From an uncultured Actinomycetes bacterium (GTDB taxonomy: Bacteria > Actinomycetota > Coriobacteriia > Anaerosomatales > PHET01): DNA of 64,000 nt. The notes under the pieces were generated by a model. That model saw only the letters and a program-made list of their open reading frames with translations, had not been told where the DNA came from and did no database searches. The stretch is taken from NCBI GenBank assembly GCA_963726325.1, contig CAVSCA010000007.1, forward strand, positions 34,392 to 98,391. The letters run 5' to 3'. Below are positions 1 to 64,000 of the stretch, piece by piece (positions within the stretch are counted from its first letter, which is position 1; every line of letters begins with the position of its first letter). The translations under genes were made by a program, and so were the position numbers.

Positions 1-1
1 C

Positions 2-386
2 TGGCTCGTGCTCACGCTGACCACTATCGGCGCCATCGGCAAGCGCCTCGCGACGTATCGCAGGGTCACGCTGCAGCTCGTGCTCGGACTGCTGTGCATC
101 TACATGCTGATCGGCCTGTCGTTCAGCCTCGCGTACCTGATCGTGGACCTGATGGTCCCGTTGGCGTTCGATCCTCGCTGAACTCAGGATCTCGGGCTGC
201 GTCTACTACAGCTTCATCACCCTGGCCACGGTCGGCTACGGTGACGTCTCCCCGGTCGCACCGATCGCGCGAAGCCTTGCGGTGGCCGAGTCCATCCTGG
301 GCCAGCTCTACCTGGTGAGCGTCGTGTCGCTGGCCGTGAGCCGCTTGGGCAGGGACCGGCGCACGAACCATCCTCGAGGAGACCGA
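2..386 (+). CDS. pore-loop K+ channel (2TM, KcsA-like); 5' end outside window; reading frame disrupted
   Basis: Frame 2 encodes a TM helix (LQLVLGLLCIYMLIGLSFSLAYLIV) and stops at 179-181. Frame 3 then carries the pore helix and selectivity filter YYSFITLATVGYGDVSP (TVGYGD = nt 228-245) and a second TM helix. There is no stop in frame 3 before the porA ATG. A frame-1 TGA (388-390) overlaps that ATG, so a second indel near 340-386 is likely. Confidence 0.6.
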
Positions 387-1613
387 ATGAGCGCCGTCTC
401 GACCGTCATGACCGGCAACGAGGCCGCAGCGACCGCCGCGAAGCTCGCTCGCGTGCAGGTGGTCGCCGCGTACCCCATCACGCCGCAGTCGCCCGTGGTC
501 GAGCAGCTCTCGGCGTGGGTCGAGTCGGGCGAGCTGCCCGCCGAGTTCGTCGCGGTCGAGTCCGAGCACTCGGCGCTGTCGGTGTGCATCGGCGCCTCGA
601 CCGTGGGCGCGCGCGCCTTCACCGCCACCAGCGCGAACGGGCTCGCGTACATGACCGAGCAGGTCTGGTGGGCGGCCGGCGCGCGGCTGCCCATCGTCAT
701 GTGCGTGGCGAACCGCGCGATGGCCGCGCCGTGGAACGTGCTCAACGACCAGCAGGACTCGATGAGCGTGCGCGACGCCGGCTGGGTCCAGCTCTACTGC
801 CGAGACAACCAGGAGATCCTCGACACCACCGTGCAGGCGTACCGCATCGCCGAGAAGCTCCACGTGCCGGTGATGGTCTGCTACGACGGCTTCCTGCTCT
901 CCCACACCATGATGCCGGTCGAGGTCCCGGACGCCGAGACGGTCGACGCGTTCCTGCCGCCCTTCACCGACCCGCTGCAGATCGTCGACCCGGCGGACCC
1001 GCGCAACGTCGGGCCGGTGACCATGGCCGACCCGCGCGCCGATGCGGGCGGCACGACCTGTCACGGCTACATGGAGATCCGCGCCCTGCATCAGCAGGCG
1101 CTGCTCGGCGCGCTCGAGCGGTGCCCGGCAGTCGATGCCGAGTGGGCCGCCGCAACCGGCCGGGCGTGGGGCGGGCTGACCTGGGAGCACCTGCTCGATG
1201 ACGCCGAGATCGTGCTGATCGCGGCCGGGTCGCTCGGCACGCAGCTCACCCTCGTCGCCGAGCAGCTGCGCAGCGAGGGAGTCGCCGCTGGCGTGCTCGG
1301 CGTTCGCTGCTACCGGCCATTCCCGGTCGACGCGCTGCGCGCGAAGCTCGCGGGCCGCAAGATCGCCATCGTCTTCGACAAGGCGATGAGCTACGGCTAC
1401 GAGGGCCCCATCTGCGGCGACCTGAAGGCGGCCCTGTGCGGCGTCGACGACGCGCCGGTCGTGTTCGGAACGGTGAGCGGGCTCGGCGGCCGAGACACGA
1501 CGCCCGACGATCTTCTCGGCGCGACTCGGCGCGCCATCGCCGACTACGGTGACGGCATTCGCGACCGTGGCGCCGACTGGATCAACCTGCAGCTGGAAGG
1601 CGGTGCCCGGTGA
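387..1613 (+). CDS. porA: 2-oxoacid (pyruvate-type):ferredoxin oxidoreductase alpha subunit
   Basis: ORF 282-1613. ATG 387 follows GGAGAC. TGNEAAATAAKLARVQVVAAYPITPQS and ESEHSALSVCIGAS are typical of PorA/VorB/KorA alpha subunits. The stop overlaps the beta subunit start (GTGA). Confidence 0.85.
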   Translation: MSAVSTVMTGNEAAATAAKLARVQVVAAYPITPQSPVVEQLSAWVESGELPAEFVAVESEHSALSVCIGASTVGARAFTATSANGLAYMTEQVWWAAGARLPIVMCVANRAMAAPWNVLNDQQDSMSVRDAGWVQLYCRDNQEILDTTVQAYRIAEKLHVPVMVCYDGFLLSHTMMPVEVPDAETVDAFLPPFTDPLQIVDPADPRNVGPVTMADPRADAGGTTCHGYMEIRALHQQALLGALERCPAVDAEWAAATGRAWGGLTWEHLLDDAEIVLIAAGSLGTQLTLVAEQLRSEGVAAGVLGVRCYRPFPVDALRAKLAGRKIAIVFDKAMSYGYEGPICGDLKAALCGVDDAPVVFGTVSGLGGRDTTPDDLLGATRRAIADYGDGIRDRGADWINLQLEGGAR

Positions 1614-2506
1614 CCCGGCTCGTCGACCTTCCCGACGCTGACTTCGTGCTTCCGGGCAACCGTGCGTGTGCGGGGTGTCCGCTCGGCATCGCACTGCGTC
1701 CCATCACCGCGGCGCTCGAGGGCAAGATGGTGCTGGTCAACCCGGCGAGCTGCCTGACGGTGCTCGGCGGCATGTACCCCACGGCCTCGCTCGCGGTGCC
1801 GTGGGTCAACGTCGCGTTCCCGTCGACGGCGGCGTCGGCGAGCGGCATCGCCGCCGGTCTTCGCGCGACGGGGCGCGCTGACGAGATGACGGTCCTGGCG
1901 ATGGCCGGCGACGGCGGTACGGCCGACATCGGCATACAGGCGCTGTCCGGCGCGGCCGAGCGCAACGAGGACATGATCTACGTCTGCTACGACAACGAGG
2001 CGTACATGAACACCGGCACGCAACGCTCGGGCTCGACGCCCGCGGGTGCGCGCACGACCACCACGTGGGCGGGCAAGCGCGAGAACCCCAAGGACGTGCC
2101 CGCGATCATGGAGGCGCACAACGTCCCCTACGTCGCCTCGGCCTCGGCGGTCTACCCCGACGACCTCTACGACAAGGTGGCGAAGGCGCGGACCATCCAC
2201 GGGCTGCGCTACATCCACATGAACCTGCCCTGCCCCAGCGGCTGGTCGTTCGATCCCAAGGACAGCGTGAACATCGGCAAGCTGGCCATCGATGCCGGGC
2301 TCGTCGTGCTCTACGAGATCGAGAACGGCGAGTTCCGGCTCACCGGTCGCAGCAAGACGCTCGCGAAAGCCGGTCTGCAGGCGACCGTCGCCGACTTCGT
2401 CGCCACGCAGGGCCGCTTTCGCGGCATCTCGGACGAGACGGTGGCATCGGTCCAGAAGTGGGCCGAGGAGCGCTGGGAGCGCTTCCGGGAGCGCGACGCC
2501 GGCTAG
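1610..2506 (+). CDS. porB: 2-oxoacid:ferredoxin oxidoreductase beta (TPP-binding) subunit
   Basis: GTG 1610. Contains the CAGCPLG Cys motif and the TPP-binding signature MAGDGGTADIG...YDNEAYMNTG. Intact 298-aa ORF. Confidence 0.88.
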   Translation: MTRLVDLPDADFVLPGNRACAGCPLGIALRPITAALEGKMVLVNPASCLTVLGGMYPTASLAVPWVNVAFPSTAASASGIAAGLRATGRADEMTVLAMAGDGGTADIGIQALSGAAERNEDMIYVCYDNEAYMNTGTQRSGSTPAGARTTTTWAGKRENPKDVPAIMEAHNVPYVASASAVYPDDLYDKVAKARTIHGLRYIHMNLPCPSGWSFDPKDSVNIGKLAIDAGLVVLYEIENGEFRLTGRSKTLAKAGLQATVADFVATQGRFRGISDETVASVQKWAEERWERFRERDAG

Positions 2507-3528
2507 GGGCTCGAGTCGCACTCAGTCCCGTGCTTGTCGGCGTCGTCGTTCGTGCTGTCCGCGGGGTCGTCCTCGTGCGTCTTGCGGCGGAGCAGCCTGC
2601 TTCCGCCTCGGAAGATGCTGCGCGGAACCGCCGTCACCGTAGGCGTGAGGTCGAACGGTTCGGGCGACTCCCAACCCAGCCACAGCGACCCCACTCGAAG
2701 AATCATCGCCACCGACGCCGCCGCGAGCATCGCCGGCAACTTGGTGATGTTGAGCCACGTGGCGAGCAGGACGTAGGTCGTGCTGCCGGCCAGGGCGGCC
2801 GTCGCGGACAAGCTTCCTCGGCGCAAGATCTCCGGCTCCCGGTCGCACAGAACGTCGCGTATCATGCCTCCGCCGATAGCGGTGACCGTACCCAGCATGA
2901 TGGCGGGGACGATCGTGAGACCCGCGACCAGCGCTTTGTCGGCACCGACAATGCAGAACAGCGCGAGCGAGAAGGCATCGATCACCGCGAGCGCGGGTCT
3001 GAGCTTTCGAGCTGCCGAGAAGAAGAACATCGCGACGAGTGCGGCTGCCAGCACGGCCCAAAGCGCGCGCGGCTCATCCAGTGCGAAGACCCCGTAGTCC
3101 TGCAGCAGCGTGTCTCGGATGATGCCGCCGCCGAGCCCGTTGACCACGGCGAGCACCATCACGCCGGTGATGTCGAACTTGAGCTGGACCGCTGTCATCC
3201 CGCCGGCAAGCGCACCAGCGAAGATCGCGGCGACCTCGAACCATACCGGCAGGAAGAGCGTCTGGGCAGTGACGGGTGTCGTGGTGGTGACCGCAGCGGG
3301 CAGGACCGATGCCACCACGCTGGGCACGACCGTCGTGACGATGCTACCGATCGTCCCGGTGCTCGCGGCGCTCGTGGTGGCCGAGGAGGCGACCGAGGCG
3401 GTTGCCGTCGTCAACGTGCTGGCCGCAGCCACGGCACTACTTGCTAGCAGGTACAGACCCGTCACGCCGCCTCCGCTCGATAGCCTCCAGCGCAGAGTGT
3501 GCCCCGTTGTGGTGCTCCAAGGCCGCAT
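2503..3528 (-). CDS. TRIC/UPF0126 (YadS-like) cation channel family membrane protein
   Basis: Two UPF0126 repeats ending in VVNGLGGGIIRD and VTAIGGGMIRD. The first ~90 codons are Ser/Thr/Ala/Val low complexity, so the true start may be internal. The stop shares the CTAG at 2503-2506 with porB. Confidence 0.75.
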   Translation of the reverse strand: MRPWSTTTGHTLRWRLSSGGGVTGLYLLASSAVAAASTLTTATASVASSATTSAASTGTIGSIVTTVVPSVVASVLPAAVTTTTPVTAQTLFLPVWFEVAAIFAGALAGGMTAVQLKFDITGVMVLAVVNGLGGGIIRDTLLQDYGVFALDEPRALWAVLAAALVAMFFFSAARKLRPALAVIDAFSLALFCIVGADKALVAGLTIVPAIMLGTVTAIGGGMIRDVLCDREPEILRRGSLSATAALAGSTTYVLLATWLNITKLPAMLAAASVAMILRVGSLWLGWESPEPFDLTPTVTAVPRSIFRGGSRLLRRKTHEDDPADSTNDDADKHGTECDSSP

Positions 3529-3602
3529 CTAGGGGAACAAACTTGGCGAAGACGGTTGCGCCGCGCTCACTTCGCGGTGCAGAGCAGGGAGGACATCGAG
3601 CG

Positions 3603-5012
3603 ATGGCAACACAACAGGCGCCTTCTGGCCCGCCGCTGGTCCCCAGTGGGTCGCGCGTGGTCGTGATTGTCTCGGCGGGCCCGCACCCCTCGCCACCGAC
3701 TGCGTTCGTGGTGACGCCGCCCGTGGTTGGCAAAGACCAGGGCAAGGCGCTCGCCGAACTGCAGGAGGTCGGGCTGCAGGCGCAGGTTTTCAACGACTAC
3801 AGCGACTCGCTGAAGCGCGGCGATGTGATCGGCCAACTGCCAGCGGCCGGTGCGAGTACGCCTGCAGGTAGCGAGGCGGTGCTGATCGTGTCGAGCGGGA
3901 AGGCGCCGGCGCCCACCGCGGCGGCGGTGCTGCCGGAGGTCGTAGGTAAGACGGAGCAGGAGGCGGTCTCAGCGCTGCAGCAGGCCGGGTTCTCGCCCCA
4001 GGTGGTGCGCGAGCACAGCCCCTCCGCACCCGAAGGCAAGGTCATCGGTCAGTTGCCCAGCGCTCGCTCGCTTGCCGCGGTGCCGCCGAAGAACAACGGA
4101 TGGATGCTGTGGGCCGGCATCGCAGCGGCCGTGGTGATTCTCGGCTTGCTCGCGTTCTTCTTCTTGCGCGGCTCGGGCGGCAAGGTCGTCGTCCCGGACG
4201 TGACCGGCATGACGCAGGAAGAGGCCGTGAAGGAGCTCGAGGACGTCGGCTTGGAGGTCAAGGTCACGGAGGCCGACGAGGATAAGGCCGGAGATGCTGA
4301 TGAGGGGACTGTCGTCGAGCAGAATCCGCCGGCGGGCACCGAGGTCAACGAGGGGGACGAGGAAGAGATAGTCGTCGTTCCACCAAAGACGTTGGTCCAA
4401 GTGCCTGACGTCCGCAAGCAGAACCAAGCCGACGCCACCAAGGCGCTTCAGGACGCGGGACTGGTGGTCTCCGTCACGCGGGAGTTCAGCAACACGGTCG
4501 CGAAGGGCCTCGTGATCTCACAGTCCCCGACCGCGGGCCAGAAGGTGCCACCGGGGACGACCGTGGGGATCGCGATCTCTGAGGGCCCGCAGGTCAAGAA
4601 CGTTGATGTGCCTGACGTCGTCGGCTTGAAGAAGGCCGACGCGCAGAACGAGCTGACGGATGCGGGACTCAAGGTCGTTGTCGCCGAGAGCCCGAGCGAC
4701 GATGTTGCCAAGGACGTCGTGATCGCGCAGCTTCCGGCAGCAGGCGAGTCGGTGGCCCCCGGTACGAGCATCGGCATCGTCGTGTCGACCGGTCCTGCGG
4801 CCTCGCCCGACGAGGTCAGCACCCCTGATGTGGTCGGAGTTACGCTCGCCGAGGCGCAGCAGACCGTCACTGACGCGGGGCTCGACGCGATCCCCGTGCC
4901 TGCGACAGGTAGCGGCAAGCCGGCCAACGAGGTCGTCGCGCAGTCGCCCGAAGGTGGGACCAAGGTGCAGAAGGGCAGCGACGTCGTGCTGTACTACTCG
5001 GCTGGTCCGTAG
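3603..5012 (+). CDS. multi-PASTA-domain membrane protein without kinase or PBP domain
   Basis: GGGAGGA then ATG 3603. About six PASTA-like units (e.g. VDVPDVVGLKKADAQNELTDAGLKVVV...GTSIGIVVSTGP). A single hydrophobic helix WMLWAGIAAAVVILGLLAFFFL lies at about nt 4101-4166. Confidence 0.8.
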   Translation: MATQQAPSGPPLVPSGSRVVVIVSAGPHPSPPTAFVVTPPVVGKDQGKALAELQEVGLQAQVFNDYSDSLKRGDVIGQLPAAGASTPAGSEAVLIVSSGKAPAPTAAAVLPEVVGKTEQEAVSALQQAGFSPQVVREHSPSAPEGKVIGQLPSARSLAAVPPKNNGWMLWAGIAAAVVILGLLAFFFLRGSGGKVVVPDVTGMTQEEAVKELEDVGLEVKVTEADEDKAGDADEGTVVEQNPPAGTEVNEGDEEEIVVVPPKTLVQVPDVRKQNQADATKALQDAGLVVSVTREFSNTVAKGLVISQSPTAGQKVPPGTTVGIAISEGPQVKNVDVPDVVGLKKADAQNELTDAGLKVVVAESPSDDVAKDVVIAQLPAAGESVAPGTSIGIVVSTGPAASPDEVSTPDVVGVTLAEAQQTVTDAGLDAIPVPATGSGKPANEVVAQSPEGGTKVQKGSDVVLYYSAGP

Positions 5013-5084
5013 GCAGCGGCGGAGAGGTCCGGGAGCGATTGACCGAGCACAAACGAGCCGATACCATACGTGAGCACGCGCAAC

Positions 5085-5160
5085 GGCCAGGTAGCTCAGA
5101 TGGTAGAGCAGGGGATTGAAAATCCCCGTGCCGGCGGTTCAAGTCCGTCTCTGGCCACCA
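5085..5160 (+). tRNA. tRNA-Phe (anticodon GAA), CCA encoded
   Basis: 76 nt: GGCCAGGTAGCTCAGATGGTAGAGCAGGGGATTGAAAATCCCCGTGCCGGCGGTTCAAGTCCGTCTCTGGCCACCA. It folds by hand into a cloverleaf. Anticodon stem is GGGGA/TCCCC and the loop is TTGAAAA. Confidence 0.95.
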
Positions 5161-5202
5161 TACATTCTACGAAGGCCGGCTCCCGAGGGGGCCGGTCTTT
5201 TG
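5126..5202 (+). repeat. direct repeat copy 1 (tRNA-Phe 3' half plus downstream hairpin)
   Basis: 5126-5160 is identical to 7586-7620. 5161-5202 is about 75-80% identical to 7621-7662 by manual alignment. Confidence 0.9.
5174..5201 (+). terminator. hairpin plus T-run after tRNA-Phe
   Basis: GGCCGGC (5174-5180) pairs with GCCGGTC (5191-5197, one G-U), followed by TTTT. Confidence 0.55.
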
Positions 5203-5422
5203 TGCGTGCAGGGGCGGAACTGCGGTGGCCGCAGCATGGCGGGAAGCCTGAGAATGATGCGCTTCGAGCTTCGGTCATCGGTTCCGCTGACGCGCGATCG
5301 CCGCGGCGCGCTGTGCGAGGCCCACACAAGTGGGGCTCCCCACCTGTCCGGCCGTGCAGGAGGCGCACCTTTCGGGAAGAACCAACACGCAGGTGTGCCC
5401 GTCGACCCTGGGAGGACTCGAC

Positions 5423-7393
5423 ATGAAATCAGCGACCCCCGTACGCCTCCGTTTGCTTCTCGGAGCGCGCTGTCTCCCGGTAGTCGCGGCTGTCGCGGTG
5501 CTACTTGCCACGGGGGTGGTTGCGGCACACGGGGTCGAGGCGCTCGACTATGCGGGGACACTCGAACGCGTGAACGTCAGTTCGTCAGGAGCGCAGGCCG
5601 ATCTCGACTACCTGCTTGGATACGACACTCACAAGGCCGAGGCGACGCCTGATGGTCGCTACGTTTGTTTCTCCAGCCCAGCCTCCACCTTGGTCGGTGG
5701 CGACACGAACGGTCGGTACGATGTGTTCGTGCGCGACCGTGTCACGGGCACTACGACGATGGTCAGCGTGTCCGACTCCGAAGAGCCAAGTCCGGTTGAC
5801 TCGGCTGCCAGCGACATCACTGCCGACGGCCGCAAGGTCGTCTTTCAGGCCGGATGGGAGGGATTCGTCTCCGGGGACAACAACGGGGTGGACGACATCT
5901 TCGTGCGGGACCTGACAGCGCGGACCACGACTAGGCCCATCGTCGCATTCGGGGGCGGTGAGCCGAATGCTGACAGCTTCAGCCCCGACATCACCCCCGA
6001 CGGGAGATACATCGCGTTCGGCTCGCAGGCGACGAACCTCGTGGCCACCGACACGAACGCTCAGCGCGATATCTTCGTGCGGGACCTGACTGCCGGTACG
6101 ACGACTCTTGTGAGTGTCAGCAGCGATGAGGCTCAGTCGGATGGCTACAGCAGGGCGGCCCATATCTCCAACGACGGACGATACGTCGCCTTCGCCTCGG
6201 ACGCTACGAACCTTGTGGACGGCGACACGAACGTCTCTACGGACGTGTTCGTGCGCGATCTGGTCGCAGGAACGACCACCCGTGTCGATGTGGATTCGGT
6301 TGGTGGTGAGGCCGCAAACGGCGTGACCAGCGATTCAATCAGCATGTCGGGGGATGGGCGGTACGTGACGTTTGGATCACTCGAGCAGCTGGTGAATTCC
6401 GACACCAATAGCACAGGGGACGTCTACATTCGCGACCTTCAATCGAGCGAGACCACGCTTGGAAGCGTGGGCGAAGGCGGGGTCATCGGCGACTCGTACT
6501 CCGTTGGAGGCGAGCTTTCGCCGGATGGGGAGCATGTCGTGTTCGTCTCGGCGGCCTCGAACTTCGTGGCGGGAAACACGACTCCGGCCAAGCCCGACGT
6601 CTTCGTACGCGACATCCAGAGCGGCGAGGTCGTTCTAGCGAGCGTCACCGGGTCGGGCACTGGCGGCAACGCGTACTCCGACTACGCGAAGGTTGGCGAC
6701 GACGGCAAGTGGGTGCTGTTCGAGTCCGGCGCTACTGACCTGGTGAGCGGTGATACGAATGGCAAGCGAGACGTCTTCATGGCGCAGGCTTGGTCTGGCA
6801 CCACGCTCACGTTGGCAGGCCCCGCGTCCGCTCCCGCGTACGGTGCACAGGTGAAGCTCAAGGCACGGCTTGTGAGGACGAACGGTGAAGCGGTGTCGGG
6901 CGAGTCCGTCATCTTCGAGCGTTGGACAGGGTCGACCTGGCAGTCGCTTGGCGCGGCAGAAACGACATCGACTGGCTACGCGGTCAAGTATGCGAGCGGG
7001 ATCAAGTCCAAGACGACATACCGCGTGCGATTCGTGGACTCTGTTCCATATCGCGCCGCTGGGCCGGTCGTGGCCTCGGTGAAGCCACAGGTGCGACTCG
7101 CGCGGTCGACGTCGTGGAAGACACTGGCGCGCTATCGGACGTACTACGCGAAGGGCTTCATCGCGCCCAAGCACTCGAAGGGCGACTCGAACAAGGTCAA
7201 GATCCGGGCGTACAAGAAGCGCAGCGACGGCAAGTACCACTACGTGAAGTCGTTCAAGGCGAGCTACTCCTACTACTCGTCGACAAAGACGCGGTACAGG
7301 GCGGCCGTCAAGCTCACTTCGAAGGGCTCGTGGAAGCTTGTCGCCTATCATGCCGAGGACGGCAGCACACGCGGCGACCTACGGCAGTGCTGA
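5423..7393 (+). CDS. secreted seven-bladed PD40/TolB-like beta-propeller protein with C-terminal Ig-like and Lys/Tyr/Ser-rich domains
   Basis: GGGAGGA then ATG 5423. Signal-like N-terminus MKSATPVRLRLLLGARCLPVVAAVAVLLATGVVAAHG. Seven repeats are marked by D[VI][FY][VI]RD (e.g. SPDGRYIAFGSQATNLVATDTNAQRDIFVRDLTAGTTTLVSVS). The tail may really end at 7412 (frame change near 7362 gives ...HAATYGSADYVKVK*). Confidence 0.8.
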   Translation: MKSATPVRLRLLLGARCLPVVAAVAVLLATGVVAAHGVEALDYAGTLERVNVSSSGAQADLDYLLGYDTHKAEATPDGRYVCFSSPASTLVGGDTNGRYDVFVRDRVTGTTTMVSVSDSEEPSPVDSAASDITADGRKVVFQAGWEGFVSGDNNGVDDIFVRDLTARTTTRPIVAFGGGEPNADSFSPDITPDGRYIAFGSQATNLVATDTNAQRDIFVRDLTAGTTTLVSVSSDEAQSDGYSRAAHISNDGRYVAFASDATNLVDGDTNVSTDVFVRDLVAGTTTRVDVDSVGGEAANGVTSDSISMSGDGRYVTFGSLEQLVNSDTNSTGDVYIRDLQSSETTLGSVGEGGVIGDSYSVGGELSPDGEHVVFVSAASNFVAGNTTPAKPDVFVRDIQSGEVVLASVTGSGTGGNAYSDYAKVGDDGKWVLFESGATDLVSGDTNGKRDVFMAQAWSGTTLTLAGPASAPAYGAQVKLKARLVRTNGEAVSGESVIFERWTGSTWQSLGAAETTSTGYAVKYASGIKSKTTYRVRFVDSVPYRAAGPVVASVKPQVRLARSTSWKTLARYRTYYAKGFIAPKHSKGDSNKVKIRAYKKRSDGKYHYVKSFKASYSYYSSTKTRYRAAVKLTSKGSWKLVAYHAEDGSTRGDLRQC

Positions 7394-7585
7394 CTACGTC
7401 AAGGTGAAGTAGGTCAGCGCCATACAGGTGCTGCTGCAAGCGCAATGGTCGCAATCATCCGTGGGTCGAGGCACTTGGACGACTCGGACGATGGCTACTT
7501 CACATGCCATGTCGTCACATCTGGGTACCAGTCGACCATGTCGAGCAGCTCCTTCTAGGTCCCTACTCATCAAGATCGCCAGTCA

Positions 7586-7662
7586 CCGTGCCGGCGGTTC
7601 AAGTCCGTCTCTGGCCACCATGCATTCTGCGAAGGCCGGCTCCTCTGGGGGCTGGCCTTCTG
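7586..7662 (+). repeat. direct repeat copy 2 (orphan 3' half of tRNA-Phe plus variant hairpin)
   Basis: CCGTGCCGGCGGTTCAAGTCCGTCTCTGGCCACCA without the 5' half of a tRNA. It is followed by GAAGGCCGGC...GCTGGCCTTC, a 10-bp stem. Confidence 0.9.
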
Positions 7663-7698
7663 CGTGTCTGAGCTGGGGATTCGTCCCGCGTAGCGGCT

Positions 7699-8088
7699 CT
7701 AGGGCGCGATTCGTAGCATCCGGGCGTTGATGGCGACGATGACGGTGGACGCCGACATGAGCAGCCCACCGATCGCGGGGCTGAGCAGGACTCCCGCGCC
7801 AGCCAACACCCCGGCAGCAAGAGGAATGGCTACAACGTTGTAGCCAGTCGCCCAAGCGAGGTTCTGCACCATCTTGCGGTATGTAGCTCGGGCCAACGAG
7901 AAGACGGTTGGAATGTCGTTCGGATTACTGCGCACCAGCACGACGTCGGCCGTAGCGATTGCCACATCTGTTCCGGCGCCTATGGCGATGCCCACGTCGG
8001 CTGTCGCCAGCGGCGGCGCATCGTTGACGCCGTCTTCGACCATCGCAACGACCTTGCCCTCGGATCGGATCCGCTGCACCGTTGCCAA
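7699..8088 (-). pseudogene. 5'-truncated heavy-metal P-type ATPase remnant (last ~129 codons only)
   Basis: [44 protein letters not shown]... matches the hinge and last two TM helices of CopA/ZntA-type pumps. The usual GDGxNDAP motif is degenerate. No upstream domains are present. Confidence 0.8.
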
Positions 8089-8195
8089 GGCCGGCCCGGT
8101 CTACTCGGCATGCGTCAACGGCAAGCCGAGCGAAACCGCGGTTAAGCGAAGCTAGCTTCGGGTATAAAGTAGATAACAAGCTGCGAAAGGCGGAT

Positions 8196-8648
8196 ATGAT
8201 GCCCGACATGGTGAATGTTCCTGTTCCGGTTGACCGGCTGCAGGAAGTCTATGAGGTTCTGGCGCGAAGGCCGGTTGGGTCCTCGGTCATTGGTGTGACC
8301 GAGGGTGGCTCTCCCAATGGGTGGAGCCAGGAGCTGATAGACCGCATGTTCATCGAGTCGTCGAGCGCCATGAGACGAATCCTCTGCGCACTGGCCCAGA
8401 GGTCGCCCGGCTGGGTCACCACCGGTGAGATCGCCGATGCCTCCGGGCTGACCGCCCGGCAGGTGGTTGCGTCGCTCGGACCGTTCGAGAAGCGTTGTCG
8501 CGGTCGTTACGGGATGAGCGAGCGACCATTCGCGGCAAGGGAGTTCGTCGACGAAGGCATCTTGAAGTACTCCATGCCGCCAGCAGTGGCCAGCAGGACC
8601 TTGGAACTGGCGGCACAGGTGGAAACGGACGAGAAGGTGAGCGCCTGA
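8196..8648 (+). CDS. hypothetical protein, possible winged-helix DNA-binding domain
   Basis: GAAAGG then ATG 8196 in an A/T-richer leader. The central segment ILCALAQRSPGWVTTGEIADASGLTARQVVASLGPF looks like a wHTH. No family recognised. Confidence 0.5.
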   Translation: MMPDMVNVPVPVDRLQEVYEVLARRPVGSSVIGVTEGGSPNGWSQELIDRMFIESSSAMRRILCALAQRSPGWVTTGEIADASGLTARQVVASLGPFEKRCRGRYGMSERPFAAREFVDEGILKYSMPPAVASRTLELAAQVETDEKVSA

Positions 8649-8706
8649 GTAGAACGCAACCGACCGCATCAACCGAGTCATCGTTCGCCTTCAGGAGGCG
8701 ATTCAC

Positions 8707-8853
8707 ATGTTGTGGACCATCATCGGAGTTCTGGTAGTGCTCTGGGTTCTCGGTTTCAGCTTGAACATCGGCGGCGGGCTGATTCACGCGCTGATAGTCA
8801 TCGCGCTCGTCTTGCTTGTGTTCAACCTCATCTCGGGTCGCCGAGCCGCTTAG
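8707..8853 (+). CDS. lmo0937-family small membrane protein (48 aa, below ORF-track cutoff)
   Basis: MLWTIIGVLVVLWVLGFSLNIGGGLIHALIVIALVLLVFNLISGRRAA. This matches the MLWTII...GGGLIH...GRR pattern of this family (recalled from memory). Confidence 0.65.
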   Translation: MLWTIIGVLVVLWVLGFSLNIGGGLIHALIVIALVLLVFNLISGRRAA

Positions 8854-8963
8854 GGCGACCGTCGCGGGTCGAGCCCGCTGTCTTCAGACCACTCGACTCA
8901 GCTCAAACCAACCCGGCGCGCAGCATCGAGAGCCTGCGGGCCGGAAACGAAGGGAAGTACGTC

Positions 8964-9365
8964 ATGTCCAACGCAACTATGGCTTCAGTCAATCGTAGTC
9001 AGCTCCATACCGAGGTCCGTTCACCCATCGAGACCGTCTTGGCGCGCGTGGTCTGGTTCGTGTTCGGCGCTATCGAGATACTCATCGCCATCCGGTTCGT
9101 GCTCACACTGCTCGGCGCCAACGCCGAGGCGGGATTCGTGAAGCTCATATACACGGTGTCCGATGTCTTCATGGCCCCGTTCAACGCGATCTTCAGTACA
9201 GGCCGTGTGTCGGGGGCGACCATCGAGTGGAGTGCGCTCGTCGCGATCGCCGTCTACGCACTGATCGCATGGGGTCTTGTCGCCCTGATAGGCGTCGTGA
9301 GCCCTCGTACGCACGCTCAGACCGTCGAGCGTGTCGAAACCGACGAAGACGTCCAGACCCAGTAG
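8964..9365 (+). CDS. YggT-like membrane protein
   Basis: GAAGGGAAG then ATG 8964. IAIRFVLTLLGANAEAGFVKLIYTVSDVFMAPFNAIF resembles the YGGT repeat. Two TM helices. A GC-rich hairpin follows at 9372-9397. Confidence 0.5.
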   Translation: MSNATMASVNRSQLHTEVRSPIETVLARVVWFVFGAIEILIAIRFVLTLLGANAEAGFVKLIYTVSDVFMAPFNAIFSTGRVSGATIEWSALVAIAVYALIAWGLVALIGVVSPRTHAQTVERVETDEDVQTQ

Positions 9366-9420
9366 CCTACTGCCCGCCCTCAGAGACGGGGGCGGGCATT
9401 GCCACATCCCAGTGGCAGAA

Positions 9421-9437
9421 CTTGTGAAGCTCACAAG
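9421..9437. promoter_or_regulatory. perfect inverted repeat CTTGTGA-AGC-TCACAAG upstream of the csbD-like gene
   Basis: 7-bp arms with a 3-nt spacer, 30 nt before ATG 9467 and after the hairpin of the previous gene. Candidate operator. Confidence 0.3.
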
Positions 9438-9466
9438 TAGATCACTAACCGAAAGAGGCGAGGAAG

Positions 9467-9643
9467 ATGAGCGAGCACAAGGGCGAGGACATGAAGGGCC
9501 GCATGAAGGTGGCGGTCGGCGACATCACGGGTAACAAGGACCTACAGAGGGAAGGCAAGATCGATCAGGCCAGTGCTGCGACCAAGAAGACCGTCGACAA
9601 GGCTGCTGACGCCGTGAAGGACGCCGTTAGCCCAGAGAAGTAG
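9467..9643 (+). CDS. CsbD-family general stress protein (58 aa, below ORF-track cutoff)
   Basis: GAGGCGAGGAAG then ATG. MSEHKGEDMKGRMKVAVGDITGNKDLQREGKIDQASAATKKTVDKAADAVKDAVSPEK fits the CsbD pattern G..K...G..TG...L..EG..D...G. Confidence 0.75.
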   Translation: MSEHKGEDMKGRMKVAVGDITGNKDLQREGKIDQASAATKKTVDKAADAVKDAVSPEK

Positions 9644-9669
9644 TGCCGACGGGCGTTGGGGGAGACAGA

Positions 9670-10101
9670 ATGCCGTCCGACATCAGGGTGATCCGTCCGC
9701 ATGAGTTCCTCAGATCGACCGAAGATGGACGGCTCGATCTCGAGGAGAGCAAGCGGCTGCTTGCCGAGATTGCTCTGGCGTCGCCACCCTCGAAACACTA
9801 CGACGTACTCGTCGACACACGCAGCGCTCACTCAAGAATGACCGTGTCCGACCTTCTGGACCTGGCTTCAGGACTTCGCAAGGTCCGCGGATCGTTCACC
9901 GGTAAGACGGCGCTTGTTGTTCCGCGCGAGAGGCTCGACCACGCGGAGTTCTTCGCGGCTTGCGCCGAAGACAGGGGCTTCGAGGTGAGTGCGTTCACCT
10001 CGCTGGGCGATGCGATGACCTGGCTGATTGATGCTGAAGCCAGCACCGAGCGCCAGCTCGAGGGAGCACGGACTAGCGGGGGCGACTTGGGACTGGTGTG
10101 A
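9670..10101 (+). CDS. hypothetical protein
   Basis: GGGGGAGA then ATG 9670. Intact 143-aa ORF. No family recognised. Confidence 0.5.
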   Translation: MPSDIRVIRPHEFLRSTEDGRLDLEESKRLLAEIALASPPSKHYDVLVDTRSAHSRMTVSDLLDLASGLRKVRGSFTGKTALVVPRERLDHAEFFAACAEDRGFEVSAFTSLGDAMTWLIDAEASTERQLEGARTSGGDLGLV

Positions 10102-10373
10102 TACCGGACGCCTGTGTTTCGTGCCGGCGGAATGCCAGCCTCGCTGCCGTGTCGGCGGTCGGCAGACCTGCTCGACGCCGTCTGCGGTGACCGACCGCTT
10201 GCACACCGGGTACATGACCCGGCCGCCGCCTGGGTATCGCAAGCTGCTGCGCGGCTGCGACTCGGCTGTCAACATACGCTACGGGGTATGCTCACCCGTG
10301 CGTGCTCCATCGCGGCGCAGGGTTGACGCTCGTGTTTCCCTCTCATAGTCCGCCTGGAGAAAGGCAACACAGC

Positions 10374-10730
10374 ATGGCAGACACTCTCAGGATCGCTGTT
10401 CCCACCAACGGTGACGGCGGGCTGGATGCTCAGCGATCGGCGCATTTCGGTCACGCCGATTCGTTCACGATCGTCGAGGTCGCCGACGGGGCTATCGTTG
10501 GGGACCACGCGATGGCGAACCCACCACACTCGCACGGCGGCTGCGGGATGACGGTGTCGATGCTCGCTGAAGCGGGCGTGAGCACTGCTATCGTCGTGGG
10601 CATGGGAGGCGGGCCGCTTGCGGCAATGAATGCGCATGGGATGACCCCGTTCTTCGACGACCAGTCGCCCACCCCTCGCGACGCCGTTCAAGCGGTTCGT
10701 GGAGGGCAGACTGGCACCCTTCGGAAGTGA
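10374..10730 (+). CDS. NifB/NifX-type (dinitrogenase FeMo-cofactor biosynthesis domain) protein
   Basis: GGAGAAAGG then ATG 10374. RIAVPTNGDGGLDAQRSAHFGHADSFTIVEV...VSTAIVVGMGGGPLAAMNAHGM is the typical fold signature. Confidence 0.7.
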   Translation: MADTLRIAVPTNGDGGLDAQRSAHFGHADSFTIVEVADGAIVGDHAMANPPHSHGGCGMTVSMLAEAGVSTAIVVGMGGGPLAAMNAHGMTPFFDDQSPTPRDAVQAVRGGQTGTLRK

Positions 10731-10792
10731 CCACACCTGCCGAGGGCACTAGTGAGCGGCACGATCGACCAGAGCATCGGGAAGGGCACGAC

Positions 10793-11242
10793 ATGGATGT
10801 AGTGAAGGCACGCTGGGCGACGAACCGCCAGTTCGTCGGATGGGACTCGAAGAACCACGGGATCGTCATGGACACTCCCGCCGAGGGTACCGGCGAAGGC
10901 ACGGGTTGGCGCCCGGTCGAGCTGCTGCTGCTCGGCTTGGCCGGATGCACGGGCGTCGACGTGGTATCGATCCTCGAGAAGAAGCGCGAGGACGTGCGCG
11001 GTCTCGAGATAGAGGTGAAGGGCGAGCCGTTCCTCGAGGACCATCCGCACTACTACGAGTCGATCGAAGTGCTCTACCGAGTGACCGGGGTCGGCATCAA
11101 GCCGGAGTCGGTGGCCCGCGCGATCGAGCTCTCCGAGGACAAGTACTGCTCGGTGAAGGGCAGTCTCGGACCGCAGTGCGTCGTGACCACGAGTTTCGAG
11201 GTCCTCGAGTTCGAGCCTCAGATCGGGCCGAGGGGTCGCTGA
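10793..11242 (+). CDS. OsmC-family peroxiredoxin-like protein
   Basis: ATG 10793. RPVELLLLGLAGCTGVDVVSIL and SEDKYCSVKGSL carry the two conserved Cys motifs of OsmC/Ohr. Confidence 0.8.
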   Translation: MDVVKARWATNRQFVGWDSKNHGIVMDTPAEGTGEGTGWRPVELLLLGLAGCTGVDVVSILEKKREDVRGLEIEVKGEPFLEDHPHYYESIEVLYRVTGVGIKPESVARAIELSEDKYCSVKGSLGPQCVVTTSFEVLEFEPQIGPRGR

Positions 11243-11556
11243 TGTTCGGATGGGGAGTCAAGACCGTCACCACCGATGAGCTCGCCGACGCACTCGGCCG
11301 GGGCAAGCAGGTGCTCATCGACGTGCGCGAGCCCCACGAGTTCGCCGCCGGGCACGTCAAGGGTGCCGTGAACGTGCCGCTGGGTCAGCTCGCCGACAAG
11401 CTGGGGCGTTTCGACCGCAGCGCCGAGACGTACGTCATCTGCCAGTCCGGCCATCGCAGCGCGAGCGGAGCCCGGTTGCTCAAGCGGGCGGGCTTCGAGC
11501 ACGCGTACAGCGTCAAGGGCGGTACTTCGGCGTGGCGAGGGCGACTGGTGCGCTAG
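11242..11556 (+). CDS. single-domain rhodanese sulfurtransferase
   Basis: The start overlaps the OsmC stop (TGATG). LIDVREPHEFAAGHVKGAVNVPL and the active-site loop YVICQSGHRSASGA are present. Confidence 0.85.
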   Translation: MFGWGVKTVTTDELADALGRGKQVLIDVREPHEFAAGHVKGAVNVPLGQLADKLGRFDRSAETYVICQSGHRSASGARLLKRAGFEHAYSVKGGTSAWRGRLVR

Positions 11557-11665
11557 CTCGTTCACGACACAAGCTCCACACGTTCACTTCGCATTCATAC
11601 GGGGCCAATACCCTCCGAGGTATCGGATTCCCGCCGCACCCGCGGCATGACGAAGGGGACGCAGG

Positions 11666-12851
11666 ATGAGCTACGAACGTACGGACCGCGCGGCGCAGAA
11701 GCGCTCGCGAGTGATCAGATGGTCGGTGCTCGGCGTCGTCCTCGTGGGGATGACGGCGATCGTGACGGCACACCAGTTCGTCGCGGGAGCGGGCAAGCCC
11801 GTGGGCGTGGATGCGCTGTGTCCCTTTGGCGGCGTGGAGACCCTCTTCTCGCTGATCGCCGGGGCCGGCTTCATCGAGAAGACCGCAGCAAGCGCCGTCG
11901 TCCTGCTCGTCGGGATGCTCGGCATGGCGCTCGTCATGCGACGCTCGTTCTGTGGGCAGATCTGCCCGCTTGGCGCGCTGCAGGGAATCTTCGGCTCGAT
12001 CGGCGGGAAGCTGTTTCGCCGTCGGCCCGAGATCCCCAAGGCGATCGATCGCCCCGCCCGGTTCCTCAAGTACGGCGTCCTGGCGTTCTTCGCGGTGTGG
12101 ACCTGGCAGGCTGCGTCCTTGGTGATGCGCCCGTACGATCCGTGGGTCGCCTACGCGCACATCACCTCGGCGGAACTGTTCGCCGAGTTCGGCATCGGTG
12201 TCGCGATACTGGGCGTCTCTCTGGCCGGTTCGCTCGTCTACGAACGGTTCTTCTGCAAGTACCTGTGTCCCACCGGCGCGGTTCTCGGCTTGGTGTCGAA
12301 GGTCAGCCTGTTCGGCATCAAGCGGGACGAGGATGCTTGCATCAACTGCAGCGCGTGCGACAAGGCGTGCCCGATGAACATCGAAGTCTCGACCGCTCAA
12401 GTCGGTCACGTCCTCGGAATGCATCTCGTGCAACGAATGCGTCAACGCCTGTCCGGCCGCCGGCGCGCTTGAGGTCGAGCGGGGCCGGGGGCGCAAGCTG
12501 AGTCCCGCACTGGTCACGGGGATCGTGGTCGGCCTGATCGCAGTGGTGATCGGCGTGAGCACGGCCGCCGGCGCATTCGCGTGGCGGATGCCGACGCTTG
12601 GCGAGGCGATCGAGCAGCAGCACGAGTCGGGCGGCTCGGAGTCGGAGGCGCCCTTCGATTCCAGCGTGATCAAGGGCTACATGTCGATGAAGGAGATCTC
12701 CGAGGCCACCGGCATCCCGGCCGAGGCGTTCGTCACGAAGTGGGGCGTGCCGGAGTCGGACCTCTCCAAGCCCATGAAGGAGATCAAGGACCAGTACGGC
12801 TTCTCGCCCGATGACGTCAAGGTGTGGGTGGAGGGTGAGCTAGCGAAGTAG
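11666..12851 (+). CDS. NapH/MauN-like membrane polyferredoxin with C-terminal soluble extension; frame change near 12395-12415
   Basis: CX3CP motifs FCGQICPLG and FCKYLCPTG. Ferredoxin motifs CINCSACDKACP (frame 2) and CISCNECVNACP (frame 0, continuous with ORF 12525-12851). Confidence 0.75.
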
Positions 12852-12944
12852 CGACCGCACCCCGAGCGGCTCGGCGGCTTCCGATTCTGGGTATCGACCT
12901 TCAGTGCGTGCCCTGCAGGTCACCGAGCGGGGAGCTGGGCGAAG

Positions 12945-13350
12945 ATGTCATCGGACAGATCACGGACATGGCACCAGGAGCATGACGACGACCGGACCGC
13001 CGGTCAGCGCCTGGCGGACGGCACGGCTCGCGTACTGGGTTCTTGGCCGTTCATCATCGGGCAGACGGTCCTTGTCGTACTTTGGATCAGCCTCAACGTG
13101 ACCGCGGTGATGCGCAGGTGGGATCCGTACCCCTTCATCCTGCTGAACCTCATGTTCTCGGTGCAGGCGGCATATGCGGCGCCCATCATCATGATGAGTC
13201 AGAACCGCCAAGCCGAACGCGATCGGTACCAGGCGAACGCCGACTTCACACCAACGTGAAAGCGGAGTCGAGATCGAGGACATCCAGGCCCACCTGCACA
13301 CCATCGAGGCGACCCTGGGACGCATCGAGATTGCGACTGCCGTCGAGTAG
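12945..13350 (+). CDS. DUF1003 membrane protein; frame change near 13245-13270
   Basis: WDPYPFILLNLMFSVQAAYAAPIIMMSQNRQAERDR is the DUF1003 core. A coiled C-terminus EIEDIQAHLHTIEATLGRIEIATAVE* continues in frame 1 to 13350. Confidence 0.7.
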
Positions 13351-13513
13351 AGACCGGCGGTCGGCCGCGAGACCCTCGCGCAAGCCGTGCTGACGGTGGC
13401 TCTCGTCGAAGTGGCCGTGAAGTGTCGAGGGCGGCAAGCGCCTTGGTTGGGTAGGTATCGGGTGTGGCAACCACCCGGTAGCGGCGGTGCTTCCCAGTAG
13501 AGAGGAGACGCAC

Positions 13514-13675
13514 ATGATCTCGACCCCAATCTGGATCTTGACCGGGGTGCTTGTCGTGGTCGGGGTCGTTTGGCTCATCTCGCGCGCGATCACCAAGGGC
13601 CAGAAGCTGCCCATGCCCACGACGACTCAGGACGACACGCAGGACGCTCCTCCGGCAGACGACCCGTCCAAGTAG
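13514..13675 (+). CDS. small single-pass membrane protein
   Basis: AGAGGAGA then ATG 13514. MISTPIWILTGVLVVVGVVWLISRAI followed by an acidic tail. Lies upstream of crcB. Confidence 0.45.
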   Translation: MISTPIWILTGVLVVVGVVWLISRAITKGQKLPMPTTTQDDTQDAPPADDPSK

Positions 13676-13771
13676 AGCGGCGGTACTGCGCGTGCGCCCC
13701 TGGTGTCCGTGCGCGCCGACGCTCGGCAATGGGCTAGACTCTCGGGACAGGCAGGCACCGTGGAGGTTGGC

Positions 13772-14152
13772 GTGAGGTTGTCCGGACTGGTTGCGGTCTT
13801 CATCGGCGCGGGGATAGGCGGAGTGCTGCGCTATACGCTTGGCGGCGTGATGGCCGAGCGGTGGGGAAGCACGTTTCCCTTCCACACGATGGTCATCAAC
13901 GTCGGCGGCTCGTTCCTTCTCGGCCTTCTGATGGCCCTGAGCGTCGATCGCGGAATCGTCTCGGCCGAGATGCGGCTCCTGCTGGGAGTGGGGGTTCTCG
14001 GCGGGTTCACCACCTTCTCAACGCTCTCGTACGAGACCGTGGCCCTGTTCGAGCAAGGTCTCAGGGTCCAGGGGCTGCTCAACATGTTCGGCAGTGCCGT
14101 TCTGGGAATCGCAGCGGCCGTCGCCGGGCTTCTTGCGGGCAGGTCGGTCTAG
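13772..14152 (+). CDS. crcB: fluoride channel CrcB/FEX
   Basis: GGAGG then GTG 13772. GAGIGGVLRY...TMVINVGGSFLLG...GVLGGFTTFSTLSYE is the CrcB signature. Confidence 0.9.
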   Translation: MRLSGLVAVFIGAGIGGVLRYTLGGVMAERWGSTFPFHTMVINVGGSFLLGLLMALSVDRGIVSAEMRLLLGVGVLGGFTTFSTLSYETVALFEQGLRVQGLLNMFGSAVLGIAAAVAGLLAGRSV

Positions 14153-14162
14153 GAGGTCTCAC

Positions 14163-14503
14163 GTGCAGATCGAGGGCGAAGCCAAGCGAGTGACCATCTT
14201 CATCGGCGAATCCGACCGCTGGAATCACAAGCCGCTGCACACGGCCATCGTGAGCTGCTGCGCGAGAGGGGCGTAGCCGGTGCGACCGTGGTCAAGGGCG
14301 TCGAGGGCTTCGGGAAGAACAGCCGGCTTCACACGGCGAGCATCCTGCGGCTGTCCGAGGACCTTCCGGTCGTGCTGACCTTTGTCGACAAGCCGGAGCG
14401 CGTCGAGGCCGTCTTGCCCGCGATCGACGAGATGGTTGGCGGAGGGCTGGTCGTTGTGGACGATGTCCACGTGCGCCGGTACTCGGGTGCCGAAGACGGG
14501 TAG
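14163..14503 (+). CDS. DUF190 (crcB-associated) protein; one base apparently missing near 14250
   Basis: VQIEGEAKRVTIFIGESDRWNHKPLHTAIV (frame 0) continues as ...VKGVEGFGKNSRLHTASILRLSEDLPVVLTFVD (frame 2). Restoring GTGGAG at ATCGTGAGCTG joins them. Confidence 0.8.
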
Positions 14504-14515
14504 CATCGGACTGGG

Positions 14516-15308
14516 CTAGGCCCGTCTGAGCGCCTCTGCCAACCGCGGCGGCAGCCCCGCCGACGTCATCGCAGCGGCGACCGACTCGACGTCGTAGGAC
14601 ACGCGGTGGACGACCGCACCGACCCACACGTCCGGCTGTCGCCCGCCACGCCCGCCGCCGAGTCGGCGGTGGTCGCTCGCACCTCGTGCTCCGTGCCCAG
14701 CACGACCTCGACCCAGCACGCGCGCGGGTCGCCGTCCTTGGGCTTGCCCGCGGATCCGCTGCTGATGTAGTGGACGGTCCGCCCGTCGCCGGCCGACAGG
14801 CTTCGGTGGTACGGGATGTGGATGTGGCCGACGCACACCACGTCGGCTTCCGCCTGATCCGCCAGGCGGGCCAGCTGCTCGTCGGTGCGATCCGGCAGCA
14901 GGTACTCGTTGATCTTGCGCGGGCTGCCGTGAGCGAGCAGGATGCGCGCCGCGCCCTCGGCCAGCCGGATCTCGTCGCGCAGCGCCGCGAGCCACTCGTG
15001 GTCGCGGTCGTCGAGCGCCGCATCGGTGAACTCGTACGAGGCCGCGCCGTCTGCGCGCGCTTCGTCGGTAGCGTAGTAGCAGCCGCACTCGCCTCGGCGG
15101 TTGCCGATCCCGTCGTCGTAGTTGCCGCGGATCGTGGGGATGCCCGAGCTGCGGATGCGGTCGACCACACCGGCCGGATCCGGCCCGTAACCCACGAGGT
15201 CGCCCAAGCAGTACGTCTCGGCGACGCCGCTGCCTCGATATCCGCAAGCACCGCGTCGAGCGCCACGAGGTTGCCGTGTACGTCCGAGAAGAGCGCCAGC
15301 CGACGCAT
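14516..15308 (-). CDS. YfcE/MJ0936-type metallophosphoesterase; two frame changes
   Basis: MRRLALFSDVHGNLVALDAVL, LGDLVGYGPDP...IRGNYD, LAHGSPRKINEYL and VCVGHIHIPY lie in three minus-strand frames (ORFs ending 15308, 16095 and 15373). Confidence 0.75.
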
Positions 15309-15314
15309 CGCCGC

Positions 15315-16463
15315 TTACCCGTCCTCGCGGAGCATCTTGCTCGCGATGCAGACGTCCTCGAGCTCGCCCACAACCTCGTCCGCCTCGCCGAGCAGATCGG
15401 CCTCGAGCGGCACGGGCTCGTCGGCGAAGTAGCGCCTGCGCAGGGCCAGCGCGACGTTCACGAGACCGATGAGCACGGGCACCTCGACCAGCGGCCCGAT
15501 GACCGCAGCGAACGCCTGGCCGCTGTCGATGCCGAAGACCGCGACGCACACCGCGATCGCGAGCTCGAAGTTGTTCGAGGCGGCGGTGAACGACAGCGTC
15601 GTCGTCTTCGAGTAGTTGAGCTTGATGGCCTTGGCGATGAAGAACGTGACGAAGAACATGATCAGGAAGTACAGGAGCATCGGGATCGCCACGCGCAGCA
15701 CGTCGAGCGGTAGCTGCAAGATGAACTCGCCCTTGAGCGAGAACATCACGAAGATCGTGAAGAGCAGGGCGATCAGCGTGACCGGCCCGATCCTCGGCAC
15801 GAACACCTCGTCGTACCAGCACGCGCCCTTGACTCGGCGAAGGACCACCCGCGTGAGCAGCCCGGCGAAGAAAGGTATGCCCAGGTAGATTGCGACGGTA
15901 GTGGCGATCTCGGACATCGAGATCTCGACCACCGCGCCCTCGAGCCCGAGCGCGGCGGGCAGCACGGTGACGAAGACGTAGGCATATGCGCTGAAGAAGA
16001 GCACCTGCATGACGCTGTTCACCGCCACGAGCCCTGCCGCGAACTCGGTGTCGCCCTTGGCGAGTCCATTCCAGACGATCACCATCGCGATGCACGGGGC
16101 GATGCCGATGATGATGAGCCCGGTCATGTACTCGGGATACTCACTCATCAGGGTGACTGCGAGCGTGAACATGACCAGCGGCGCAACGATCCAGTTCATG
16201 ATCATCGCGAGCGTGAGCGCCTTCTTGTCGCTCATCGCGTCGGGCAGCTCTTCGAAGCGCACCTTGCAGAAGGCCGGATACATCATGAGGATCAGGCCGA
16301 TGGCGATGGGGATGTTGGTGGTGCCTGCCGAGAACTGCTCGATGAAGGCGGGGATCGCCGGAACGAGCGCGCCGGCAAGCACGCCCACCGCCATCGCCGA
16401 GAAGATCCACAGCGTGAGGTAGCGGTCGAGGAAGCTCAGCTTCTTGGCGACTGACTCGGTCAT
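15315..16463 (-). CDS. acr3: ACR3-family arsenite efflux transporter
   Basis: GAGAGGA then ATG 16463. [13 protein letters not shown]...MMYP...GIAPCIAMV...[13 protein letters not shown] are ACR3 hallmarks. Carries an acidic C-terminal tail of about 35 aa. Confidence 0.9.
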
Positions 16464-16474
16464 CGGGGGTCCTC

Positions 16475-16830
16475 TCAGTCGCATCGGCAGAATCGGCAAG
16501 CATGATCAGCGTTTCGGCGAGCGCGTTCAGCGCGTCAGGGAGCAGACGGTAGTAGACCCACAGGCCGCGCTTCTCGGACGCGACGAGCCCCGCCTCGATG
16601 AGCGACTTCATGTGGTGCGAAACAGTGGGCGCTCCCAACCCCAGCCGCTCCGAGAGGACGCACGCGCACACCTCGTTCGGCGAGCAGCAGCGCTCGTCGG
16701 CGGTTCCAGCGCTGCTCGCGAGCAGCGACAGTATCTCCCGCCTCGGCCTGGACGCGAGCGCCTTGAAGACACGGTCGGCGGCGTCGTCATCGAGGCCGAG
16801 GGTCGACGCGGCAGGCAGCGTGATTGGCAT
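16475..16830 (-). CDS. arsR: ArsR-family metalloregulator; 3' end uncertain
   Basis: ATG 16830. ILSLLASS...[36 protein letters not shown]...RGLWVYYRL. The literal ORF runs to 16141 across acr3. A TGA at 16475-16477 in another frame sits just before the acr3 RBS, so an indel in the 3' part is likely. Confidence 0.75.
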
Positions 16831-17043
16831 CGACACTCGGACCCCCCTAGTTCGACCGACATCGAAACAGTATCGGAGGGCGGAGACGTGTCCGCAAGGG
16901 TGCGGCTGTAAGAATCGTGCAAACTCCGCGACGCGCGGGACCGCCCAGGCGGTGCCGCTCACCGACTGGCGGAAGGAGCGGCACCGTTTGCGCAGAAGGG
17001 GACAGCGGGCGGTTCGCTGTTGCTACCGGCGAACGGAGAATGG

Positions 17044-17439
17044 ATGCTGGGGTGGAGCCCCATCGATGTGTTGCCCGAGATCCTGATGGATGTCCCGGAT
17101 CTCGTGTTCGCCTACACCTGCGATGGGCGCTATCTGTTCGTGAACGCTGCGGCCGCCGCGTTTCTCGGCGTGAAGGCGATGGACGTCATCGGCATGCACT
17201 GGCAGGACCTGGGGTTCCCCGCCGAAGTGATGCAGCCGCTCGTCGCACACGTTGCTTCGGTCGCGAGTTCAGGACGGCCGGACTACTACCGCGCGTTCGG
17301 ATCGGCCGAGAAGGGCAACCGGGTCTTCGACATGGCCCTCACGCCGCTGTGGTCTGACGAAGGCAACGTTCTCGCGGTACTTGCGATCGCGCACGACATC
17401 ACCGAGTTCTTCCCTGACCGGCTCGAGTCGCTGTCCTAG
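17044..17439 (+). CDS. stand-alone PAS domain protein
   Basis: ATG 17044. VPDLVFAYTCDGRYLFVNAAAAAFLGV...NVLAVLAIAHDITE is a PAS fold pattern. Confidence 0.7.
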   Translation: MLGWSPIDVLPEILMDVPDLVFAYTCDGRYLFVNAAAAAFLGVKAMDVIGMHWQDLGFPAEVMQPLVAHVASVASSGRPDYYRAFGSAEKGNRVFDMALTPLWSDEGNVLAVLAIAHDITEFFPDRLESLS

Positions 17440-17442
17440 CGG

Positions 17443-17835
17443 GTGGCCGGATCGTCTGACACCGAGACGCCCGTCAGGGCGAAGGCGTTGCTGGTCGACC
17501 CCGAGACGATGGCCGTCCGGTGGACGAACGAGCCCGTCGGCTCCTCGTTGTCCTGGCGACGCAGAGGGGCGCCGCAGCCCCTCGAACTCACGCAGGCCGT
17601 CCCGATGTCCGATGCCCTGGGGCTTCCGGATGTTGTCAGGGAGGTCTGGCAAAGCGGAATCGCCCGGCACCTTGGCGCGAATCTCGTCACGACGGGCAAG
17701 GGCGCGGTTGCCTACGTGGTGTCGGTCTATCGGCTGCCCGACGGAGCGGTACTCGTTCTCACCGAGCACGCCTGGCACGTCAAGGAGGGCGCGGAGTCGC
17801 CGAGCGGGACGCGCCGCTCGCAACGGCGCCGCTGA
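17443..17835 (+). CDS. hypothetical protein (possibly PAS-like)
   Basis: GTG 17443, 4 nt after the previous stop. Intact 130-aa ORF. No family recognised. Confidence 0.45.
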   Translation: MAGSSDTETPVRAKALLVDPETMAVRWTNEPVGSSLSWRRRGAPQPLELTQAVPMSDALGLPDVVREVWQSGIARHLGANLVTTGKGAVAYVVSVYRLPDGAVLVLTEHAWHVKEGAESPSGTRRSQRRR

Positions 17836-17842
17836 CTGCGGG

Positions 17843-18497
17843 TCACTCGAGTTCCGCGCCCGGTTCACGCTTGCAGCGGCAGGCCAGCGACTTGATGTCG
17901 CAGGGCATTCGGATCTGGGTCACGTTGATTCCCTCAGGTATCTGCAGCCTGAGAATCGGAGTCAGCATCAGTACGCCCTCGACTCCCGCCTCGGCGCAGA
18001 GGTCGAGTACGGCTTGGGCCCAATCAGGCGAACAGGCCACCAGCGCGACGCGCACATCGAGCTGCTCGTCGATTTCGGGAATGGCGCTCACGTGCTGGAC
18101 GGTGATTCCGTCGATGACCTCGCCCGCGTCCTCGGGATTCTGGGAGTAGAGCGCGACCGGGAGCAACGCCGTAGGCCTCCGGCGGGAACACCACATCGAG
18201 CGCTCGCAGCATCTCGGCGGAGCCCACACGCATCGTCGGATACTGCTCCTTGATGCCAAGGAACTCCTGGATCGCGGCGAACAGATCCGCCGCCTTGTAC
18301 CCGGCGCCGGGGCGCCCGATGGTGCCGATGAAGGAGATGTCGCGGCGGACCGTCTCCTCCTTCAGGTCCAACTCCTCGGCTATCGTCCTGGAAGTGATGG
18401 CTTCGTCCGGCCTGGCCCTGAGCAGCTCGCCCAAGTAGCAGTGGTAGAGCGACAAGCGATAGGCGGTCGCGTCGGGGACTGGTTGTGTGGCGGCCAC
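17843..18497 (-). CDS. rex: redox-sensing repressor Rex; frame change near 18160-18175
   Basis: PDATAYRLSLYHCYLGELL...ITSRTIAEELDLKEETVRRDISFIG (wHTH). A Rossmann-like part LLPVALYSQNPEDAGEVIDGITV...VALVACSPDWAQAVLDLCAEAGVEGVLMLTP continues in a second frame. Confidence 0.8.
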
Positions 18498-18750
18498 GGG
18501 TCTCGATTCAACGGGTCAGAGGATAGCGACGAGTATAGCGCGGTGCGCCCGCGATGCGGGAGAGCGACTGCGCCCGGGACGCTCTGAGCAGTCGAACCAG
18601 GATCGCCTGATGGACGGACTGATGATTCGAAGTCGTCCCGATGGCCGATACTGCGTAGCGTGCGTGAGTCGTATGCTCGTTCAGGAACGAAGAGGGCACA
18701 GAGGGATGAGTCGCTCCTACCGCGCCATGCGGTCGACAGCCTGGGGGCCG

Positions 18751-19832
18751 ATGCACGCACAGGACGTCAAGAGATGCGCCGATGCGCGATGCCGAAACAT
18801 ACCCCGACGTTACTTCGACGAAGACGGAGTATGTAACCTCTGCGGTTCTACGATGAGAACTGGGCTGAGTGGATGGCGAGCCCGAGCTCCAGAAACGGTC
18901 TGAGGCGAAGCTGCGCGCATCTTCTGGCGGCCAGCGCAAGGGGAAGCCTACGACGCACTCATCGGTATCAGCGGAGGCAAGGATAGCTCCTACATGCTCT
19001 ACCTGCTGCGAGAGGTCTATGACCTCAAGGTGATGACGTTCACCAAGGACGGTGGATTCCTGCCGAGGATGCAAGCGGCGCATCGACGAGTTGGTGGGGT
19101 CTTCGATGTTCCGCACATCTACGTGAACGACGCACTAGCTCCTGAGTTGTCGGGCGCTTTCATGAAGCAGAGGGCAACTTCTGCGCCCATGTGAGCTCTC
19201 CACATTCAATCTGAGCGCGATCGTTGCTCGGGAGTACGACATCCCGCTTCTGGTCATCGGCAGTTCGAGTCGCACCGAGGCCGCACCCCCAAGTACCTCA
19301 ACCCGTGGGACCCTGGTACTTCAAGAACGTCCTCAAGGGTTTGCACTACCGGGAGCGTTTGCGTGCATCATGCTACGGCCGCAACTACCTGATCCTCGAG
19401 GCGATGGCGCAGGTGCTTGGACGCAGGCGTCTCGTGGTGCTGCCCAACTACCTCCCGTGGGACGAAGAGGAGATCAAGGCTCTCTTTGAGCGCAAGTACG
19501 GCATCATCTTCGGGGGGGAGCACTCGGACTGCATCGCGAGTCCCGTTGCGCGAGACCTCTACCGCCGCAAGCTCGGCGGGAACGACCCGGAGGTAGCGAA
19601 GCTCGCGCTCTTCGTCCGGACGGGCAAGATGACCCGTGATGAGGCGCTCGCACGTATGGAAGCGCTCCAGCGAGTCGAGCCGGAAACGAACATAGACCGC
19701 TTCCTGGAGATGACCGGACTCACCCAAGAAGAGTTCGATCAATCGCTCGACAAGACCCCCGCCCCGTACCTGACGGGCATCCCGCGCATGTTCAATCGGG
19801 TTCGGAAGCTCATCAGACGACAGGCTGCGTGA
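18751..19832 (+). pseudogene. PP-loop ATPase of the N-acetyl-sugar amidotransferase type; several frame changes and an in-frame TGA (18901-18903)
   Basis: Cys cluster CADARC...DGVCNLCG. PP-loop YDALIGISGGKDSSYMLYLL. The long C-terminal part NYLILEAM...KYGIIFGGEHSDC...LTQEEFD lies in ORF 19224-19832. The pieces lie in all three frames. Start uncertain. Confidence 0.6.
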
Positions 19833-19979
19833 CCGCACCGCGGCCGACCCTTGTAGCGAGTACGCGCGTCTCGGGAACATACCCAGAGCGCGGATGCCGT
19901 GGCTCGAACGTGCCCGCTCGCGGCGCAGGACGGCTCAGTCGCTCGTCGCTGCAGCGCTGGGTATCTCGTAGGGGCGCCG

Positions 19980-22115
19980 CTACTTGACAGTGACCCTGCG
20001 CCGCGGCGAGGTGCTTCCGAGGAGTACCTTCGTTTCTGAAAAGCGCGCCTGGAAGTACCACCTCCCTCGGCGATGAGGATGGCATGTGAAGCTCCAGCGA
20101 CCTCGGGAGTCGGTTCTTCGCGTCGAGAGCCTGACCCATGTGGTGGACCCGGGCCGCCTCGTGTAGATGCGTACGCACGCGCTGCGGGGGCCTCGCTCCA
20201 GAGTGCCACTCAGTATCAGGGCGCGTCCGCTTCGAACGGTCTTCCGGTTCTGGGTGATCGTCAGCTTTGTCGTGCGCAGCGTGGCCGACGTGCCGCTGCT
20301 GTCACCATCCGGATCGTGGTTGTCCGAACTGCGATAGGAGCAGTCGGGCCTTCTCGCGTCGGTCACGTAGAAGGTCGCGCTGGTTATCGACCTGCCGAGG
20401 CTCGCCCCGGAGAACGTGCATGTCCCGTCGGCTGTGGTGGTGCTTGTGCGCGATTCTGCGGCGAGACCGCTCCACGTCCCGCTTACGACGACGCCTCGCA
20501 CCGGTGCGTGGTTCGCATCGTGCACCGTGATCGTCACTCGCGGGGTCCACGTCGTACCGCCGATAGCCTGAGACCGGTCTAGGTCGCCGACGTGAATCAG
20601 CACCAATGGGGGCGTCGTCGCGCTCGCCACGTTCGAGTACGCCGGAGCCAGCCCGCATCGTTGCCGGCCCGCACGCGGTAGTGATACGCGGTGTCATCGT
20701 CGAGCCCGTCGTCGCGGTAGGCGAGGACGTTGGCGCCGACCGTGGCGAGCAGCGACCACGTCGCGCCATCGGGCGAGCGCTCGATCTCGAAGCCCGCCTC
20801 GTTGTCGGCCGCATCGCTCCACGCCAGGTCGATCCGCGAGACCGACACGGCGGTCGCACTCAGGCCGGTCGGCGCCGCAGGCGGAGCCAGGGGCGTCGTC
20901 GCGCTCGCCACGTTCGAGTACGCCGGAGCCACCCGCGTCGTTGACCGCCCTCACGCGGTAGTGATACGCGGTGTCGTCATCGAGCCCGTCGTCGTGGTAG
21001 GCAAGGACGTTGGCGCCGACCTCGGCGCGCGCGACCACGTCGCGCCATCCGGCGAGCGCTCGACCTCGAAGCCCGTCTCGTTGTCGGCCGCATCGCTCCA
21101 CGCCAGGTCGATCCGCGAGACCGACACGGCGGTCGCACTGAGGCCGGTCGGCGCCGCGGGCGGAGCCAGGGGTGGTTTCGGCAACCGATAGCTGTCCACG
21201 AGAACGCCCCGGACGTCGTAGAAGTCGAACGTGAGCGAGGTGTCGGTGACTGTCACCTTCTGGGCGCCACGCGTCTCGTAGTGCCGCACCACACTGCCTT
21301 CGACCGGGGTGACGAACCCGTAGCGCGCTGATCCCCCAAGCCCGTTCACGAAGTACACGATTCCGTCACGCATGATTCGCTCGTACACGTGAGCGTGACC
21401 GGAGACGACGGCGTCGGCACCCCATTCCGCAAACGGCCACTGCATGTAGGGGGTCGACCCGTGGAAGTCGTCGGAGGAGTAGGGCGGGTGATGGTCGTAG
21501 ACGATGCTCCAAGTAGAAGTAGAGGCGGCGAGCCTGGACTTCAACCAGCGCGCCTGCGCCGAAGTGCTGCTCGTCCCGTCGGGTTCTTGCCGATTCGAGT
21601 TCAGCACGAAGAAGTGGATCGGGCCCTGAACGAAATCGTAGTAGCGCTCGTTGCCCGAGCTGTTGGCGAATGTCTCGCCGGGAAGGTTGAAGTAGGTGAG
21701 GTAGTTGTCAACCCCGGGCGGCGCGTCGGTGTAGTCGTGGTTGCCCAGTGAAGGGAAGAACGCGTTGACCGGGGCAAGGCCCACGGGACAACGGGTCCCT
21801 GTGGTCGTGATGTCTTTGAGCCACGTGGCCGTAGTAGGCACCGACTGATTCGTCGTAGGCGCCGGTGCCCGTCCCGCCCGCCAGTTCGGAGTAGTTGTCG
21901 CCGGCGGTGATCACGTAGGCGGGGTTCCAGGATGCGACGAGATTCGCGACCGTGGTCTCCCTGCTGTCATCTACGCCGAAGTCGCCGATGATCGCGAATG
22001 TGGTGCTCGCCCCGCCTGGCGGGTCCGCGCGGGCCTGAACGGCGGCGCTGCTCCACGAGGCGAGTCCTGCCAGAAGGGCGGCCGTCACCACGAGTGCTGC
22101 AATCCTGGGTCTCAC
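19980..22115 (-). CDS. secreted calcineurin-like metallophosphoesterase with two FN3 domains and C-terminal Ig-like domains; at least 4 frame changes
   Basis: Signal peptide MRPRIAALVVTAALLAGLASWSSAAVQA. Motifs IGDFG, AGDNY, LGNHDY and VVSGHAHVYER. Two copies of PTGLSATAVSVSRIDLAWSDAADNE.GFE.ERSPDG. Tail ...GRWYFQARF...RRVTVK*. Confidence 0.75.
20608..21169. repeat. tandem duplication, two units of about 281 bp and about 90% identity, encoding the FN3 domains
   Basis: Unit A at 20608-20890 and unit B at 20890-21169, aligned by eye. Differences are substitutions plus two 1-nt length differences. Confidence 0.9.
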
Positions 22116-22400
22116 GGCCTGCTCCCAACAGACACCGTTGAGGAATGAGCGCGAGCTTCGTCCCTACGCAGGTAACTACCCCGATTCGGACGATCGCCCA
22201 GATGATCGTCATCGAGTCAGGGCCGCTGGCTCTGCGGCCGCGCACCGTGCGAACCTTCACACTCTGTTCTTGGCTGCGCCTCGACGCAGATGATGTACAT
22301 GGACGCAGGTCGCGAAGGTACTCGGACTAGTGCGTACCCGCTCGCGGTTCGGCTTGGGCCGATCGCGCACAGGCAGACGCGCAGCGAAGGGATCGACTCA

Positions 22401-23583
22401 TTGCCCAGAGTCTCGCTCGTGATACCGGTCTACAACGCCGAACTCTTCCTCAACGAGTGTTTGGATAGCGTGCTCGCCCAGACCTTCGAGGACATGGAGA
22501 TCATCTGCGTCGACGACGGCTCGACGGATTCCTCCCCTGAGATTCTTGCGGAGTATCTCCGAGCGCGATGACCGGATTCAGAATCGTCACCCAGCCCAAC
22601 GCGGGCGTGGCCGCTGCGCGCGGTCGAGGACTCGAACTCGCGACGGGTGACTTCGTCCTGTTCCTCGACAACGATGACTATCTTCGAAGCAACCATGGTC
22701 GAGGAGGCTTATCGCGCGTGCGTTGACGATGAAGCGGATATCGCGGTGTTCAAGATCAGGTACGTGGATGCGCGGACCGGGGACTCTGTGGAAGCCGACT
22801 GGTCGCTGCGCACGGATCTGATCCCCGACACGCTGCCCTTCAATCGCCTTGACATGCCGCAAACTCTGTTCCTCGCGTTTACGCCGTCGATCTGGAACAA
22901 GATGTTTCGAAAGTCCTTCTTGCTCGAGAACGGCATCCGGCTTCGGACTGACTTGAAATACACGGACGATCTGGCCTTCACCTACACGGCTCTGGCCCTG
23001 GCGGACCGGATCACGATAGTCGACAAGGTCCTGCTCAGCTACCGTACGAGACGAGATGGGAGTCTGTGGACGAGGGCAAGCGAGTACCCCGGCGATGTGT
23101 GCGTGTCACTACTCGAGGTGAAGCATCAACTGATGAGCGCTGGGGTCTTCGAGGATGTGGAACCAGGCCTTCCTCAACGCAGCACTTCATCAATGCGTCT
23201 GGGTGCTCTCAAGCCTCAGGACCAAGGAGGGGTTCGGCGAGCTCTACTCGATACTGAAGACGAGCATGCTTCGCAGAGCTTGGGCATCGATCGTCTGTCC
23301 GAGGATACCTGTCTAAGGCCCCACGAGTACGAGCGATACCGCAGAATCATGGACTCGTCGCCGGAGCAGTACCTGTTCGACGAAGTCGTGCTCGCTCGGC
23401 GCCGAGATCACGGAGAGACTCGCACAGCTCTCCCGCACGAGAGACGAGAAGGCCCGTTTCCAAGAGGAGGCACGGGCGCTGAGTGCCGAGCTCGAGCGCC
23501 AGATCAGCTCAGCTGTCGCAGGCCAACGCCAGGCTCAGCTCGATCAGCCAGTCCAGCTGGTATCGACTGGGACGTCTTCCTGA
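22401..23583 (+). CDS. family 2 glycosyltransferase with coiled-coil C-terminus; at least 4 frame changes; 3' end uncertain
   Basis: [75 protein letters not shown] and [14 protein letters not shown] lie in different frames. TTG 22401 follows GAAGGGA. Confidence 0.7.
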
Positions 23584-23656
23584 CGAGTCCGGGGCGTGCC
23601 CTCAAGCGGCTGTCCAGGCGCAGTGGGAAGGGCGGCAACTGGAAGCGCCTCGGGAG

Positions 23657-24062
23657 CTACTCCACCGTGACCGTCACCTCGAAGGTGTCGGCCGGCGTGG
23701 CCGTTGGCTCGAACGAGCGCCAGTACTTCAGCTTGAGCGTGCCCTCGCCCGGGCGAGACGCCCCTGAACGCCCAGACCTCGGTGCCGCCTGCGCCGATAG
23801 CGTTTGACTCCGCGGTGTACTCGGGCTCGCCCTCTTGTTCGAGCTGGGGCGGCAGCTCGCCATCTATCGCCCACGTGTAGCCGGTAGTCGGGTTCGCATC
23901 GAGTGAGATGCGCAGCTCCTGGTCAACCAGGAGCGCCTGAGAGGTGCCGCTGTCCTTCTGCGTCAGTTCGACCGGCGCGCTGGCTCGCTGGGCGCAGCCC
24001 GCCAGCAGAATGGCGAGCGATACGAGGGCGACCAGCCACCCAATCCGATCCGAACGCTTCAT
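23657..24062 (-). CDS. chagasin/ICP (I42) family cysteine-peptidase inhibitor lipoprotein; frame change near 23755
   Basis: Lipobox LLAGCAQ. LDANPTTGYTW is the family signature. The C-terminus GEGTLKLKYWRSFEPTATPADTFEVTVTVE* lies in a second frame. Confidence 0.75.
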
Positions 24063-24095
24063 CGTGGGCCTCCCTGCTACGAGTCTCGTCAGTGG

Positions 24096-24669
24096 TCACA
24101 GCCTGTCGTTCACCGTCTTGGCGGCATCCATGAGCTGCTCGGCTGTGGCGGCCGGCTCCATCACCATCGTCGTCTGGTCGGGAACCCAGTACTTCGTGCT
24201 GATGATGTAGGTCCGACCGTCCTTCAAGAACGCCACTCCGGCATCGGAGTCCTTCGAGTCCCATGCGAAGGCCTCGTCGCCCAACCCGTCGACCGCCGTC
24301 TCCTTGCCCTGCCCGTACGCCGAGCGGGCCTCCTCGAACATGCCCTTGGCGCCCACGCGCAGCCACAGCCCCTCCGGGGACTTCTCGGCGGTGTAGATGA
24401 CCAGGTACTCCGATGAGCCTTGCCGGATGCCGAGGTCCGCCTCGGTGATGTCGGAGTGCCCGGTGATCCGCTTGGCGTCCTCGGCCGTGAGCAGGGCCTT
24501 GAAGTCCGGCGCCGAGGCCGGCTGCTTCGCGGAGCTGGAGCCGCCGCTTGCACTGCCGCCGTCGGTCGAGCTCGCCGCCCGCGTTCCCGCAGCCGGTGAG
24601 CGCCGCTGCCGCGAGCGCTGCCGCTACCACGGCCACGAGCCATGCCGCACGAGTCCATGAGCGCTGCAT
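24096..24669 (-). CDS. lipoprotein, function unknown; frame change near 24570
   Basis: GAGGGGGG then ATG 24669. Lipobox AALTGCGN. Continues as GGSASGGSSSAKQPASAPDFKALLTAEDAK...GAKGMFEEARSAYGQGKE... in the frame of ORF 24096-24356. Confidence 0.55.
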
Positions 24670-24835
24670 CGCGATCCCCCCTCGCGAATGTGGTGTCGCC
24701 CGATAGGGCGCCCGAAAGGTTCCTACCCTGGTGGCGCCGGGCCCTCGCATGCGAGCGCCGCCGCAGCGCGTTCGCTTCTGGGCTGGACACGCGCACCCCC
24801 GTCTACCACGATGGGTGTGACAGGAGGAGGCGGAC

Positions 24836-25657
24836 TTGATCGAGCCGGGGGCAGTCCTCAGGATCGCGCTCATCGTCGTGGCCGGCTGGGTGACGGCCGT
24901 GTGGGTCTGCGGAGCCATCTACGTGGCGGTCTCCTACGTCGAGGCCGCTCGCTTCCTTCCCGACCGTTCGCTCCCGGATCTCCTGCGCGCGGTGCTGCGC
25001 GAGTCGTGGCTCGTCCTGTGGACCCAGCCGCTCCTGATCTGGTTCCAGTTCTTCGGGCGTCGACTCGGCTCCGGCGGCGGCGTCGTGCCCGTGGTGCTGG
25101 TTCACGGCTACTTCCAGAATCGCGTGGACTTCCTGTATCTGGCGCGCCGGCTGCGTGCCGCGGGCTCGGGCCCTCTCTACGCGTGCAACTTCTTCTGGCC
25201 GCAGTCGCTGGAACGCTCCTCCGTCAACGTCGCGGGCTTCGTTGCGCAGGTATGCGCCGAGACCGGGGCGACCGCCGTCGACCTGGTCACGCACTCCACC
25301 GGCGGGCTGTTCGCGCTCGACCTGATCGCCGAGCAGCCCCACGTGGTTCGACGTGCCGCGCTGATCGCGCTGCCCGCCCGCGGAGTCCCGTGGCGCGGAC
25401 CGGTACTGGGCAAGTCGGGTTCGCAGTTGCGTACCGGGTCGCTGTACCAGACCAAGCGGTCGACCAAGGTCGCCGGAACGCCGGTGGTCTCGATCTACTC
25501 GGCGCACGACAACATCGTTCATCCCGTACAGACGTCGCGCCTCGAGGGGCCGTCGGCCACCAACGTCGAGATCTCCGGCCCCGGTCACCTCGCGGTTCTG
25601 TTCGACCGCCGAGTCGGCGACGCGGTGTGCGACTTCCTTCTCGGCCGACGCCGATAG
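24836..25657 (+). CDS. membrane-anchored alpha/beta hydrolase (lipase/PGAP1-like)
   Basis: GGAGGAGG then TTG 24836. N-terminal TM helices. VVLVHGY and the nucleophile elbow VTHSTGG. Intact. Confidence 0.7.
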   Translation: MIEPGAVLRIALIVVAGWVTAVWVCGAIYVAVSYVEAARFLPDRSLPDLLRAVLRESWLVLWTQPLLIWFQFFGRRLGSGGGVVPVVLVHGYFQNRVDFLYLARRLRAAGSGPLYACNFFWPQSLERSSVNVAGFVAQVCAETGATAVDLVTHSTGGLFALDLIAEQPHVVRRAALIALPARGVPWRGPVLGKSGSQLRTGSLYQTKRSTKVAGTPVVSIYSAHDNIVHPVQTSRLEGPSATNVEISGPGHLAVLFDRRVGDAVCDFLLGRRR

Positions 25658-25736
25658 TGTCGGCGCGCTATCGCCGTGCCCCGAGCGGGCATGAACAGGC
25701 ATGGCGAGTGTTCGCTCGTGGTAGGAGGTACATGCC

Positions 25737-25982
25737 ATGGTCAGGTTCGAGAACGATGAGGCGCGCAGCCATCCGCTCGTGACGGAGCTGGGGGAGGGCA
25801 CCTACTACTGGTGCCAGTGCGGCAAGACCCGCACCGTGCCGTACTGCGATGGATCGCACGTGGGGAGCGGCATCGAGCCGCTGGCATTCGAGATCACCGA
25901 GCCGATCACCTCGGCGGTCTGCAACTGCGGGCTGACCAAGCGGCCGCCGTACTGCAGCGGTGCTCACGTCGAACTGGAGTAG
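25737..25982 (+). CDS. CDGSH iron-sulfur domain protein (two motifs)
   Basis: CQCGKTRTVPYCDGSH and CNCGLTKRPPYCSGAH. Intact 81-aa ORF. Confidence 0.85.
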   Translation: MVRFENDEARSHPLVTELGEGTYYWCQCGKTRTVPYCDGSHVGSGIEPLAFEITEPITSAVCNCGLTKRPPYCSGAHVELE

Positions 25983-26028
25983 GCGGCCACGCTCGAGTCC
26001 GTGCGTGGAGGCGCTGGCCCGCGCGGGG

Positions 26029-26482
26029 CTACTTGCCTGCGGCGCGCACGTAGACGACGGGGTCCGCGTTGGCCACGTTGAGGTTCGGCGGCTTGGCCAG
26101 ACCGCCCGGGGACGGTGACGTGAGGAGCTTGCCGTCCTCGATGGTGAAGTAGAGCGTCGTGGGCTGGTCGACAGGCATGTCCCACTTGATGTTGAGCGTG
26201 GGCTGCGCTGCCGCCACCCACGACCTCATACGTCCCCGTCACGTGGTTCACCGCTCCGGGCAGGGTCGTGTCCAGGGTGACCGTGCCGTTCTCGGCGAAG
26301 GTCACCGTCTGGTTGTAGTTGGTGACGCCTTGGGCGGTGGTGTTGTAGCCCACGAGCCGAGTCTCCCACGAGCCGATGAGCTGGGACTCGAGGTTCGCCG
26401 CACACCCGACGGCCGCCAGCAGTCCCGCGACGGCCAGAACGATCGCCACTGCCGCCGCCGACCGACGCCGATGCCTGTGCAT
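26029..26482 (-). CDS. lipoprotein, function unknown; frame change near 26215
   Basis: ATG 26482. Lipobox LLAAVGCAAN. The C-terminal half QPTLNIKWDMPVDQPTTLYFTIEDGKLLTSPSPG...VVYVRAAGK* is in ORF 26029-26229. Confidence 0.55.
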
Positions 26483-26693
26483 ATTCGTGGCTCCCATCTG
26501 TCGACTGCCCGCCAGTCGCAATCATGGCACGGTTCTCGGTCATATACCCCAGGGTGCGGTCGTGGGCTCGGCTCGGCTTCGGTGCTCGCCTAAACCGAGC
26601 GAGGTCCCAACGCCGATGACACTCATGCGTGCTATCGTTTCTTGCGCTGCCAGCGCCCTGTCAGGCGCAGCCGGCGCGAGTGAAGGAGCTCGG

Positions 26694-27907
26694 GTGCCCG
26701 TGCTTGCAAGACATGGTGCTCTCCGCTGGCTCGTAGCGGTCCTCGCTGCGGCGTCGCTGCTCGGCGCACCCGCGCCCGCATTCGCCGCGAAGCTGACGCT
26801 CCAGCAGCGCCAGGCCCAGGAGCAGGCGATCCGCGAGGAACTCGAGCGTACGCGCGTCGAGCTGGCCGAGAAGGTCGCCGACTACGTCGAGGTCAGCCAG
26901 CAGCTCGAGCGAGTCCGTCAGCAGATCGCCCAGGTTGAAGGGGACATCCTGTCCGCGGACTCTCGACTGTCCAAGGCCGAGGCTGCTGTGAAGCGCCGAG
27001 CGATCCAGCTGTATCGGGGTGGCCGCGTCGGGCTGTTCGAAGTGCTGTTCAGCTCGGAGTCGGTGGGCCAACTGATGGACCGCGCGTACTACCTCGTGCT
27101 GCTCGGCTCGCACGACTCGGAGCTCATCACCGAGACACGGTTGGCTCGAGCCGAGAGCCTGTATCTGCAGGAGAGCCTCGACCTGCGCGCCGAGCGCCTG
27201 CTTCGCATGCAGGAGAGCGTCGACGAGCAGCGCATCGCAATCGAGAAACGCGTCGCCGGACTAGAGAAGAAGGCCCAGAGCATCGGGGCCGATGTCGCGC
27301 GGCTCGTCGCCGTCGAGCGGCAGGCTTCGGTTGCCTGCCGGTGGCGAGCCGACCGGCAAGTTCCAGACCGACACGGTCATCTCGGAAGCGAACTTCCGCG
27401 ACTCGGAGTCGATGAGCGTCGAGGAGATCCAGGCCTTCCTCGACCAGCAGCCGGGAACGCTCAAGTCCTACAGGGCGCGCGACCACAACGGGCGGATGGC
27501 CTCGACGGCGCAGATGATCGCCGAGGCTGCGCGGGCGTGGCGGGTCAACCCCAAGGTCATCCTGGTCAAGCTGCAGAAGGAGCAGTCACTGCTGGCCGAC
27601 ACCAGCCCCAAGCCGCACTCAGTACGACTGGGCCATGGGGGCCGGCGCCACCGACAGCGGCAAGATCTTCAAGTACCAGGGCTTCGGAAAGCAGATCTGG
27701 TGGGGTGCGCAGAAGCTCAACAAGAACGCCGGCCCGTGGCGCCCGGGCATCAGCATGAGGATCGACGGAAGCCGGATCCACCCAACCAACAGCGCGACGT
27801 ACTCGCTGTACAAGTACACGCCGCACTTCCGCGGGACGATGTCGTTCTGGATGCTGTACTGGCGCTACTTCGGCGACCCGCTGTCGGTTCCGGGCGTCAC
27901 GCCCTAG
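26694..27907 (+). CDS. secreted coiled-coil protein with conserved C-terminal domain (putative cell-wall-active, PcsB/CwlO-like architecture); two frame changes
   Basis: GAAGGAG then GTG 26694 (alternative ATG 26616). Signal peptide ...LLGAPAPAFA, then a long heptad region. The C-terminal domain SVEEIQAFLDQQPG...NPKVILVKLQKEQSLL...YDWAMGAGATD...GFGKQIWWGAQKL spans frames 0, 1 and 2. Confidence 0.6.
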
Positions 27908-28004
27908 GGATGCCGCCCGCATCTCGCCGATGCGAGGAGCGGCCTAGTGAGGCGCACTGCCTCCCGGATCGGCCCGATGCGCCGACGCGGATTCCCGGCC
28001 GGTC

Positions 28005-29337
28005 TCAGTCTTGCGGAACGAACGACGCCCTGGCGACGCGGTTCTGGCCGCCGGCCTGGGTCTCGGCCGTGAAGGTGGCGGAACGCCTGATGTCGCGTTC
28101 TCTACGACGCGAGTGCAGCGAGCGTAGCCGTCGGATCCCGTCGTGGCGTGGTAGCGCTCTGTCTGGCCGTCGAGACTCCAAGTGAACGTCACGTCCAGAC
28201 CCGGTACCGGGTCGCCCGGAAGTGTCGCGCGCGAGCGCGTAGCAGGTCTGAGTGTGAGCCGATCGCGGGCCTGTAGTTGGCCACGGTCGCCTTGAAGCCG
28301 TACGACCCGCTGCCCAGCACCTTGGTGGCCGTGTAGCGCTGGGCGACCTTGGTCGTCGTCCCCGAGGCCGGGATGTACGCCGTCAGGTACTTGTCCACCA
28401 TCAGCGGCGACTTCCCGATGTTCTGCCAGTAGGTGACCTTACCGTTGGAGTCGCTGTACCTGAGCAGGGTCTTGGTGCCCGTGGGCAGATTCCAGACGAG
28501 TTTGACTCCAACACCCTCCATAGGCTGTTCCTGAGGCTCGATACACTGCACGACGCCGCAGATCGTCTGGTCCTGCCGCGGATACGTGTAGGAGAGGCTG
28601 ACTGTCGCCTTGCTCGGTACGGGCGCCAGGCCCCGCCCGTCGGAATCGTACGGATGATGTCGGCGAGGTCGTTGGCCGCGCGGCTCTGTACCTCTCGTGT
28701 GATTCGATTGGGAGTCCCCTGCCCACGCGGTGCGAGACCCGGAAGCTGTCGCGCAGAGGCTTGTAGCGAGCGCGGGCGTACTGTGCGGCCGAGATGGTCC
28801 GCGCGCGGATGTCAGTGACGGGGACGGGGGCCCTGCGAGTCACCCAGTACGTCTTGTTGCCCAGCTTGTGCTGGAAGTCATCGACGTCGTACTCGTACTC
28901 GACGTGCAGCTTCCTGTAGTAGTTGGCGTTCTCCGTCGTGTGGAACGGCTGGCAACATCCGAGTAGTAGTGAGAAGGGTGCCGAGGTACTTGCTGGCGCG
29001 CTGCGTAGTCGCCGGCCCGGTAGGCGACGACGGCCTTGTAGTAGAGCTCCGACACGATGTAGGCCGCACCGCGGACGGTGCCCCGAGGCCCTGATAGTGG
29101 TGATACGAGCGGCTCGTCTTGTACGAGTCCGGATCGTCCGTGGCCCGATAGGCCGTCGTGCGGTTCGACCCAGTTCGCGTCGGTGCCCGCGATGGAGATC
29201 GCACGAGCGAGGATCCAGTCGTGAGAGCCGATGCCGTTGCCGTGGTTCCCGCCGTTGGCCCAGCCGAACGCCTGCTGTGCGCCACCCACGAGCATCAGGG
29301 CAACGAGTACTGCCATCAAGACGGCTCTGCGAGTCAT
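28005..29337 (-). CDS. secreted zinc-dependent phospholipase C-like protein with C-terminal beta-sandwich domains; at least 4 frame changes
   Basis: Signal peptide MTRRAVLMAVLVALMLVGGAQQAFG. WANGGNHGNGIGSHDWILARAI and LSHYYSDVCQPFHTTEN...LHVEYEYDVDD are PLC/alpha-toxin-type zinc-site motifs. The tail SATFTAETQAGGQNRVARASFVPQD* ends at 28005. Confidence 0.6.
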
Positions 29338-29474
29338 TTGGTGCGCTCCGTACGTTGGCCGTGAACCGGTTAGGTGCGAATGGCACCCTCGATGGTTCTA
29401 TCGGGAGACCATACGGGATTGATGAGGCCGAGCCGGAGCCTCCCGTGACTGCCGTCACACATCCGTAAACGAGG

Positions 29475-29491
29475 CTGTCAGCCCCTGACAG
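29475..29491. promoter_or_regulatory. perfect palindrome CTGTCAG-CCC-CTGACAG in a divergent promoter region
   Basis: 7-bp arms, lying between the minus-strand start at 29337 and the plus-strand start at 29599. Candidate operator. Confidence 0.3.
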
Positions 29492-29598
29492 GCGCGCCCG
29501 CGCCCGGAGGCGAGCCGCAAGGAGAACCGTGTCGGGCCGGCCCGCGCCGGGTGGGGGATAATCGGAGGTAAGGCACTCGGACAAAGGAGGGCGGGCCC

Positions 29599-30285
29599 GT
29601 GGCTTCTGCCGACAAGCAACGCGGTGCGCTTCAGATCATCTTCTCGTTCTTCCTCGGGCTCATGGTCACGGCGTTCATCGGGGTGGGCGTCTACACGTTC
29701 TATCCACCGCCCGAGGAACGCTATCAGGACCAACTGCAGGAGCTCTACCGCCAGCAGGAGGACATCCAGAGCTTCAAGGAGCCCTCGGCGCTCACTCCCG
29801 GCGACCGCGCCCGGTTGCGGGACATCCAGGCCGACATCCGCAAGATCGAGGACGCGCAGAAGGCCGCACGTGAGGTGTGGGGCCGCAACACGAGCATCAT
29901 CCTGATCACGTTCGCCACTCTCGTCATGAGCATCTCGCTCATCATGTCCGACCGGCTCAAGGTGATCAGCAACGGGTTGCTGCTCGGCGGCCTGTTCACC
30001 ATGCTCTACGGCACCGGATGGATAATCGCCACGGGTACGTCTCAGGCCAGGTTCTTCGTGATGACCGCAGCGCTGGCGATCACGCTGGGGCTCGGCTACG
30101 TCAGGTTCGTGCGCGAGCGGCGTGACAGCGACAGTACGGCCCCGGTGCCCGGCGGCAGCGGCCAGGCCGTTCCGGAGTTGGCGGCGCTCTCCGCACGCGT
30201 GGACGCGCTCGAGCGGCGCAACGCGGCGCTGGCTGCGGCGATCACCCAAGAGGAGCCGGGCGCGCCGCTTCCACCCGCCCAGTAG
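29599..30285 (+). CDS. hypothetical four-TM membrane protein with coiled C-terminal tail
   Basis: AAAGGAGGG then GTG 29599. Intact 228-aa ORF. No family recognised. Confidence 0.55.
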   Translation: MASADKQRGALQIIFSFFLGLMVTAFIGVGVYTFYPPPEERYQDQLQELYRQQEDIQSFKEPSALTPGDRARLRDIQADIRKIEDAQKAAREVWGRNTSIILITFATLVMSISLIMSDRLKVISNGLLLGGLFTMLYGTGWIIATGTSQARFFVMTAALAITLGLGYVRFVRERRDSDSTAPVPGGSGQAVPELAALSARVDALERRNAALAAAITQEEPGAPLPPAQ

Positions 30286-30294
30286 CGGGCGGCT

Positions 30295-31800
30295 CTACAG
30301 GTACTGCCAGACGTCGTCGACTCCTGCCTCGGCGGCAGGCACGCAGTCGGCGATGCGACGCAGGGGCTGCCCCGTCTTGATGTCGATGACTCGCAGGTCG
30401 AGGATCTCGGGGGTCTCCAGCCAGCGGCCGACCGTATCGGCGAGCACCTTCACGCGCGGGTGAAGCAGGTCGTCGTTGTTCACGCGGTAGACGATCGCCG
30501 TCGAGTCATCGTCGAGCTTGACGACCGCACCCATGGGATAGATGCCGAGCATCGCCACGAGCGCCTTGGTGACACCCGGGTCGTACGCCTTCGCTCGACC
30601 CTGCATGAGGACGGCCAGTGCCTTGTCGGGCCTGATCTCGCGTCGGAACGGGCGCATCGTGGTCATCGCGTCGTACGCATCGCATACAGCGACGATCTTG
30701 CTGAACAGGTGCTGCTCGTTGGGCGTGATCGCCTCGGGGTATCCGAGCAGGTCGTGGCGCTGGTGGTGCTCGTAGGCGACGATCATCGGCATCTTGTCGG
30801 CGAGCTTGATGCGCTTGAGCAGGTCGGCGCCCTCCTCGGAGTGCCGCTTGACGATCTGCCACTCCTCGGCCGTGAGGGGGCCGGGCTTCGCGAGTACGTC
30901 TTCGGGGATTCGGACCTTGCCGATGTCGTAGAGCAGGCCCGCGAGTCCGAGCGAGTGCAGCTCCTCACCGGACAGCCCGAGCGCCGAGCCGAGCGACAGC
31001 GAGAGGATGCACACGTTGATCGAGTGATTCAGCGTGTAGTCGTCGTGCCCCTTGATGGCGGTCAGCCCGATGACTGCCGCGGGATCCTGGAGCAGGTTGT
31101 CGAGCATCGACTCGACCACGCGCTGCAGGGAGCCGACCTCCATCATGCGGCCGAGCTTCGCCTGCGTCTCGATCTCGTGCATCGCTGCGACGCCGTTGTC
31201 GTAGCTCTCGCGGGCGCGGGCTCGGACCTCGCGGTTGCGCTCCTCGTTGCCCGAGTCCTCGAGCGTGCTCGTCTCGGCGACCGCGATGTCGACGACCTTG
31301 CGCGCCTCGAGGAACGACCGCGCGCTCTCGATGTCGGCGACGCGGGCGTCGGCCAGCAACTCGATCAACGCGGCGGCCTCCTCGGCGGTCACTCCGTGCG
31401 AGAAGGTGATCGCCGAGATGCCGTGGGCGAGGACCTCCTCGATGAGCTTGCTGTAGGTGACGCTTTCCTCGGGGAACACCTGGTTCTCCACGAACAGCGT
31501 GCTCTTGTAGATGTTGATCGCGACGGTCTCGAAACCGAACTCGGCAAGCGAGCGGACCGCGGATGCGAGCTCTGCCAACGAGTCGGCCACCAGCGGGTGG
31601 GTTGTGGGGTACAGGGCGGCGTTGGTGTGCGCGACCGCCAACGAGCGGACGAGTTCGCGCGCGCGCTGCAGCTTCTCCGGTGTCGCGAACGGCGCCTGGA
31701 CGGCGATGAAGGCGGGCGCGTCGCCGGCCGTCTCGGCTGCGATCTCCTCGGGGGTGGCCAGCGGCCCTTCGTCCTCGGGGCGGTACGGTGCGTCTGTCAC
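30295..31800 (-). CDS. HD-GYP domain protein (putative cyclic-di-GMP phosphodiesterase) with N-terminal sensor-like module
   Basis: Intact 501 aa. HSINVCILS...LAGLLYDIGK...HSEEGADLL...YEHHQRHDLLGYPE is the HD-GYP signature. Confidence 0.85.
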   Translation of the reverse strand: MTDAPYRPEDEGPLATPEEIAAETAGDAPAFIAVQAPFATPEKLQRARELVRSLAVAHTNAALYPTTHPLVADSLAELASAVRSLAEFGFETVAINIYKSTLFVENQVFPEESVTYSKLIEEVLAHGISAITFSHGVTAEEAAALIELLADARVADIESARSFLEARKVVDIAVAETSTLEDSGNEERNREVRARARESYDNGVAAMHEIETQAKLGRMMEVGSLQRVVESMLDNLLQDPAAVIGLTAIKGHDDYTLNHSINVCILSLSLGSALGLSGEELHSLGLAGLLYDIGKVRIPEDVLAKPGPLTAEEWQIVKRHSEEGADLLKRIKLADKMPMIVAYEHHQRHDLLGYPEAITPNEQHLFSKIVAVCDAYDAMTTMRPFRREIRPDKALAVLMQGRAKAYDPGVTKALVAMLGIYPMGAVVKLDDDSTAIVYRVNNDDLLHPRVKVLADTVGRWLETPEILDLRVIDIKTGQPLRRIADCVPAAEAGVDDVWQYL

Positions 31801-33764
31801 GTATGACTCACTCCTCGGTCTCTCGCGATGCCATCAGCGGCGGTGATGGCCTGATTCCGGAGTTCCCTGTTCTTCCTGCCGATGCTGATTGTATGCGCAG
31901 CGAAGCTCCTGAGCGCCTTTTCCGCCTCGGGCGTGCCGATCTGCTCGAGCGAGCGGATGATCTCCTTGCGCGTCTCGTACGTGCGAGCGAATACGTTGAG
32001 GTCCTCGAGCGCGCGAGAGAGCGCGGGGACGGCGGCGTTGACCTTCGCGCGCCCGATCTCCCGCACGACGTAGCGCTGGGTCTCCGGCTCGCGGTGCTTC
32101 AGCGCCTTGACGAGCGCGGCGGAGGCTTCGGGCGACTGCATCGCGGCGAGCGCGCGGATGGCGGCGAAGCGCACCGACTCGTCGAGGCTGCCGAGCATGC
32201 CCGCGACGACCGGCACTGCACGCTTGTCGCCCAGCGTGGGCAGCACGTCGAGGATCGCCACCGCCGCACCCGGCTCGGCGGTGCGCAGCTTCTGCCGAGC
32301 AACCCCGAGCACGCCCTCGCTCATGCCTCGCAGTACCGGACGGAACAACGACCGGCGCTGAGCGCCCATGCGAACGTAGCTCTCGAGCAGCGCCTCGGCG
32401 CCCGCCGTGCCCGCCGCGTGGAGTATCTCCCCGGCTATCGCGGCGTCTGCGTCAGAGTCCGAGACCCGGCAGACATCGGCCAGGACCTCGGGCTCGGCGA
32501 GCGTGGAGCGAGCGGCGTTCACGGCGTCGGTGAGGGCCGGTTCTGCGGCGATCTCGTCGAGTCGGCGCAGCGCCTCGCGCACCTGCGTGAACGATCCGTC
32601 ACGCGTGGCCTGGGGCAACACCTCGCCCATGGCGCGCACGGTCTCGATGTCCGTGCGGCTGTACGAGACGGCGGTCGCGGTCGCGAGTGCGCGCCCGGCT
32701 GCCAGCGCGGGGGAGGCGACCGCGACTTGCCGCTCGATGTCGCTCGGGTCCTCCTCGATCGCCATCACCTCGGCGAGCTGCTCCGCCTGCTCGGTCGTCG
32801 CGGCACCGGAATCGAAATCGACGTCGGGAGTGGGCGCAAGCATGAACGCGAGCAGCTTGGCGGTGTCGGGCGGCAGCTCGATCGCCGCGGCTATGCGCCT
32901 CGGGTCGATGCCGGCCTGCCCTGCCACCAGCGTGAAGAGCCGGGCGAGCGCCGCGGGCTTCATGCGCGCGATCACCCCGAGCATGCCCTCCATGCGGCCG
33001 CCCTCGGTGTCGGTAGCGAGCGCCATCGAGAGCACGCGGACGCGCGTCGCCTCGTCGAGCCGCATCATCGCAGCAGCGATGCGCTCCATCGCAAGCTCGC
33101 GGGTCGCGTCCTCGAGCCGGGAGATCGCATCGGCGACCTCGTCGCCCGCGGGTCCTGTCGCGGCGGCTTCTGCTCGGCGCTCGACGGCCTTCGCCACCTC
33201 GGTGGCGATCTCGTCGAGCGGCGCGGTCGTGGGATCGAGGCCGGAGAGCCCCTCTTCCTCGGACGCCCGAAGCGAGACCTCTATCACGGCGATGTGGCGT
33301 ACTCCTCCGCCGACGAGCGCGGCTCTCGGTCCGCCTCCGGTCCTGATCTCCTTGGGGTCGGTGTTGGCGACCTGCACGAAGATCCGAGTCTCTTGCTCGA
33401 TCACTCCCGGGACGATGACGACCTGGCCGACCTGCATCGAGTGGAGCGCCTCGGCGAACGCCACCACCTGGCTTTGGCCTGCCGCGACCTCGGTGTCGCC
33501 GACGCGGAAGGCATGCGGGTCGACGATGAAGCGCAGCGGGCCGTTCGCGGTGAGTTCGTTGATGCGCGTGGTGAACCGTGCGGCGGCCTCGAGAGGCAGC
33601 GCCGAACCGGGAGGGTAGAGCCGCGCGCTGCCCACGGCCGAAGCGAGAAGCCGAATCGCCTCCTCGGCACGTGGGAAGCCCTCCTTGTCCCCCGACAACA
33701 CCCCTCCTCCTATCGCGTTGTGCCCGCAGTTACTGGTATATCGGGTTAGGGCCGCATGCGCCAC
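31797..33764 (-). CDS. HEAT/PBS-lyase-repeat protein; start may be GTG 33701 or TTG 33698
   Basis: Intact ORF. Its stop overlaps the HD-GYP start (ATGA). C-terminal repeats such as AVPVVAGMLGSLDESVRFAAIRALAAM and AVPALSRALEDLN... AGGAGGAGG precedes 33701. Confidence 0.75.
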   Translation of the reverse strand: MAHAALTRYTSNCGHNAIGGGVLSGDKEGFPRAEEAIRLLASAVGSARLYPPGSALPLEAAARFTTRINELTANGPLRFIVDPHAFRVGDTEVAAGQSQVVAFAEALHSMQVGQVVIVPGVIEQETRIFVQVANTDPKEIRTGGGPRAALVGGGVRHIAVIEVSLRASEEEGLSGLDPTTAPLDEIATEVAKAVERRAEAAATGPAGDEVADAISRLEDATRELAMERIAAAMMRLDEATRVRVLSMALATDTEGGRMEGMLGVIARMKPAALARLFTLVAGQAGIDPRRIAAAIELPPDTAKLLAFMLAPTPDVDFDSGAATTEQAEQLAEVMAIEEDPSDIERQVAVASPALAAGRALATATAVSYSRTDIETVRAMGEVLPQATRDGSFTQVREALRRLDEIAAEPALTDAVNAARSTLAEPEVLADVCRVSDSDADAAIAGEILHAAGTAGAEALLESYVRMGAQRRSLFRPVLRGMSEGVLGVARQKLRTAEPGAAVAILDVLPTLGDKRAVPVVAGMLGSLDESVRFAAIRALAAMQSPEASAALVKALKHREPETQRYVVREIGRAKVNAAVPALSRALEDLNVFARTYETRKEIIRSLEQIGTPEAEKALRSFAAHTISIGRKNRELRNQAITAADGIARDRGVSHT

Positions 33765-33875
33765 ACGAACACGGAAGCGAACATGTGCGCAACCGCACAG
33801 TCACCAATCGTGCGATGCTGGCCCGATGAGGGCAACTGCCCGATAGAGTGGTGACATAGAAGAACCGGGAGCCCC

Positions 33876-34371
33876 GTGTCTCTAAGAACAGAGGCATACT
33901 ACAGATCGGTCGCCACCGAGGCGCTCGGCAGCCTGCCGTGCGACGAGCCGCCGGTGCCCATCGACGCCCTTGTCTCGGCACTGGGAATCCCCGTGCGGGC
34001 GGTGAGTCTGCCCTGACTTCTTCACCTCGGCACTCGTCTACGAAGACGGGCTGCCGGTCATGGTGCTGAACTGGGCAAAGCCCGAGCCCGAGCGCCGTGT
34101 CGCGCTCGCGCACATGCTCGGCCACGTGCTGCTCGTGCTGCACGGGGACGACGAGACCTATCCGCGCGAGCAGGGCGACCACAAGGGCGCGGATCTGGTC
34201 GCGAACGAGTTGATGCTCCCCACGCAGATGGTCGCCGATCAGGCGAAGCTGTGGTTCAACGACTTCCGCTACCTTGCGCGGCTGTTCGGCGTCAGCGAGG
34301 AGCAGATGCTCGACCGTATGCGCCAGATGGGGCTGATCAGCGGTCCTCAGGGCGCGGTGTGGGACTACTAG
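33876..34371 (+). CDS. ImmA/IrrE-family metallopeptidase; extra base at about 34014
   Basis: GTG 33876. PVPIDALVSALGIPVRAVSLP stops at TGA 34014-34016. The +1 frame continues DFFTSALVYEDGLPVMVLN...RRVALAHMLGHVLL (HExxH-like variant). Confidence 0.7.
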
Positions 34372-34462
34372 GGTCTGAGCGGCGCGTGGCGCGGTATCAT
34401 CGAGCGAGAGGGCGGCGCTGTTTCGGCGTGCCGCCTCAGACGGCTTCTGGAAGAGGGGATTC

Positions 34463-35437
34463 ATGCGGACCACGTACGCCGTGGGTGTGGATGTCGGGGG
34501 AACGAGAATCGCCGCAGGGCTTGTTGAGCGCAAGGGCCGGATCGTACGGGACAAGCGGGAGCTCACGCCCCACACCGGGCCGTTCGCCGTGGTGGATACC
34601 ATCATCGATCTGGTCGAGGACGTCACTGCGGGAATCCACCCCTCGGAACTTGCCGGTGTGGGCATCGGCCTGCCGGCGCAGGTCGACTTCCTGAGGCAGG
34701 AAGTGGAGTTCTGCACGAACCTGCCGCTTGCGGGCGTGGACGTGAGGTCGCTCGTGATGTCTCGGACCAAGAGCGAGGTCACGATCGACAACGACGGCAA
34801 TCTCGCCGCGCTGGGCGAGTCGCGCTACGGCGCCGCCAAGGGCGTGCGTGACTTCCTGATGATCACGCTGGGCACCGGTGTGGGCGGCGGGATGTTCATC
34901 GCCGGCGAGCCGTATCGGGGCAGCCGAGGGCTCGGCGGCGAGATCGGCCACACAGTCATCGACCTTGACGGACCGGAGTGTCCGTGCGGCGGCCATGGTC
35001 ACCTCGAAGGCTACCTCGGGCGCCCGGCGATAGCGGCCAGGGGCAAGGAGGCCGCGCTTTCGTTCTCCGGCCGAGCGATCGTCGACGCCGCCGGGGGGAA
35101 CGCCGAAGACATCACTGCCGAGTCGGTGGTTCTCGCCGCGAAGGGCGGCGACGCGACCGCGCGGACCATCCTGCTCGAGTGCGGCGAGGTGTTCGGCCGC
35201 GCGCTCGTGGGACTCGTGAACATCTTCAATCCCAAGCTGGTGTGCGTGGGAGGCGGGATCGGCGAGTCCGCCGAGTTCTTGGTCACCCGAGCGACCGAGG
35301 TCATGCAGGGCGAGGCACTCGCCGGTCGCAGGGACGTCTCGGTGGTCCAGGCCGTTCTGGGCAACGACGCCGGGATCCTCGGCGCGGCGACCCTCGCTTT
35401 CGACGAGCACGACTCCCGAGAAGGCCTGCACCGCTGA
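34463..35437 (+). CDS. ROK-family sugar kinase (glucokinase-like)
   Basis: Intact 324 aa. GVDVGGTRIAAG, NDGNLAALGE and the zinc motif GHTVIDLDGPECPCGGHGHLE. Confidence 0.88.
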   Translation: MRTTYAVGVDVGGTRIAAGLVERKGRIVRDKRELTPHTGPFAVVDTIIDLVEDVTAGIHPSELAGVGIGLPAQVDFLRQEVEFCTNLPLAGVDVRSLVMSRTKSEVTIDNDGNLAALGESRYGAAKGVRDFLMITLGTGVGGGMFIAGEPYRGSRGLGGEIGHTVIDLDGPECPCGGHGHLEGYLGRPAIAARGKEAALSFSGRAIVDAAGGNAEDITAESVVLAAKGGDATARTILLECGEVFGRALVGLVNIFNPKLVCVGGGIGESAEFLVTRATEVMQGEALAGRRDVSVVQAVLGNDAGILGAATLAFDEHDSREGLHR

Positions 35438-35466
35438 CACAGCGCGTCTCCAACCAGGAGGTTCAC

Positions 35467-36094
35467 ATGAGCGACGACCGCATCGAGTCCCACGAAGAAC
35501 GCCTCCTCGTCTTGCGAGACAAGGCCGCTCGCGAGGGGTTCGTCGTCGGTGACGATGTGCTCGACTACATCGCCGGCAAGTACGCGTTGGCGACCACGCT
35601 CAAGGGTGCGCTGATCAACGTGCAGGCACTCGCTTCGCGCAAGGGCGTCCCCGTGTCGCTGTCGATCGCACGGCTCGCGCTGGATGGGATCCGCGAGACG
35701 CCCGCGCCCCCGCCATCCGAGCAGGCCGCAGCGGACGACGGATCGTGGGCCGAGGAGCCTCGGAGCCCGCCGATGAATGGGCGCCCGAGCCCGAGCCCGA
35801 GCTCGCGGAACCGGACGCCGACACGTGGGACGAGCCCGTGATCGAGCCCGGCGCGGGCGCGCCAACGGAGGCGACGCCTGCGCCCGAACCCGAACCGGTC
35901 GCCGGCGAAGCGGGTCCGGACCCAACCGTGACGGCGACGCTGTTCGTCCCGCCTCCTCCGCAGGCGCCTTCGGCGCCGGTCGCCACAGCGCCGGCGCCCG
36001 CTGCCGTCCACGAGCCGGCCGCGTCAGCGCCGCTGCCGTCCACGAGCCGGCGGCCGCGCACGAGACCGAGCCGGCCGTCGTCTGGTTCGCGCCC
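35467..36094 (+). CDS. DnaA AAA+-lid-like N-terminal module plus acidic Pro/Ala/Glu-rich linker; probably the N-terminal part of a fusion with the downstream DUF362 protein
   Basis: AGGAGG-N6-ATG at 35467. RLLVLRDKAAREGFVVGDDVLDYIAGKYALATTLKGALINVQALASRKGVPVSLSIARLALDGI aligns by eye with DnaA domain IIIb. The linker runs through frames 1, 0 and 2, and the peptide AAVHEPAA occurs on both sides of the last frame change. Confidence 0.5.
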
Positions 36095-37175
36095 ATGCGC
36101 AGCACCAAGAAGGAGTCGCTGGTCAAGCGAGTCGGCAACCTGCTCAAGGTCGCCGGCATCAAGCACGCCATCGGCGACGGCGACCTGGTCGCGATCAAGC
36201 TGCACTTCGGCGAGGAGGGCAACACCGGGTTCGTGCAGCCCATCTTCCTGCGTGAGGTCGTTCGGCAGGTGCGCAAGCGCGGCGGCAAGCCGTTCCTCAC
36301 CGACTGCAACACCCTCTATCGCGGCAAGCGCGGCAACGCCGTCGACCACCTGAACTGCGCGATCCACAACGGCTTCAGCCACGCCACCCTCAACGCGCCG
36401 ATCATCATCGCGGACGGGCTTGGACGGCCGCGACGGCGTCGACGTTCCGATCGCGGGGTTCAAGCACTTCGACAGCGTGCGGATCGGCGCGGCGGCGGTT
36501 CACGCCGACGCCATGGTCGTCGTCACGCACGTGAAGGGCCACGAGGCCACCGGCTTCGGCGGCGCGATCAAGAACGTGGGCATGGGGCTCGGGACGCGGG
36601 CCGCGAAGCAGCGGATGCACAGCGATCTCAAGCCGCAGGTCACTGCCGAGAAGTGCACCGCCTGCAAGCGCTGCGTGAAGTCGTGCCCGGTGCGCGCGAT
36701 CGAGATCGTCGACAAGGTCGCAGTCATCGACTACGAGAAGTGCTACGGCTGCGGAGAGTGCGTCGCGGCCTGCCCATACGGCGCCATCGGCATTCAGTGG
36801 AAGACCGAACCCCAGGCGATCCAGGAGAAGATGGTCGAGCACTGCGCCGGCGCGCTCGCCGACAAGGACGGCAAGGTCGTCTACCTGTCGTTCGTGACCA
36901 ACGTCTCGCCCGACTGCGATTGCTGGAGCTTCTCGGACGCGAGCGTCGTGGCCGACATAGGGGTGCTCGCGTCGACCGACTTGGTCGCCATCGACCAGGC
37001 TGCGTACGACCTGGTCACCCAGGCGCAGGGCCTTCCGGGCAGCCGCGGTGAGGGCTTGGCGGCCGGCGTCGACAAGTTCCGCGAGATCACCGGGATCGAC
37101 GGGACGGTCATGCTCGAGTACGCCGAGGCGCATGCGATGGGGACCAGGTCATACGAGCTCAAGATGCTCGACTAG
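36095..37175 (+). CDS. DUF362 protein with inserted 2x[4Fe-4S] ferredoxin domain; frame change near 36405-36425
   Basis: VVWFAPMRSTKKESLVKRV...VAIKLHFGEEGNTGFVQPIF...PFLTDCNTLY...THVKGHEATGFGGAIKNVGMGLG. Ferredoxin motifs CTACKRCVKSCP and CYGCGECVAACP. ATG 36095 lies inside the conserved first strand, and homology starts at about 36077 with no start codon there. Confidence 0.75.
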
Positions 37176-37193
37176 GGCGACGGAGGGGTCGGC

Positions 37194-38266
37194 ATGGACT
37201 ACGGCGACATCATCAAGCGGTCGTGGCGCATCACCTGGCGCTACAAGGCGTTGTGGGTGCTCGGCATCTTCGCCGGGGTCTCGGGCTGCCAGGCGAGCGG
37301 CGGCTCGGGCGGCAACAGCGGCGGCTCGAGCGGCAACGGCCTCCAGCAGTTCGGAAACGAGTTCTCACGCTTCCGGTTCGAGCGCTTCATGGACCGGCTC
37401 GCCGAGCTCATCCCGCTGCTCGTCGCGATCGGCCTTGCGCTGATGCTGATCGGGCTCGTCATCGCCGTGCTGTCGATCGCAGCACGGGGCGGTCTGGTGC
37501 TGGGAACCAACGCTGCCGATGAAGGCCGCCGCGCCACGCTCACCGAACTGTGGGGCGCCGGATTCGGCCGCTTCTGGCCCCTGCTCGGCCTGGATCTGCT
37601 GCTGAAGCTGCCGATTCTCGCCGTTGTGCTGGTCATGATGGCCGGAGTCGGCGTCCCGATCTTCACGGCGTTGGCCGGGGGAGCGCAGCCCACAGCCGGC
37701 GATGATCGCGCCCGTGTGCGGCAGCCTGGGGCTCGGCGTGCCGCTGCTGTTCGTCATGAGCTTCGTCCTCGGCATCATGTACCTGATCGGCCTTGCGCTA
37801 CATGATGATCGGCGGTCAGGGCGTGCTCGAGTCGGCCGGCAACGGGTGGCGTTTCTTCCGCGCTCGTTTCAAGGACACGTTCCTGTTGTGGCTGATCAAC
37901 GCCGGGCTCAACATCGCCGCGTCCTTTGCGCTCGCGATCCCCATGGTCATCATCGGCATCGGCGTTGCGATCCCGATGGTGGCCGCGATCGTGGGCGGGA
38001 AGTGGGCCATCCTCGCCGGCGCGATCGCCTTCACGGTGTTCGCGATCTGGATCATCGCGATGGCCTACAACGCGATATGGGGGACGTTCACCTCGGCTTT
38101 GTGGACGGTGTTCTTCCGCGACGTCGCCGGTCTGAGCGCGGCGGCTCCCATGGGCGTCGCGGCGGAACCGGTCGTTGCGGCTGCCGGCTATCCCGACTCC
38201 GCTGCGCCGCCCATGGCCCCCCTCGACGCGCCACCGATGGCGCCGCAACCTCCGGCCGATGCCTGA
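37194..38266 (+). CDS. polytopic membrane protein, function unknown; two frame changes (about 37690 and about 37790)
   Basis: MDYGDIIKRSWRITWRYKALWVLGIFAG..., then MIAPVCGSLGLGVPLLFVMSFVLGIMYLIG, then MMIGGQGVLESAGNGWRFFRARFKDTFLLWLINAGLN... in frames 0, 1 and 2. Confidence 0.55.
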
Positions 38267-39122
38267 GGCGGGACGTCTCATTGTCTGCGCTACGCCCATC
38301 GGCAACCTGGCCGATGTGACACTGCGCGTGCTCGATGCGCTGCGCGACGCCGACACGGTGCTCGCCGAGGACACCCGGGTCACGCGCAAGCTGTTCGGTC
38401 GGTACGCGATCGCATCGCCCCTCGAGCGCTACGACGAGCACACCGCGTCGAAGCGGACCCCCGAGATCGTCGGGCGCATCGAGGCCGGCGAGCGTATCGC
38501 GCTCGTGTCCGACGCTGGCACCCCGGGCATCAGCGATCCCGGCGCGCGCCTTGTCGACGCGGCGCTGGACGCGGGCCTGCCGGTCGAGGTGTTGCCGGGC
38601 GCCTCGGCGATCCTGGCCGCGCTGGTCGCCAGCGGGTTGCCCACGCACGCCTTCTACTTCGGCGGCTTCGTGCCCCGCAAGAAGGGCGAGCGTGCGCGGC
38701 TGCTCGAATCGCTCGGTGCGCTCGACGCGACACTCGTCTTCTACGAGTCGCCCAAGAGAACCGCGGCAACGCTTCGAGCGCTCTCTGAGGCGTTCCCGGG
38801 GCGCACCGGGGCGATGGCGCGCGAGCTGACGAAGTTGCACGAGGAGGTCGTGCGCGGCCCTTTGAGCGAGATCGCCGAGCAGATCGCACAACGCGAGGAC
38901 CTCAAGGGGGAGGTCGTCGTGCTCGTGGGCCCGCCGGCCGGCAGAAAGACGGCCGCGACCTACCCCGAGGCCGTTGACGAAGAGCGCGTCCGCGCGATGG
39001 TCGCGCGGCTCATCTCGGAGGGCACGACGCGCACGGCGGCGGTCAAGCAGGTAGCGCGTGAACTGGGTGTCGAGCGCAACACGGTCTACGACCTGACGAT
39101 GGGCAGGAAGGGCGACGCCTAG
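38259..39122 (+). CDS. rsmI: 16S rRNA (cytidine1402-2'-O)-methyltransferase
   Basis: ATG 38259. LIVCATPIGNLADVTLRVLDAL...VLAEDTR...VSDAGTPGISDPG...LPGASA...FYESPKR. Confidence 0.9.
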   Translation: MPEAGRLIVCATPIGNLADVTLRVLDALRDADTVLAEDTRVTRKLFGRYAIASPLERYDEHTASKRTPEIVGRIEAGERIALVSDAGTPGISDPGARLVDAALDAGLPVEVLPGASAILAALVASGLPTHAFYFGGFVPRKKGERARLLESLGALDATLVFYESPKRTAATLRALSEAFPGRTGAMARELTKLHEEVVRGPLSEIAEQIAQREDLKGEVVVLVGPPAGRKTAATYPEAVDEERVRAMVARLISEGTTRTAAVKQVARELGVERNTVYDLTMGRKGDA

Positions 39123-39364
39123 CTCTTCTTGACCGTCTCGATGCAGCTGGAGCAGACGGGGCGGCCCTTCACCTCGGTCATCTCGTCGAGGGTCTCGCCG
39201 CACAGTGCGCACGCGTCTTTGTGCTTCTGCAAGATGATGCGGTCGCCTTCAACGAAGATCGCCATCGGGTCTTTGACGCTGATGCCCAGCGTCCGACGCA
39301 ACTCCATTGGAATCACGATACGGCCCAGATCGTCGACTCGCCGGACGATGCCCGTGTCGTGCAT
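39119..39364 (-). CDS. abrB: AbrB/SpoVT-family transition-state-type regulator with C-terminal Cys4 ribbon
   Basis: GGAGAGG then ATG 39364. MHDTGIVRRVDDLGRIVIPMELRRTLGISVKDPMAIFVEGDRIILQK, then CALCG...CSSC. It sits in the same position as B. subtilis abrB (between rsmI/yabC and metG). Confidence 0.8.
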   Translation of the reverse strand: MHDTGIVRRVDDLGRIVIPMELRRTLGISVKDPMAIFVEGDRIILQKHKDACALCGETLDEMTEVKGRPVCSSCIETVKKS

Positions 39365-39489
39365 GACGACCACCTCTCCGATGTCTGCGCGTGTGGGGCG
39401 GGCGCAAACGGTTAGAATCACTCGGTAGGCTTTCGGCTTTGTCAGCTCACCTTCCAGTATTACCCACGACCTCGGAGTCCCGAAACACG

Positions 39490-41049
39490 ATGTGCGCCCA
39501 GTCTTTCTACCTCACCACGCCTATCTACTACGTGAACTCGGTGCCCCACCTCGGCACCGCCTACACGACCGTCGCCGCCGACGCGCTCGCGCGCTACCGC
39601 CGCATGCTCGGCGATGACGTGCACTTCCTCACCGGGCTCGACGAGCACGGGCAGAAGGTCGAGCAGGCGGCCACCGAGAACGGCATGACGCCGCAGGCGT
39701 GGGTCGACTCCATCGCGCCCAAGTTCCAGGCTTCGTGGGAGATGCTCGGCATAACCAACGACGACTTCATCCGGACGACGCAGGAGCGCCACGAGCGCGG
39801 AGTGCAGCGTCTCGCGCAGGTGCTCTACGACCGCGGTGACATCTACAAGGGGCACTACGAGGGCTGGTACTGCGTTCCGGACGAGACCTACTGGGCCGAG
39901 GGCGACCTGGGCGAGGGAAGCACCTGCCCGCAGTGCGGCCGGCCCGTCGAGTTCGTCCGTGAGGACAACTACTTCTTCAAGCTCTCGGCCTACGCCGAGG
40001 AACTGCTCGCGCTCTACGAGGCCAATCCCGACTTCATCCGCCCCGAGACCCGGCGCAACGAGGTCGTGAGCTTCGTCAAGGGCGGCCTTCGCGACCTGTC
40101 GATCTCGCGTGCGAACGTGAAGTGGGGGGTCCCGCTCCCGTGGGATCGGACGCACACGATGTACGTGTGGTTCGACGCGCTGATCAACTACATCACGGCG
40201 GTGGGCTACGGCGATCCCGACAAGGCCGCCGAGTTCGAGCGCCGCTGGCCCGCGCAGATCCACTTCGTGGGCAAGGACATCATCCGGTTCCACTGCGTGA
40301 TCTGGCCGGCGATGCTCATGGCCGCAGGCATCCCGGTGCCCAAGAGCGTCTTCGCGCACGGCTTCCTGCTCACCAAGGGCGAGAAGATGAGCAAGTCGAA
40401 GGGCAACGCGGTGTCGCCCGCCCAGCTCGTGGAGCGCTTCGGCGTCGACGGCTACCGCTACTACTTCTTGCGCGACGTGCAGTTCGGTACCGACGGCTCC
40501 GTCTCGATGGAGGCGATGGTCCAGCGCTACAACGGTGACTTGGCCAACGACTGGGGCAACCTGTGCTCTCGGCTGTTCAACATGGTCGGCAAGTACTTCG
40601 ACGGCGCGGTGCCCGATCCGGCCGGATCGCCGACGCTCACCGAGGACGACGCCGACCTGCGCGATATCGCGCTGCGTCTGCCCGAGCGCTACGACTCGGC
40701 GATGGCCTCGCTGGACTACGCCGGTGCGCTGGAGGCCACCTGGGACCTGGTGAAGCGGGCCAACCGCTACATCGAGGACTCTGCGCCGTGGAACCTCGCG
40801 AAGTCCGAGGAGACGATGGGCCGGCTTGGCGCCGTGCTCTACAACGCGCTCGAAGCGGTCCGCATCGCCGCGCTGTTCTGCGCGCCGGTCATGCCCGCCA
40901 CCTCGGCCGAGGTCTGGCGGCGGCTGGAGCTCGCCGACATCACTGCCGTCACCGACCTTGCGGCCGAGGTGCAGTGGGGCCGGCTGCCCGTCGGCAACGC
41001 CGTCGTGAAGGGCGACCCGCTCTTCCCGCGCATCGTCGAGGACGCCTAG
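39490..41049 (+). CDS. metG: methionine--tRNA ligase (short form, no C-terminal tRNA-binding domain)
   Basis: Intact 519 aa. FYLTTPIYYVNSVPHLGTAYTT, zinc knuckle CPQCG and KMSKSKGN. Confidence 0.92.
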   Translation: MCAQSFYLTTPIYYVNSVPHLGTAYTTVAADALARYRRMLGDDVHFLTGLDEHGQKVEQAATENGMTPQAWVDSIAPKFQASWEMLGITNDDFIRTTQERHERGVQRLAQVLYDRGDIYKGHYEGWYCVPDETYWAEGDLGEGSTCPQCGRPVEFVREDNYFFKLSAYAEELLALYEANPDFIRPETRRNEVVSFVKGGLRDLSISRANVKWGVPLPWDRTHTMYVWFDALINYITAVGYGDPDKAAEFERRWPAQIHFVGKDIIRFHCVIWPAMLMAAGIPVPKSVFAHGFLLTKGEKMSKSKGNAVSPAQLVERFGVDGYRYYFLRDVQFGTDGSVSMEAMVQRYNGDLANDWGNLCSRLFNMVGKYFDGAVPDPAGSPTLTEDDADLRDIALRLPERYDSAMASLDYAGALEATWDLVKRANRYIEDSAPWNLAKSEETMGRLGAVLYNALEAVRIAALFCAPVMPATSAEVWRRLELADITAVTDLAAEVQWGRLPVGNAVVKGDPLFPRIVEDA

Positions 41050-41064
41050 GCGAGGCTGGATGTC

Positions 41065-41956
41065 ATGAACGCGCTCATTCCGCTGTTCGTCGACAGCAAG
41101 GGCCGAGAAGTCCTCGCGCCCGACTTCGGCGGCGCCCCTGTCGCCGACACGCACGCGCACCTCGACATGCTCGAGGATCCCGCGCTCGCACTCGCGAGGG
41201 CGGCGCTTGCGGGAGTGCGCTTCGTGGCCACCGTGGCAGATGTCACCGAGGACGCGTGGCGCACCTTCGACGAGCTGCCCAGCTGGCTGTCGAACGCCGC
41301 CGAGATGCTTCGCTCGGCAGGCCGAGAAGACCTCGAGCTCCCGCGGGTCCGCGTCGTGGTGGGAGCGCATCCGCACAACGCCAAGGAGTGGAGCGCAGAG
41401 CGCGAGGCGGAGTTTCGCCGGCTTGCCGCAGACCCGCTGACCTGTGCGGTGGGGGAGATGGGGCTGGACTACCACTACGATCACTCGCCGCGCGACGTCC
41501 AGCGAGGCCGCTTCGCGACGCATCTGGAGCTGGCGCACGAGTTCGGTCTGCCCGCCGTGGTGCATCTGCGCGAAGCGCACGACGACGGGCTGGCCATCCT
41601 GCGCGAGCACGGTATCCCATCGGCCGGATGCATCCTGCACTGCTTCAACCTCGGGCCTGAGGTGATGGCGCCATTCCTTGAGTTGGGCTGCCACGTGAGC
41701 TTCGCCGGACCCGTCACCTTCAAGAAGGCCGAGGAGGTCCGCGCCGCGGCTCGCGAGGTGCCCGCCGGTCGGCTGCTCACCGAGACCGACTGCCCGTTCA
41801 TGGCTCCCGAGCCGTTCAGGGGCAGGAAGAACGAGCCCGCGTTCGTGGTGTTCACGGCCGGCATGCTGGCGAGTGCTCGCGCCGAGGACCCCGCGGAGTT
41901 CGCCGCTCGCCGCCTTCGATGCGGCCCGTTCGCTGCTGGACGGCGAGCGCCCATGA
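41065..41956 (+). CDS. tatD: TatD-family metal-dependent hydrolase; frame change near 41890-41905
   Basis: DTHAHLD...VGEMGLDYHY...VVHLREA...ILHCF...TETDCPFMAP. The natural end AFDAARSLLDGERP* (TGA 41954-41956) is in the +1 frame. As written the ORF runs into the next gene. Confidence 0.8.
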
Positions 41957-42555
41957 GTGGCTCGCCGCGCGTCTTGTGCATCGCAGGCAGCCCGCGCCGC
42001 AACGGCAACTCGGACCGGCTTCTCGATTCGCTTGCCAAAGGCGTCGGGGAGGCGGGGGGCGATCCCCTGCGGCTTGTCGCGGCGGATGCGGGCATCGCGC
42101 CGTGCCGCGGCTGTCACCGCTGCTCGAAGGAGGGCCAGTGCGTGGTACGCGACGGGATGGACGACGTCTACCGCATGCTCGACTCGGCCGACGCGATAGC
42201 GATAGCGACGCCGGTGTTCTTCGCTACCGTGCCCGCAGTCCTCAAGGCGATGTACGACCGCTGCCAGCCCTACTGGGCGCGCCGCTACGTGCTGGGAGAG
42301 CCGCCGCCCGCACGCAAGCGGCCCGGCGCCCTGCTGGTGGTGGGCGGCGGCGGCGATCCGTTCGGGACCGCGTGCGCGGTCACCCCGACGAACAGCATCT
42401 TCGGGGTGCTCGGCGTCTCGCTCGATCACGTTCTTGAGGTCGTCGGTCCCGACGAGCCCCGCGACATCGAGCGCTATCCCGACGAGCTCGAGCGGGCGCA
42501 TGCGATCGGTCTGGAGCTCGGTCGCGGCGCCTCCGGAGCGCCCGTGCACGGCTAG
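41953..42555 (+). CDS. flavodoxin-fold FMN reductase / iron-sulfur flavoprotein-like protein
   Basis: ATG 41953 lies in an ATGA overlap with the tatD stop. RVLCIAGSPRRNGNSD, Cys cluster CRGCHRCSKEGQC, and ADAIAIATPVFF. Confidence 0.75.
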   Translation: MSGSPRVLCIAGSPRRNGNSDRLLDSLAKGVGEAGGDPLRLVAADAGIAPCRGCHRCSKEGQCVVRDGMDDVYRMLDSADAIAIATPVFFATVPAVLKAMYDRCQPYWARRYVLGEPPPARKRPGALLVVGGGGDPFGTACAVTPTNSIFGVLGVSLDHVLEVVGPDEPRDIERYPDELERAHAIGLELGRGASGAPVHG

Positions 42556-42686
42556 TCTCTCGGGTTCTTCTCGGCCGCGTTCCGTGGCGACCTGCGTGTT
42601 TGCGTCGAGTCCGGCGTCGCGGTAGCATCGGAACTCCCCCTCTGTTACCGGGGCGTTGCCGTACCGTCGATTTCGCGAGGGATTTG

Positions 42687-43712
42687 ATGCGGGTCCGAAC
42701 CAGGCGTTCGGCCCGGTCTCTCAAGCCACAACACATCGCCGCAGCCGTCATTCCACTACTGATCGTCACACTGAGCGTGACCGGGTTCATGTGGGCACAG
42801 AAGGACGTCACAGTCGTCGTCGACGGCCGTGCTGTCCGAGTCCAGACGCACGCCTCAGACGTGGCCCAGGCCCTCGCGGACGCTGACGTGTCGGTCGACG
42901 GCAACGACATGGTCACTCCGCCGCGCACGAGCGACATCGAGTCGGGCGACACCGTCGTCGTGCGGCACTCCGTTCCCATCACCGTCGATCTCGGCCAAGG
43001 CGAGGTCGAGGTTGATGTGGTCGGCGATACCGTCGCCGATGCGCTCGTTGCCGCCGGTGCTGAGACGATGGACAGCACGGCGGTCACTCCGCCGCTCGAG
43101 CAACCGCTCAAGCCGGGGATGACGATCGCCGTGCCGGCGGTCTTCACTCGCATCACGAGCGAGGAGCAGACGCTCACGCCGAAGGTCGAGCTGCAGGCGG
43201 ACTCGTCGCTGCCCAAGGGCGAGCGGCGTGTCATCACCGGCGGATCTCCCGGCAAGATGCTGTGCGTCTATCGGGTGACGGTCAACGACGGCGTCGAAAG
43301 CACCCCCACCCTGAGTGCTCAGCGGGTCCTCGACCCGTCGGCACCGCGGATCGTCGCGGTGGGCACCGGCGCACGCCGAACCGCCCGACGTGCGGCGTTC
43401 GTCCGCCACCGGATCCCCAAGCCACCCAAGACCGGTCGGAAGATGCGTGTTGAGACGACCGCGTATTCGCCGAGGGAACCCGGGTTGGACTTCGTCACGG
43501 CGACCGGCGCGCGCGCCCGCCACGGCGTGATCGCCGTCGATCCCCGAGTGATCCCGCTTGGCACGCACGTCTACGTCCCGGGCTACGGGTACGCTGTGGC
43601 CGCGGATACCGGCGGCGCGATCAAGGGGCGTCGCGTCGACCTGTGCTTCGAGACGGTCGCCGAGTGTGACCGTTGGGGCCGCCGCGACGTCACGATCATC
43701 GTTCTCGACTGA
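42687..43712 (+). CDS. YabE-like cell-wall protein (DUF348 x2, G5 and 3D domains)
   Basis: GAGGGA then ATG 42687. N-terminal TM helix. VTVVVDGRAVRVQTHASDVAQAL and the 3D-domain end TATGARARHGVIAVDPRVIPLGTHVYVPGYGYAVAADTGGAIKGRRVDL. Intact. Confidence 0.8.
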   Translation: MRVRTRRSARSLKPQHIAAAVIPLLIVTLSVTGFMWAQKDVTVVVDGRAVRVQTHASDVAQALADADVSVDGNDMVTPPRTSDIESGDTVVVRHSVPITVDLGQGEVEVDVVGDTVADALVAAGAETMDSTAVTPPLEQPLKPGMTIAVPAVFTRITSEEQTLTPKVELQADSSLPKGERRVITGGSPGKMLCVYRVTVNDGVESTPTLSAQRVLDPSAPRIVAVGTGARRTARRAAFVRHRIPKPPKTGRKMRVETTAYSPREPGLDFVTATGARARHGVIAVDPRVIPLGTHVYVPGYGYAVAADTGGAIKGRRVDLCFETVAECDRWGRRDVTIIVLD

Positions 43713-43714
43713 CG

Positions 43715-44567
43715 GTGCCGGTATCTCCTCTCGCCAGTCCGCGCGCCACGCTCGCCGTACTCGAGCGTCATGGGCTGCATACCAAGAAGCGCCTCGGCCA
43801 GCACTTCCTTGTCGACGACAACGTCGTGGGGCGGACATTGGCGCTGGCGGATCTCTCAGGAAGCGAGACGGTTCTTGAGGTGGGTCCGGGCATCGGCACT
43901 CTGACGGTCGCGCTGTGCGATGCGGCGGGTGCTGTCGTAGCCGTGGAGCGCGACTCGGATCTCGCGGCGGCTCTTGCCGAGACGACCGCCGGATGCCCGC
44001 GGCTCGCGGTGGTGCACGCCGACGCCGTGAGTGTTGCCGCCGACGAGATCGGCGCTCCGTTCGGCCCACCCGATGCGCTCGTCGCCAACCTGCCCTATGC
44101 CGTGGCGGCGACGGTGGTCCTGCGCTGCTTCGAGGAGTTCTCGGAGATACGCCAGGTCACCGTGATGGTGCAGGCCGAGGTGGCCGACCGAATGATGGCG
44201 GTGCCGGGCACCAAGGACTACGGCTCGTACACCGTCAAGCTTCAGCTGCGCGCCAGGCCGGCCGGCCGTTTCGCCGTGGCCAGGAGCTGCTTCTTGCCGC
44301 CTCCGCGCGTCGATTCCGCGGTCCTGAGGCTCGAGCAGGATCGATCCGCCGGCGCCCCCGCATCTGGTGCAGGCGGCCTGCCGAGTGGCCGACGCCGCCT
44401 TCGCACAGAGGCGCAAGACGCTTCGGAACTCCCTGCGCTCGGCACTGCAGCTCGATGCCGACAGCCTCGATCGAGCGCTTCTGAGAAGCGGCATCGACGG
44501 CACTGTCCGGGCCGAGACGCTGCCGCCCGAAACGTTCCTGGCGCTGGCGCGAGAGCTCGAGGGCTAG
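43715..44567 (+). CDS. rsmA: 16S rRNA (adenine1518/1519-N6)-dimethyltransferase; frame change near 44340-44365
   Basis: KKRLGQHFLVD...VLEVGPGIGTLT...ANLPY. The C-terminal part AFAQRRKTLRNSL...ETLPPETFLALAREL is in ORF 44367-44567. A C5 run at 44355-44359 sits at the junction. Confidence 0.85.
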
Positions 44568-44710
44568 CCGTTCCCAAGACGGGGTGTCGGGTGCCGGGCG
44601 GGGGACGAGCGGTCATCATGACGCCGAAGAACGGTAAGGAAACCTTAACGACGGCCGAACTTCGTGCGTGAAACGCTGAGCGTGGACTAGCAATTCCGCC
44701 GCTCGTCGGC

Positions 44711-44716
44711 TATAAT
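44711..44716 (+). promoter_or_regulatory. candidate -10 box TATAAT for veg
   Basis: A perfect TATAAT (rare in this composition) lies 30 nt before ATG 44746. AAGGAGG RBS at 44730-44736. No convincing -35 at 17-nt spacing. Confidence 0.35.
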
Positions 44717-44745
44717 CACCGCTTGAGCGAAGGAGGTTCCATTAC

Positions 44746-45027
44746 ATGGACCTAACACGGCAGGTCGAGGTCGTAGGACGTATCCGGTCCGACCTCGAGG
44801 AACTGACCGGTGCCCGCATCAAGGTTCGGGCGAACATGGGGCGTTCCAAGATCGTGGAGCGCGAGGGGATTCTGATGCAGACCCATCCCGCCCTCTTTGT
44901 GGTCGAAGTGCAGGAGAAGCGCGAGCGCACAGCACGCGCGAGCTACCAGTACGTCGACGTTCTCACCGGGACGGTCGAGCTGACCCACCCGGAGAGCGGC
45001 GAGACCCTGTTCCCCTGGCTCAACTAG
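44746..45027 (+). CDS. veg: Veg (DUF1021) protein
   Basis: Intact 93 aa. IKVRANMGRSKIVEREGILMQTHPALFVV...SYQYVDVLTGTVEL. Confidence 0.85.
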   Translation: MDLTRQVEVVGRIRSDLEELTGARIKVRANMGRSKIVEREGILMQTHPALFVVEVQEKRERTARASYQYVDVLTGTVELTHPESGETLFPWLN

Positions 45028-45097
45028 CCAGGAACCGACACCCGGTCGAGACCGAGCGCGGCCCACACGGGTCCGCGCTCGTTCGTTTGGGGGAAGC

Positions 45098-45991
45098 GTG
45101 CTGCGCATAACCGCGCCCGCGAAGGTCAACCTTCATCTTGCGATCGGCGCTCGCCGCGCTGACGGCTACCACGAACTCGTGGGCGTCTTCCACGCGCTCG
45201 AGCTTGCGGACAGCATCTGGATGGAGCCCGCGGATGGGCTCACCGTCGAGTGCGATACCGACGTCGGAGCGGAGCCTCGGCACAATCTCGCGTATCGCGC
45301 TGCCGAGGCGATGGGAGCGGCGTTCGAGCGCGAGCCCGCCGTGCGCATCGTGCTGGAGAAGCGCATCCCGCACGGCGCGGGGCTCGGCGGCGGCTCCTCG
45401 GATGCCGCTGCGGTGATCGCCGGACTCGCGACGATGTGGGGGGTCGATCCCGAAGACCCCCGCTGTCATTGCAGCCGGCTCCTCCGTCGGCGCCGACGTG
45501 CCGTTCTTCCTCACCCGTGGCGGCTGCGCGCTGATGACGGGGCGCGGCGATGTGGTCGAGCGAGCCGTCGCGGCGCTTCGACGGCGTTCCGATCGCTCTG
45601 GTGAGGCCCCCCGAGCCCGTGTCCACTGCAGCCGCCTACGCTGCGTTCGACGGTGACCCGCAGCCGGCCGCTTCGGCGGAGGGAGTCATCGCCGCTCTCG
45701 AGGCTCGGGATGTGGCGGCGCTTGGCGCCGCGCTGTTCAACAACATGACCGCGGCATCGGCGACGGTAGTGCCCGCAGTCGCCGAAGCGCTAGCATGGAC
45801 ACGTTCGCAAGACGGAGTGCTCGGCGCGGCAGTCGCAGGCTCGGGCTCCGCCGTCTTCGCTGTGGTGCGCGACAGTGAGGCGGCCGAAGCCGTGGCCAGC
45901 CGCAGGTGCGGCCAGGGGATGGTGGACGGCGGCAACCAGCTTGGCTGCGAGCGGCGTTCAGGTGCACGATGACACGAGGGGCTTCGAGTGA
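45098..45991 (+). CDS. ispE: 4-diphosphocytidyl-2-C-methyl-D-erythritol kinase; 2-3 frame changes
   Basis: ITAPAKVNLHL...GYHEL...EKRIPHGAGLGGGSSDAAAV (frame 2). GADVPFFLTRGGCALMTGRGD (frame 0). PIALVRPPEPVSTAAAYAAFD...AGSGSAVFAV (frame 1). The literal stop is at 45972. An alternative frame ends at 45991, overlapping the next start. Confidence 0.8.
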
Positions 45992-46772
45992 AGGTCGACG
46001 CGGTAGTTCTGGCTGGTGGTGACGGTGGGGTCATCGACCCCAGGGTCCACATCAAGGGTCTCGTGCCGGTCGCGGGCAAGCCGATGGTCGAATGGGTCGT
46101 CGACGCGCTTCGCTCGGCCGAGCTTGTCGAGCAGATCGCGGTCGTCGTGCCGACCGCCGAGAACCTTGGTGCGTGGGTCAACAAGGCCGACAAGATCGTC
46201 GTGAGTGACGGCCGGTTCGTCGACAACGGCATCGCGGGGGTCAACTCGTTTCAGCAACGACCGGTGCGTGCTGGTGACGACCGGGCGACCTGCCGGCGCT
46301 GACGCCAGAGGCGGTCGACGACTTCATCACCCAGTCCCTCGAGCGTGACGCGGACTTCAGCTACCCGCTCGTGCGCAAGGAAGACATGCTCGAGCAGTTT
46401 CCCGGATCGGAGCGCACGTTCGTCAAGATCGCCGGCGGGCGTGTCACGGGCGGCAACATGATGGTGCTCTCTCCCGACCTCGTCGTGAAGGCCCGAGAGA
46501 TCGGGCAGCGCTTCTTCGATACCCGCAAGAGCCCGGTCAAGATGGCGCGCGTGGTCGGCCTCAAGTTCATGTACAAGATGGCGATGGGCACGCTCGATCC
46601 CGTGGATGTCGAAGCCAAACTCGGCGAGCTTCTCGGCGGAACGTGCGCGGCGATCTACACGTCTCACGCGTCCATCGGCGCGGACGTGGACAAGCCCATC
46701 GACCTCGTCGTTTCAGAAAGAGTAATGTTCGAGCGGCGACGCGGTAGGATAAGCGGGGGCGCTGCAGAATAG
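45988..46772 (+). CDS. MobA-like nucleotidyltransferase family protein; two frame changes (about 46260 and about 46283)
   Basis: VDAVVLAGGDGG...LVPVAGKPMVEWVVDAL, then FSNDRCVLVTTG, then DLPALTPEAVDDFI...GGRVTGGNMMVLS in frames 1, 2 and 0. Confidence 0.65.
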
Positions 46773-46837
46773 CGTCAACAGGGTGGAAGACGGTCGGGGG
46801 ACCGTCTCAGACAAGCTGTGCCGGCAAAGGGGGAGAG

Positions 46838-47147
46838 ATGGACATCACCAAGGTCACCCTGCGTCCGGTTGCGATGAACAAGGTGGTCGCGATCGCCAGC
46901 ATCGTGATCGACGACAGCTTCGTGGTTCACGATCTGCGCGTCGTCAACGGTGACAAGGGACTGTTCGTCGCGATGCCGTCTCGCAAGCTTCCCAACGGGG
47001 ACTTCCGAGACATCTGTCACCCCATCAGCACCGACGCCCGCAACGGGATACAAGAGGCCGTGCTGGCCCAGTTCATCAGCGAGGGCGGGGTTGATGCCTT
47101 CGCGGCCGCTGCCGCAGCAGCAAGAGCCGGTCTCGGCCGAGGTCTGA
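46838..47147 (+). CDS. spoVG: SpoVG family protein; 3' end uncertain
   Basis: MDITKVTLRPVAMNKVVAIASIVIDDSFVVHDLRVVNGDKGLFVAMPSRKLPNGDFRDICHPISTDARNGIQEAVL. The literal ORF runs to 47290 across tRNA-Gln. The +1 frame stops at 47147. Confidence 0.8.
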
Positions 47148-47245
47148 CACATCCCGCGTCGTCGGCGGTCTGTGCGCCCCGTGCGGCAATCCCGCCGGAC
47201 CGGTTGACGCACCTTCCGGGCACTCCCTACACTTCTCGGGCGCGT

Positions 47246-47319
47246 TGGGGCATCGTTCAACGGCAGGACCCGGGATTTTGGTTCCCGTGATCCAGGTTCG
47301 AATCCTGGTGCCCCAGCCA
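47246..47319 (+). tRNA. tRNA-Gln (anticodon UUG), CCA encoded
   Basis: TGGGGCATCGTTCAACGGCAGGACCCGGGATTTTGGTTCCCGTGATCCAGGTTCGAATCCTGGTGCCCCAGCCA. Anticodon stem is CGGGA/TCCCG and the loop is TTTTGGT. Confidence 0.92.
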
Positions 47320-47370
47320 CTCACCTATACTCGCGCTAGGCGCGCAGTCTACCTACAGGGGGAGCCCGCC

Positions 47371-48739
47371 ATGAGCGCAACAGCCCTCATCCTCGCCGCC
47401 GGCGAGGGGACCCGCATGAAGTCCGACACGCCCAAGGTCGCCCACGCGGTCTTGGGTGTTCCCATGGTCCGGCTGGTCGTCGAAGCCGCTCGCGCGGCGG
47501 GCTGCGAGCGGGTGGTCGCGGTCACGGGGCACGGCGCGGAGACCGTCGAGGCTCTCATCGAGGGCGTCACCTGCGTTCGCCAGGACGAACAGCTCGGCAC
47601 CGGTCACGCGGTCATGTGCGCGCGCGAGGCGCTGGCGGGCATCGAGGGATCGCTCGTCGTGCTCTCGGGCGACACGCCGCTCATGACCGCCGAGACCATC
47701 GCCGGCCTCGTCGCGACTCGCGAGGCGAGCGGTTCCGCGGTCACGGTGCTCACGACCCACCTGCCCGACCCGCACGGCTACGGCCGGATCGTGCGCGACC
47801 GCGACGGTGAGGTCGAGCAGATCGTCGAGGAGAAGGACTGCACGCCCGAGCAGCGGCGAATCGACGAGGTCAACACGGGCACGTACTGCTTCGACGCCGC
47901 CGTGCTCTTCGCGCATCTCGACCGCCTGAGCACGCAAAACGCTCAGGGCGAGTACTACCTCACGGACATGATCGCCGTCTTCAAGGCCGAGGGGCTGCTC
48001 GTCTCGGCGCTGTCGACAGAGGACCCGCTCGAGACGCTCGGCGTGAACTCGCGCGTGCAGCTCGCCGAGGCGGCGAAGGTCCTGCAGGCTCGCATCAACC
48101 ACCGCCACATGCTCGCCGGCGTGACCATGACCGACCCGTCGCTCGTGTGGATCGGTCCGGACGTGGAGCTCGGGCGCGACGTCGAGATCCTGCCGATGAG
48201 CTTCCTCATGGGCAGCCACGCGCGTGGGCGATCGCGCGCTGATCGGGCCGAACACCCGCATCACCGACTCGGAGATAGCCGAGGGCGCGGTGGTCGACTC
48301 GAGCGTGGTGGTCTCGGCAAGCGTGGGTCCCGGCGCGACGGTCGGACCCGTCGCCTATCTGCGTCCGGGCACGGTGCTCGAGGCGCGCGCCAAGGCGGGC
48401 ACGAGCGTCGAGATCAAGAACTCGGTGGTGGGCGAGGGCAGCAAGGTGCCGCACCTCTCCTACATCGGGGACGCCACCATCGGCAAGGGCGTCAACGTGG
48501 GCGCCGGCTCGATCACCTGCAACTACGACGGAAGGCGCAAGCACGGGACCGTGATCGGAGATGGAGCGTTCATCGGCTCTGATACGATGCTGGTGGCGCC
48601 GGTGGAGATCGGCGCGGGCGCGATCACCGCGGCGGGAAGCGCGATCACGAAGGACGTTTCGGCGGATGCGCTGGCGGTGGAGCGGTCCGACCAGCGTGAG
48701 ATCGAGGGCTGGGCGGCGCGCAAGCGCGAAGAGGACTGA
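47371..48739 (+). CDS. glmU: bifunctional UDP-N-acetylglucosamine pyrophosphorylase / GlcN-1-P acetyltransferase; frame change near 48205-48225
   Basis: GGGGGAG then ATG 47371. [13 protein letters not shown]...VLSGDTPL...EYYLTD. The left-handed beta-helix part (ORF 48224-48739: [12 protein letters not shown]...[23 protein letters not shown]) is in the +1 frame. Confidence 0.88.
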
Positions 48740-48771
48740 GAAGCGGCGGATCAGAAGGGGCGAGCGTCACT

Positions 48772-49734
48772 ATGGCCGAGCACGGCAAGCGCATGATGGT
48801 GTTCTCGGGCACCAGCAACCCCGAGTTGGCCGAGGACGTGGCCCGCGAGCTGGGCATCGAACTCGGCAACGTCAAGATCCGCCACTTCGCCAACGGCGAG
48901 ATATACGTGCGCTTCCTCGAGAGCGTGCGTGGCGCCGACGTCTTCCTCGTGCAGTCGGTCTGCCGTCCGGTCAACGACACGCTCATGGAGCTGCTCATCA
49001 TGGTCGACGCCGCGAAGCGCGCGTCGGCCGAGAGCATCACCGCTGTGATCCCGCACTTCGGCTATGCGCGCCAGGACAAGAAGAGCGCCGCGCGCGAGCC
49101 GATCACCGCGAAGCTCGTGGCCGACCTGCTCACGGTGGCGGGCATCGACCGGGTCATCACGATGGACCTGCACCAGGGTCAGATCCAGGGGTTCTTCAAC
49201 CAGCCGGTGAACCACCTGACCGCGCTTCCCATACTGGCCGACTACTTCGAGTCGCTGGACCTGAAGAACTGCTGCGTCGTCTCGCCGGACGTGGGACGCG
49301 CGAAGGCGTGCAAGAAGCTCGCCGACATGCTGGGCGCGAGCCTCGCGATCATGCACAAGGGGCGTCCCGAGCACAACGTCGCCGAGATCACGCACGTCAT
49401 TGGTGACGTGAACGGCAAGACGTGTATAGTGGCCGACGACATGATCGACACCGCGGGCTCCATCACCGAGGGAGCCAAGGCGCTCATCCAGCAAGGTGCC
49501 GAGGGCGTGTACGTGACCGCCACGCACGGCATCTTCTCGCCGCCGGCGTACGAGCGGATCGAGGCGGCCCCCATCACCGAGCTGGTGGTCACCAACACGG
49601 TGCCCGTCCCGGAAGAGCGTCGCCACGGCAAGATCAGGGTACTGTCGGTCGCTCCGCTCATCGCGGCGGCCGTCGACAACGTCTTCAAGGACGAGAGCGT
49701 CTCAGAGCTGTTCGATCCCGACTTCCAGCTCTAG
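48772..49734 (+). CDS. prs: ribose-phosphate diphosphokinase
   Basis: Intact 320 aa. FSGTSNPELA...YARQDKK...VSPDVG...IVADDMIDTAGS. Confidence 0.93.
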   Translation: MAEHGKRMMVFSGTSNPELAEDVARELGIELGNVKIRHFANGEIYVRFLESVRGADVFLVQSVCRPVNDTLMELLIMVDAAKRASAESITAVIPHFGYARQDKKSAAREPITAKLVADLLTVAGIDRVITMDLHQGQIQGFFNQPVNHLTALPILADYFESLDLKNCCVVSPDVGRAKACKKLADMLGASLAIMHKGRPEHNVAEITHVIGDVNGKTCIVADDMIDTAGSITEGAKALIQQGAEGVYVTATHGIFSPPAYERIEAAPITELVVTNTVPVPEERRHGKIRVLSVAPLIAAAVDNVFKDESVSELFDPDFQL

Positions 49735-49818
49735 GCTAGCGACCGGCGCGTGCCGGCCGCATGCCGAGGAGTACGGGTACGTACTGAACGAGAGAGATAC
49801 ACCCGAAAGGAGCACTAC

Positions 49819-50454
49819 ATGACCGCAACCAGTGAGCTGGCAGCGGCGCCTCGCGAGATGGTGGGCAAATCCTCGCGGCGACTCGCCCAGATCAACCAGA
49901 TCCCGGCCGTCCTGTACGGCCGGGGGCGCGACGCAGCGTCCATCGCGGTGGACCGTCACGAGTTCGAGCTGTTCATGTCGCACCATGCGGCCGGTGCGGC
50001 CCTCGTCGAGCTCAAGCTCGAGGGCGAGAAGAAGCCGGTCAACGCGATGGTCCGCGAAGTCCAGCGCTCGCCGGTCAAGGGCAACATCCTGCACATCGAC
50101 TTCGTCGCCGTCTCGATGACCGAGGTCGTCCACGCGGTCGTGCCGCTCCACCTGCTCAACGACCCCGCCGGGGTCAAGGCGGGCGGCATCCTCACGATCA
50201 ACATGCACGAGCTCAACATCGAGGCGCTTCCCGGCGACCTGCCCGAGTCACTGGAGTGGGACGTCTCGGCACTCGAGATGGGCGATACGCTGGTCCTCTC
50301 CGAAGTCAAGGCTCCCGAGGGCATCAAGTTCCTCGACGACCTGGAGGCCATCGTCGCTTCGGTGCAGGCGCCGCGTGTCGAGGTCGAAGAGGTCGAGGTC
50401 GAAGAGGCCGCTGAGCCCGAGATCATCGGAGCGAAGGCCGAGGAAGAAGAGTAG
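49819..50454 (+). CDS. rplY: 50S ribosomal protein L25 / general stress protein Ctc
   Basis: AAAGGAG then ATG 49819. IPAVLYGRG...PVNAMVREVQRSPVKGNILHIDF, plus an acidic C-terminal tail. Confidence 0.88.
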   Translation: MTATSELAAAPREMVGKSSRRLAQINQIPAVLYGRGRDAASIAVDRHEFELFMSHHAAGAALVELKLEGEKKPVNAMVREVQRSPVKGNILHIDFVAVSMTEVVHAVVPLHLLNDPAGVKAGGILTINMHELNIEALPGDLPESLEWDVSALEMGDTLVLSEVKAPEGIKFLDDLEAIVASVQAPRVEVEEVEVEEAAEPEIIGAKAEEEE

Positions 50455-50490
50455 GGTGCTCGTGCCGCTCCTGTGTGTGGTGCGCGCGTT

Positions 50491-51057
50491 GTGACTCGGC
50501 TGGTCGTGGGGCTGGGAAACCCCGGTCCGGAGTATGAGCTGACTCGTCACAACGCGGGGTTCCTCACGGTCGATCTGCTCGGCGAGAACCTGCGCGCGTC
50601 GTACTGGAAGGATCAAGCCGGTGCCAAAGTCGCCGTCGTCCGCATGGGCGACGGCGAACTCGTGCTAGCCAAGCCGCAGGCGTTCATGAACGTCTCGGGT
50701 GGCTCGGTGCTCAGGCTCGTCGAGCTCTACGAGGTCGATCCGTCCGAGATGATCGTCGTGCACGACGACATCGACCTCGCGCCCGGTCGCATCACCTGCA
50801 AGCGAGGGGGCGGGCACGGTGGCCACAACGGCCTGCGCTCGATCCACGAGAAGCTCGGCTCCGACACCTACCTGCGCGTGCGGGTCGGGGTGGGGCGGCC
50901 TCCCGGGCGAATGGATCCGGCCGACTGGGTGCTCCAGCAGCTCAAGGGCGATGCGCTGGAGACGTTCGAGGACTCGATTCCTTCTGCCGCGCAGGCCGTG
51001 CTGCACATCCTCGAGCACGGGATCGTCAGCGCGATGCAGGAGTACAACGCCGACTAG
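50491..51057 (+). CDS. pth: peptidyl-tRNA hydrolase
   Basis: GTG 50491 (alternative start 50473). LVVGLGNPGPEYELTRHNAGF...MNVSG...HDDIDL...GGHGGHNGLRS. Confidence 0.9.
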   Translation: MTRLVVGLGNPGPEYELTRHNAGFLTVDLLGENLRASYWKDQAGAKVAVVRMGDGELVLAKPQAFMNVSGGSVLRLVELYEVDPSEMIVVHDDIDLAPGRITCKRGGGHGGHNGLRSIHEKLGSDTYLRVRVGVGRPPGRMDPADWVLQQLKGDALETFEDSIPSAAQAVLHILEHGIVSAMQEYNAD

Positions 51058-51082
51058 CGCGGGCGTGCCTGCGGGCGGACTC

Positions 51083-52279
51083 CTAGCGGTAGCTCATCGG
51101 GTTCTTGGGCGTGCCGTTCACGCGCACCTCGAAGTGCAGGTGCGGGCCGGTCGAGTAGCCGGTGCTCCCCACCGTCCCGATCCGCTGGCCCTTCGTGACG
51201 CGTTCGCCCGTCGAGACCTTGATCCCGCCCGCTCGCTGGTGGGCGTAGAGGGTGGTCACGCCGTTCCCGTGGTCGAGGATGATCGTGTTGCCGTAGCCGC
51301 CCCGATAGCCCGCGTAGAGCACCTCGCCCTTGCCTGCGGCCACGATCGCCGAGCCACTGGGCGCCCCGATGTCGATGCCGGGATGCAGCTCCTTGCCGTG
51401 GAACGGGCAGATCCTCGGTCCGAACTTCGAGGTGATCCGCGACGAGGAGGGCACCGGCCACGCCATCGAGCCGCTGAAGCGCCCCGAGCCGCCGCCCGAG
51501 AGCATCGCGGCGATGCGGTCGGACTCGGCCTCCTCGGCCTCGGCCAGGGCGCGTAGCCGCTTCGCGTTCTTTCGGTTGTCGGCGACGAGCCGCGACTTCT
51601 GCGACTGGATCGCGGACTGCTCGCGGGCCTTGCCCGCGCGGGAGGCCCGCAGCGAGCGCAGCTCCCCTTCGACGTTGGCCGCTTCGCGCTCCTTGAGCGT
51701 GACCGCTTCGAGCGACCGATCGAGCTTGACCTTGGCTGCGTCCAGGGACCGCCCGGTGGCCTCGAGGTCGGCCGCGATGTTGTTGTTCGACTCGATGACC
51801 CGGTTCACCAGCGTGGTACGCGCGATCAGGTCGTCGAAGTCCTGCGAGCCCAGAAGCATGTCGATGAAGAACCACGAACCCTGCTTGTAGGAGCTCTGGA
51901 CGCGCTCGGAAAGCAGATCCCGCTGCTTGTCGTATTGCGCCTGCGTCTGGTCTATCTCGGCCTGAGTGCTCTCGCACTCGTACTTGAGCCGCTGAGCCTC
52001 GCTGTGCAGCTGGTCGGTGCGCTTGGCCGCGCGCTGGATCCTGGGCGTCAGCGCGTCGGCCTCGCCCTGGAGCTGTTCGATGCGCTTGTCGAGCGCCTCG
52101 ACCTCGCCGGCGAGCCGGTTCGCGGTCTTCTCGGCAGCAGCAGCCTTCTTGCGCGCCGCGTCCGCAGCGTCCTGGTGCTTCTCGATGTCGGCGCGCGACA
52201 GCGCAGCCGCAGGAGCGGCGATGCCCATGAGAAGGCAAAGCGACAAGGAGAAGGAGAGAAGTGCGCGGCTGCGGTGCAT
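51083..52279 (-). CDS. secreted coiled-coil M23 metallopeptidase (EnvC/PcsB-like architecture)
   Basis: GGAGGA then ATG 52279. Signal peptide and a long heptad region. Catalytic motifs HPGIDIGAP and TGYSTGPHLHFEV. Intact. Confidence 0.88.
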   Translation of the reverse strand: MHRSRALLSFSLSLCLLMGIAAPAAALSRADIEKHQDAADAARKKAAAAEKTANRLAGEVEALDKRIEQLQGEADALTPRIQRAAKRTDQLHSEAQRLKYECESTQAEIDQTQAQYDKQRDLLSERVQSSYKQGSWFFIDMLLGSQDFDDLIARTTLVNRVIESNNNIAADLEATGRSLDAAKVKLDRSLEAVTLKEREAANVEGELRSLRASRAGKAREQSAIQSQKSRLVADNRKNAKRLRALAEAEEAESDRIAAMLSGGGSGRFSGSMAWPVPSSSRITSKFGPRICPFHGKELHPGIDIGAPSGSAIVAAGKGEVLYAGYRGGYGNTIILDHGNGVTTLYAHQRAGGIKVSTGERVTKGQRIGTVGSTGYSTGPHLHFEVRVNGTPKNPMSYR

Positions 52280-52481
52280 TGCTGTCATTTCCTCCGGGGG
52301 TCTGGTTCGATGTCGTGCTGCAACTGCCGCCGGAAGGCGCATTACGGGAAGAAGCATACCAGCGAACGGCACCACTCTCAAGGCGGACGGCGTCGCATCG
52401 GGCGTGAGCGTGCCGTATACTTGGCGGACTTTTCACTGGAGCATCGGCGCTCGGCGCCGGCCGGGTCCACGGAGGGCCACT

Positions 52482-53321
52482 GTGTTTCGGATCGTGCACG
52501 CACGGCAGCTGTCCGACGCCGTGTTCGAGATGGGTGTCGAAGCGCCCCGGATCGCGCGAAAGGCGCGGGCCGGGCAGTTCCTCATGGTGCGCACCACCGA
52601 TCGTGGCGAGCGCATCCCGCTGACGTTCTCGGACTGGTCTGCCGAGGAGGGCTGGATCCGCTTCATCTTCATGCGCGTGGGCAAGACCACCCACGAGCTG
52701 TCGCATCTGGGTGTGGGCGACGAGCTCGCCGACGTCGTGGGGCCGCTGGGCGTGCCGACGCACGTCGAGGGCGCCGGGCGCGTCGCGGTGGTCGGCGGCG
52801 GCGTCGGTGCGGCGGTCGCCTATCCGGTGGCTCGGGCGATGGCCGAGGCCGGCGCCGAGGTTCGCGTCATCCTCGGCGCGAGAAACGCCGAGCTGCTCGT
52901 CCTCGAGGACGAGCTGCGATCGCTGCCGGGCGTGCAGCTCACGGTGATGACCGACGACGGCAGCGCGGGCGAGAAGGGTCTCGTCACGCACCCGCTCAAG
53001 CAGCTGTGCGAGGCGGGCGCGATCGACCGGGCATTCGCGGTGGGACCGGCGATCATGATGAAGTTCTGCGCGGCCACGACGCGCGACTTCGACATCCCCA
53101 CGACCGTGTCTCTGAACCCGATCATGGTCGACGGCACGGGGATGTGCGGGGCGTGCCGCGTGTCCGTGGGCGGCGAGACGCGCTTCGGCTGCGTGGACGG
53201 ACCGGACTTCGACGGTCACGCGGTCGACTGGGAAGAGCTGATGAGCCGCCAGCGCATCTACGTCGACGACGAGCGCGAGGCCGACGCCGAGTACAGCAGG
53301 GGGTGCTCGTGCCACCTGTAG
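52482..53321 (+). CDS. nfnA: NfnA/SudB-type FAD and [2Fe-2S] electron-transfer subunit (PyrK-like)
   Basis: GGAGGG then GTG 52482. VFRIVHARQL...RIPLT...VVGGGVG...MVDGTGMCGACRV. Intact. Confidence 0.85.
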   Translation: MFRIVHARQLSDAVFEMGVEAPRIARKARAGQFLMVRTTDRGERIPLTFSDWSAEEGWIRFIFMRVGKTTHELSHLGVGDELADVVGPLGVPTHVEGAGRVAVVGGGVGAAVAYPVARAMAEAGAEVRVILGARNAELLVLEDELRSLPGVQLTVMTDDGSAGEKGLVTHPLKQLCEAGAIDRAFAVGPAIMMKFCAATTRDFDIPTTVSLNPIMVDGTGMCGACRVSVGGETRFGCVDGPDFDGHAVDWEELMSRQRIYVDDEREADAEYSRGCSCHL

Positions 53322-53399
53322 ACGAGACGGCGCTGCCGGGCTCCGGTGCGCCGGCCGAGAAGCCCACGGCACAAGCCGAGCCGCGCACCGCGCACGCCC

Positions 53400-54883
53400 A
53401 TGTCCGAGCGCGATGCGGCCGAGCGCGCCGGCAACTTCGACGAGGTCGCGTTCGGCTACTCGGCGCGACGAGGCGCTCGCCGAGGCGAACCGCTGTCTGC
53501 AGTGCAAGAACCCCACGTGCGAGCAGGGCTGCCCGGTCAACATCCGCATCAAGGACTTCATCGGCGCGATCATCGACGGCGACCTTCCTCGCGGCGTCGA
53601 CGCGCTCAAGGAGCGCAACGCGCTTCCCGCCGTGTGCGGGCGCGTGTGCCCGCAAGAGGAGCAGTGCGAGGCGGCGTGCGTGCTGGCCAAGAAGGGCGAG
53701 CCGGTCGCGATCGGGCGTCTCGAGCGCTATCTGGGCGACTTCGACCTGACCTGCGACCTCGAGCACAGGTGCGTGCCGGAGATAGCCCCGCCGAGCGGCA
53801 AGCGCTGCGCGGTGGTGGGATCCGGTCCGGCCGGGCTCGCGTGCGCAGGCGAGCTGGCGCGTCTCGGCCACGCGGTCACCGTGCTCGAGTCGCTGCATGC
53901 GCCCGGCGGGGTGCTCACCTACGGCATCCCCGAGTTCCGGCTGCCCAAGTCGGTCGTCGCGGCCGAGATCGAGGCGCTCGAGATGATGGGCGTCGCCATC
54001 GAATGCGACCAGGTGGTGGGCTGCATCGCCACCGTCGAAGAGCTCATGACCGAGGAGGGCTACGACGCGGTCTTCATCGGCAGCGGGGCCGGCCTGCCGG
54101 TGTTCATGGGCATCCCGGGAGAGAACCTCAACGGCGTCTACTCGGCGAACGAGTTCCTCACGCGCGTGAACCTCATGCGCGCCTACGAGTTCCCCAAGGC
54201 CGACACGCCGGTGTGGCGCGGGCGCAAGGTCGCGGTCGTGGGCGGCGGGAACGTGGCGATGGACGCGGCGCGCACCGCGCTTCGCCTGGGCGCCGAGGAG
54301 GTGTTCCTCGCGTACCGTCGAACCGCCGAGGAGATGCCCGCACGCGCCGAGGAGGTCCACCACGCCGTCGAGGAGGGCATCGAGTTCAAGATGCTGTGCT
54401 CGCCGCGCGCAGATCGTGGGCCACGACGGGTGGGTGACCGGCATGGTCGCCTCGCGCATGGAGCTGACCGAGCCCGACGAGAGCGGCCGCCGCGCGCCGG
54501 TGTGCGTGATGGACTCCGAGTTCGAGATCGAATGCGACACCGTGATCATGGCGGTCGGCACGCGCGCGAACCCGCTGCTGAGCCAGGCGGCCCCCGATCT
54601 CGAGCTCAACCGCCGCGGCTACATCGTCACCGACGAGGACGGCGCGACGAACCTGCCGGGGGTGTTCGCGGGCGGCGACATCGTGACCGGTGCGGCGACC
54701 GTGATTCTCGCGATGGGGGCCGGCAAGAAGGCCGCGAGAGCGATGGACCGCTGGCTTCAGATCGCGCTGATTCGCGGGCGAAGCGATGCTCCCCATTGGG
54801 TACTATCTGAGTACGACGAACGGCTTCGCGTTGCCGTCTGTCGGGTAGGTAGTTACTTCCAATCGGCTTCTCGGGAGGTGTGA
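53400..54883 (+). CDS. nfnB: NfnB/SudA/GltD-type NADPH-dependent oxidoreductase subunit; 2-3 frame changes; both ends uncertain
   Basis: PMSERDAAERAGNFDEVAFGY (frame 0). EALAEANRCLQCKNPTCEQGCPV...VVGSGPAGLACA...VVGGGNVAMDAAR (frame 1). GMVASRMELTEPDESGRR...VFAGGDIVTGAATVILAMGAGKKAA (frame 2). A GTG at 53309 overlapping nfnA is an alternative start. Confidence 0.8.
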
Positions 54884-54886
54884 GCG

Positions 54887-55636
54887 GTGCCTGACGATAG
54901 CATCGTCGTGCTGGTCATGGACGACGACAGCGCCGTCGTCGACATGATTCGCATGGGCCTTGAAGCCGATGGCATGAGGGTGCTCGGCGCCGCTGACGGC
55001 GGCGAGGGCATCGACATCCTCAGTCGCGAGCGGGTCGACGTGGTGGTGCTCGACATCATGATGCCTCGGGTGGACGGCTGGATGGCCCTGATGGACATCC
55101 GCAACCACCCCTCCACCGCGGACCTGCCGGTCATCATGCTCACCGCGAAGGACGAGGACCTGGCGAAGATCCTCGCGTTCAAGCAAGGGGTGCAGCAGTA
55201 CGTGACCAAGCCCTTCAACGTCGCCGAGCTCTCGGCCCGCGTGGAGAGCCTCGCGCGGGGACGCAGGCGCGTTCACGCGGAGCACGGCGCCGGGGGCGAC
55301 GGGGAGTTCCGCAAGCTCGCGGTTCGCAAGGGCGGGCGCACGGTGCTGCTCACCATCGACGACATCATCTACCTGTCGGCGCGGAACAAGTCGACGTACG
55401 CGCACACCTACGAGAACCAGTACCTCGTCGACTTCACGCTCGGAGAGCTCGAGAGCCGCCTGGGCCGAGAGTCGTTCTCGCGCGTGCATCGCAGCTACCT
55501 CGTGAACCTCAACAAGGTGAAGGAGATCCTGCGCATCGACGGCGGCTACGTGGTGGTGGCCGCCGACCGCGACGAGACGCACGTGCCTGTGGCGCGACGT
55601 CAGGTGCGCCAGTTCCGAGAGGCGGTCGGCATCTAG
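54887..55636 (+). CDS. LytTR-family response regulator
   Basis: GGGAGG then GTG 54887. Receiver domain VLVMDDD...VVVLDIMMP...LTAKD...KPF. LytTR domain IIYLSARNKSTYAHT...FSRVHRSYLVNLNKV. Intact. No histidine kinase nearby. Confidence 0.88.
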   Translation: MPDDSIVVLVMDDDSAVVDMIRMGLEADGMRVLGAADGGEGIDILSRERVDVVVLDIMMPRVDGWMALMDIRNHPSTADLPVIMLTAKDEDLAKILAFKQGVQQYVTKPFNVAELSARVESLARGRRRVHAEHGAGGDGEFRKLAVRKGGRTVLLTIDDIIYLSARNKSTYAHTYENQYLVDFTLGELESRLGRESFSRVHRSYLVNLNKVKEILRIDGGYVVVAADRDETHVPVARRQVRQFREAVGI

Positions 55637-55662
55637 GCGCGCGCGGCCGGACGCCCGCAGCC

Positions 55663-57028
55663 CTAGTTCTTCAGCGACTGCAGCGGTGCAGGGAGGCGGC
55701 CGCCTCGTCGGGCGAACACGGTCCCGGCGTGCTGGTTGACCGGCATCACCGGCGCCTCGCCGAGCAGCCCGCCGAACGACACGTGGTCGCCGACCACCTT
55801 GCCCACAGCGGGGATGAGCCGCACCGCGGTCGTCTTCGAGTTGACGACGCCGATGGCGCACTCGTCGGCGATGATGCCGGCGATCGTCTCGGCGGTCGTG
55901 TCGCCGGGCACCGCGATCATGTCGAGACCCACCGAGCACACCGCCGTCATCGCCTCGAGCTTCTCGATGGTGAGCGCGCCGGACTCGGCGGCGCGGATCA
56001 TGCCCTGGTCCTCGGAGACGGGGATGAACGCGCCCGAGAGCCCGCCGGTGCTCGACGTGCCCATCGCGCCGCCCTTCTTGACGGCGTCGTTGAGCAGCGC
56101 GAGCGCGGCGGTGGTGCCGGGCCCGCCGCACCGCCCCACGCCCATCGCCTCGATGATCTCGGCGACCGAGTCGCCCTCGGCGGGCGTGGGCGCGAGCGAG
56201 AGGTCGACGATGCCCATCTCGACGCCGAGGCGCTTGGCGGCCTCGCGCGCCATGAGCTCGCCCGCGCGCGTGATCTTGAACGCGGTGGCCTTGATCGCCT
56301 CGGCGACCGCGGTGAGGTCGGCGTCTTGCGGCAGCGCCGAGACGACCGCGCGCACGACGCCCGGGCCCGAGATGCCGACGTTGATGACCTCGTCGGGCTC
56401 GCCCGCACCGTGGACGGCGCCGGCCATGAACGGGTTGTCCTCGACCATGTTCGCGAACACGACGAGCTTCGCGCAGCCGATGCAGTCGCGCTCCGCGGTC
56501 TTCTCGGCGGCGGACTTGACCGTCTCGGCCATCGCCATGACCGCGTCCATGTTGATGCCGGCGCGCGTGGTGGCGACGTTGACCGAGGCGCACACACGCT
56601 CGGTCGTGGCCAGCGCATCGGGGATCGACTCGATGAGCCGCCGGTCGCCGTCGCCGATGCCCTTGTGCACGAGCGCCGAGAAGCCGCCGATGAAGTCGAC
56701 GCCCACCTCGTGGGCCGCCCGGTCGAGCGCCTCGGCGAAGGGCGTCGCGTCCTCGGCGGAGCACGACGCGACGAGCTCGGCGATGGGGGTCACGGAGATG
56801 CGCCTGTTCACGATGGGGATGCCGTACTCGGACTCGAGCGCGCGGGTCACCGGCACGAGCCTGCTCGGCGGCGCGACGTCACGCGCTCGTAGACGCGTTT
56901 GGCCGCGATGTCGATGTCGGGGTCGGCGCAGCCGCGAAGCGACAGGCCCAGCGTGACGGTGCGGATGTCGAGGTTTGCTGCTGGACCATCAGCAGCGTTT
57001 CGACGATCTCCTCGGGGTCGATGTGCAC
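55663..57028 (-). CDS. UPF0210/DUF711 (PFL-like) protein; two frame changes in the 5' region (about 56860 and about 56975)
   Basis: Main ORF 55663-56856 ([14 protein letters not shown]...FIGGFSALV...[11 protein letters not shown]). The N-terminal pieces [17 protein letters not shown] and [31 protein letters not shown] lie in other frames. Confidence 0.8.
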
Positions 57029-57133
57029 GGGAGGCCTTTCGGGTGGGTGTGGTGGGGTCGCACGATGTCGAGCGGCGAAGGTACCACGAGCGGCGGCACG
57101 GGGCGAAGTGGTGCCGTCCGGTGCCGCAGCCCG

Positions 57134-57412
57134 CTAGATGCGGTGCATGTAGCGGAAGACGTCCTCGCGCTGCAGCGTGATCTGGATGCCGCCGAGGTCC
57201 TCGGAGACGTCGGCGAGCTTCGCCTGCAGCTCCTCGAACGAGGTGGCGTCCTCGTCGACGGTGACGAGCATCGTCATCGAGAAGATGCCGCCGATGATGG
57301 TCTGCCGGATGTCCTCGATGTTCGCGTGCGACTCCGCGAGCACGCGTGAGACCGCCGCGACGATGCCCACTCGGTCTTCGCCGAGCACCGACAGGATGGT
57401 GGGGGTACGCAT
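57134..57412 (-). CDS. ACT-domain protein UPF0237
   Basis: GGAGGAACAG then ATG 57412. ILSVLGEDRVGIVAAVSRVLAESHANIEDIRQTIIGGIFSMTMLV. The usual partner of DUF711. Confidence 0.85.
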   Translation of the reverse strand: MRTPTILSVLGEDRVGIVAAVSRVLAESHANIEDIRQTIIGGIFSMTMLVTVDEDATSFEELQAKLADVSEDLGGIQITLQREDVFRYMHRI

Positions 57413-57534
57413 CTGTTCCTCCAACTGCGCTTCGGCACTGCGCCGCCCGCGGCGACGCTATACTCAGCTTATACCGCACGGCGGGCCATCCGCCGCTGGC
57501 GGCCGGTCCCAAAGCGCTACGAGAGCGAGTCGAC

Positions 57535-57750
57535 GTGGCAGTGCCGATCACGCCCATCCGGCTGGGCGACGTGGTCAAGCTGAAGAAGCCACACCCGTGC
57601 GGCGCGAACGAGTGGGAGGTCACTCGCGTGGGGGCCGACATCAAGCTGCGCTGCCGCGGGTGCGAGCGCTCGGTGATGCTCGAGCGCTACGAGTTCGACC
57701 GCAGGTTCCGCGGCTTCATCGGACCGTCGGGTGCTGAGTCGGAGTGCTAG
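57535..57750 (+). CDS. DUF951 protein
   Basis: GTG 57535. LGDVVKLKKPHPCGANEWEVTRVGADIKLRCRGCERSVMLER. Confidence 0.75.
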   Translation: MAVPITPIRLGDVVKLKKPHPCGANEWEVTRVGADIKLRCRGCERSVMLERYEFDRRFRGFIGPSGAESEC

Positions 57751-58886
57751 GAGCGCTCACCGCTATCGCGCCCTTGAGACCCTTGTAGGTGGGGTCGGTC
57801 GCGTCGTTGAGCTGCATGTGCGTGTGGTAGCCCCTGTTCTTGGTGTAGCTGCGCAGTTGTGATGCGATGCGCTTGTCGATCCGTCGCACCGCCGCGATAC
57901 GTGTGGCCCCCGCGACCACCCGATCGCCCGGAGCGGCCGTCACGTCGTCGAGGTGGATCATCACCAGGTCCAGCTCGGGGCGGTTCGTCCGGCTGGATGT
58001 GGACCTCGACGTCGTTGAACCGCTCGTACAGCTTGAAGTGCTTGACCTTGACCACGGTTCCCGTGACCGGCGCGAACACGTCCGAGCCGGGGTTCGCGCC
58101 CACGTCGGCAGCGGTGTCGGGCTTGCCCGGGCGCGCCCGCCACATCCGCAGTACCGTGCCCGCGAGCCACGCCTCGGGCCCGCTCTCCTGCGCCGACGCG
58201 TCGCGATGCGTCGAGCGGTCCTTCTTCGCCTTGGTCATGTTCGCGTCGGGCACCTTGGTCTTGAGCCGCAGGGCATAGGGATACGACGCCTGGTGAAAGC
58301 CGACTTCGGTGAGGTCTTCGACCGAGACGGGCAGCCGGATCTGCAGCCCGTGGTACGTCGCGAGCAGCGGCGTCGGCTCGGTCTGGCTCGATGCCGCGCG
58401 AGCCACCGGCAGCGACGGCGACGGGCCGTTCGTCCGGGTCACGGGCGCCTGGGTGAACGGCGACTCCGCGAGCAGCTCGGTCTTGGCCCGGCGATCGGAC
58501 GAGTACTGCCAGCCGAGTGCGAGCGCGCCCAAGAGCACGACCGCTGCGACGCCGGCGATGACCTGCTGCCGCTTCTGCGCCGCGCGCCGGCGGGTCTCAC
58601 GCGCCCGCCGGCCCTCGAGCGCGAGGCCCGTGTCGCGCGCGGGACGCAAGGTGCGCTCGGCTGGGTCGCGGTCGGCGCCCTCGGGCTCGGCAGTGGGCGG
58701 CAGGTCCGAGCCGGGGTAGCGGACCTCCTCGGCGCGGATGAGGCGGACACCGCCGTCTCGGCGGGTTCCGGTTCTGGGTCTGCGCGGAGGTGTCACGACG
58801 TCGCTGAGTGGCTGTGAGGGAGCGGGTGCATGAGGACCTCGGTGAGCAAATCGCGTTCCTCGCTGAGGGGTGGGTCGTCGAAGCAC
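57716..58886 (-). CDS. membrane-anchored protein with degenerate M23/LytM-like C-terminal domain; frame change near 57965; start uncertain
   Basis: Arg-rich N-terminus and TM helix VIAGVAAVVLLGALALGW. GSDVFAPVTGTVVKV...VEVHIQPDE, then (second frame) LVMIHLDDVTAAPGDRVVAG...GYHTHMQL. Confidence 0.55.
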
Positions 58887-59016
58887 CCAGTATACCGAGC
58901 GCGAGCGCCGAGCCTCATTCGCGAAACCGAATGGAAACGCCGCGGCGAATCGCTATACTAGCGTGCGAACTTGCCGCGGGGGCAGGCGAAGCAGGGTTGG
59001 AGGGCAGCAGGCAGCG

Positions 59017-59322
59017 ATGCAGAAGCTCGAGGAGATCCTTCGTGCCGAGGAGACCGCACGTCACGCGGTCGCCGACGCCCGCGAGCAGGCCGACGCGCTG
59101 GTGCGCGACGCCGAGGCGAAGGCGCGGTCGCTGACCGAGACCGAGCGCTCCGAGTCAGCTCGGGCCGCGGTCGCTACGCGAGAGACCGCCGTTGCCGGCG
59201 CCCAGGCCGCCGCCGCTGCCATCGCGACCGATGCCGCATCCCGGCTCGAAGCCGATATCGCCGCCGCGCGCATGCGCATCCCGGATGCAGCGCAGGCCGC
59301 GCTCGCGAAGCTGCTGGGGTAG
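59017..59322 (+). CDS. small coiled-coil V-type ATPase accessory subunit (G/H-like)
   Basis: ATG 59017. 101 aa, Ala/Glu/Arg-rich helix. First gene of the ATPase operon. Confidence 0.6.
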   Translation: MQKLEEILRAEETARHAVADAREQADALVRDAEAKARSLTETERSESARAAVATRETAVAGAQAAAAAIATDAASRLEADIAAARMRIPDAAQAALAKLLG

Positions 59323-59324
59323 AC

Positions 59325-61498
59325 GTGGCAGTTGCTCGCATGCTCAAGGTCACCGTGCTGGGCTACCGGCCGGTGATGGACCCGGTCGTCGACGCGCTGC
59401 AGAAGGCGAGCGTCCTCGAGATCGAGGCGCACCCGTTCGATCTGCCGGCCGAGGACGTGGCGCCCGACGACAGCCGTCTCCGGCTACTCGACGAGCAGGC
59501 GGCCGACGCGCAGTTCGTATCTGACTTCCTCGGCCGGTTCCACACCAACGAGCAGCCGTTCTCGGCATTCGTGAGCGAGAAGTTCCACGTCTCGCGCGAC
59601 GAGTACTTCGGACTCGGCTTCGACGCTCGATTCAAGCGGCTGTACCGCGAGACGCTGACCATCTCGGACCGCCTCGCGAACGGCGAGCGTGAGAAGGCCC
59701 GCCTCACCGAGCTGGCCAAAGACCTCGAGCCGTGGGTGGAGTTCCACCTTCAGATCCGGCACTGGAAGCACACGGAGCGCACCGTCCTGTTCACGGGCAC
59801 CGTCCCCGCCTCCGAGGGCGCGTCGATCCGTCAGCGGCTGCGCGACGCGGTCGACGACGTGACCGTCGAGGAGCTCGGGCCGATCGGGGGTCGCCAGGCA
59901 TGGGTGGTCATGGCGCACCGTGTGCTGCGCCGATGAGGTCCGCTCGGTGCTCGCGTCCAGCGACTTCAGCGAGGTCACCTTCCCCGGTCTGAGCGACTAC
60001 CCCGCCGAGGAGCTCGCGCAGGCACACGCGCGCATCGCCGAGATCGACACCGAGACCGAGCACCTGCTCGGGCACGGCGAGAAGCTGTCGGACGAGCACT
60101 TCGACCACACCGTGGCGCTCGTGCAGGCCATCGAGTCGGAGCGCGACCGGCTCGTCGTGCGCCGGGACTTCGCGCGCACCGACAGGGCGTTCGTCATCTC
60201 CGGGTGGGTACGCGAGGACGGCGTGGACGATCTCGAGCGCGCGATGGCGCCGTTCTCGGACGTGGACCTCTCACTCGACGAGCCGGGCGAGGAGGACTCG
60301 CCTCCCATAGGCCTCGACAACCCGAAGTGGCTCAGGCCGCTCGAGGTCCTCACCGACCTGTACGGGCGTCCGCAGTACAACGAAGTCGACCCCACGATCC
60401 TTCTCGCCCCGTTCTTCCTGGCGTTCTTCGGCATCTGCATCAGCGATGTCGGATACGGCGCGATGATCATCGGCGGCGCGTACCTCATCAAGACATCGGT
60501 TGGACGTGGCCCCCGGCGTCAAGCGCTTCTGCGACCTCATGATGTATGGCGGCGTGGCGGCGATGCTGTTCGGCGTGGCCTTCGCAAGCTACTTCGCGAT
60601 ACCGGTGGACAAGCTTCCGCCGTTCCTGGCGAACCTCCAGGTCCTGGACCCGCTTGCTGACATCACCACGTTCCTGCTGTTCACGCTGGTGCTGGGCGCG
60701 ATACAGGTGTTCTTCGGCGTCCTCGTGGCCGCATACGACGCCTACCGCCGAGGCGATCCGGCCGAGGCGGTCTTCGGCCAGCTCTCGACGCTGTTCTTCT
60801 TCGGATGCATCGCGGGGCTCGTGCTCACCGGTAACGGGCTGTGGCTGTCGGTCGGGTTGATCGCCACCATGCTCATGCAGGGGCGCGCCATCGAGACCGC
60901 GCTTGGCAACTCCGAGGAACCGCTGTGGCAGCGCGGCCTCGGGGTCCTGTGGCTGCTCGCGATGGTTGCCAGCGCGATCATCATGGGCGTGTCGTCGGTG
61001 TGGACCGGGCTGCTGCTGCTCACGGTGGCATCGGCCATCGCGCTCGTCGCCTGCCGGCCGACCCGACGCGCCGTGCTCGGGCTGCTCGGCGGGGCGTACG
61101 CGGTCTACGGCATGAGCGCGTTCATCGGAGACATCTTGAGCTACACCCGCTTGGCTGCGCTCGGCCTCTCGGGCGCGCTCGTGGGCCTCGTCTTCAACCT
61201 GCTCGCGGGACTCGTGTGGGCGCCGGCGGTCGCGCTGTTCGACCAAGGCGGCATCTACATCGCTGCTGCCGCGCTGGTCGCCGCTATGGCCATAGCCGTG
61301 TTCGTGGTGGGCCACACCTTCAACGTCGTGATCAACCTGCTCGGCGCGTTCGTGCACCCGGCGCGCCTGCAGTTCGTCGAGTTCTTCGGCAAGTTCTACG
61401 AAGGGGGTGGACGGCCGTTCGCGCCGTTCAATCTCAGGACAGAGAATCTGGTGCTGGATGCCGGCGATGCCGGCACGGAAGGAGGAGCGGGCTCGTGA
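59325..61498 (+). CDS. atpI: V/A-type ATP synthase subunit I (a); frame changes near 59910-59925 and 60488-60500
   Basis: MLKVTVLGYR...; DPTILLAPFFLAFFGICISDVGYG; GDILSYTRLAALGLSGALV...INLLGAFVHPARLQFVEFFGKFYEGGG, in frames 0, 1 and 2. Start is GTG 59325 or ATG 59340. Confidence 0.85.
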
Positions 61499-61990
61499 GC
61501 GAGACTTTCTGGGGCATGACAGGCACCGACTGGGCGCTACTCGGTGCGGCGACGGCGGCGATCCTGGGAGGCATCGGATCGGCGATCGGCATCACCGCGG
61601 CGGCCGGCACGGCGTCGGGGATCCTGTCCGAGGACGATACGAAGTTCGGCCAGCTGCTGCCGATCGCCGCGATGCCGGGCACGCAGGGCATCTACGGCTT
61701 CATCGCGGCCGTGCTGGTGGTCGTGTTCTTCAACATCTTGGGCGGGACGGTCGACTTGGCGGGCTACCGCGGGCTTCCAGGTGTTCCTCGCCTGCCAGCC
61801 CGTCGGGTGGCTGTGCTTGGTGAGCGCGATCTACCAGGGCCGCACCGGTGCGTCGGCCGCTGGCATCATCGCGGCCGGCAAGCGTGCCCCGGCGCTCGTC
61901 TTCCCGGCGCTGGTCGAGACGTACGCGATCCTGTCGCTGATCGTGACGATCCTGATGCTGCTCGGCCTGCAGGCCGCGTACACCGGGTAG
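61495..61990 (+). CDS. atpK: V/A-type ATP synthase proteolipid subunit K (c); frame change near 61760-61772
   Basis: GTG 61495 in a GTGA overlap with atpI. LGGIGSAIGITAAAG...PGTQGIYGF (frame 1), then ACQPVGWLCLVSAIYQGRTGASAAG...LVETYAILSLIV (frame 2). Confidence 0.8.
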
Positions 61991-61996
61991 GCACCC

Positions 61997-62584
61997 GTGG
62001 CACTCGCCGACATACTCACCCGAATCGACGGCGATACGTCCGCCGAGACAGAAGCGATCCTCTCGGCAGCCACTGAGCGCGCCGAGCAGATCGTGGCCGA
62101 CGCGGAGTCGCGCGCTGCCGTGCATCGCGCCGAGGTCGCTGCGGCAGCTGAGAGTGCAGCGACTCGGGAGGCGGACACCATCGTCGTGAACGCCCGGCTC
62201 GCTGCGCGAGACGCTGAGGTCACCGCGCGGCGCCTGCTGATCGACGAGGCGCTCTCGGCCGCCGCGGAGGCGCTTGCCGCGCAGCCCGACGCCGAGTACG
62301 CGCGCTTCCTCGCGCAGCGCATCGTCGAGGCCGCCCGCGGTGGCGAGACGCTGCTGTTCGGCAGCGCCGACGCCGGCCGGAAGGCGGCGGTGACCGCGGA
62401 GCTCGCGCGCATCGCACCCGGCTTGGAGCTCTCGGTCGCCGAGGAACCAGCGCCGTTCGAGCGCGGCGCGATGCTCCAGGGTTCGCGCGTGCGTGCGGAC
62501 CTGTCGCTGCCGGCGATCATCGCCGAGCGGCGCGACGATCTCGAGCTTGAGGTCGCGCGCGTGCTCTTCGACGAGGAGGCGTAG
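61997..62584 (+). CDS. atpE: V/A-type ATP synthase subunit E
   Basis: Intact 195 aa, helical Ala/Glu/Arg-rich N-terminal half. Its position in the operon fits subunit E. Confidence 0.75.
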   Translation: MALADILTRIDGDTSAETEAILSAATERAEQIVADAESRAAVHRAEVAAAAESAATREADTIVVNARLAARDAEVTARRLLIDEALSAAAEALAAQPDAEYARFLAQRIVEAARGGETLLFGSADAGRKAAVTAELARIAPGLELSVAEEPAPFERGAMLQGSRVRADLSLPAIIAERRDDLELEVARVLFDEEA

Positions 62585-62592
62585 GCGTCCCG

Positions 62593-63584
62593 ATGCTGCT
62601 GCTCGACGAGAGACGCCTGACACGAGACGCGATACGCTACGGCTTCGCCGTGGGCAAGGTGCGCGTGCTCGAGACGCGGATGCTCGATCGCGCGGCGTAC
62701 GAGCGGCTGCTCGACGCGCCTACGCCTGGCCGAGCAGCGCCGGCTCCTCTCCGAGACCGCGTACGGGCGCTACCTGGAGCGTGCCGAGACCGCCGAGGAC
62801 GTCGAGCGTGCGCTCGACGAGGCGCTCGACGGCTTCTACGGCTACCTGAAGGAGGCCGCGCTGCCCGACGAGGTCGCTCGCTTCTTCCGGGTTCGCTACG
62901 ACTTCGCCAACCTCAAGGCCGCGCTGAAGGCCAAGGCGCTCGACGCCCCGCTCGAGGGGCTCATCACGGTGCACGGCTCGGTTCCCGCCGAGCAGTTCTC
63001 GGCAGATCTCGAGACGCTGCCCGAACCGCTGGGCCAGCTGGCCGCCGAGCTTGCCGAGGAGACCGACACCGCGGTCATCGACGCGCGCACCGACGCCGGC
63101 ATGTACGCGGAGCTCCTCCGGCTCGCGAAGAAGGCGAAGAGCGCGTATCTGACCAGGGTCGCGAAGCTCATCGTGGACATCGGCAACGTGAAGAACATGG
63201 TGCGCGGAAGGCATGCGGGTCGCACCGCCGAGACGATCGAGGCGCTTCTGGCCAAGGGCGGCGCGATTCGCCGTCAGCGAGCTCGTGGCGCTGATCGACG
63301 AGCCGCTCCCGGAGCTCTCGGCGCACTTGAGGCGGTTCCCCTCGCTCGTCCACTTCCCCCAGGTCGACCTGAGCGATCCTGCCGAGCTCGACATCGCGAC
63401 CGACGCCGTGTTCATCGGCGCGCTGCGCGAGGGCCGACGCGGACCGACCGGCCCCGAGCCGGTGATCGCCTACGTGTTCGCCCGCGAGGTCGAAGCGTCG
63501 TCGCTGCGCGTGCTGCTGCTGGGCAGGCTGACCGGTATCCCCAACGAGACGCTTCGCGCGCGGCTGCGCGTGTCGTACCGATAG
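62593..63584 (+). CDS. atpC: V/A-type ATP synthase subunit C (d); frame changes near 62712-62728 and 63262-63275
   Basis: YGFAVGKVRVLETRMLD (frame 1). FFRVRYDFANLKAALKAKAL... (frame 2). PEPVIAYVFAREVEASSLRVLLLGRLTGIP (frame 0). Confidence 0.8.
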
Positions 63585-63600
63585 GAGAGCTGCTAAGACC

Positions 63601-63924
63601 ATGGCCGGCGTTGCGATCGTGGGAGATGCGGTGAGCGTGGCGGGGTTCAGGCCGCTGGGGCTCGCCACGTTCGCAGTCGAGCGGGCCGAGGACGCACGCG
63701 CGCTGTGGGCGCGTCTGTCCGGCGGCGAGTTCGCGGTCGTCTTCGTGACCGAGCCGGTCTACGAGGCGCTCGCCGAGCTGGTGGACGAGGTCGCCGACCA
63801 GCCGGTGCCGGCCGTGACCGTGATTCCCGGAGCGGGGAGCAAGGGCGGCGTGGGTGGCGCCAAGCTCGAGCGCGCGATCGAGCGCGCGCTCGGCACCAAG
63901 ATGCCAGTACGTGACGAGGAGTAG
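63601..63924 (+). CDS. atpF: V/A-type ATP synthase subunit F
   Basis: Intact 107 aa. VAIVGDAVSVAGFRPLGL...FAVVFVTEPVYEAL. Confidence 0.8.
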   Translation: MAGVAIVGDAVSVAGFRPLGLATFAVERAEDARALWARLSGGEFAVVFVTEPVYEALAELVDEVADQPVPAVTVIPGAGSKGGVGGAKLERAIERALGTKMPVRDEE

Positions 63925-63973
63925 CGGGTCCGGCACACCGTCGGGCCCGAGCTGAGAAGAAGGACGCAGGTCT

Positions 63974-64000
63974 ATGGAGCAGGGCAAGATCATCAAGGTC
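63974..64000 (+). CDS. atpA: V/A-type ATP synthase subunit A, first 9 codons only (runs off window)
   Basis: GAAGAAGGA then ATG 63974. MEQGKIIKV fits the usual M..G.I..V start. The operon position supports the call. Confidence 0.55.

Follow-up and report, generated by a model that had tools for sequence, protein, structure and literature searches.

In the Islander collection, islands of tyrosine integrases are recognised by a tDNA that has been regenerated and a fragment of it that has been displaced, a 3' fragment in 3760 of 3919 islands, and an integrase gene must be present (PMC4383910). In a survey of Klebsiella, islands that have both repeats and an integrase go down to about 3.5 kb (bioRxiv 10.1101/2020.11.02.365908). 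CIMEs have lost the genes for integration and transfer and have retained attL and attR, as in the Streptococcus thermophilus CIME that is mobilised by ICESt3 (PMC6323972). The 64-kb stretch of DNA analysed here (the window) contains a tRNA-Phe-associated islet with features of both. Like the Islander islands, the islet has an intact tRNA gene that is apparently restored by element DNA, a direct 3' fragment of this gene at its far end, and variable presence among relatives; unlike them, it has no integrase, and with one gene in 2.4 kb it falls below the Klebsiella minimum. Its fragment starts at nt 42 of the tRNA, between the two common starting positions in Islander (anticodon-centred and T-stem). 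Like a CIME, the islet carries cargo only (a single gene), keeps both putative att repeats (attL-type and attR-type, each with a stable hairpin), and occupies a site used by integrase-bearing elements. It differs in that its ICE or IME descent and its mobilisation are putative, and from the S. thermophilus CIME in that its host is an uncultured high-GC actinomycete and that it targets a tRNA gene, with a flank that restores the terminator. The islet is probably the CIME-like relic of a tyrosine-integrase element, reduced to one cargo gene.

The tRNA-Phe gene and its displaced 3' fragment

The window contains an intact tRNA-Phe(GAA) gene (5085-5160, forward strand, predicted by ARAGORN and, with a score of 65.4 bits, by Rfam RF00005), which matches the tRNA-Phe of three related loci (L003, L007 and L008) at 100% identity and is located 18 nt downstream of a promoter-like site (TTGACC-17-TACCAT, 5039-5067, forward strand), a pattern match only from a consensus scan. 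As a sequence-only reading of this DNA had pointed out, the last 35 nt of the tRNA (5126-5160) recur exactly at 7586-7620, in direct orientation on the same strand; the exact run is 36 nt, since the nucleotides at 5161 and 7621 are also the same. There is no third copy of the 35-mer in the 64-kb window, and 100 shuffles gave 0 matches. The first repeat copy (5126-5183, forward strand) consists of tRNA nt 42-76 and 23 nt that include the 5' arm of a terminator hairpin, and the second, attR-type copy (7586-7643, forward strand) consists of the displaced tRNA-Phe 3' fragment and 23 nt of flank; they are identical at 56 of 58 positions. The second copy is not called as a tRNA by ARAGORN or Rfam. 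Strong identity begins inside the tRNA, at nt 42: of the 12 positions 5' of it (nt 30-41) only 6 or 7 match, and the anticodon loop is not conserved. On the 3' side, identity drops to 16/24 at 5184-5207 and 7/33 at 5208-5240; the weaker similarity past the 58-nt block corresponds to the 3' arm of a terminator hairpin that is kept in both copies. The earlier estimate of about 75-80% identity between 5161-5202 and 7621-7662 agrees with a hand count from the alignment (34 of 42 positions, 81%).

That the second copy is an assembly artefact, whether by false duplication at the strain level or by chimeric joining within a metagenome contig, is conceivable given that the source is evidently a MAG contig (the cargo protein, P0001, is on a 303-kb contig), that the relatives are also MAGs, and that frameshifts split Rex, V-ATPase subunit I and the C-terminus of the cargo protein, which suggests assembly indel errors. 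Such an origin is nevertheless highly improbable, because mismatches between the copies (2 in the first 58 positions, 8 in the next 24) show that they are not one repeat that was collapsed or copied. A chimeric join at shared sequence would be expected to yield one copy rather than two copies 2.4 kb apart, the junction at 7585/7586 would require some molecule in which islet DNA is joined to tRNA nt 42, and similar brackets are found in two independent assemblies from other samples (described below).

Each repeat copy leads into a terminator hairpin. The 3' arm and U-tract (5184-5207) of the first hairpin (5168-5204, forward strand, RNA fold -27.6 kcal/mol, z -4.0) lie within the inserted DNA, and 3' of 5207 the window departs from all relatives. 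The displaced hairpin (7629-7660, fold -28.9 kcal/mol, z -4.7), which by its location appears placed to terminate the transcript of the cargo gene, is followed by a flank common to relatives that contains …GTCTGAGCTGGGGA… (hairpin and flank together, 7629-7687, forward strand). Thus 7583-7687 of the window aligns to 11533-11637 of L003 at 85%, and 7583-7682 to 11574-11672 of L008 at 91%. On the islet side, the hairpin belongs to the GAAGGCCGG subtype, which is also that of the window, L003 and L008, and the islet-side flank (5161-5183) is nearer to the window's own second copy (21 of 23 positions) than to any relative, a closeness that an origin in situ would also give and that counts against integration. 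Sorting of the first 50 nt or so after each tRNA copy into native and element sequence by similarity was abandoned as unreliable, because hairpin subtype ignores relatedness (L003 and L007 differ) and a phage attP has a similar post-hairpin motif.

Contents of the islet

The bracketed interval of 2,460 bp has a GC content of 62.9%, versus 68.5% upstream, and contains a single gene (5423-7393, forward strand, with ATG at 5423 and a ribosome-binding site, GGGAGGA, at 5410) that encodes a 656-aa protein. An apparent 1-nt frameshift near 7373-7379 moves the end of the gene; a homologue-like C-terminus, TYGSADYVKVK followed by a stop codon, ends at 7412. The protein consists of a signal peptide, a seven-bladed PD40/TolB-like beta-propeller, a beta-sandwich and a Lys/Tyr/Ser-rich tail, in agreement with the sequence-only reading, which had described the sandwich as an Ig-like domain. 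That reading also assigned a D[VI][FY][VI]RD motif to each of seven blades: the number of blades holds, but only six motifs are exact and the other is degenerate (DVFMAQ), with a period of 58 aa. Pfam PD40 (PF07676) matches at 35 bits (cut-off 20.9). In the AlphaFold2 model, seven four-stranded blades (aa 45-455), for most 10-residue blocks of which pLDDT exceeds 90, are followed by a beta-sandwich (aa 460-537) with pLDDT of 62-83 and a tail below 50.

The top Foldseek matches of the model are TolB (3iax_A, E 1.3e-12), the propeller of an S9 peptidase and tricorn (1k32_A), and the protein has no PDB relative at the sequence level. It shares PD40 repeats and the propeller fold with this group, but differs in that its model has seven blades with neither a TolB N-terminal domain nor a peptidase domain. 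The TolB N-terminal domain was absent in Pfam and NCBIfam scans, the propeller following directly after the signal peptide; beyond the propeller, the protein also has the beta-sandwich and a C-terminal module that is basic and Lys/Tyr/Ser-rich. No tol or pal genes adjoin the propeller gene, and its product is not a TolB orthologue. With no catalytic domain, the protein may have a role in the cell envelope or in ligand binding.

A search of 5.8 billion protein clusters found one entry that exceeds 57% identity, and this is the protein of the window itself (P0001), in a cluster of one member. The homologues nearest in sequence (55-57% identical) come from short contigs in which neither a tRNA nor a repeat lies close by, and P0016 and P0019, the best full-length ones, likewise have neither in their surroundings; nothing thus suggests that the islet moves as a whole. 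When metagenomes were scanned with the propeller protein, a single distant and partial match came up, and tblastn against 50,697 phage records gave none.

On either side of the gene, the islet is apparently non-coding. The left arm (5208-5422, forward strand) has no blastn similarity to any fetched locus, no Rfam family and no convincing open reading frame in six frames; the Rfam scan of 4900-8300, which includes this 215-nt leader, returned nothing but the tRNA. The right arm (7394-7585) is non-coding by six-frame reading, and an open reading frame at 7428-7730 has no Pfam match. The sequence-only reading had seen one gene and no integrase, excisionase or replication function within the bracket, and Pfam scans agree: integrase, excisionase, relaxase and phage genes are found neither there nor among the 60 open reading frames of the window, none of which matches PF00589. 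This absence rests on the Pfam scans of the 60 open reading frames. A phmmer search with approximate XerC, XerD, lambda Int and gamma-delta resolvase queries also gave no match, but these queries miss a phage integrase (that of L012, below) as well, and the run was set aside because this positive control failed. The L012 integrase itself, used as a tblastn and phmmer query, found nothing in the right arm, where no integrase remnant is detectable, and the interval contains no recognisable phage genes that would make it a prophage remnant. Neither arm contains a detectable remnant of a larger element, and the arms, like the ATPase segment described below and inserts of L007 and L008, have no meaningful similarity to the phage sequences L013 and L014. 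That the presumed enzyme is encoded neither in the bracket nor elsewhere in the window, and that the arms are without such remnants, counts against an integrase-type element.

Empty sites in related loci

Comparison was made with loci from MAGs of uncultured Actinomycetes and metagenome contigs. Nine related loci possess one intact tRNA-Phe each and lack the propeller gene. In five of them (L003, L007, L008, L009 and L011), the tRNA-Phe is present with a flank that aligns to the window sequence 3' of the second repeat copy; the propeller gene is absent also from L001, L002, L010, L015 and L016. The genes to the right of the islet (8148-10101, forward strand) encode a 166-aa protein, a YggT-family protein and a 152-aa protein; the first is labelled wHTH-like from a reading of its sequence, with no family match. 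The tRNA flank of L003 and L011 runs into the wHTH-like and YggT genes, as the window does after the second copy: 8139-10054 of the window aligns to 11700-13618 of L003 at 86%, and the L011 homologues, directly after its tRNA-Phe, are 66% and 69% identical at the protein level. L007, to which 8134-10072 aligns at 92.5%, has its own 0.7-kb insert ahead of these genes; L008 is without the block, and the L009 sequence stops 237 nt after its tRNA.

Since the relatives have a single tRNA-Phe and no propeller gene, and since the flank of L003 and L011 continues into the genes that follow the second copy, the islet is evidently a lineage-specific insertion. The empty sites support the earlier proposal that a complete tRNA gene with its 3' half repeated behind it in direct orientation is the footprint of site-specific integration; the opposite pattern, with the propeller gene and both repeat copies in place in all relatives, was not found.

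The truncated P-type ATPase that the same reading had noticed at the right of the second copy is real (7699-8088, reverse strand). Its 129 codons match the end of the copper-translocating P1B-type ATPase model TIGR01511 (about 120 of 542 positions, 423-542, E 5e-45). A gap of 78 nt, the first 60-70 of which are common to relatives, separates the remnant from the tRNA-derived part of the second copy, and it lies within a segment of approximately 430 bp (7688 to about 8125) that is absent from L003, L007 and L008. The segment is a separate indel outside the bracket.

Two further candidate features were rejected. The low-GC block at 7644-10100 was considered as an older island with its right end at the second tRNA copy of L008, but even L011, a distant relative, has the wHTH-like and YggT genes after its tRNA-Phe. 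A putative decayed repeat copy at the matching spot of L003 and L007 scored 9 against a null mean of 7.2, and 12% of null windows scored as high.

Other brackets and a phage attP at tRNA-Phe

Two of the related loci have brackets of their own. L008 has a second copy of the tRNA-Phe 3' part at 12098-12151 (80% identity, no hairpin), which encloses 0.49 kb; the edges of this bracket, at tRNA nt 44 and after GGCTCCT, are within 2 nt of those in the window. L016 has a second copy at approximately 3796-3892, which encloses 1.55 kb with HxlR and DoxX genes. Thus all three brackets at tRNA-Phe are small (0.5-2.4 kb) and have no integrase, and no intact integrated element was found at tRNA-Phe among 10 loci. 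In both L008 and L016 (in the latter from reading of alignments), the relative-like flank follows the first copy and not the second, which counts against the integration reading; this order fits the classical picture only if the post-hairpin motif is also part of the element attP, as appears to be the case in a phage.

That phage is a free temperate actinophage genome (IMGVR_UViG_3300038679_000076, represented by L012 and L013), in which a CI-like repressor gene and a tyrosine integrase gene (PF00589, E 4e-9; phrog_1, E 1e-35) are followed by 45 nt of tRNA-Phe, a hairpin of the phage's own, and lysis and tail genes. It was found in the viral scan with a shorter 25-mer, the exact 35-mer having no match; blastn of the tRNA and its flank against the phage collection found only phage-encoded tRNA-Phe genes. 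In the attP of L013, the 45 nt are identical to tRNA-Phe nt 32-76. The arrangement demonstrates that a tRNA end and terminator borne by an element beside its integrase exist for tRNA-Phe as a target, and the design (tRNA-Phe 3' part, own terminator hairpin, TGTGTCT motif) is that of the left end of the islet. The phage differs from the islet in that its identity block begins at nt 32, in the anticodon loop, instead of nt 42; in its tRNA variant, which is that of L002, L009-L011, L015 and L016 (T at nt 47, where the window has C); and in being a complete phage genome that has no sequence in common with the islet arms or cargo. The L016 bracket begins at the anticodon-loop position, as the phage block does. 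The start of the islet repeat is neither at this position nor clearly in the T-stem, a further point against integration.

An insertion without any integrase would account for the absence of a recombinase from the bracket and the 60 open reading frames, for a repeat that, at 58-84 bp, exceeds the usual length of an att core and extends into the terminator, and for the GAAGGCCGG subtype of the islet-side hairpin, which implies a closely related donor. A fragment from a close relative, carrying the 3' end of tRNA-Phe with its terminator (roughly 60-85 bp), could have circularised and entered by a single homologous (Campbell-type) crossover, or could have entered in linear form by homology-facilitated illegitimate recombination; jointly, these two routes seem unlikely. 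Homology of 58 bp is marginal for a RecA-mediated single crossover, randomly generated ends would not be expected to lie within 2 nt (left) and 1 nt (right) of the independent edges in L008, and the L013 attP makes the combination of a tRNA end with its own terminator a trait of integrase-bearing elements at tRNA-Phe.

Origin of the islet

Of the three origins considered by the sequence-only reading (a decayed island, a minimal element mobilised in trans, or the scar of a larger rearrangement), the decayed island is favoured. A circular element with an attP in which a terminator hairpin followed the 3' part of tRNA-Phe (nt 42 or so onwards) would have recombined with the chromosomal tRNA-Phe. 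The tRNA would thereby have been left intact, with its 3' end (nt 42-76) and terminator supplied by the element (5126-5207, attL), while the original 3' fragment with its own terminator would have been displaced to the far end (7586-7660). Recombination, transfer or phage functions would then have been lost, leaving one cargo gene between att-type repeats. This reading draws on the direct repeat (36 nt exact, 56 of 58 overall) that starts inside the tRNA, the relatives with one tRNA-Phe and no propeller gene, the absence of any propeller homologue above 57% together with the lower GC content of the islet, the second copies in L008 and L016, the phage attP and integrase for the same tRNA, and a layout that matches both the island signature (PMC4383910) and the definition of a CIME (PMC6323972). 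An integrase presumably made the junctions of a larger element that was later cut down, and genes for integration and transfer were presumably once present.

The islet might instead be complete: a minimal cassette of an attP and one gene, with no integrase of its own, that relies on a tRNA-Phe-targeting phage or conjugative element of the clade for this enzyme, with integration and excision in trans, or in cis after tandem accretion. The good preservation of both repeats, a gene that is intact save for the terminal frameshift, the small size and lack of integrase of all three brackets with no intact integrated element among the 10 loci, the existence of a phage integrase for tRNA-Phe and documented cis-mobilisation of such elements (PMC6323972) speak for a cassette, which still has some, if rather low, probability. 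Against it, a second occurrence was found nowhere in the protein-cluster and metagenome searches, the closest homologues lack bracketing repeats, and the second copy of L008, decayed and without a hairpin, suggests decay rather than an active site. The phage block begins at nt 32 and that of the window at nt 42, so that L013 is only a candidate helper, and MAG assembly and binning, by losing or breaking intact mobile elements, would bias the sample towards small remnants.

It is a more doubtful proposition that tRNA-Phe in these uncultured, anaerobic Actinomycetes hosts a whole family of tiny cassettes served in trans, in which each may consist of a tRNA 3' end, a replacement terminator and one to three cargo genes, and may be inserted and removed by the integrase of a phage or ICE encoded elsewhere. 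The three brackets without integrase, the matching edges in the window and L008, and the lack of an intact element among the 10 loci are compatible with such a family.

Significance

As the decayed island that it most probably represents, the islet is a common kind of mobile-element leftover and no new system or mechanism. It is a clean, precisely bounded case of a tRNA gene gaining one secreted-protein gene in an uncultured actinomycete lineage, and one that integrase-dependent island finders would miss in the annotation of MAGs. The islet is useful for dating gene flow in the clade. In relatives, tRNA-Phe is a recurrent insertion site, for which a matching phage attP and integrase are present in a public viral contig. 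If the small brackets were indeed mobilised in trans, they would constitute a compact natural form of cargo delivery, with an att site that restores the tRNA as well as its terminator.

Duplication of the tRNA-Phe 3' end

The tRNA-Phe(GAA) gene (5085-5160, identified by ARAGORN and Rfam) is followed by a direct copy of its own 3' part: the 35-mer at 5126-5160 occurs once more in the whole window (7586-7620), with no third copy when up to three mismatches are permitted and no match in 100 shuffles of the sequence. Position-by-position comparison of both copies, which confirmed the coordinates and identity percentages of the sequence-only reading, gives an unbroken identity of 36 nt and agreement between copy 1 (5126-5183) and copy 2 (7586-7643) at 56 of 58 positions, falling to 16/24 over the next 24 nt and 7/33 over the following 33 nt; leftward of tRNA nt 42, just 6 of 12 positions agree. 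A strong hairpin follows each copy (-27.6 and -28.9 kcal/mol; z -4.0 and -4.7), and because its 3' arm must pair with an identical 5' arm, much of the weak similarity past 5183 may be the 3' arm of the terminator.

Terminator hairpins adjoin tRNA-Phe ends in the window (5161-5210 and 7621-7670) and in the related loci L003 (11571-11620), L007 (9946-9995), L008 (11612-11660) and L011 (11501-11545). The structure is kept across relatives, but its sequence falls into at least two subtypes, GAAGGCCGG… and GAAAGCCTCGCC…, which do not correspond to overall relatedness (L003 and L007 differ), a hint of repeated flank replacement. An 85-nt 'tRNA-Ala(CGC)' called by ARAGORN at 17788-17872 (+) falls below the gathering score of the Rfam tRNA model, overlaps coding ORFs and is probably a false call.

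The propeller gene

The islet, the ~2.4-kb interval between the two copies, holds one gene, as had been read from the sequence (ATG 5423 to 7393, ribosome-binding site GGGAGGA). The protein begins with a segment that, by eye, resembles a signal peptide, and has seven repeats with a 58-aa period; the seven blades first proposed therefore stand, with the exact motif D[VI][FY][VI]RD, which had been assigned to all of them, found in six and DVFMAQ in the seventh. The Pfam PD40 match exceeds the cut-off, and AlphaFold2 predicts the seven blades of a propeller over aa 45-455, most 10-residue blocks having a pLDDT above 90, and a beta-sandwich (aa 460-537, pLDDT 62-83), with a poorly modelled basic tail. 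TolB, the propeller of one S9 peptidase and tricorn are the top Foldseek matches in the PDB, where no relative was found by sequence. The family is very large (about 8000 matches); identity to the best full-length homologues is 54-57%, and the sole entry above 57% is the window's own protein (P0001), a one-member cluster. The Lys/Tyr/Ser-rich C-terminal ~110 aa (window 7070-7390) share 34% identity with the C-terminal end of a pectate-lyase-like protein of 926 aa (L011:19307-19627), and look like a C-terminal module common to secreted proteins of the clade. The islet arms (5208-5422 and 7394-7585) have no likeness to any fetched sequence, no convincing ORF and no RNA family.

Homologues end in …TYGSxDYVKVR, and because the window's counterpart, TYGSADYVKVK* (stop at 7410-7412), is present only in a different frame, the end of the gene appears to carry a 1-nt frameshift near 7373-7379. 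Genes broken into overlapping ORFs of differing frame lie at 17843-18497 (-), 59920-61498 (+), 7373-7412 (+) and 22290-22571 (+): Rex is divided between an N-terminal DNA-binding piece and a CoA-binding piece, V-ATPase subunit I is broken in two, the last ~11 codons of the propeller gene are out of frame, and a glycosyltransferase-2 is reduced to a 93-aa fragment. Such splits affect several genes of the window and occur in similar form in L003 and L007, which suggests the kind of indel error often seen in long-read MAG assemblies and not true pseudogenes. These frameshift-split genes also speak for the bracket itself being an assembly artefact, but the two copies differ in sequence and a chimeric join would leave one copy, not two, which makes this explanation very improbable.

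Empty sites in related genomes

Ten related loci were collected with the PASTA-domain gene directly upstream of tRNA-Phe as anchor: L001-L003 from species-representative genomes (L002 and L003 titled uncultured Actinomycetes MAGs, L001 uncultured Eubacteriales), and L007-L011, L015 and L016 from public assemblies. In all ten, tRNA-Phe directly follows the PASTA gene and the propeller gene is absent, so that the empty site which the sequence-only reading had proposed to look for in relatives was found. L003 (~89% nucleotide identity) aligns with window 3518-5207 at 9926-11617 and with window 8139-10054 at 11700-13618, and window 7583-7687 aligns to the same L003 tRNA end and onward to 11637; the tRNA flank has the same arrangement in L007, L008 and L009. 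The wHTH-like and YggT genes found right of copy 2 have homologues even in L011 (PASTA protein 58% identical), where they come after tRNA-Phe and its terminator. Because this gene order extends to L011 and the propeller gene is in none of the ten loci, the tRNA-Phe/wHTH-like/YggT adjacency is old and the propeller interval was inserted in the window's lineage. The GC content of the islet is 62.9% (upstream 68.5%), but composition alone is indecisive since the older neighbouring block is likewise low (61.6%).

Variable DNA around the islet

The 5'-truncated P-type ATPase noticed to the right of copy 2 is borne out by an ORF (7699-8088, minus strand) matching the final ~120 positions of the 542 in a copper P1B-ATPase model (E 5e-45). 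It lies within a ~430-bp segment (7688 to ~8125) missing from L003, L007 and L008. Since it lies outside the bracket, rightward of the flank that relatives share, it is a separate gain-and-truncation event and not part of the islet. Functional P1B-ATPases have a conserved GDGxNDxP(A)LA motif, from which the remnant departs at the corresponding place, as fits a decaying pseudogene. A single insertion point between the conserved post-terminator motif and the wHTH-like gene is occupied in L007 (9998-10704, 0.7 kb), L008 (11673-12097, 0.43 kb) and the window (7688-8125) by different, lineage-specific inserts, no two of which have sequence in common; the short stretch downstream of tRNA-Phe is a general hotspot.

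The ~9 kb from tRNA-Phe to 14.3 kb is a larger variable slot (GC 0.61-0.66, versus 0.69-0.71 outside), since the 14.3-16.5 kb block is placed differently in L002, L016 and L015. That block consists of an ORF (14292-15308) without a family match, whose L015 homologue matches Metallophos, and an SBF transporter. Window 14546-16464 corresponds to L002:7939-9885, SBF part included, inverted and upstream of the PASTA gene; only its left part is found in L016 (12-573), also inverted and upstream of the PASTA gene, and its left part lies directly downstream of tRNA-Phe in L015 (3996-4682). Between the glycine-transporter-like and PASTA genes, five relatives (L003, at 7191-9926, L007, L008, L009 and L010) have a ~2.5-kb secreted-protein gene that is wholly missing from the window (at 3515-3518); the L009 version encodes 838 aa with a weak S55-peptidase match and a Big_3_5 Ig-like domain, and in L008 a Big_3_5 fragment lies at this position.

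Phage attP and other brackets at tRNA-Phe

Searching viral contigs for the 3'-terminal 25 nt of tRNA-Phe led to the free temperate phage genome IMGVR_UViG_3300038679_000076 (L012/L013). It encodes a primase/helicase and then, within L013:9360-12989, a CI-like repressor and a tyrosine integrase (PF00589, E 4e-9; phrog_1, E 1e-35), followed by a 45-nt stretch identical to nt 32-76 of the L010-type tRNA-Phe, the phage's own hairpin and a TGTGTCT motif, and then by endolysin, tail and tape-measure genes. There is no full tRNA at the 45-nt site, which phage genes flank on both sides and which is taken as the putative attP of an unintegrated temperate phage genome. This phage, which joins the tRNA end to its own terminator in the same design as the left end of the islet, is a candidate integrating phage of the window organism's relatives.

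In L008, a first copy (11575-11633) and a decayed second copy (12098-12151, 80% over 56 nt, E 1e-8) are 0.49 kb apart; the second copy is outscored within that locus only by the true first copy, and its edges (tRNA nt 44 and right after GGCTCCT) are within 2 nt of those in the window. It consists of the 3' part of tRNA-Phe and 24 further nt, and adjoins a Se_S_carrier-like gene at its stop codon, the point from which the locus is again homologous to L003 and L007. In L016, tRNA-Phe (2185-2260) is followed 1.55 kb on by a second copy of tRNA nt ~26-76 (about 3796-3892, ~80% over ~100 nt) with a complete variant terminator hairpin, bracketing HxlR, DoxX and a 99-aa ORF. Neither bracket contains an integrase. 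Of ten loci whose downstream sequence is long enough, three thus have small integrase-less brackets at tRNA-Phe; with the phage attP, this is evidence that tRNA-Phe truly serves as an integration target in the clade.

When 60 ORFs across the whole window were scanned with Pfam, housekeeping and accessory genes were recognised, and none matched a recombinase (tyrosine or serine), an excisionase, a relaxase or a replication protein, which extends to 64 kb what had been read for the interval itself. The L012 phage integrase as query had no match in the window or related loci; E. coli and lambda recombinase queries missed a genuine integrase used as control, so that a scan with them is uninformative. 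A self-sufficient minimal cassette, served in trans, is an unlikely account of the integrase-less interval.

Origin of the islet

A tyrosine recombinase would have integrated an element into the 3' part of the tRNA-Phe gene; the tRNA end carried by the element would have restored the gene, here with its terminator, and the original end would have been displaced to the far side of the islet. A regenerated tDNA end with a displaced original end is a signature used for mapping islands (PMC4383910). The analysis establishes the repeat with its hairpins, the insertion by comparison with relatives, the absence of an integrase from the 64 kb, and a phage whose attP and integrase match this tRNA; the initial interpretation as a footprint of tRNA integration is supported.

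Some points fit less well. Strong identity starts at nt 42, ten nt 3' of the anticodon-loop start seen in L013 and L016 and seven before the T-stem (crossover position classes in tRNA genes are summarised in PMC1762012 and PMC4383910). Insertion independent of an integrase, of Campbell type or illegitimate, is improbable. Over the first 23 nt past the tRNA, the window copies match each other at 21/23, closer than either is to any relative; this likeness, with hairpin subtypes that do not track relatedness, is read as a tRNA-proximal flank that may have been repeatedly replaced by elements circulating among close relatives, and an origin of the likeness in situ is possible. In L008 and L016 (the latter from the author's reading of alignments) the relative-like flank follows the first copy, an order that the classical picture accommodates only when the short post-hairpin motif belongs to element attP sites too, as in L013.

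We infer that an integrase made the junctions of the islet and that more DNA was once present in it; a larger phage or conjugative element, deleted down to its cargo gene, is the probable source. The islet is an integrase-less island remnant at a tRNA gene, or resembles a cis-mobilisable element (CIME), which has lost its integration and transfer genes and kept attL and attR. As an island remnant it belongs to a kind already known; its lineage has been little studied, the empty site is well defined, and there is a candidate class of helper.

Follow-up and report, generated by a model that had tools for sequence, protein, structure and literature searches.

The window, by which we mean the whole stretch of 64,000 nucleotides of DNA from an uncultured Actinomycetes bacterium that was analysed, carries at positions 35467-37175 of its forward strand one gene, which after frame repair codes for a protein of about 569 aa in three parts: an N-terminal domain homologous to the DnaA lid, a long acidic linker, and a C-terminal DUF362 part with an inserted ferredoxin (Table 1). 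An earlier, sequence-only reading of the locus had proposed a ribosome binding site of the form AGGAGG-N6-ATG; the AGGAGG and the ATG at 35467 are indeed there, but the spacer between them is of 5 nt, not 6.

Table 1. Features of the gene and of its frame segments, in window coordinates.
Feature	Position	Strand	Basis or remark
Shine-Dalgarno AGGAGG	35456-35461	+	read directly from the sequence; base-for-base the same in L001
N-terminal domain, aa 1-78, four-helix bundle, homologue of DnaA domain IIIb	35467-35700	+	profile, AF2, Foldseek
Segment 1, P0003 aa 1-96	35467-35754	+	frame 1; tblastn
Segment 2, P0003 aa 95-199	35760-36050	+	frame 3; tblastn
Segment 3, P0003 aa 173-302	36032-36421	+	frame 2; tblastn
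Segment 4, P0003 aa 301-552	36417-37172	+	frame 3; tblastn
Disordered acidic Pro/Ala/Glu-rich linker, ~127 aa after repair	35701-36076	+	composition, AF2; holds frame changes 1 and 2
Frame change 1 (frame 1 to 3), one base missing	35752-35762	+	tblastn HSP edges 35754/35760
Short linear motif T-L-F (context VTATLFVPPPP)	35937-35945	+	conserved in an otherwise unalignable linker
Tandem duplication, 20-nt cores; peptide AAVHEPAA twice	36000-36019, 36032-36051	+	sequence; includes frame change 2
Frame change 2, one G missing	36032/36033 (CCG^GCT)	+	three-way alignment
DUF362, first part (VVWFAPMRS ... NAPIIIADG)	36077-36415	+	frame 2; Pfam PF04015 E=3.5e-50
Frame change 3, one extra G in a GGG run	36416-36418	+	three-way alignment; extra base also in L001
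DUF362, remainder, with ferredoxin insert and PDCDCW motif (36909-36926)	36419-37172	+	frame 3
Inserted 2×[4Fe-4S] ferredoxin	36624-36809	+	CxxCxxCxxxCP at 36654-36689 and 36741-36776
Stop codon TAG	37173-37175	+	sequence

Reading frames and their repair

The frame segments were mapped by tblastn of the intact homologue P0003 against the window, and the sites at which the frame changes were placed by a three-way DNA alignment of the window with the related contigs L001 and L002. Four segments, in frames 1, 3, 2 and 3, make up the gene, separated by exactly three frame changes, each of them a 1-nt indel, and their repair yields a protein of 569 aa. At the first site the window has 17 nt and L001 has 19 nt more than the intact L002, where 18 would be in frame. 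The second falls within a duplication in the linker, the direct repeat GCTGCCGTCCACGAGCCGGC, which starts at 36000 and again at 36032 with a period of 32 nt, one below the in-frame 33; the duplication is missing in L002, and L001 has it at the in-frame length. The repeat had already been noticed in the sequence-only reading, although its positions, given there as about 36001 and 36035, had to be corrected. At the third site the letters are GACGGGCTTGGAC in the window, GACGGGTCTGGAC in L001 and GAC-GGTCTCGAT in L002.

Integrity of the gene

The earlier argument that one polypeptide spans 35467-37175 once three repairs are made is borne out by intact homologues with the same layout, of which there are more than 60 (500-850 aa). 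Dozens of full-length homologues of 500-658 aa were retrieved by protein search at about 100% query coverage, 15 of 17 species-representative genome loci hold an unbroken ORF (499-665 aa) that includes the lid, HFGE and the two Cys motifs, and an intact copy of 574 aa lies on a closed 2.5-Mb chromosome. The three-part protein is conserved in a clade of uncultured Coriobacteriia-like Actinomycetota.

It is exceedingly improbable that the locus instead holds two genes, one for a small lid protein and one for a DUF362 protein with its start at the Met inside FAPMRS. Public annotations do in some cases read it in this way, since 359-aa products starting at MRS have been called for P0022 and P0042 (HGW-Actinobacteria-7) and a 103-aa 'lid' protein, P0001, has been called in L001. 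However, P0001 is an artefact of the L001 frameshift, and the HGW-Actinobacteria-7 locus, L008, has an ORF that stays open over 583 aa, from the lid through DUF362. Neither a stop codon nor an independent start, the outcome that the sequence-only reading had set against its own proposal, was found between the two parts in the homologues, and in more than 60 sequences lid and DUF362 lie in one frame with no stop despite linkers that range from 59 to 404 aa. The internal ATG is not preceded by an SD sequence, and in the true unfused orthologues the start lies 3-15 aa before VVWFAP and not at the internal Met. The earlier placement of VVWFAPMRS at 36077 was correct, and so was the remark that no start codon precedes it in frame: no ATG, GTG or TTG was found there, except for an off-frame-looking ORF start at 35777. 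The start codon has been mis-called in some records, and in these the lid is consequently hidden.

We read the three frame changes as consensus errors of long-read assembly, neither decay nor biology, because in the repaired frames dN/dS is 0.00-0.07 in every segment, those downstream of the shifts included. When compared with L002, the lid shows 13 synonymous and 0 nonsynonymous differences, and dN/dS is 0.06 in the first part of DUF362 and 0.028 in the remainder, downstream of frame change 3. The related contigs belong to long-read MAGs of Flye style, with MFD isolate names, and L001 carries the same gene with different frameshifts. A genuine pseudogene with three real frameshifts could be suspected from the presence of three frame changes within 1.7 kb, and from the extra G at 36416, which is common to the window and the 96%-identical contig L001 and could be a very recent real frameshift. 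We nevertheless consider this highly unlikely: downstream of each shift dN/dS is 0.02-0.07, the repaired frames contain no stop codons, and around the extra G the window and L001 differ synonymously (GGC TTG versus GGT CTG), so that minus one G both encode the same D-G-L-D-G. Similar private 1-nt indels break neighbouring, housekeeping-context genes of the window (at 34014, 37696 and 37789), and all three indels of the gene itself fall in G/C runs or in the repeat-rich linker, at 78% GC. We regard the apparent pseudogene as an assembly artefact, for which the three exact repairs are now given: one nt added near 35757, one G added at 36032/36033 and one G removed at 36416-36418.

The N-terminal domain is homologous to the DnaA lid

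The first 78 residues are truly homologous to the lid of DnaA (domain IIIb, an AAA+ lid) and descend from it. The likeness of about 80 aa that had been seen by eye lies far beyond chance by profile, TIGR00362, phmmer and Foldseek comparison, and the B. subtilis DnaA segment given in the sequence-only reading agrees with residues 277-351 of PDB 8btg. Matches to DnaA profiles, whose absence had been named as a result that would count against a lid, were found throughout: the family profile matches B. subtilis DnaA (8btg) at E=7.6e-14, and all 25 of 25 family members are matched by TIGR00362, over positions 271-338 of its 437 (best E 5.9e-9), with a score for the window protein of 22 bits against a cut-off of 344. 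In a phmmer search of 1.8 billion proteins DnaA lids were reached at E ~1e-4 for the whole library, and the matches in bona fide DnaA proteins fall exactly between PF00308 and PF08299. The AF2 model of the lid (pLDDT 92) has helices at residues 9-23, 29-38, 42-59 and 65-73, and its best Foldseek match is 8bv3_A, with an rmsd of 0.9 Å over 67 columns. The Pfam family Hda_lid (PF22688) matches 24 of the 25 family members at E<=1 (best E 1.2e-5), the window domain scoring 13.5 bits (E=0.07), below the gathering threshold of 27 bits. This low score, the modest Foldseek E-values (2e-3) and the RuvB and RuvBL lids that come close behind would fit a domain not derived from DnaA, be it a generic AAA+ lid or a helical bundle arisen by chance, which is nonetheless extremely unlikely, since at the sequence level the domain matches only DnaA and Hda, as the 8btg, TIGR00362 and phmmer results attest, and keeps the DnaA box VIII residues L-x-G-A-L.

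As the sequence-only reading had stated, the rest of DnaA is missing. No match to the AAA+ ATPase core (PF00308) was obtained at E<=1 with either the 98-aa or the repaired full-length protein, and none to the domain IV HTH (PF08299), the disordered linker following directly after the lid. The reported loss of the sensor-2 Arg (box VIII) is likewise seen in the alignment, where the position is Thr43 in the window and Gln in most family members, with a one-residue deletion, and at a DnaA-invariant position the charge is reversed (RELEG to xTLKG, K46 being invariant). Because of this reversal and of the lost sensor-2 Arg, the surface of the lid may no longer fit a DnaA core. Having no ATPase core, DNA-binding domain or sensor-2 Arg, the domain is unable to bind or hydrolyse ATP in the manner of DnaA, and could act only through its surface.

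The linker and its short motif

The Pro/Ala/Glu-rich linker, previously estimated at about 125 aa, comes by composition count to 127 aa, of which 31 are Pro, 31 Ala, 20 Glu and 7 Asp and none Lys or Arg, and its net charge is therefore -27. Its pLDDT is below 50 throughout in the full-length AF2 model of P0003. The short hydrophobic motif [ST]LF, the one conserved feature of the linker, was found in 44 of 60 linkers, whereas shuffled linkers gave 0.97±0.96 (maximum 5 in 2000), and in 16 of 18 genome loci, the remaining two having Q-x-x-L-D-L. Of the 16 linkers that have no [ST]LF, 4 show the form Q-x-x-[LF]-D-L, which is absent from the 44 others; in 5000 shuffles a count of 4 was never reached. 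Linker peptides with the motif are PTVTATLFVPPPP, of the TLF form, and SQPTLDLSSGF from P0041. Both [ST]LF and Q-x-x-L-D-L resemble beta-clamp-binding motifs, for which the general bacterial consensus is QL(S/D)LF (PMC9690074); in actinobacterial NucS the beta-clamp motif [EK]-[LY]-[TR]-L-F is experimentally required (PMC6159515). The canonical Gln of clamp-binding motifs is absent from the motif of the main clade. In AF2 monomer models neither the lid nor the linker motif docked onto anything.

The DUF362 part and its unfused orthologues

The C-terminal part is predicted to be a working enzyme, with a DUF362 domain of LarA-like fold, a 2×[4Fe-4S] insert and an invariant Cys/His site. PF04015 scores 171.3 bits (cut-off 24) and is matched over profile positions 1-200 of 200. 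Pfam Fer4 (E=1e-14) and Fer4_10 (E=1e-13) are both above threshold; the two ferredoxin motifs read CTACKRCVKSCP and CYGCGECVAACP, none of the eight Cys varies among 57 sequences, and the sequence matches of the insert in the PDB are polyferredoxin MvhB and RnfB. C467, D468, C469 and W470 are invariant among the aligned homologues. In P0003 numbering, the putative LarA-like site consists of H230/E233, C281, H338/H342 and C467/C469. With the DUF362 body as Foldseek query, LarA structures are the best matches (E=5e-7, TM ~0.4, 15% identity); Pfam Lar_N matches at E=0.008, below its cut-off, and DUF362 serves as outgroup to LarA (PMC11770544).

In sister lineages the same enzyme, without lid and tether, is found at the identical chromosomal position. 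The unfused orthologue P0116 (374 aa) lies in the identical synteny HD_5-HEAT-M78-ROK-[gene]-RsmI-AbrB-MetG-TatD, and in a rough NJ tree of the DUF362 domain fused and unfused forms are interleaved. Lid and tether seem to have been lost on repeated occasions, and this speaks against an essential role of the module in replication. No replication genes were present in the genomic context of the examined loci.

Possible role of the lid and tether

We propose that lid and linker are probably an accessory docking tether for the Fe-S enzyme, accessory because P0116 does without them in the same synteny and because fused and unfused forms interleave on the tree. The folded lid head and the linear motif, carried on a long and flexible leash, would keep the enzyme close to a partner; alternatively, lid and linker could make the partner sensitive to the state of the enzyme. 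The most specific candidates for such partners, plausible though on balance rather unlikely, belong to the replication-initiation machinery; in that case a DnaA-type AAA+ core would be bound by the lid, and the beta-clamp cleft by the [ST]LF or QxxLxL motif, by the logic of Hda and YabA. A redox-linked interaction with DnaA, put forward as pure speculation in the sequence-only reading, is still speculative but gains a little from the clamp-binding-like motif conserved in the linker. We think it unlikely that the N-terminal module is a clamp-tethered DnaA-lid decoy, that is, an Hda/YabA-like initiation regulator coupled to a 2×[4Fe-4S] enzyme of LarA fold, through which redox or Fe-S status would feed into DnaA activity or by which the enzyme would be brought to the replisome. 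We know of no Hda or YabA equivalent in Actinomycetota.

Lid and tether might also be unrelated to replication, the lid fold being reused as a self-association or autoregulatory domain that docks, for instance, on the DUF362/ferredoxin body or binds its own acidic linker, with the LF motif as an intramolecular or enzyme-partner contact. This is a possibility of some weight, though still on the unlikely side. It is consistent with the loss of the sensor-2 Arg, with a family-specific invariant surface (R12, K19, R22 and K46) on a charge-neutral lid beside a linker of -27, with a module that is dispensable in many lineages and with a genomic context free of replication genes. However, AF2 shows no confident docking of motif or linker, and it would have to be a coincidence that the motif variants match both classical clamp-binding forms.

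The combination of lid, tether and DUF362 is previously undescribed: our literature search turned up no DnaA-derived lid other than those of DnaA and Hda, and none joined to a DUF362 enzyme, and stand-alone orphan AAA+ lid modules are rarely reported. If the lid and [ST]LF contact DnaA and the beta-clamp, this would be the first candidate for a redox-linked, clamp-coupled control of initiation in the phylum; if they do not, it would still show neatly how part of an essential ATPase can be put to new use as a docking head at the end of a disordered leash. Members of the family abound in Actinomycetota of soil, groundwater and termite gut, where they are annotated only as 'DUF362' or '4Fe-4S ferredoxin', and the lid module offers a handle for finding the partners of uncharacterised DUF362 enzymes.

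Comparison with known systems

With DnaA domain IIIb (8bv3/8btg) the N-terminal domain shares the four-helix fold (rmsd 0.9 Å, 33-44% identity) and keeps the pattern ETR...ILR.KA...EG...P..V..YIA...L.GAL..V, most of box VIII included. DnaA, however, has domain I, a Walker A/B ATPase core and the domain IV HTH, whereas the lid described here is an orphan without them, has Thr or Gln for the sensor-2 Arg, a one-residue deletion and the invariant K46 in place of Glu, and is joined N-terminally to an unrelated enzyme. Over its last 366 aa the protein is typical of DUF362/COG2768, 'uncharacterized Fe-S center protein' (PF04015, grouped with LarA in Pfam clan CL0471), including the 2×[4Fe-4S] insert that is usual there, and unfused DUF362 orthologues of 371 aa are 72-77% identical to this part. 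What sets the protein apart from a typical DUF362 is the 200-aa N-terminal extension of lid and tether, which falls below the Pfam gathering threshold and is ignored by public annotation. Among solved structures, the lactate racemase LarA (5huq/6c1w) comes closest to the DUF362 body, a distant likeness of fold, and unlike the protein studied here it has no ferredoxin insert.

NucS/EndoMS, from the same phylum, has a T-L-F core without the canonical Gln, as the linker motif does; its motif is at the extreme C-terminus with a hydrophobic residue at position 2, whereas the linker motif is internal and the residue two before its Leu is G, D, A, E or P, not hydrophobic. To Hda, the RIDA factor of E. 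coli, and to YabA of B. subtilis the likeness is one of logic only, a DnaA-related or DnaA-binding module together with a flexible beta-clamp motif, which in Hda is QLSLPL at the N-terminus. Just downstream of the gene described here lies rsmI-abrB-metG-tatD, the gene neighbourhood in which yabA is found in B. subtilis. In Hda the AAA+ core is complete and has an Arg finger, which the lid here does not have, and YabA is a coiled-coil and zinc protein with no homology to DnaA, whereas this lid is a DnaA homologue. Finally, neither Hda nor YabA is fused to an enzyme, while the lid, as predicted from sequence alone, is fused to DUF362.

Results

Searches with the repaired 569-aa query returned dozens of full-length proteins (500–658 aa, about 100% coverage, 53–92% identity), all with the same N-terminal domain at the start and DUF362 at the end, as expected from the sequence-only reading, which had proposed that one polypeptide joins a DnaA-lid-like module, an acidic linker and a DUF362 Fe–S protein. 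A scan for the N-terminal domain, limited to one genome per species, placed it at 17 loci. Every one of them lies in a MAG assigned to Actinomycetota or Coriobacteriia, the sources being soil, groundwater and termite gut, and at 15 of them an uninterrupted ORF of 499–665 aa spans the lid, HFGE and two Cys motifs. The closed 2.5-Mb chromosome OW818687.1 carries an intact copy (574 aa). In databases the fusion proteins are labelled 'DUF362 domain-containing protein', '4Fe-4S ferredoxin' or 'uncharacterized Fe-S center protein'. Two public gene calls of 359 aa (P0042 and P0022) begin at the internal Met of FAPMRS; at the locus of P0042 (L008 6001–7752; PHET01000003.1, HGW-Actinobacteria-7) the upstream ORF is open and lid and linker are encoded, for 583 aa. 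Both calls look like mis-called starts concealing the fusion.

Within the window, the intact homologue P0003 was matched by tblastn in exactly four collinear pieces (residues 1–96, 95–199, 173–302 and 301–552; frames 1, 3, 2 and 3), which bears out the reading of the region as one gene in shifting frames, and three-frame translation delimited the coding segments. The strong ribosome-binding site claimed for the gene is present, with a spacer one nucleotide shorter than the 6 nt proposed.

Features of the fusion gene and of other sites in the window
Feature	Position	Strand	Detail
AGGAGG box	35456-35461	+	5 nt from the ATG
ATG	35467	+	
Coding segment, frame 1	35467-~35755	+	
Frame change 1	~35757	+	relative to L002, 17 nt more in the window and 19 nt more in L001; in-frame would be 18 nt
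Coding segment, frame 3	to ~36030	+	
20-nt repeat GCTGCCGTCCACGAGCCGGC	36000 and 36032		
Linker tandem duplication	36000-36051		33-nt type (AAVHEPAAS-AP); absent from L002, different length in L001
Frame change 2	36032/36033	+	one G missing within the tandem duplication; period 32 nt, not 33
Coding segment, frame 2	to 36415	+	
Frame change 3	36416-36418	+	GGG in window and L001; GG restores D-G-L-D-G
Stop codon	37173-37175	+	end of last frame-3 segment
Private 1-nt insertion	34014		CCCTGAC vs CCC-GAC in L001 and L002; makes a TGA
Split Peptidase_M78 gene	33876-34016 and 34060-34371		ImmA/IrrE-like; intact, 164 aa, in L001 and L002
Private 1-nt insertions	37696 and 37789		
Split DUF7544 membrane-protein gene	37194-37805 and 37793-38266		single gene, 350-356 aa, in L001 and L002
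tRNA-Ala(CGC), 85 nt	17788-17872		ARAGORN; not reported by Rfam tRNA model at gathering threshold; may be false or unusual

The window was aligned with L001 (96% identical) and L002 (92% identical, intact), a pair of related contigs that come from a single metagenome. In the repaired frames, dN/dS against either contig was 0.00 for the lid (13 synonymous, 0 nonsynonymous differences) and 0.02–0.07 for each DUF362 segment, those downstream of the shifts included; the codons flanking the third change differ synonymously (GGC TTG in the window, GGT CTG in L001). Given such low dN/dS, the three frame changes are consensus errors and not decay. Contig names and MFD isolate labels point to long-read assemblies, and L001 carries about a dozen private indels, some of which fall within its ferredoxin insert, at the equivalents of window 36694 and 36738. 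Private insertions also split the neighbouring M78 and DUF7544 genes of the window, and together these give an assembly-wide indel error rate of about 7 per 10 kb. The small 'proteins' called on L001 6001–6604 (P0001, a 103-aa 'stand-alone lid', and a 116-aa neighbour) were rejected as frameshift artefacts in a long-read contig.

Scanned as a single sequence, the N-terminal domain matched Pfam Hda_lid weakly (E=0.11) and TIGR00362 (DnaA) at model positions 271–338 (E=1e-4). An exhaustive phmmer search of 1.8 billion representatives, queried with the 87-aa domain, first recovered members of the fusion family, at identities as low as 44% and lengths up to 845 aa, and next proteins confirmed as DnaA by Pfam (whole-library E of about 1e-4 to 1e-5), in which the matched segment always lies just after PF00308, and before PF08299 where the latter is also present. 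A family profile (A2) built from 25 sequences matched B. subtilis DnaA (8btg residues 277–351, E=7.6e-14) and the DnaA domain III crystal structure 8bv3 (E=3.3e-13); among the members, 25/25 matched TIGR00362, 13/25 the Hda model and 24/25 Hda_lid at E≤1. The AF2 model made from the A2 alignment is a four-helix bundle (pLDDT 92). Among PDB entries Foldseek ranks 8bv3_A first (query-normalised TM-score 0.76; 67 columns at rmsd 0.9 Å), with the lids of RuvB and RuvBL next. The alignment to the DnaA lid first made by eye is thereby confirmed, and with it the loss of the sensor-2 Arg, whose position is taken by Thr43 (Gln in most members) beside a one-residue deletion. The DnaA pattern R12, L16, K19, E23-G24, P28, Y34-I35-A36, L45 and G47-A48-L49 is retained, and the Glu of DnaA RELEG is replaced by an invariant Lys46. 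The domain scan found neither an ATPase core nor domain IV in the protein, as had been noted, so the fusion protein is not a DnaA or Hda; no dnaA gene lies within the 64-kb window. By profile and predicted fold, the N-terminal domain is homologous to the DnaA lid at the level of that one domain.

The linker, estimated earlier at about 125 aa and Pro/Ala/Glu-rich, comes to 127 aa and lacks Lys and Arg altogether; Pro and Ala account for 31 residues each, Glu for 20 and Asp for 7 (net charge −27). A full-length AF2 model of P0003 has an overall pLDDT of 82, with residues 84–169 below 50. Linkers range from 59 to 404 aa among homologues and are unalignable apart from one motif, and the tandem duplication, which differs among the window, L001 and L002, indicates rapid indel turnover. 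The tripeptide [ST]-L-F occurs in 44/60 linkers, whereas shuffling that preserves composition gives 0.97±0.96 (never more than 5 in 2000 shuffles), and Thr or Ser precedes Leu at 51/67 L-F sites. It is found at 16 of 18 species-level loci, the other two having Q-S-M-L-D-L or Q-P-T-L-D-L. Q-x-x-[LF]-D-L is present in 4/16 linkers without [ST]LF and in 0/44 with it, a count of 4 never reached in 5000 shuffles; in the other 12, different hydrophobic variants centred on Leu or Phe are seen, for instance x-L-[FWY]. These sequences are mutually related, so the counts are not of independent events. Even so, the [ST]LF-type motif is the sole conserved element of this fast-evolving segment.

Pfam DUF362 matches in full length (171 bits), with two inserted ferredoxin-type CxxCxxCxxxCP motifs. 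Across 57 sequences there is no variation in the Cys residues of these motifs, nor in HFGE, LTDxNTLY, H278/C281, HxKGH, KQRMH and PDCDCW. A sequence search of the PDB found no solved DUF362 structure; the closest solved folds are LarA lactate racemases (E=5e-7, 15% identity), consistent with the common Pfam clan of DUF362 and LarA (PMC11770544). Apart from its N-terminal extension, which has gone unrecognised, the protein is an ordinary DUF362/ferredoxin protein.

Across the family the gene order is HD_5 – HEAT – M78 – ROK – fusion gene – DUF7544 – RsmI – AbrB-like (minus strand) – MetG – TatD, and rsmI stays adjacent even in the most distant termite-gut members. An unfused orthologue of 374 aa (P0116) has identical synteny and overlaps the stop codon of the ROK gene with its own start codon, and many unfused orthologues of 371 aa begin 3–15 aa ahead of VVWFAP. 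In a rough NJ tree of DUF362 domains, without support values, fused and unfused forms interleave, which, with a single origin of the lid, suggests repeated loss of the N-terminal module. Synteny and interleaving together make the module an accessory addition to a resident enzyme. In some close relatives a minus-strand, 2-hydroxyacyl-CoA-dehydratase-like block of three genes (BcrAD_BadFG activator, HGD-D, DUF2229; L002 13601–16643, also L003 and L004) separates rsmI from the abrB-like gene; neither the window nor most other loci have it. The order rsmI – abrB-like (opposite strand) – metG – tatD – FMN reductase – DUF348/G5/3D – ksgA (window 38175–41049 and beyond; L002 12741–21659) mirrors the yabC-abrB-metS-yabD-yabE-(rnmV)-ksgA neighbourhood of B. 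subtilis, where yabA is encoded upstream of the cluster, at a distance of a few genes.

Discussion

The DnaA-lid-derived head is incapable of the ATP binding and hydrolysis that DnaA performs, the long acidic leash, predicted to be disordered, bears one conserved hydrophobic motif, and the Fe–S enzyme seems to function also alone in sister lineages. We propose that head and motif form a bivalent docking device, which probably tethers the enzyme to a partner. The main rival, that lid and linker serve an intramolecular or self-association role, is the less likely reading. Following the logic of Hda and YabA, the most specific candidate pairing would join the lid to an AAA+ core of the DnaA type and the motif to the cleft of the β-clamp, which we regard as rather doubtful: the motif lacks the canonical Gln, the surface of the lid has changed (K46, lost Arg), the N-terminal module appears to have been repeatedly lost, and no replication genes lie near the fusion gene.

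We found no paper on the lid–linker–DUF362 architecture. The fusion is of moderate interest now, and would be of high interest if the replication link were true. The second classical β-clamp-binding motif is QLxLxL, exemplified by QLSLPL of Hda. By sequence alone, the two forms of the linker motif look like the bacterial β-clamp-binding motif QL(S/D)LF (PMC9690074) and QLxLxL, respectively. In actinobacterial NucS, the clamp motif required experimentally, [EK]-[LY]-[TR]-L-F (PMC6159515), likewise amounts to T-L-F without Gln.
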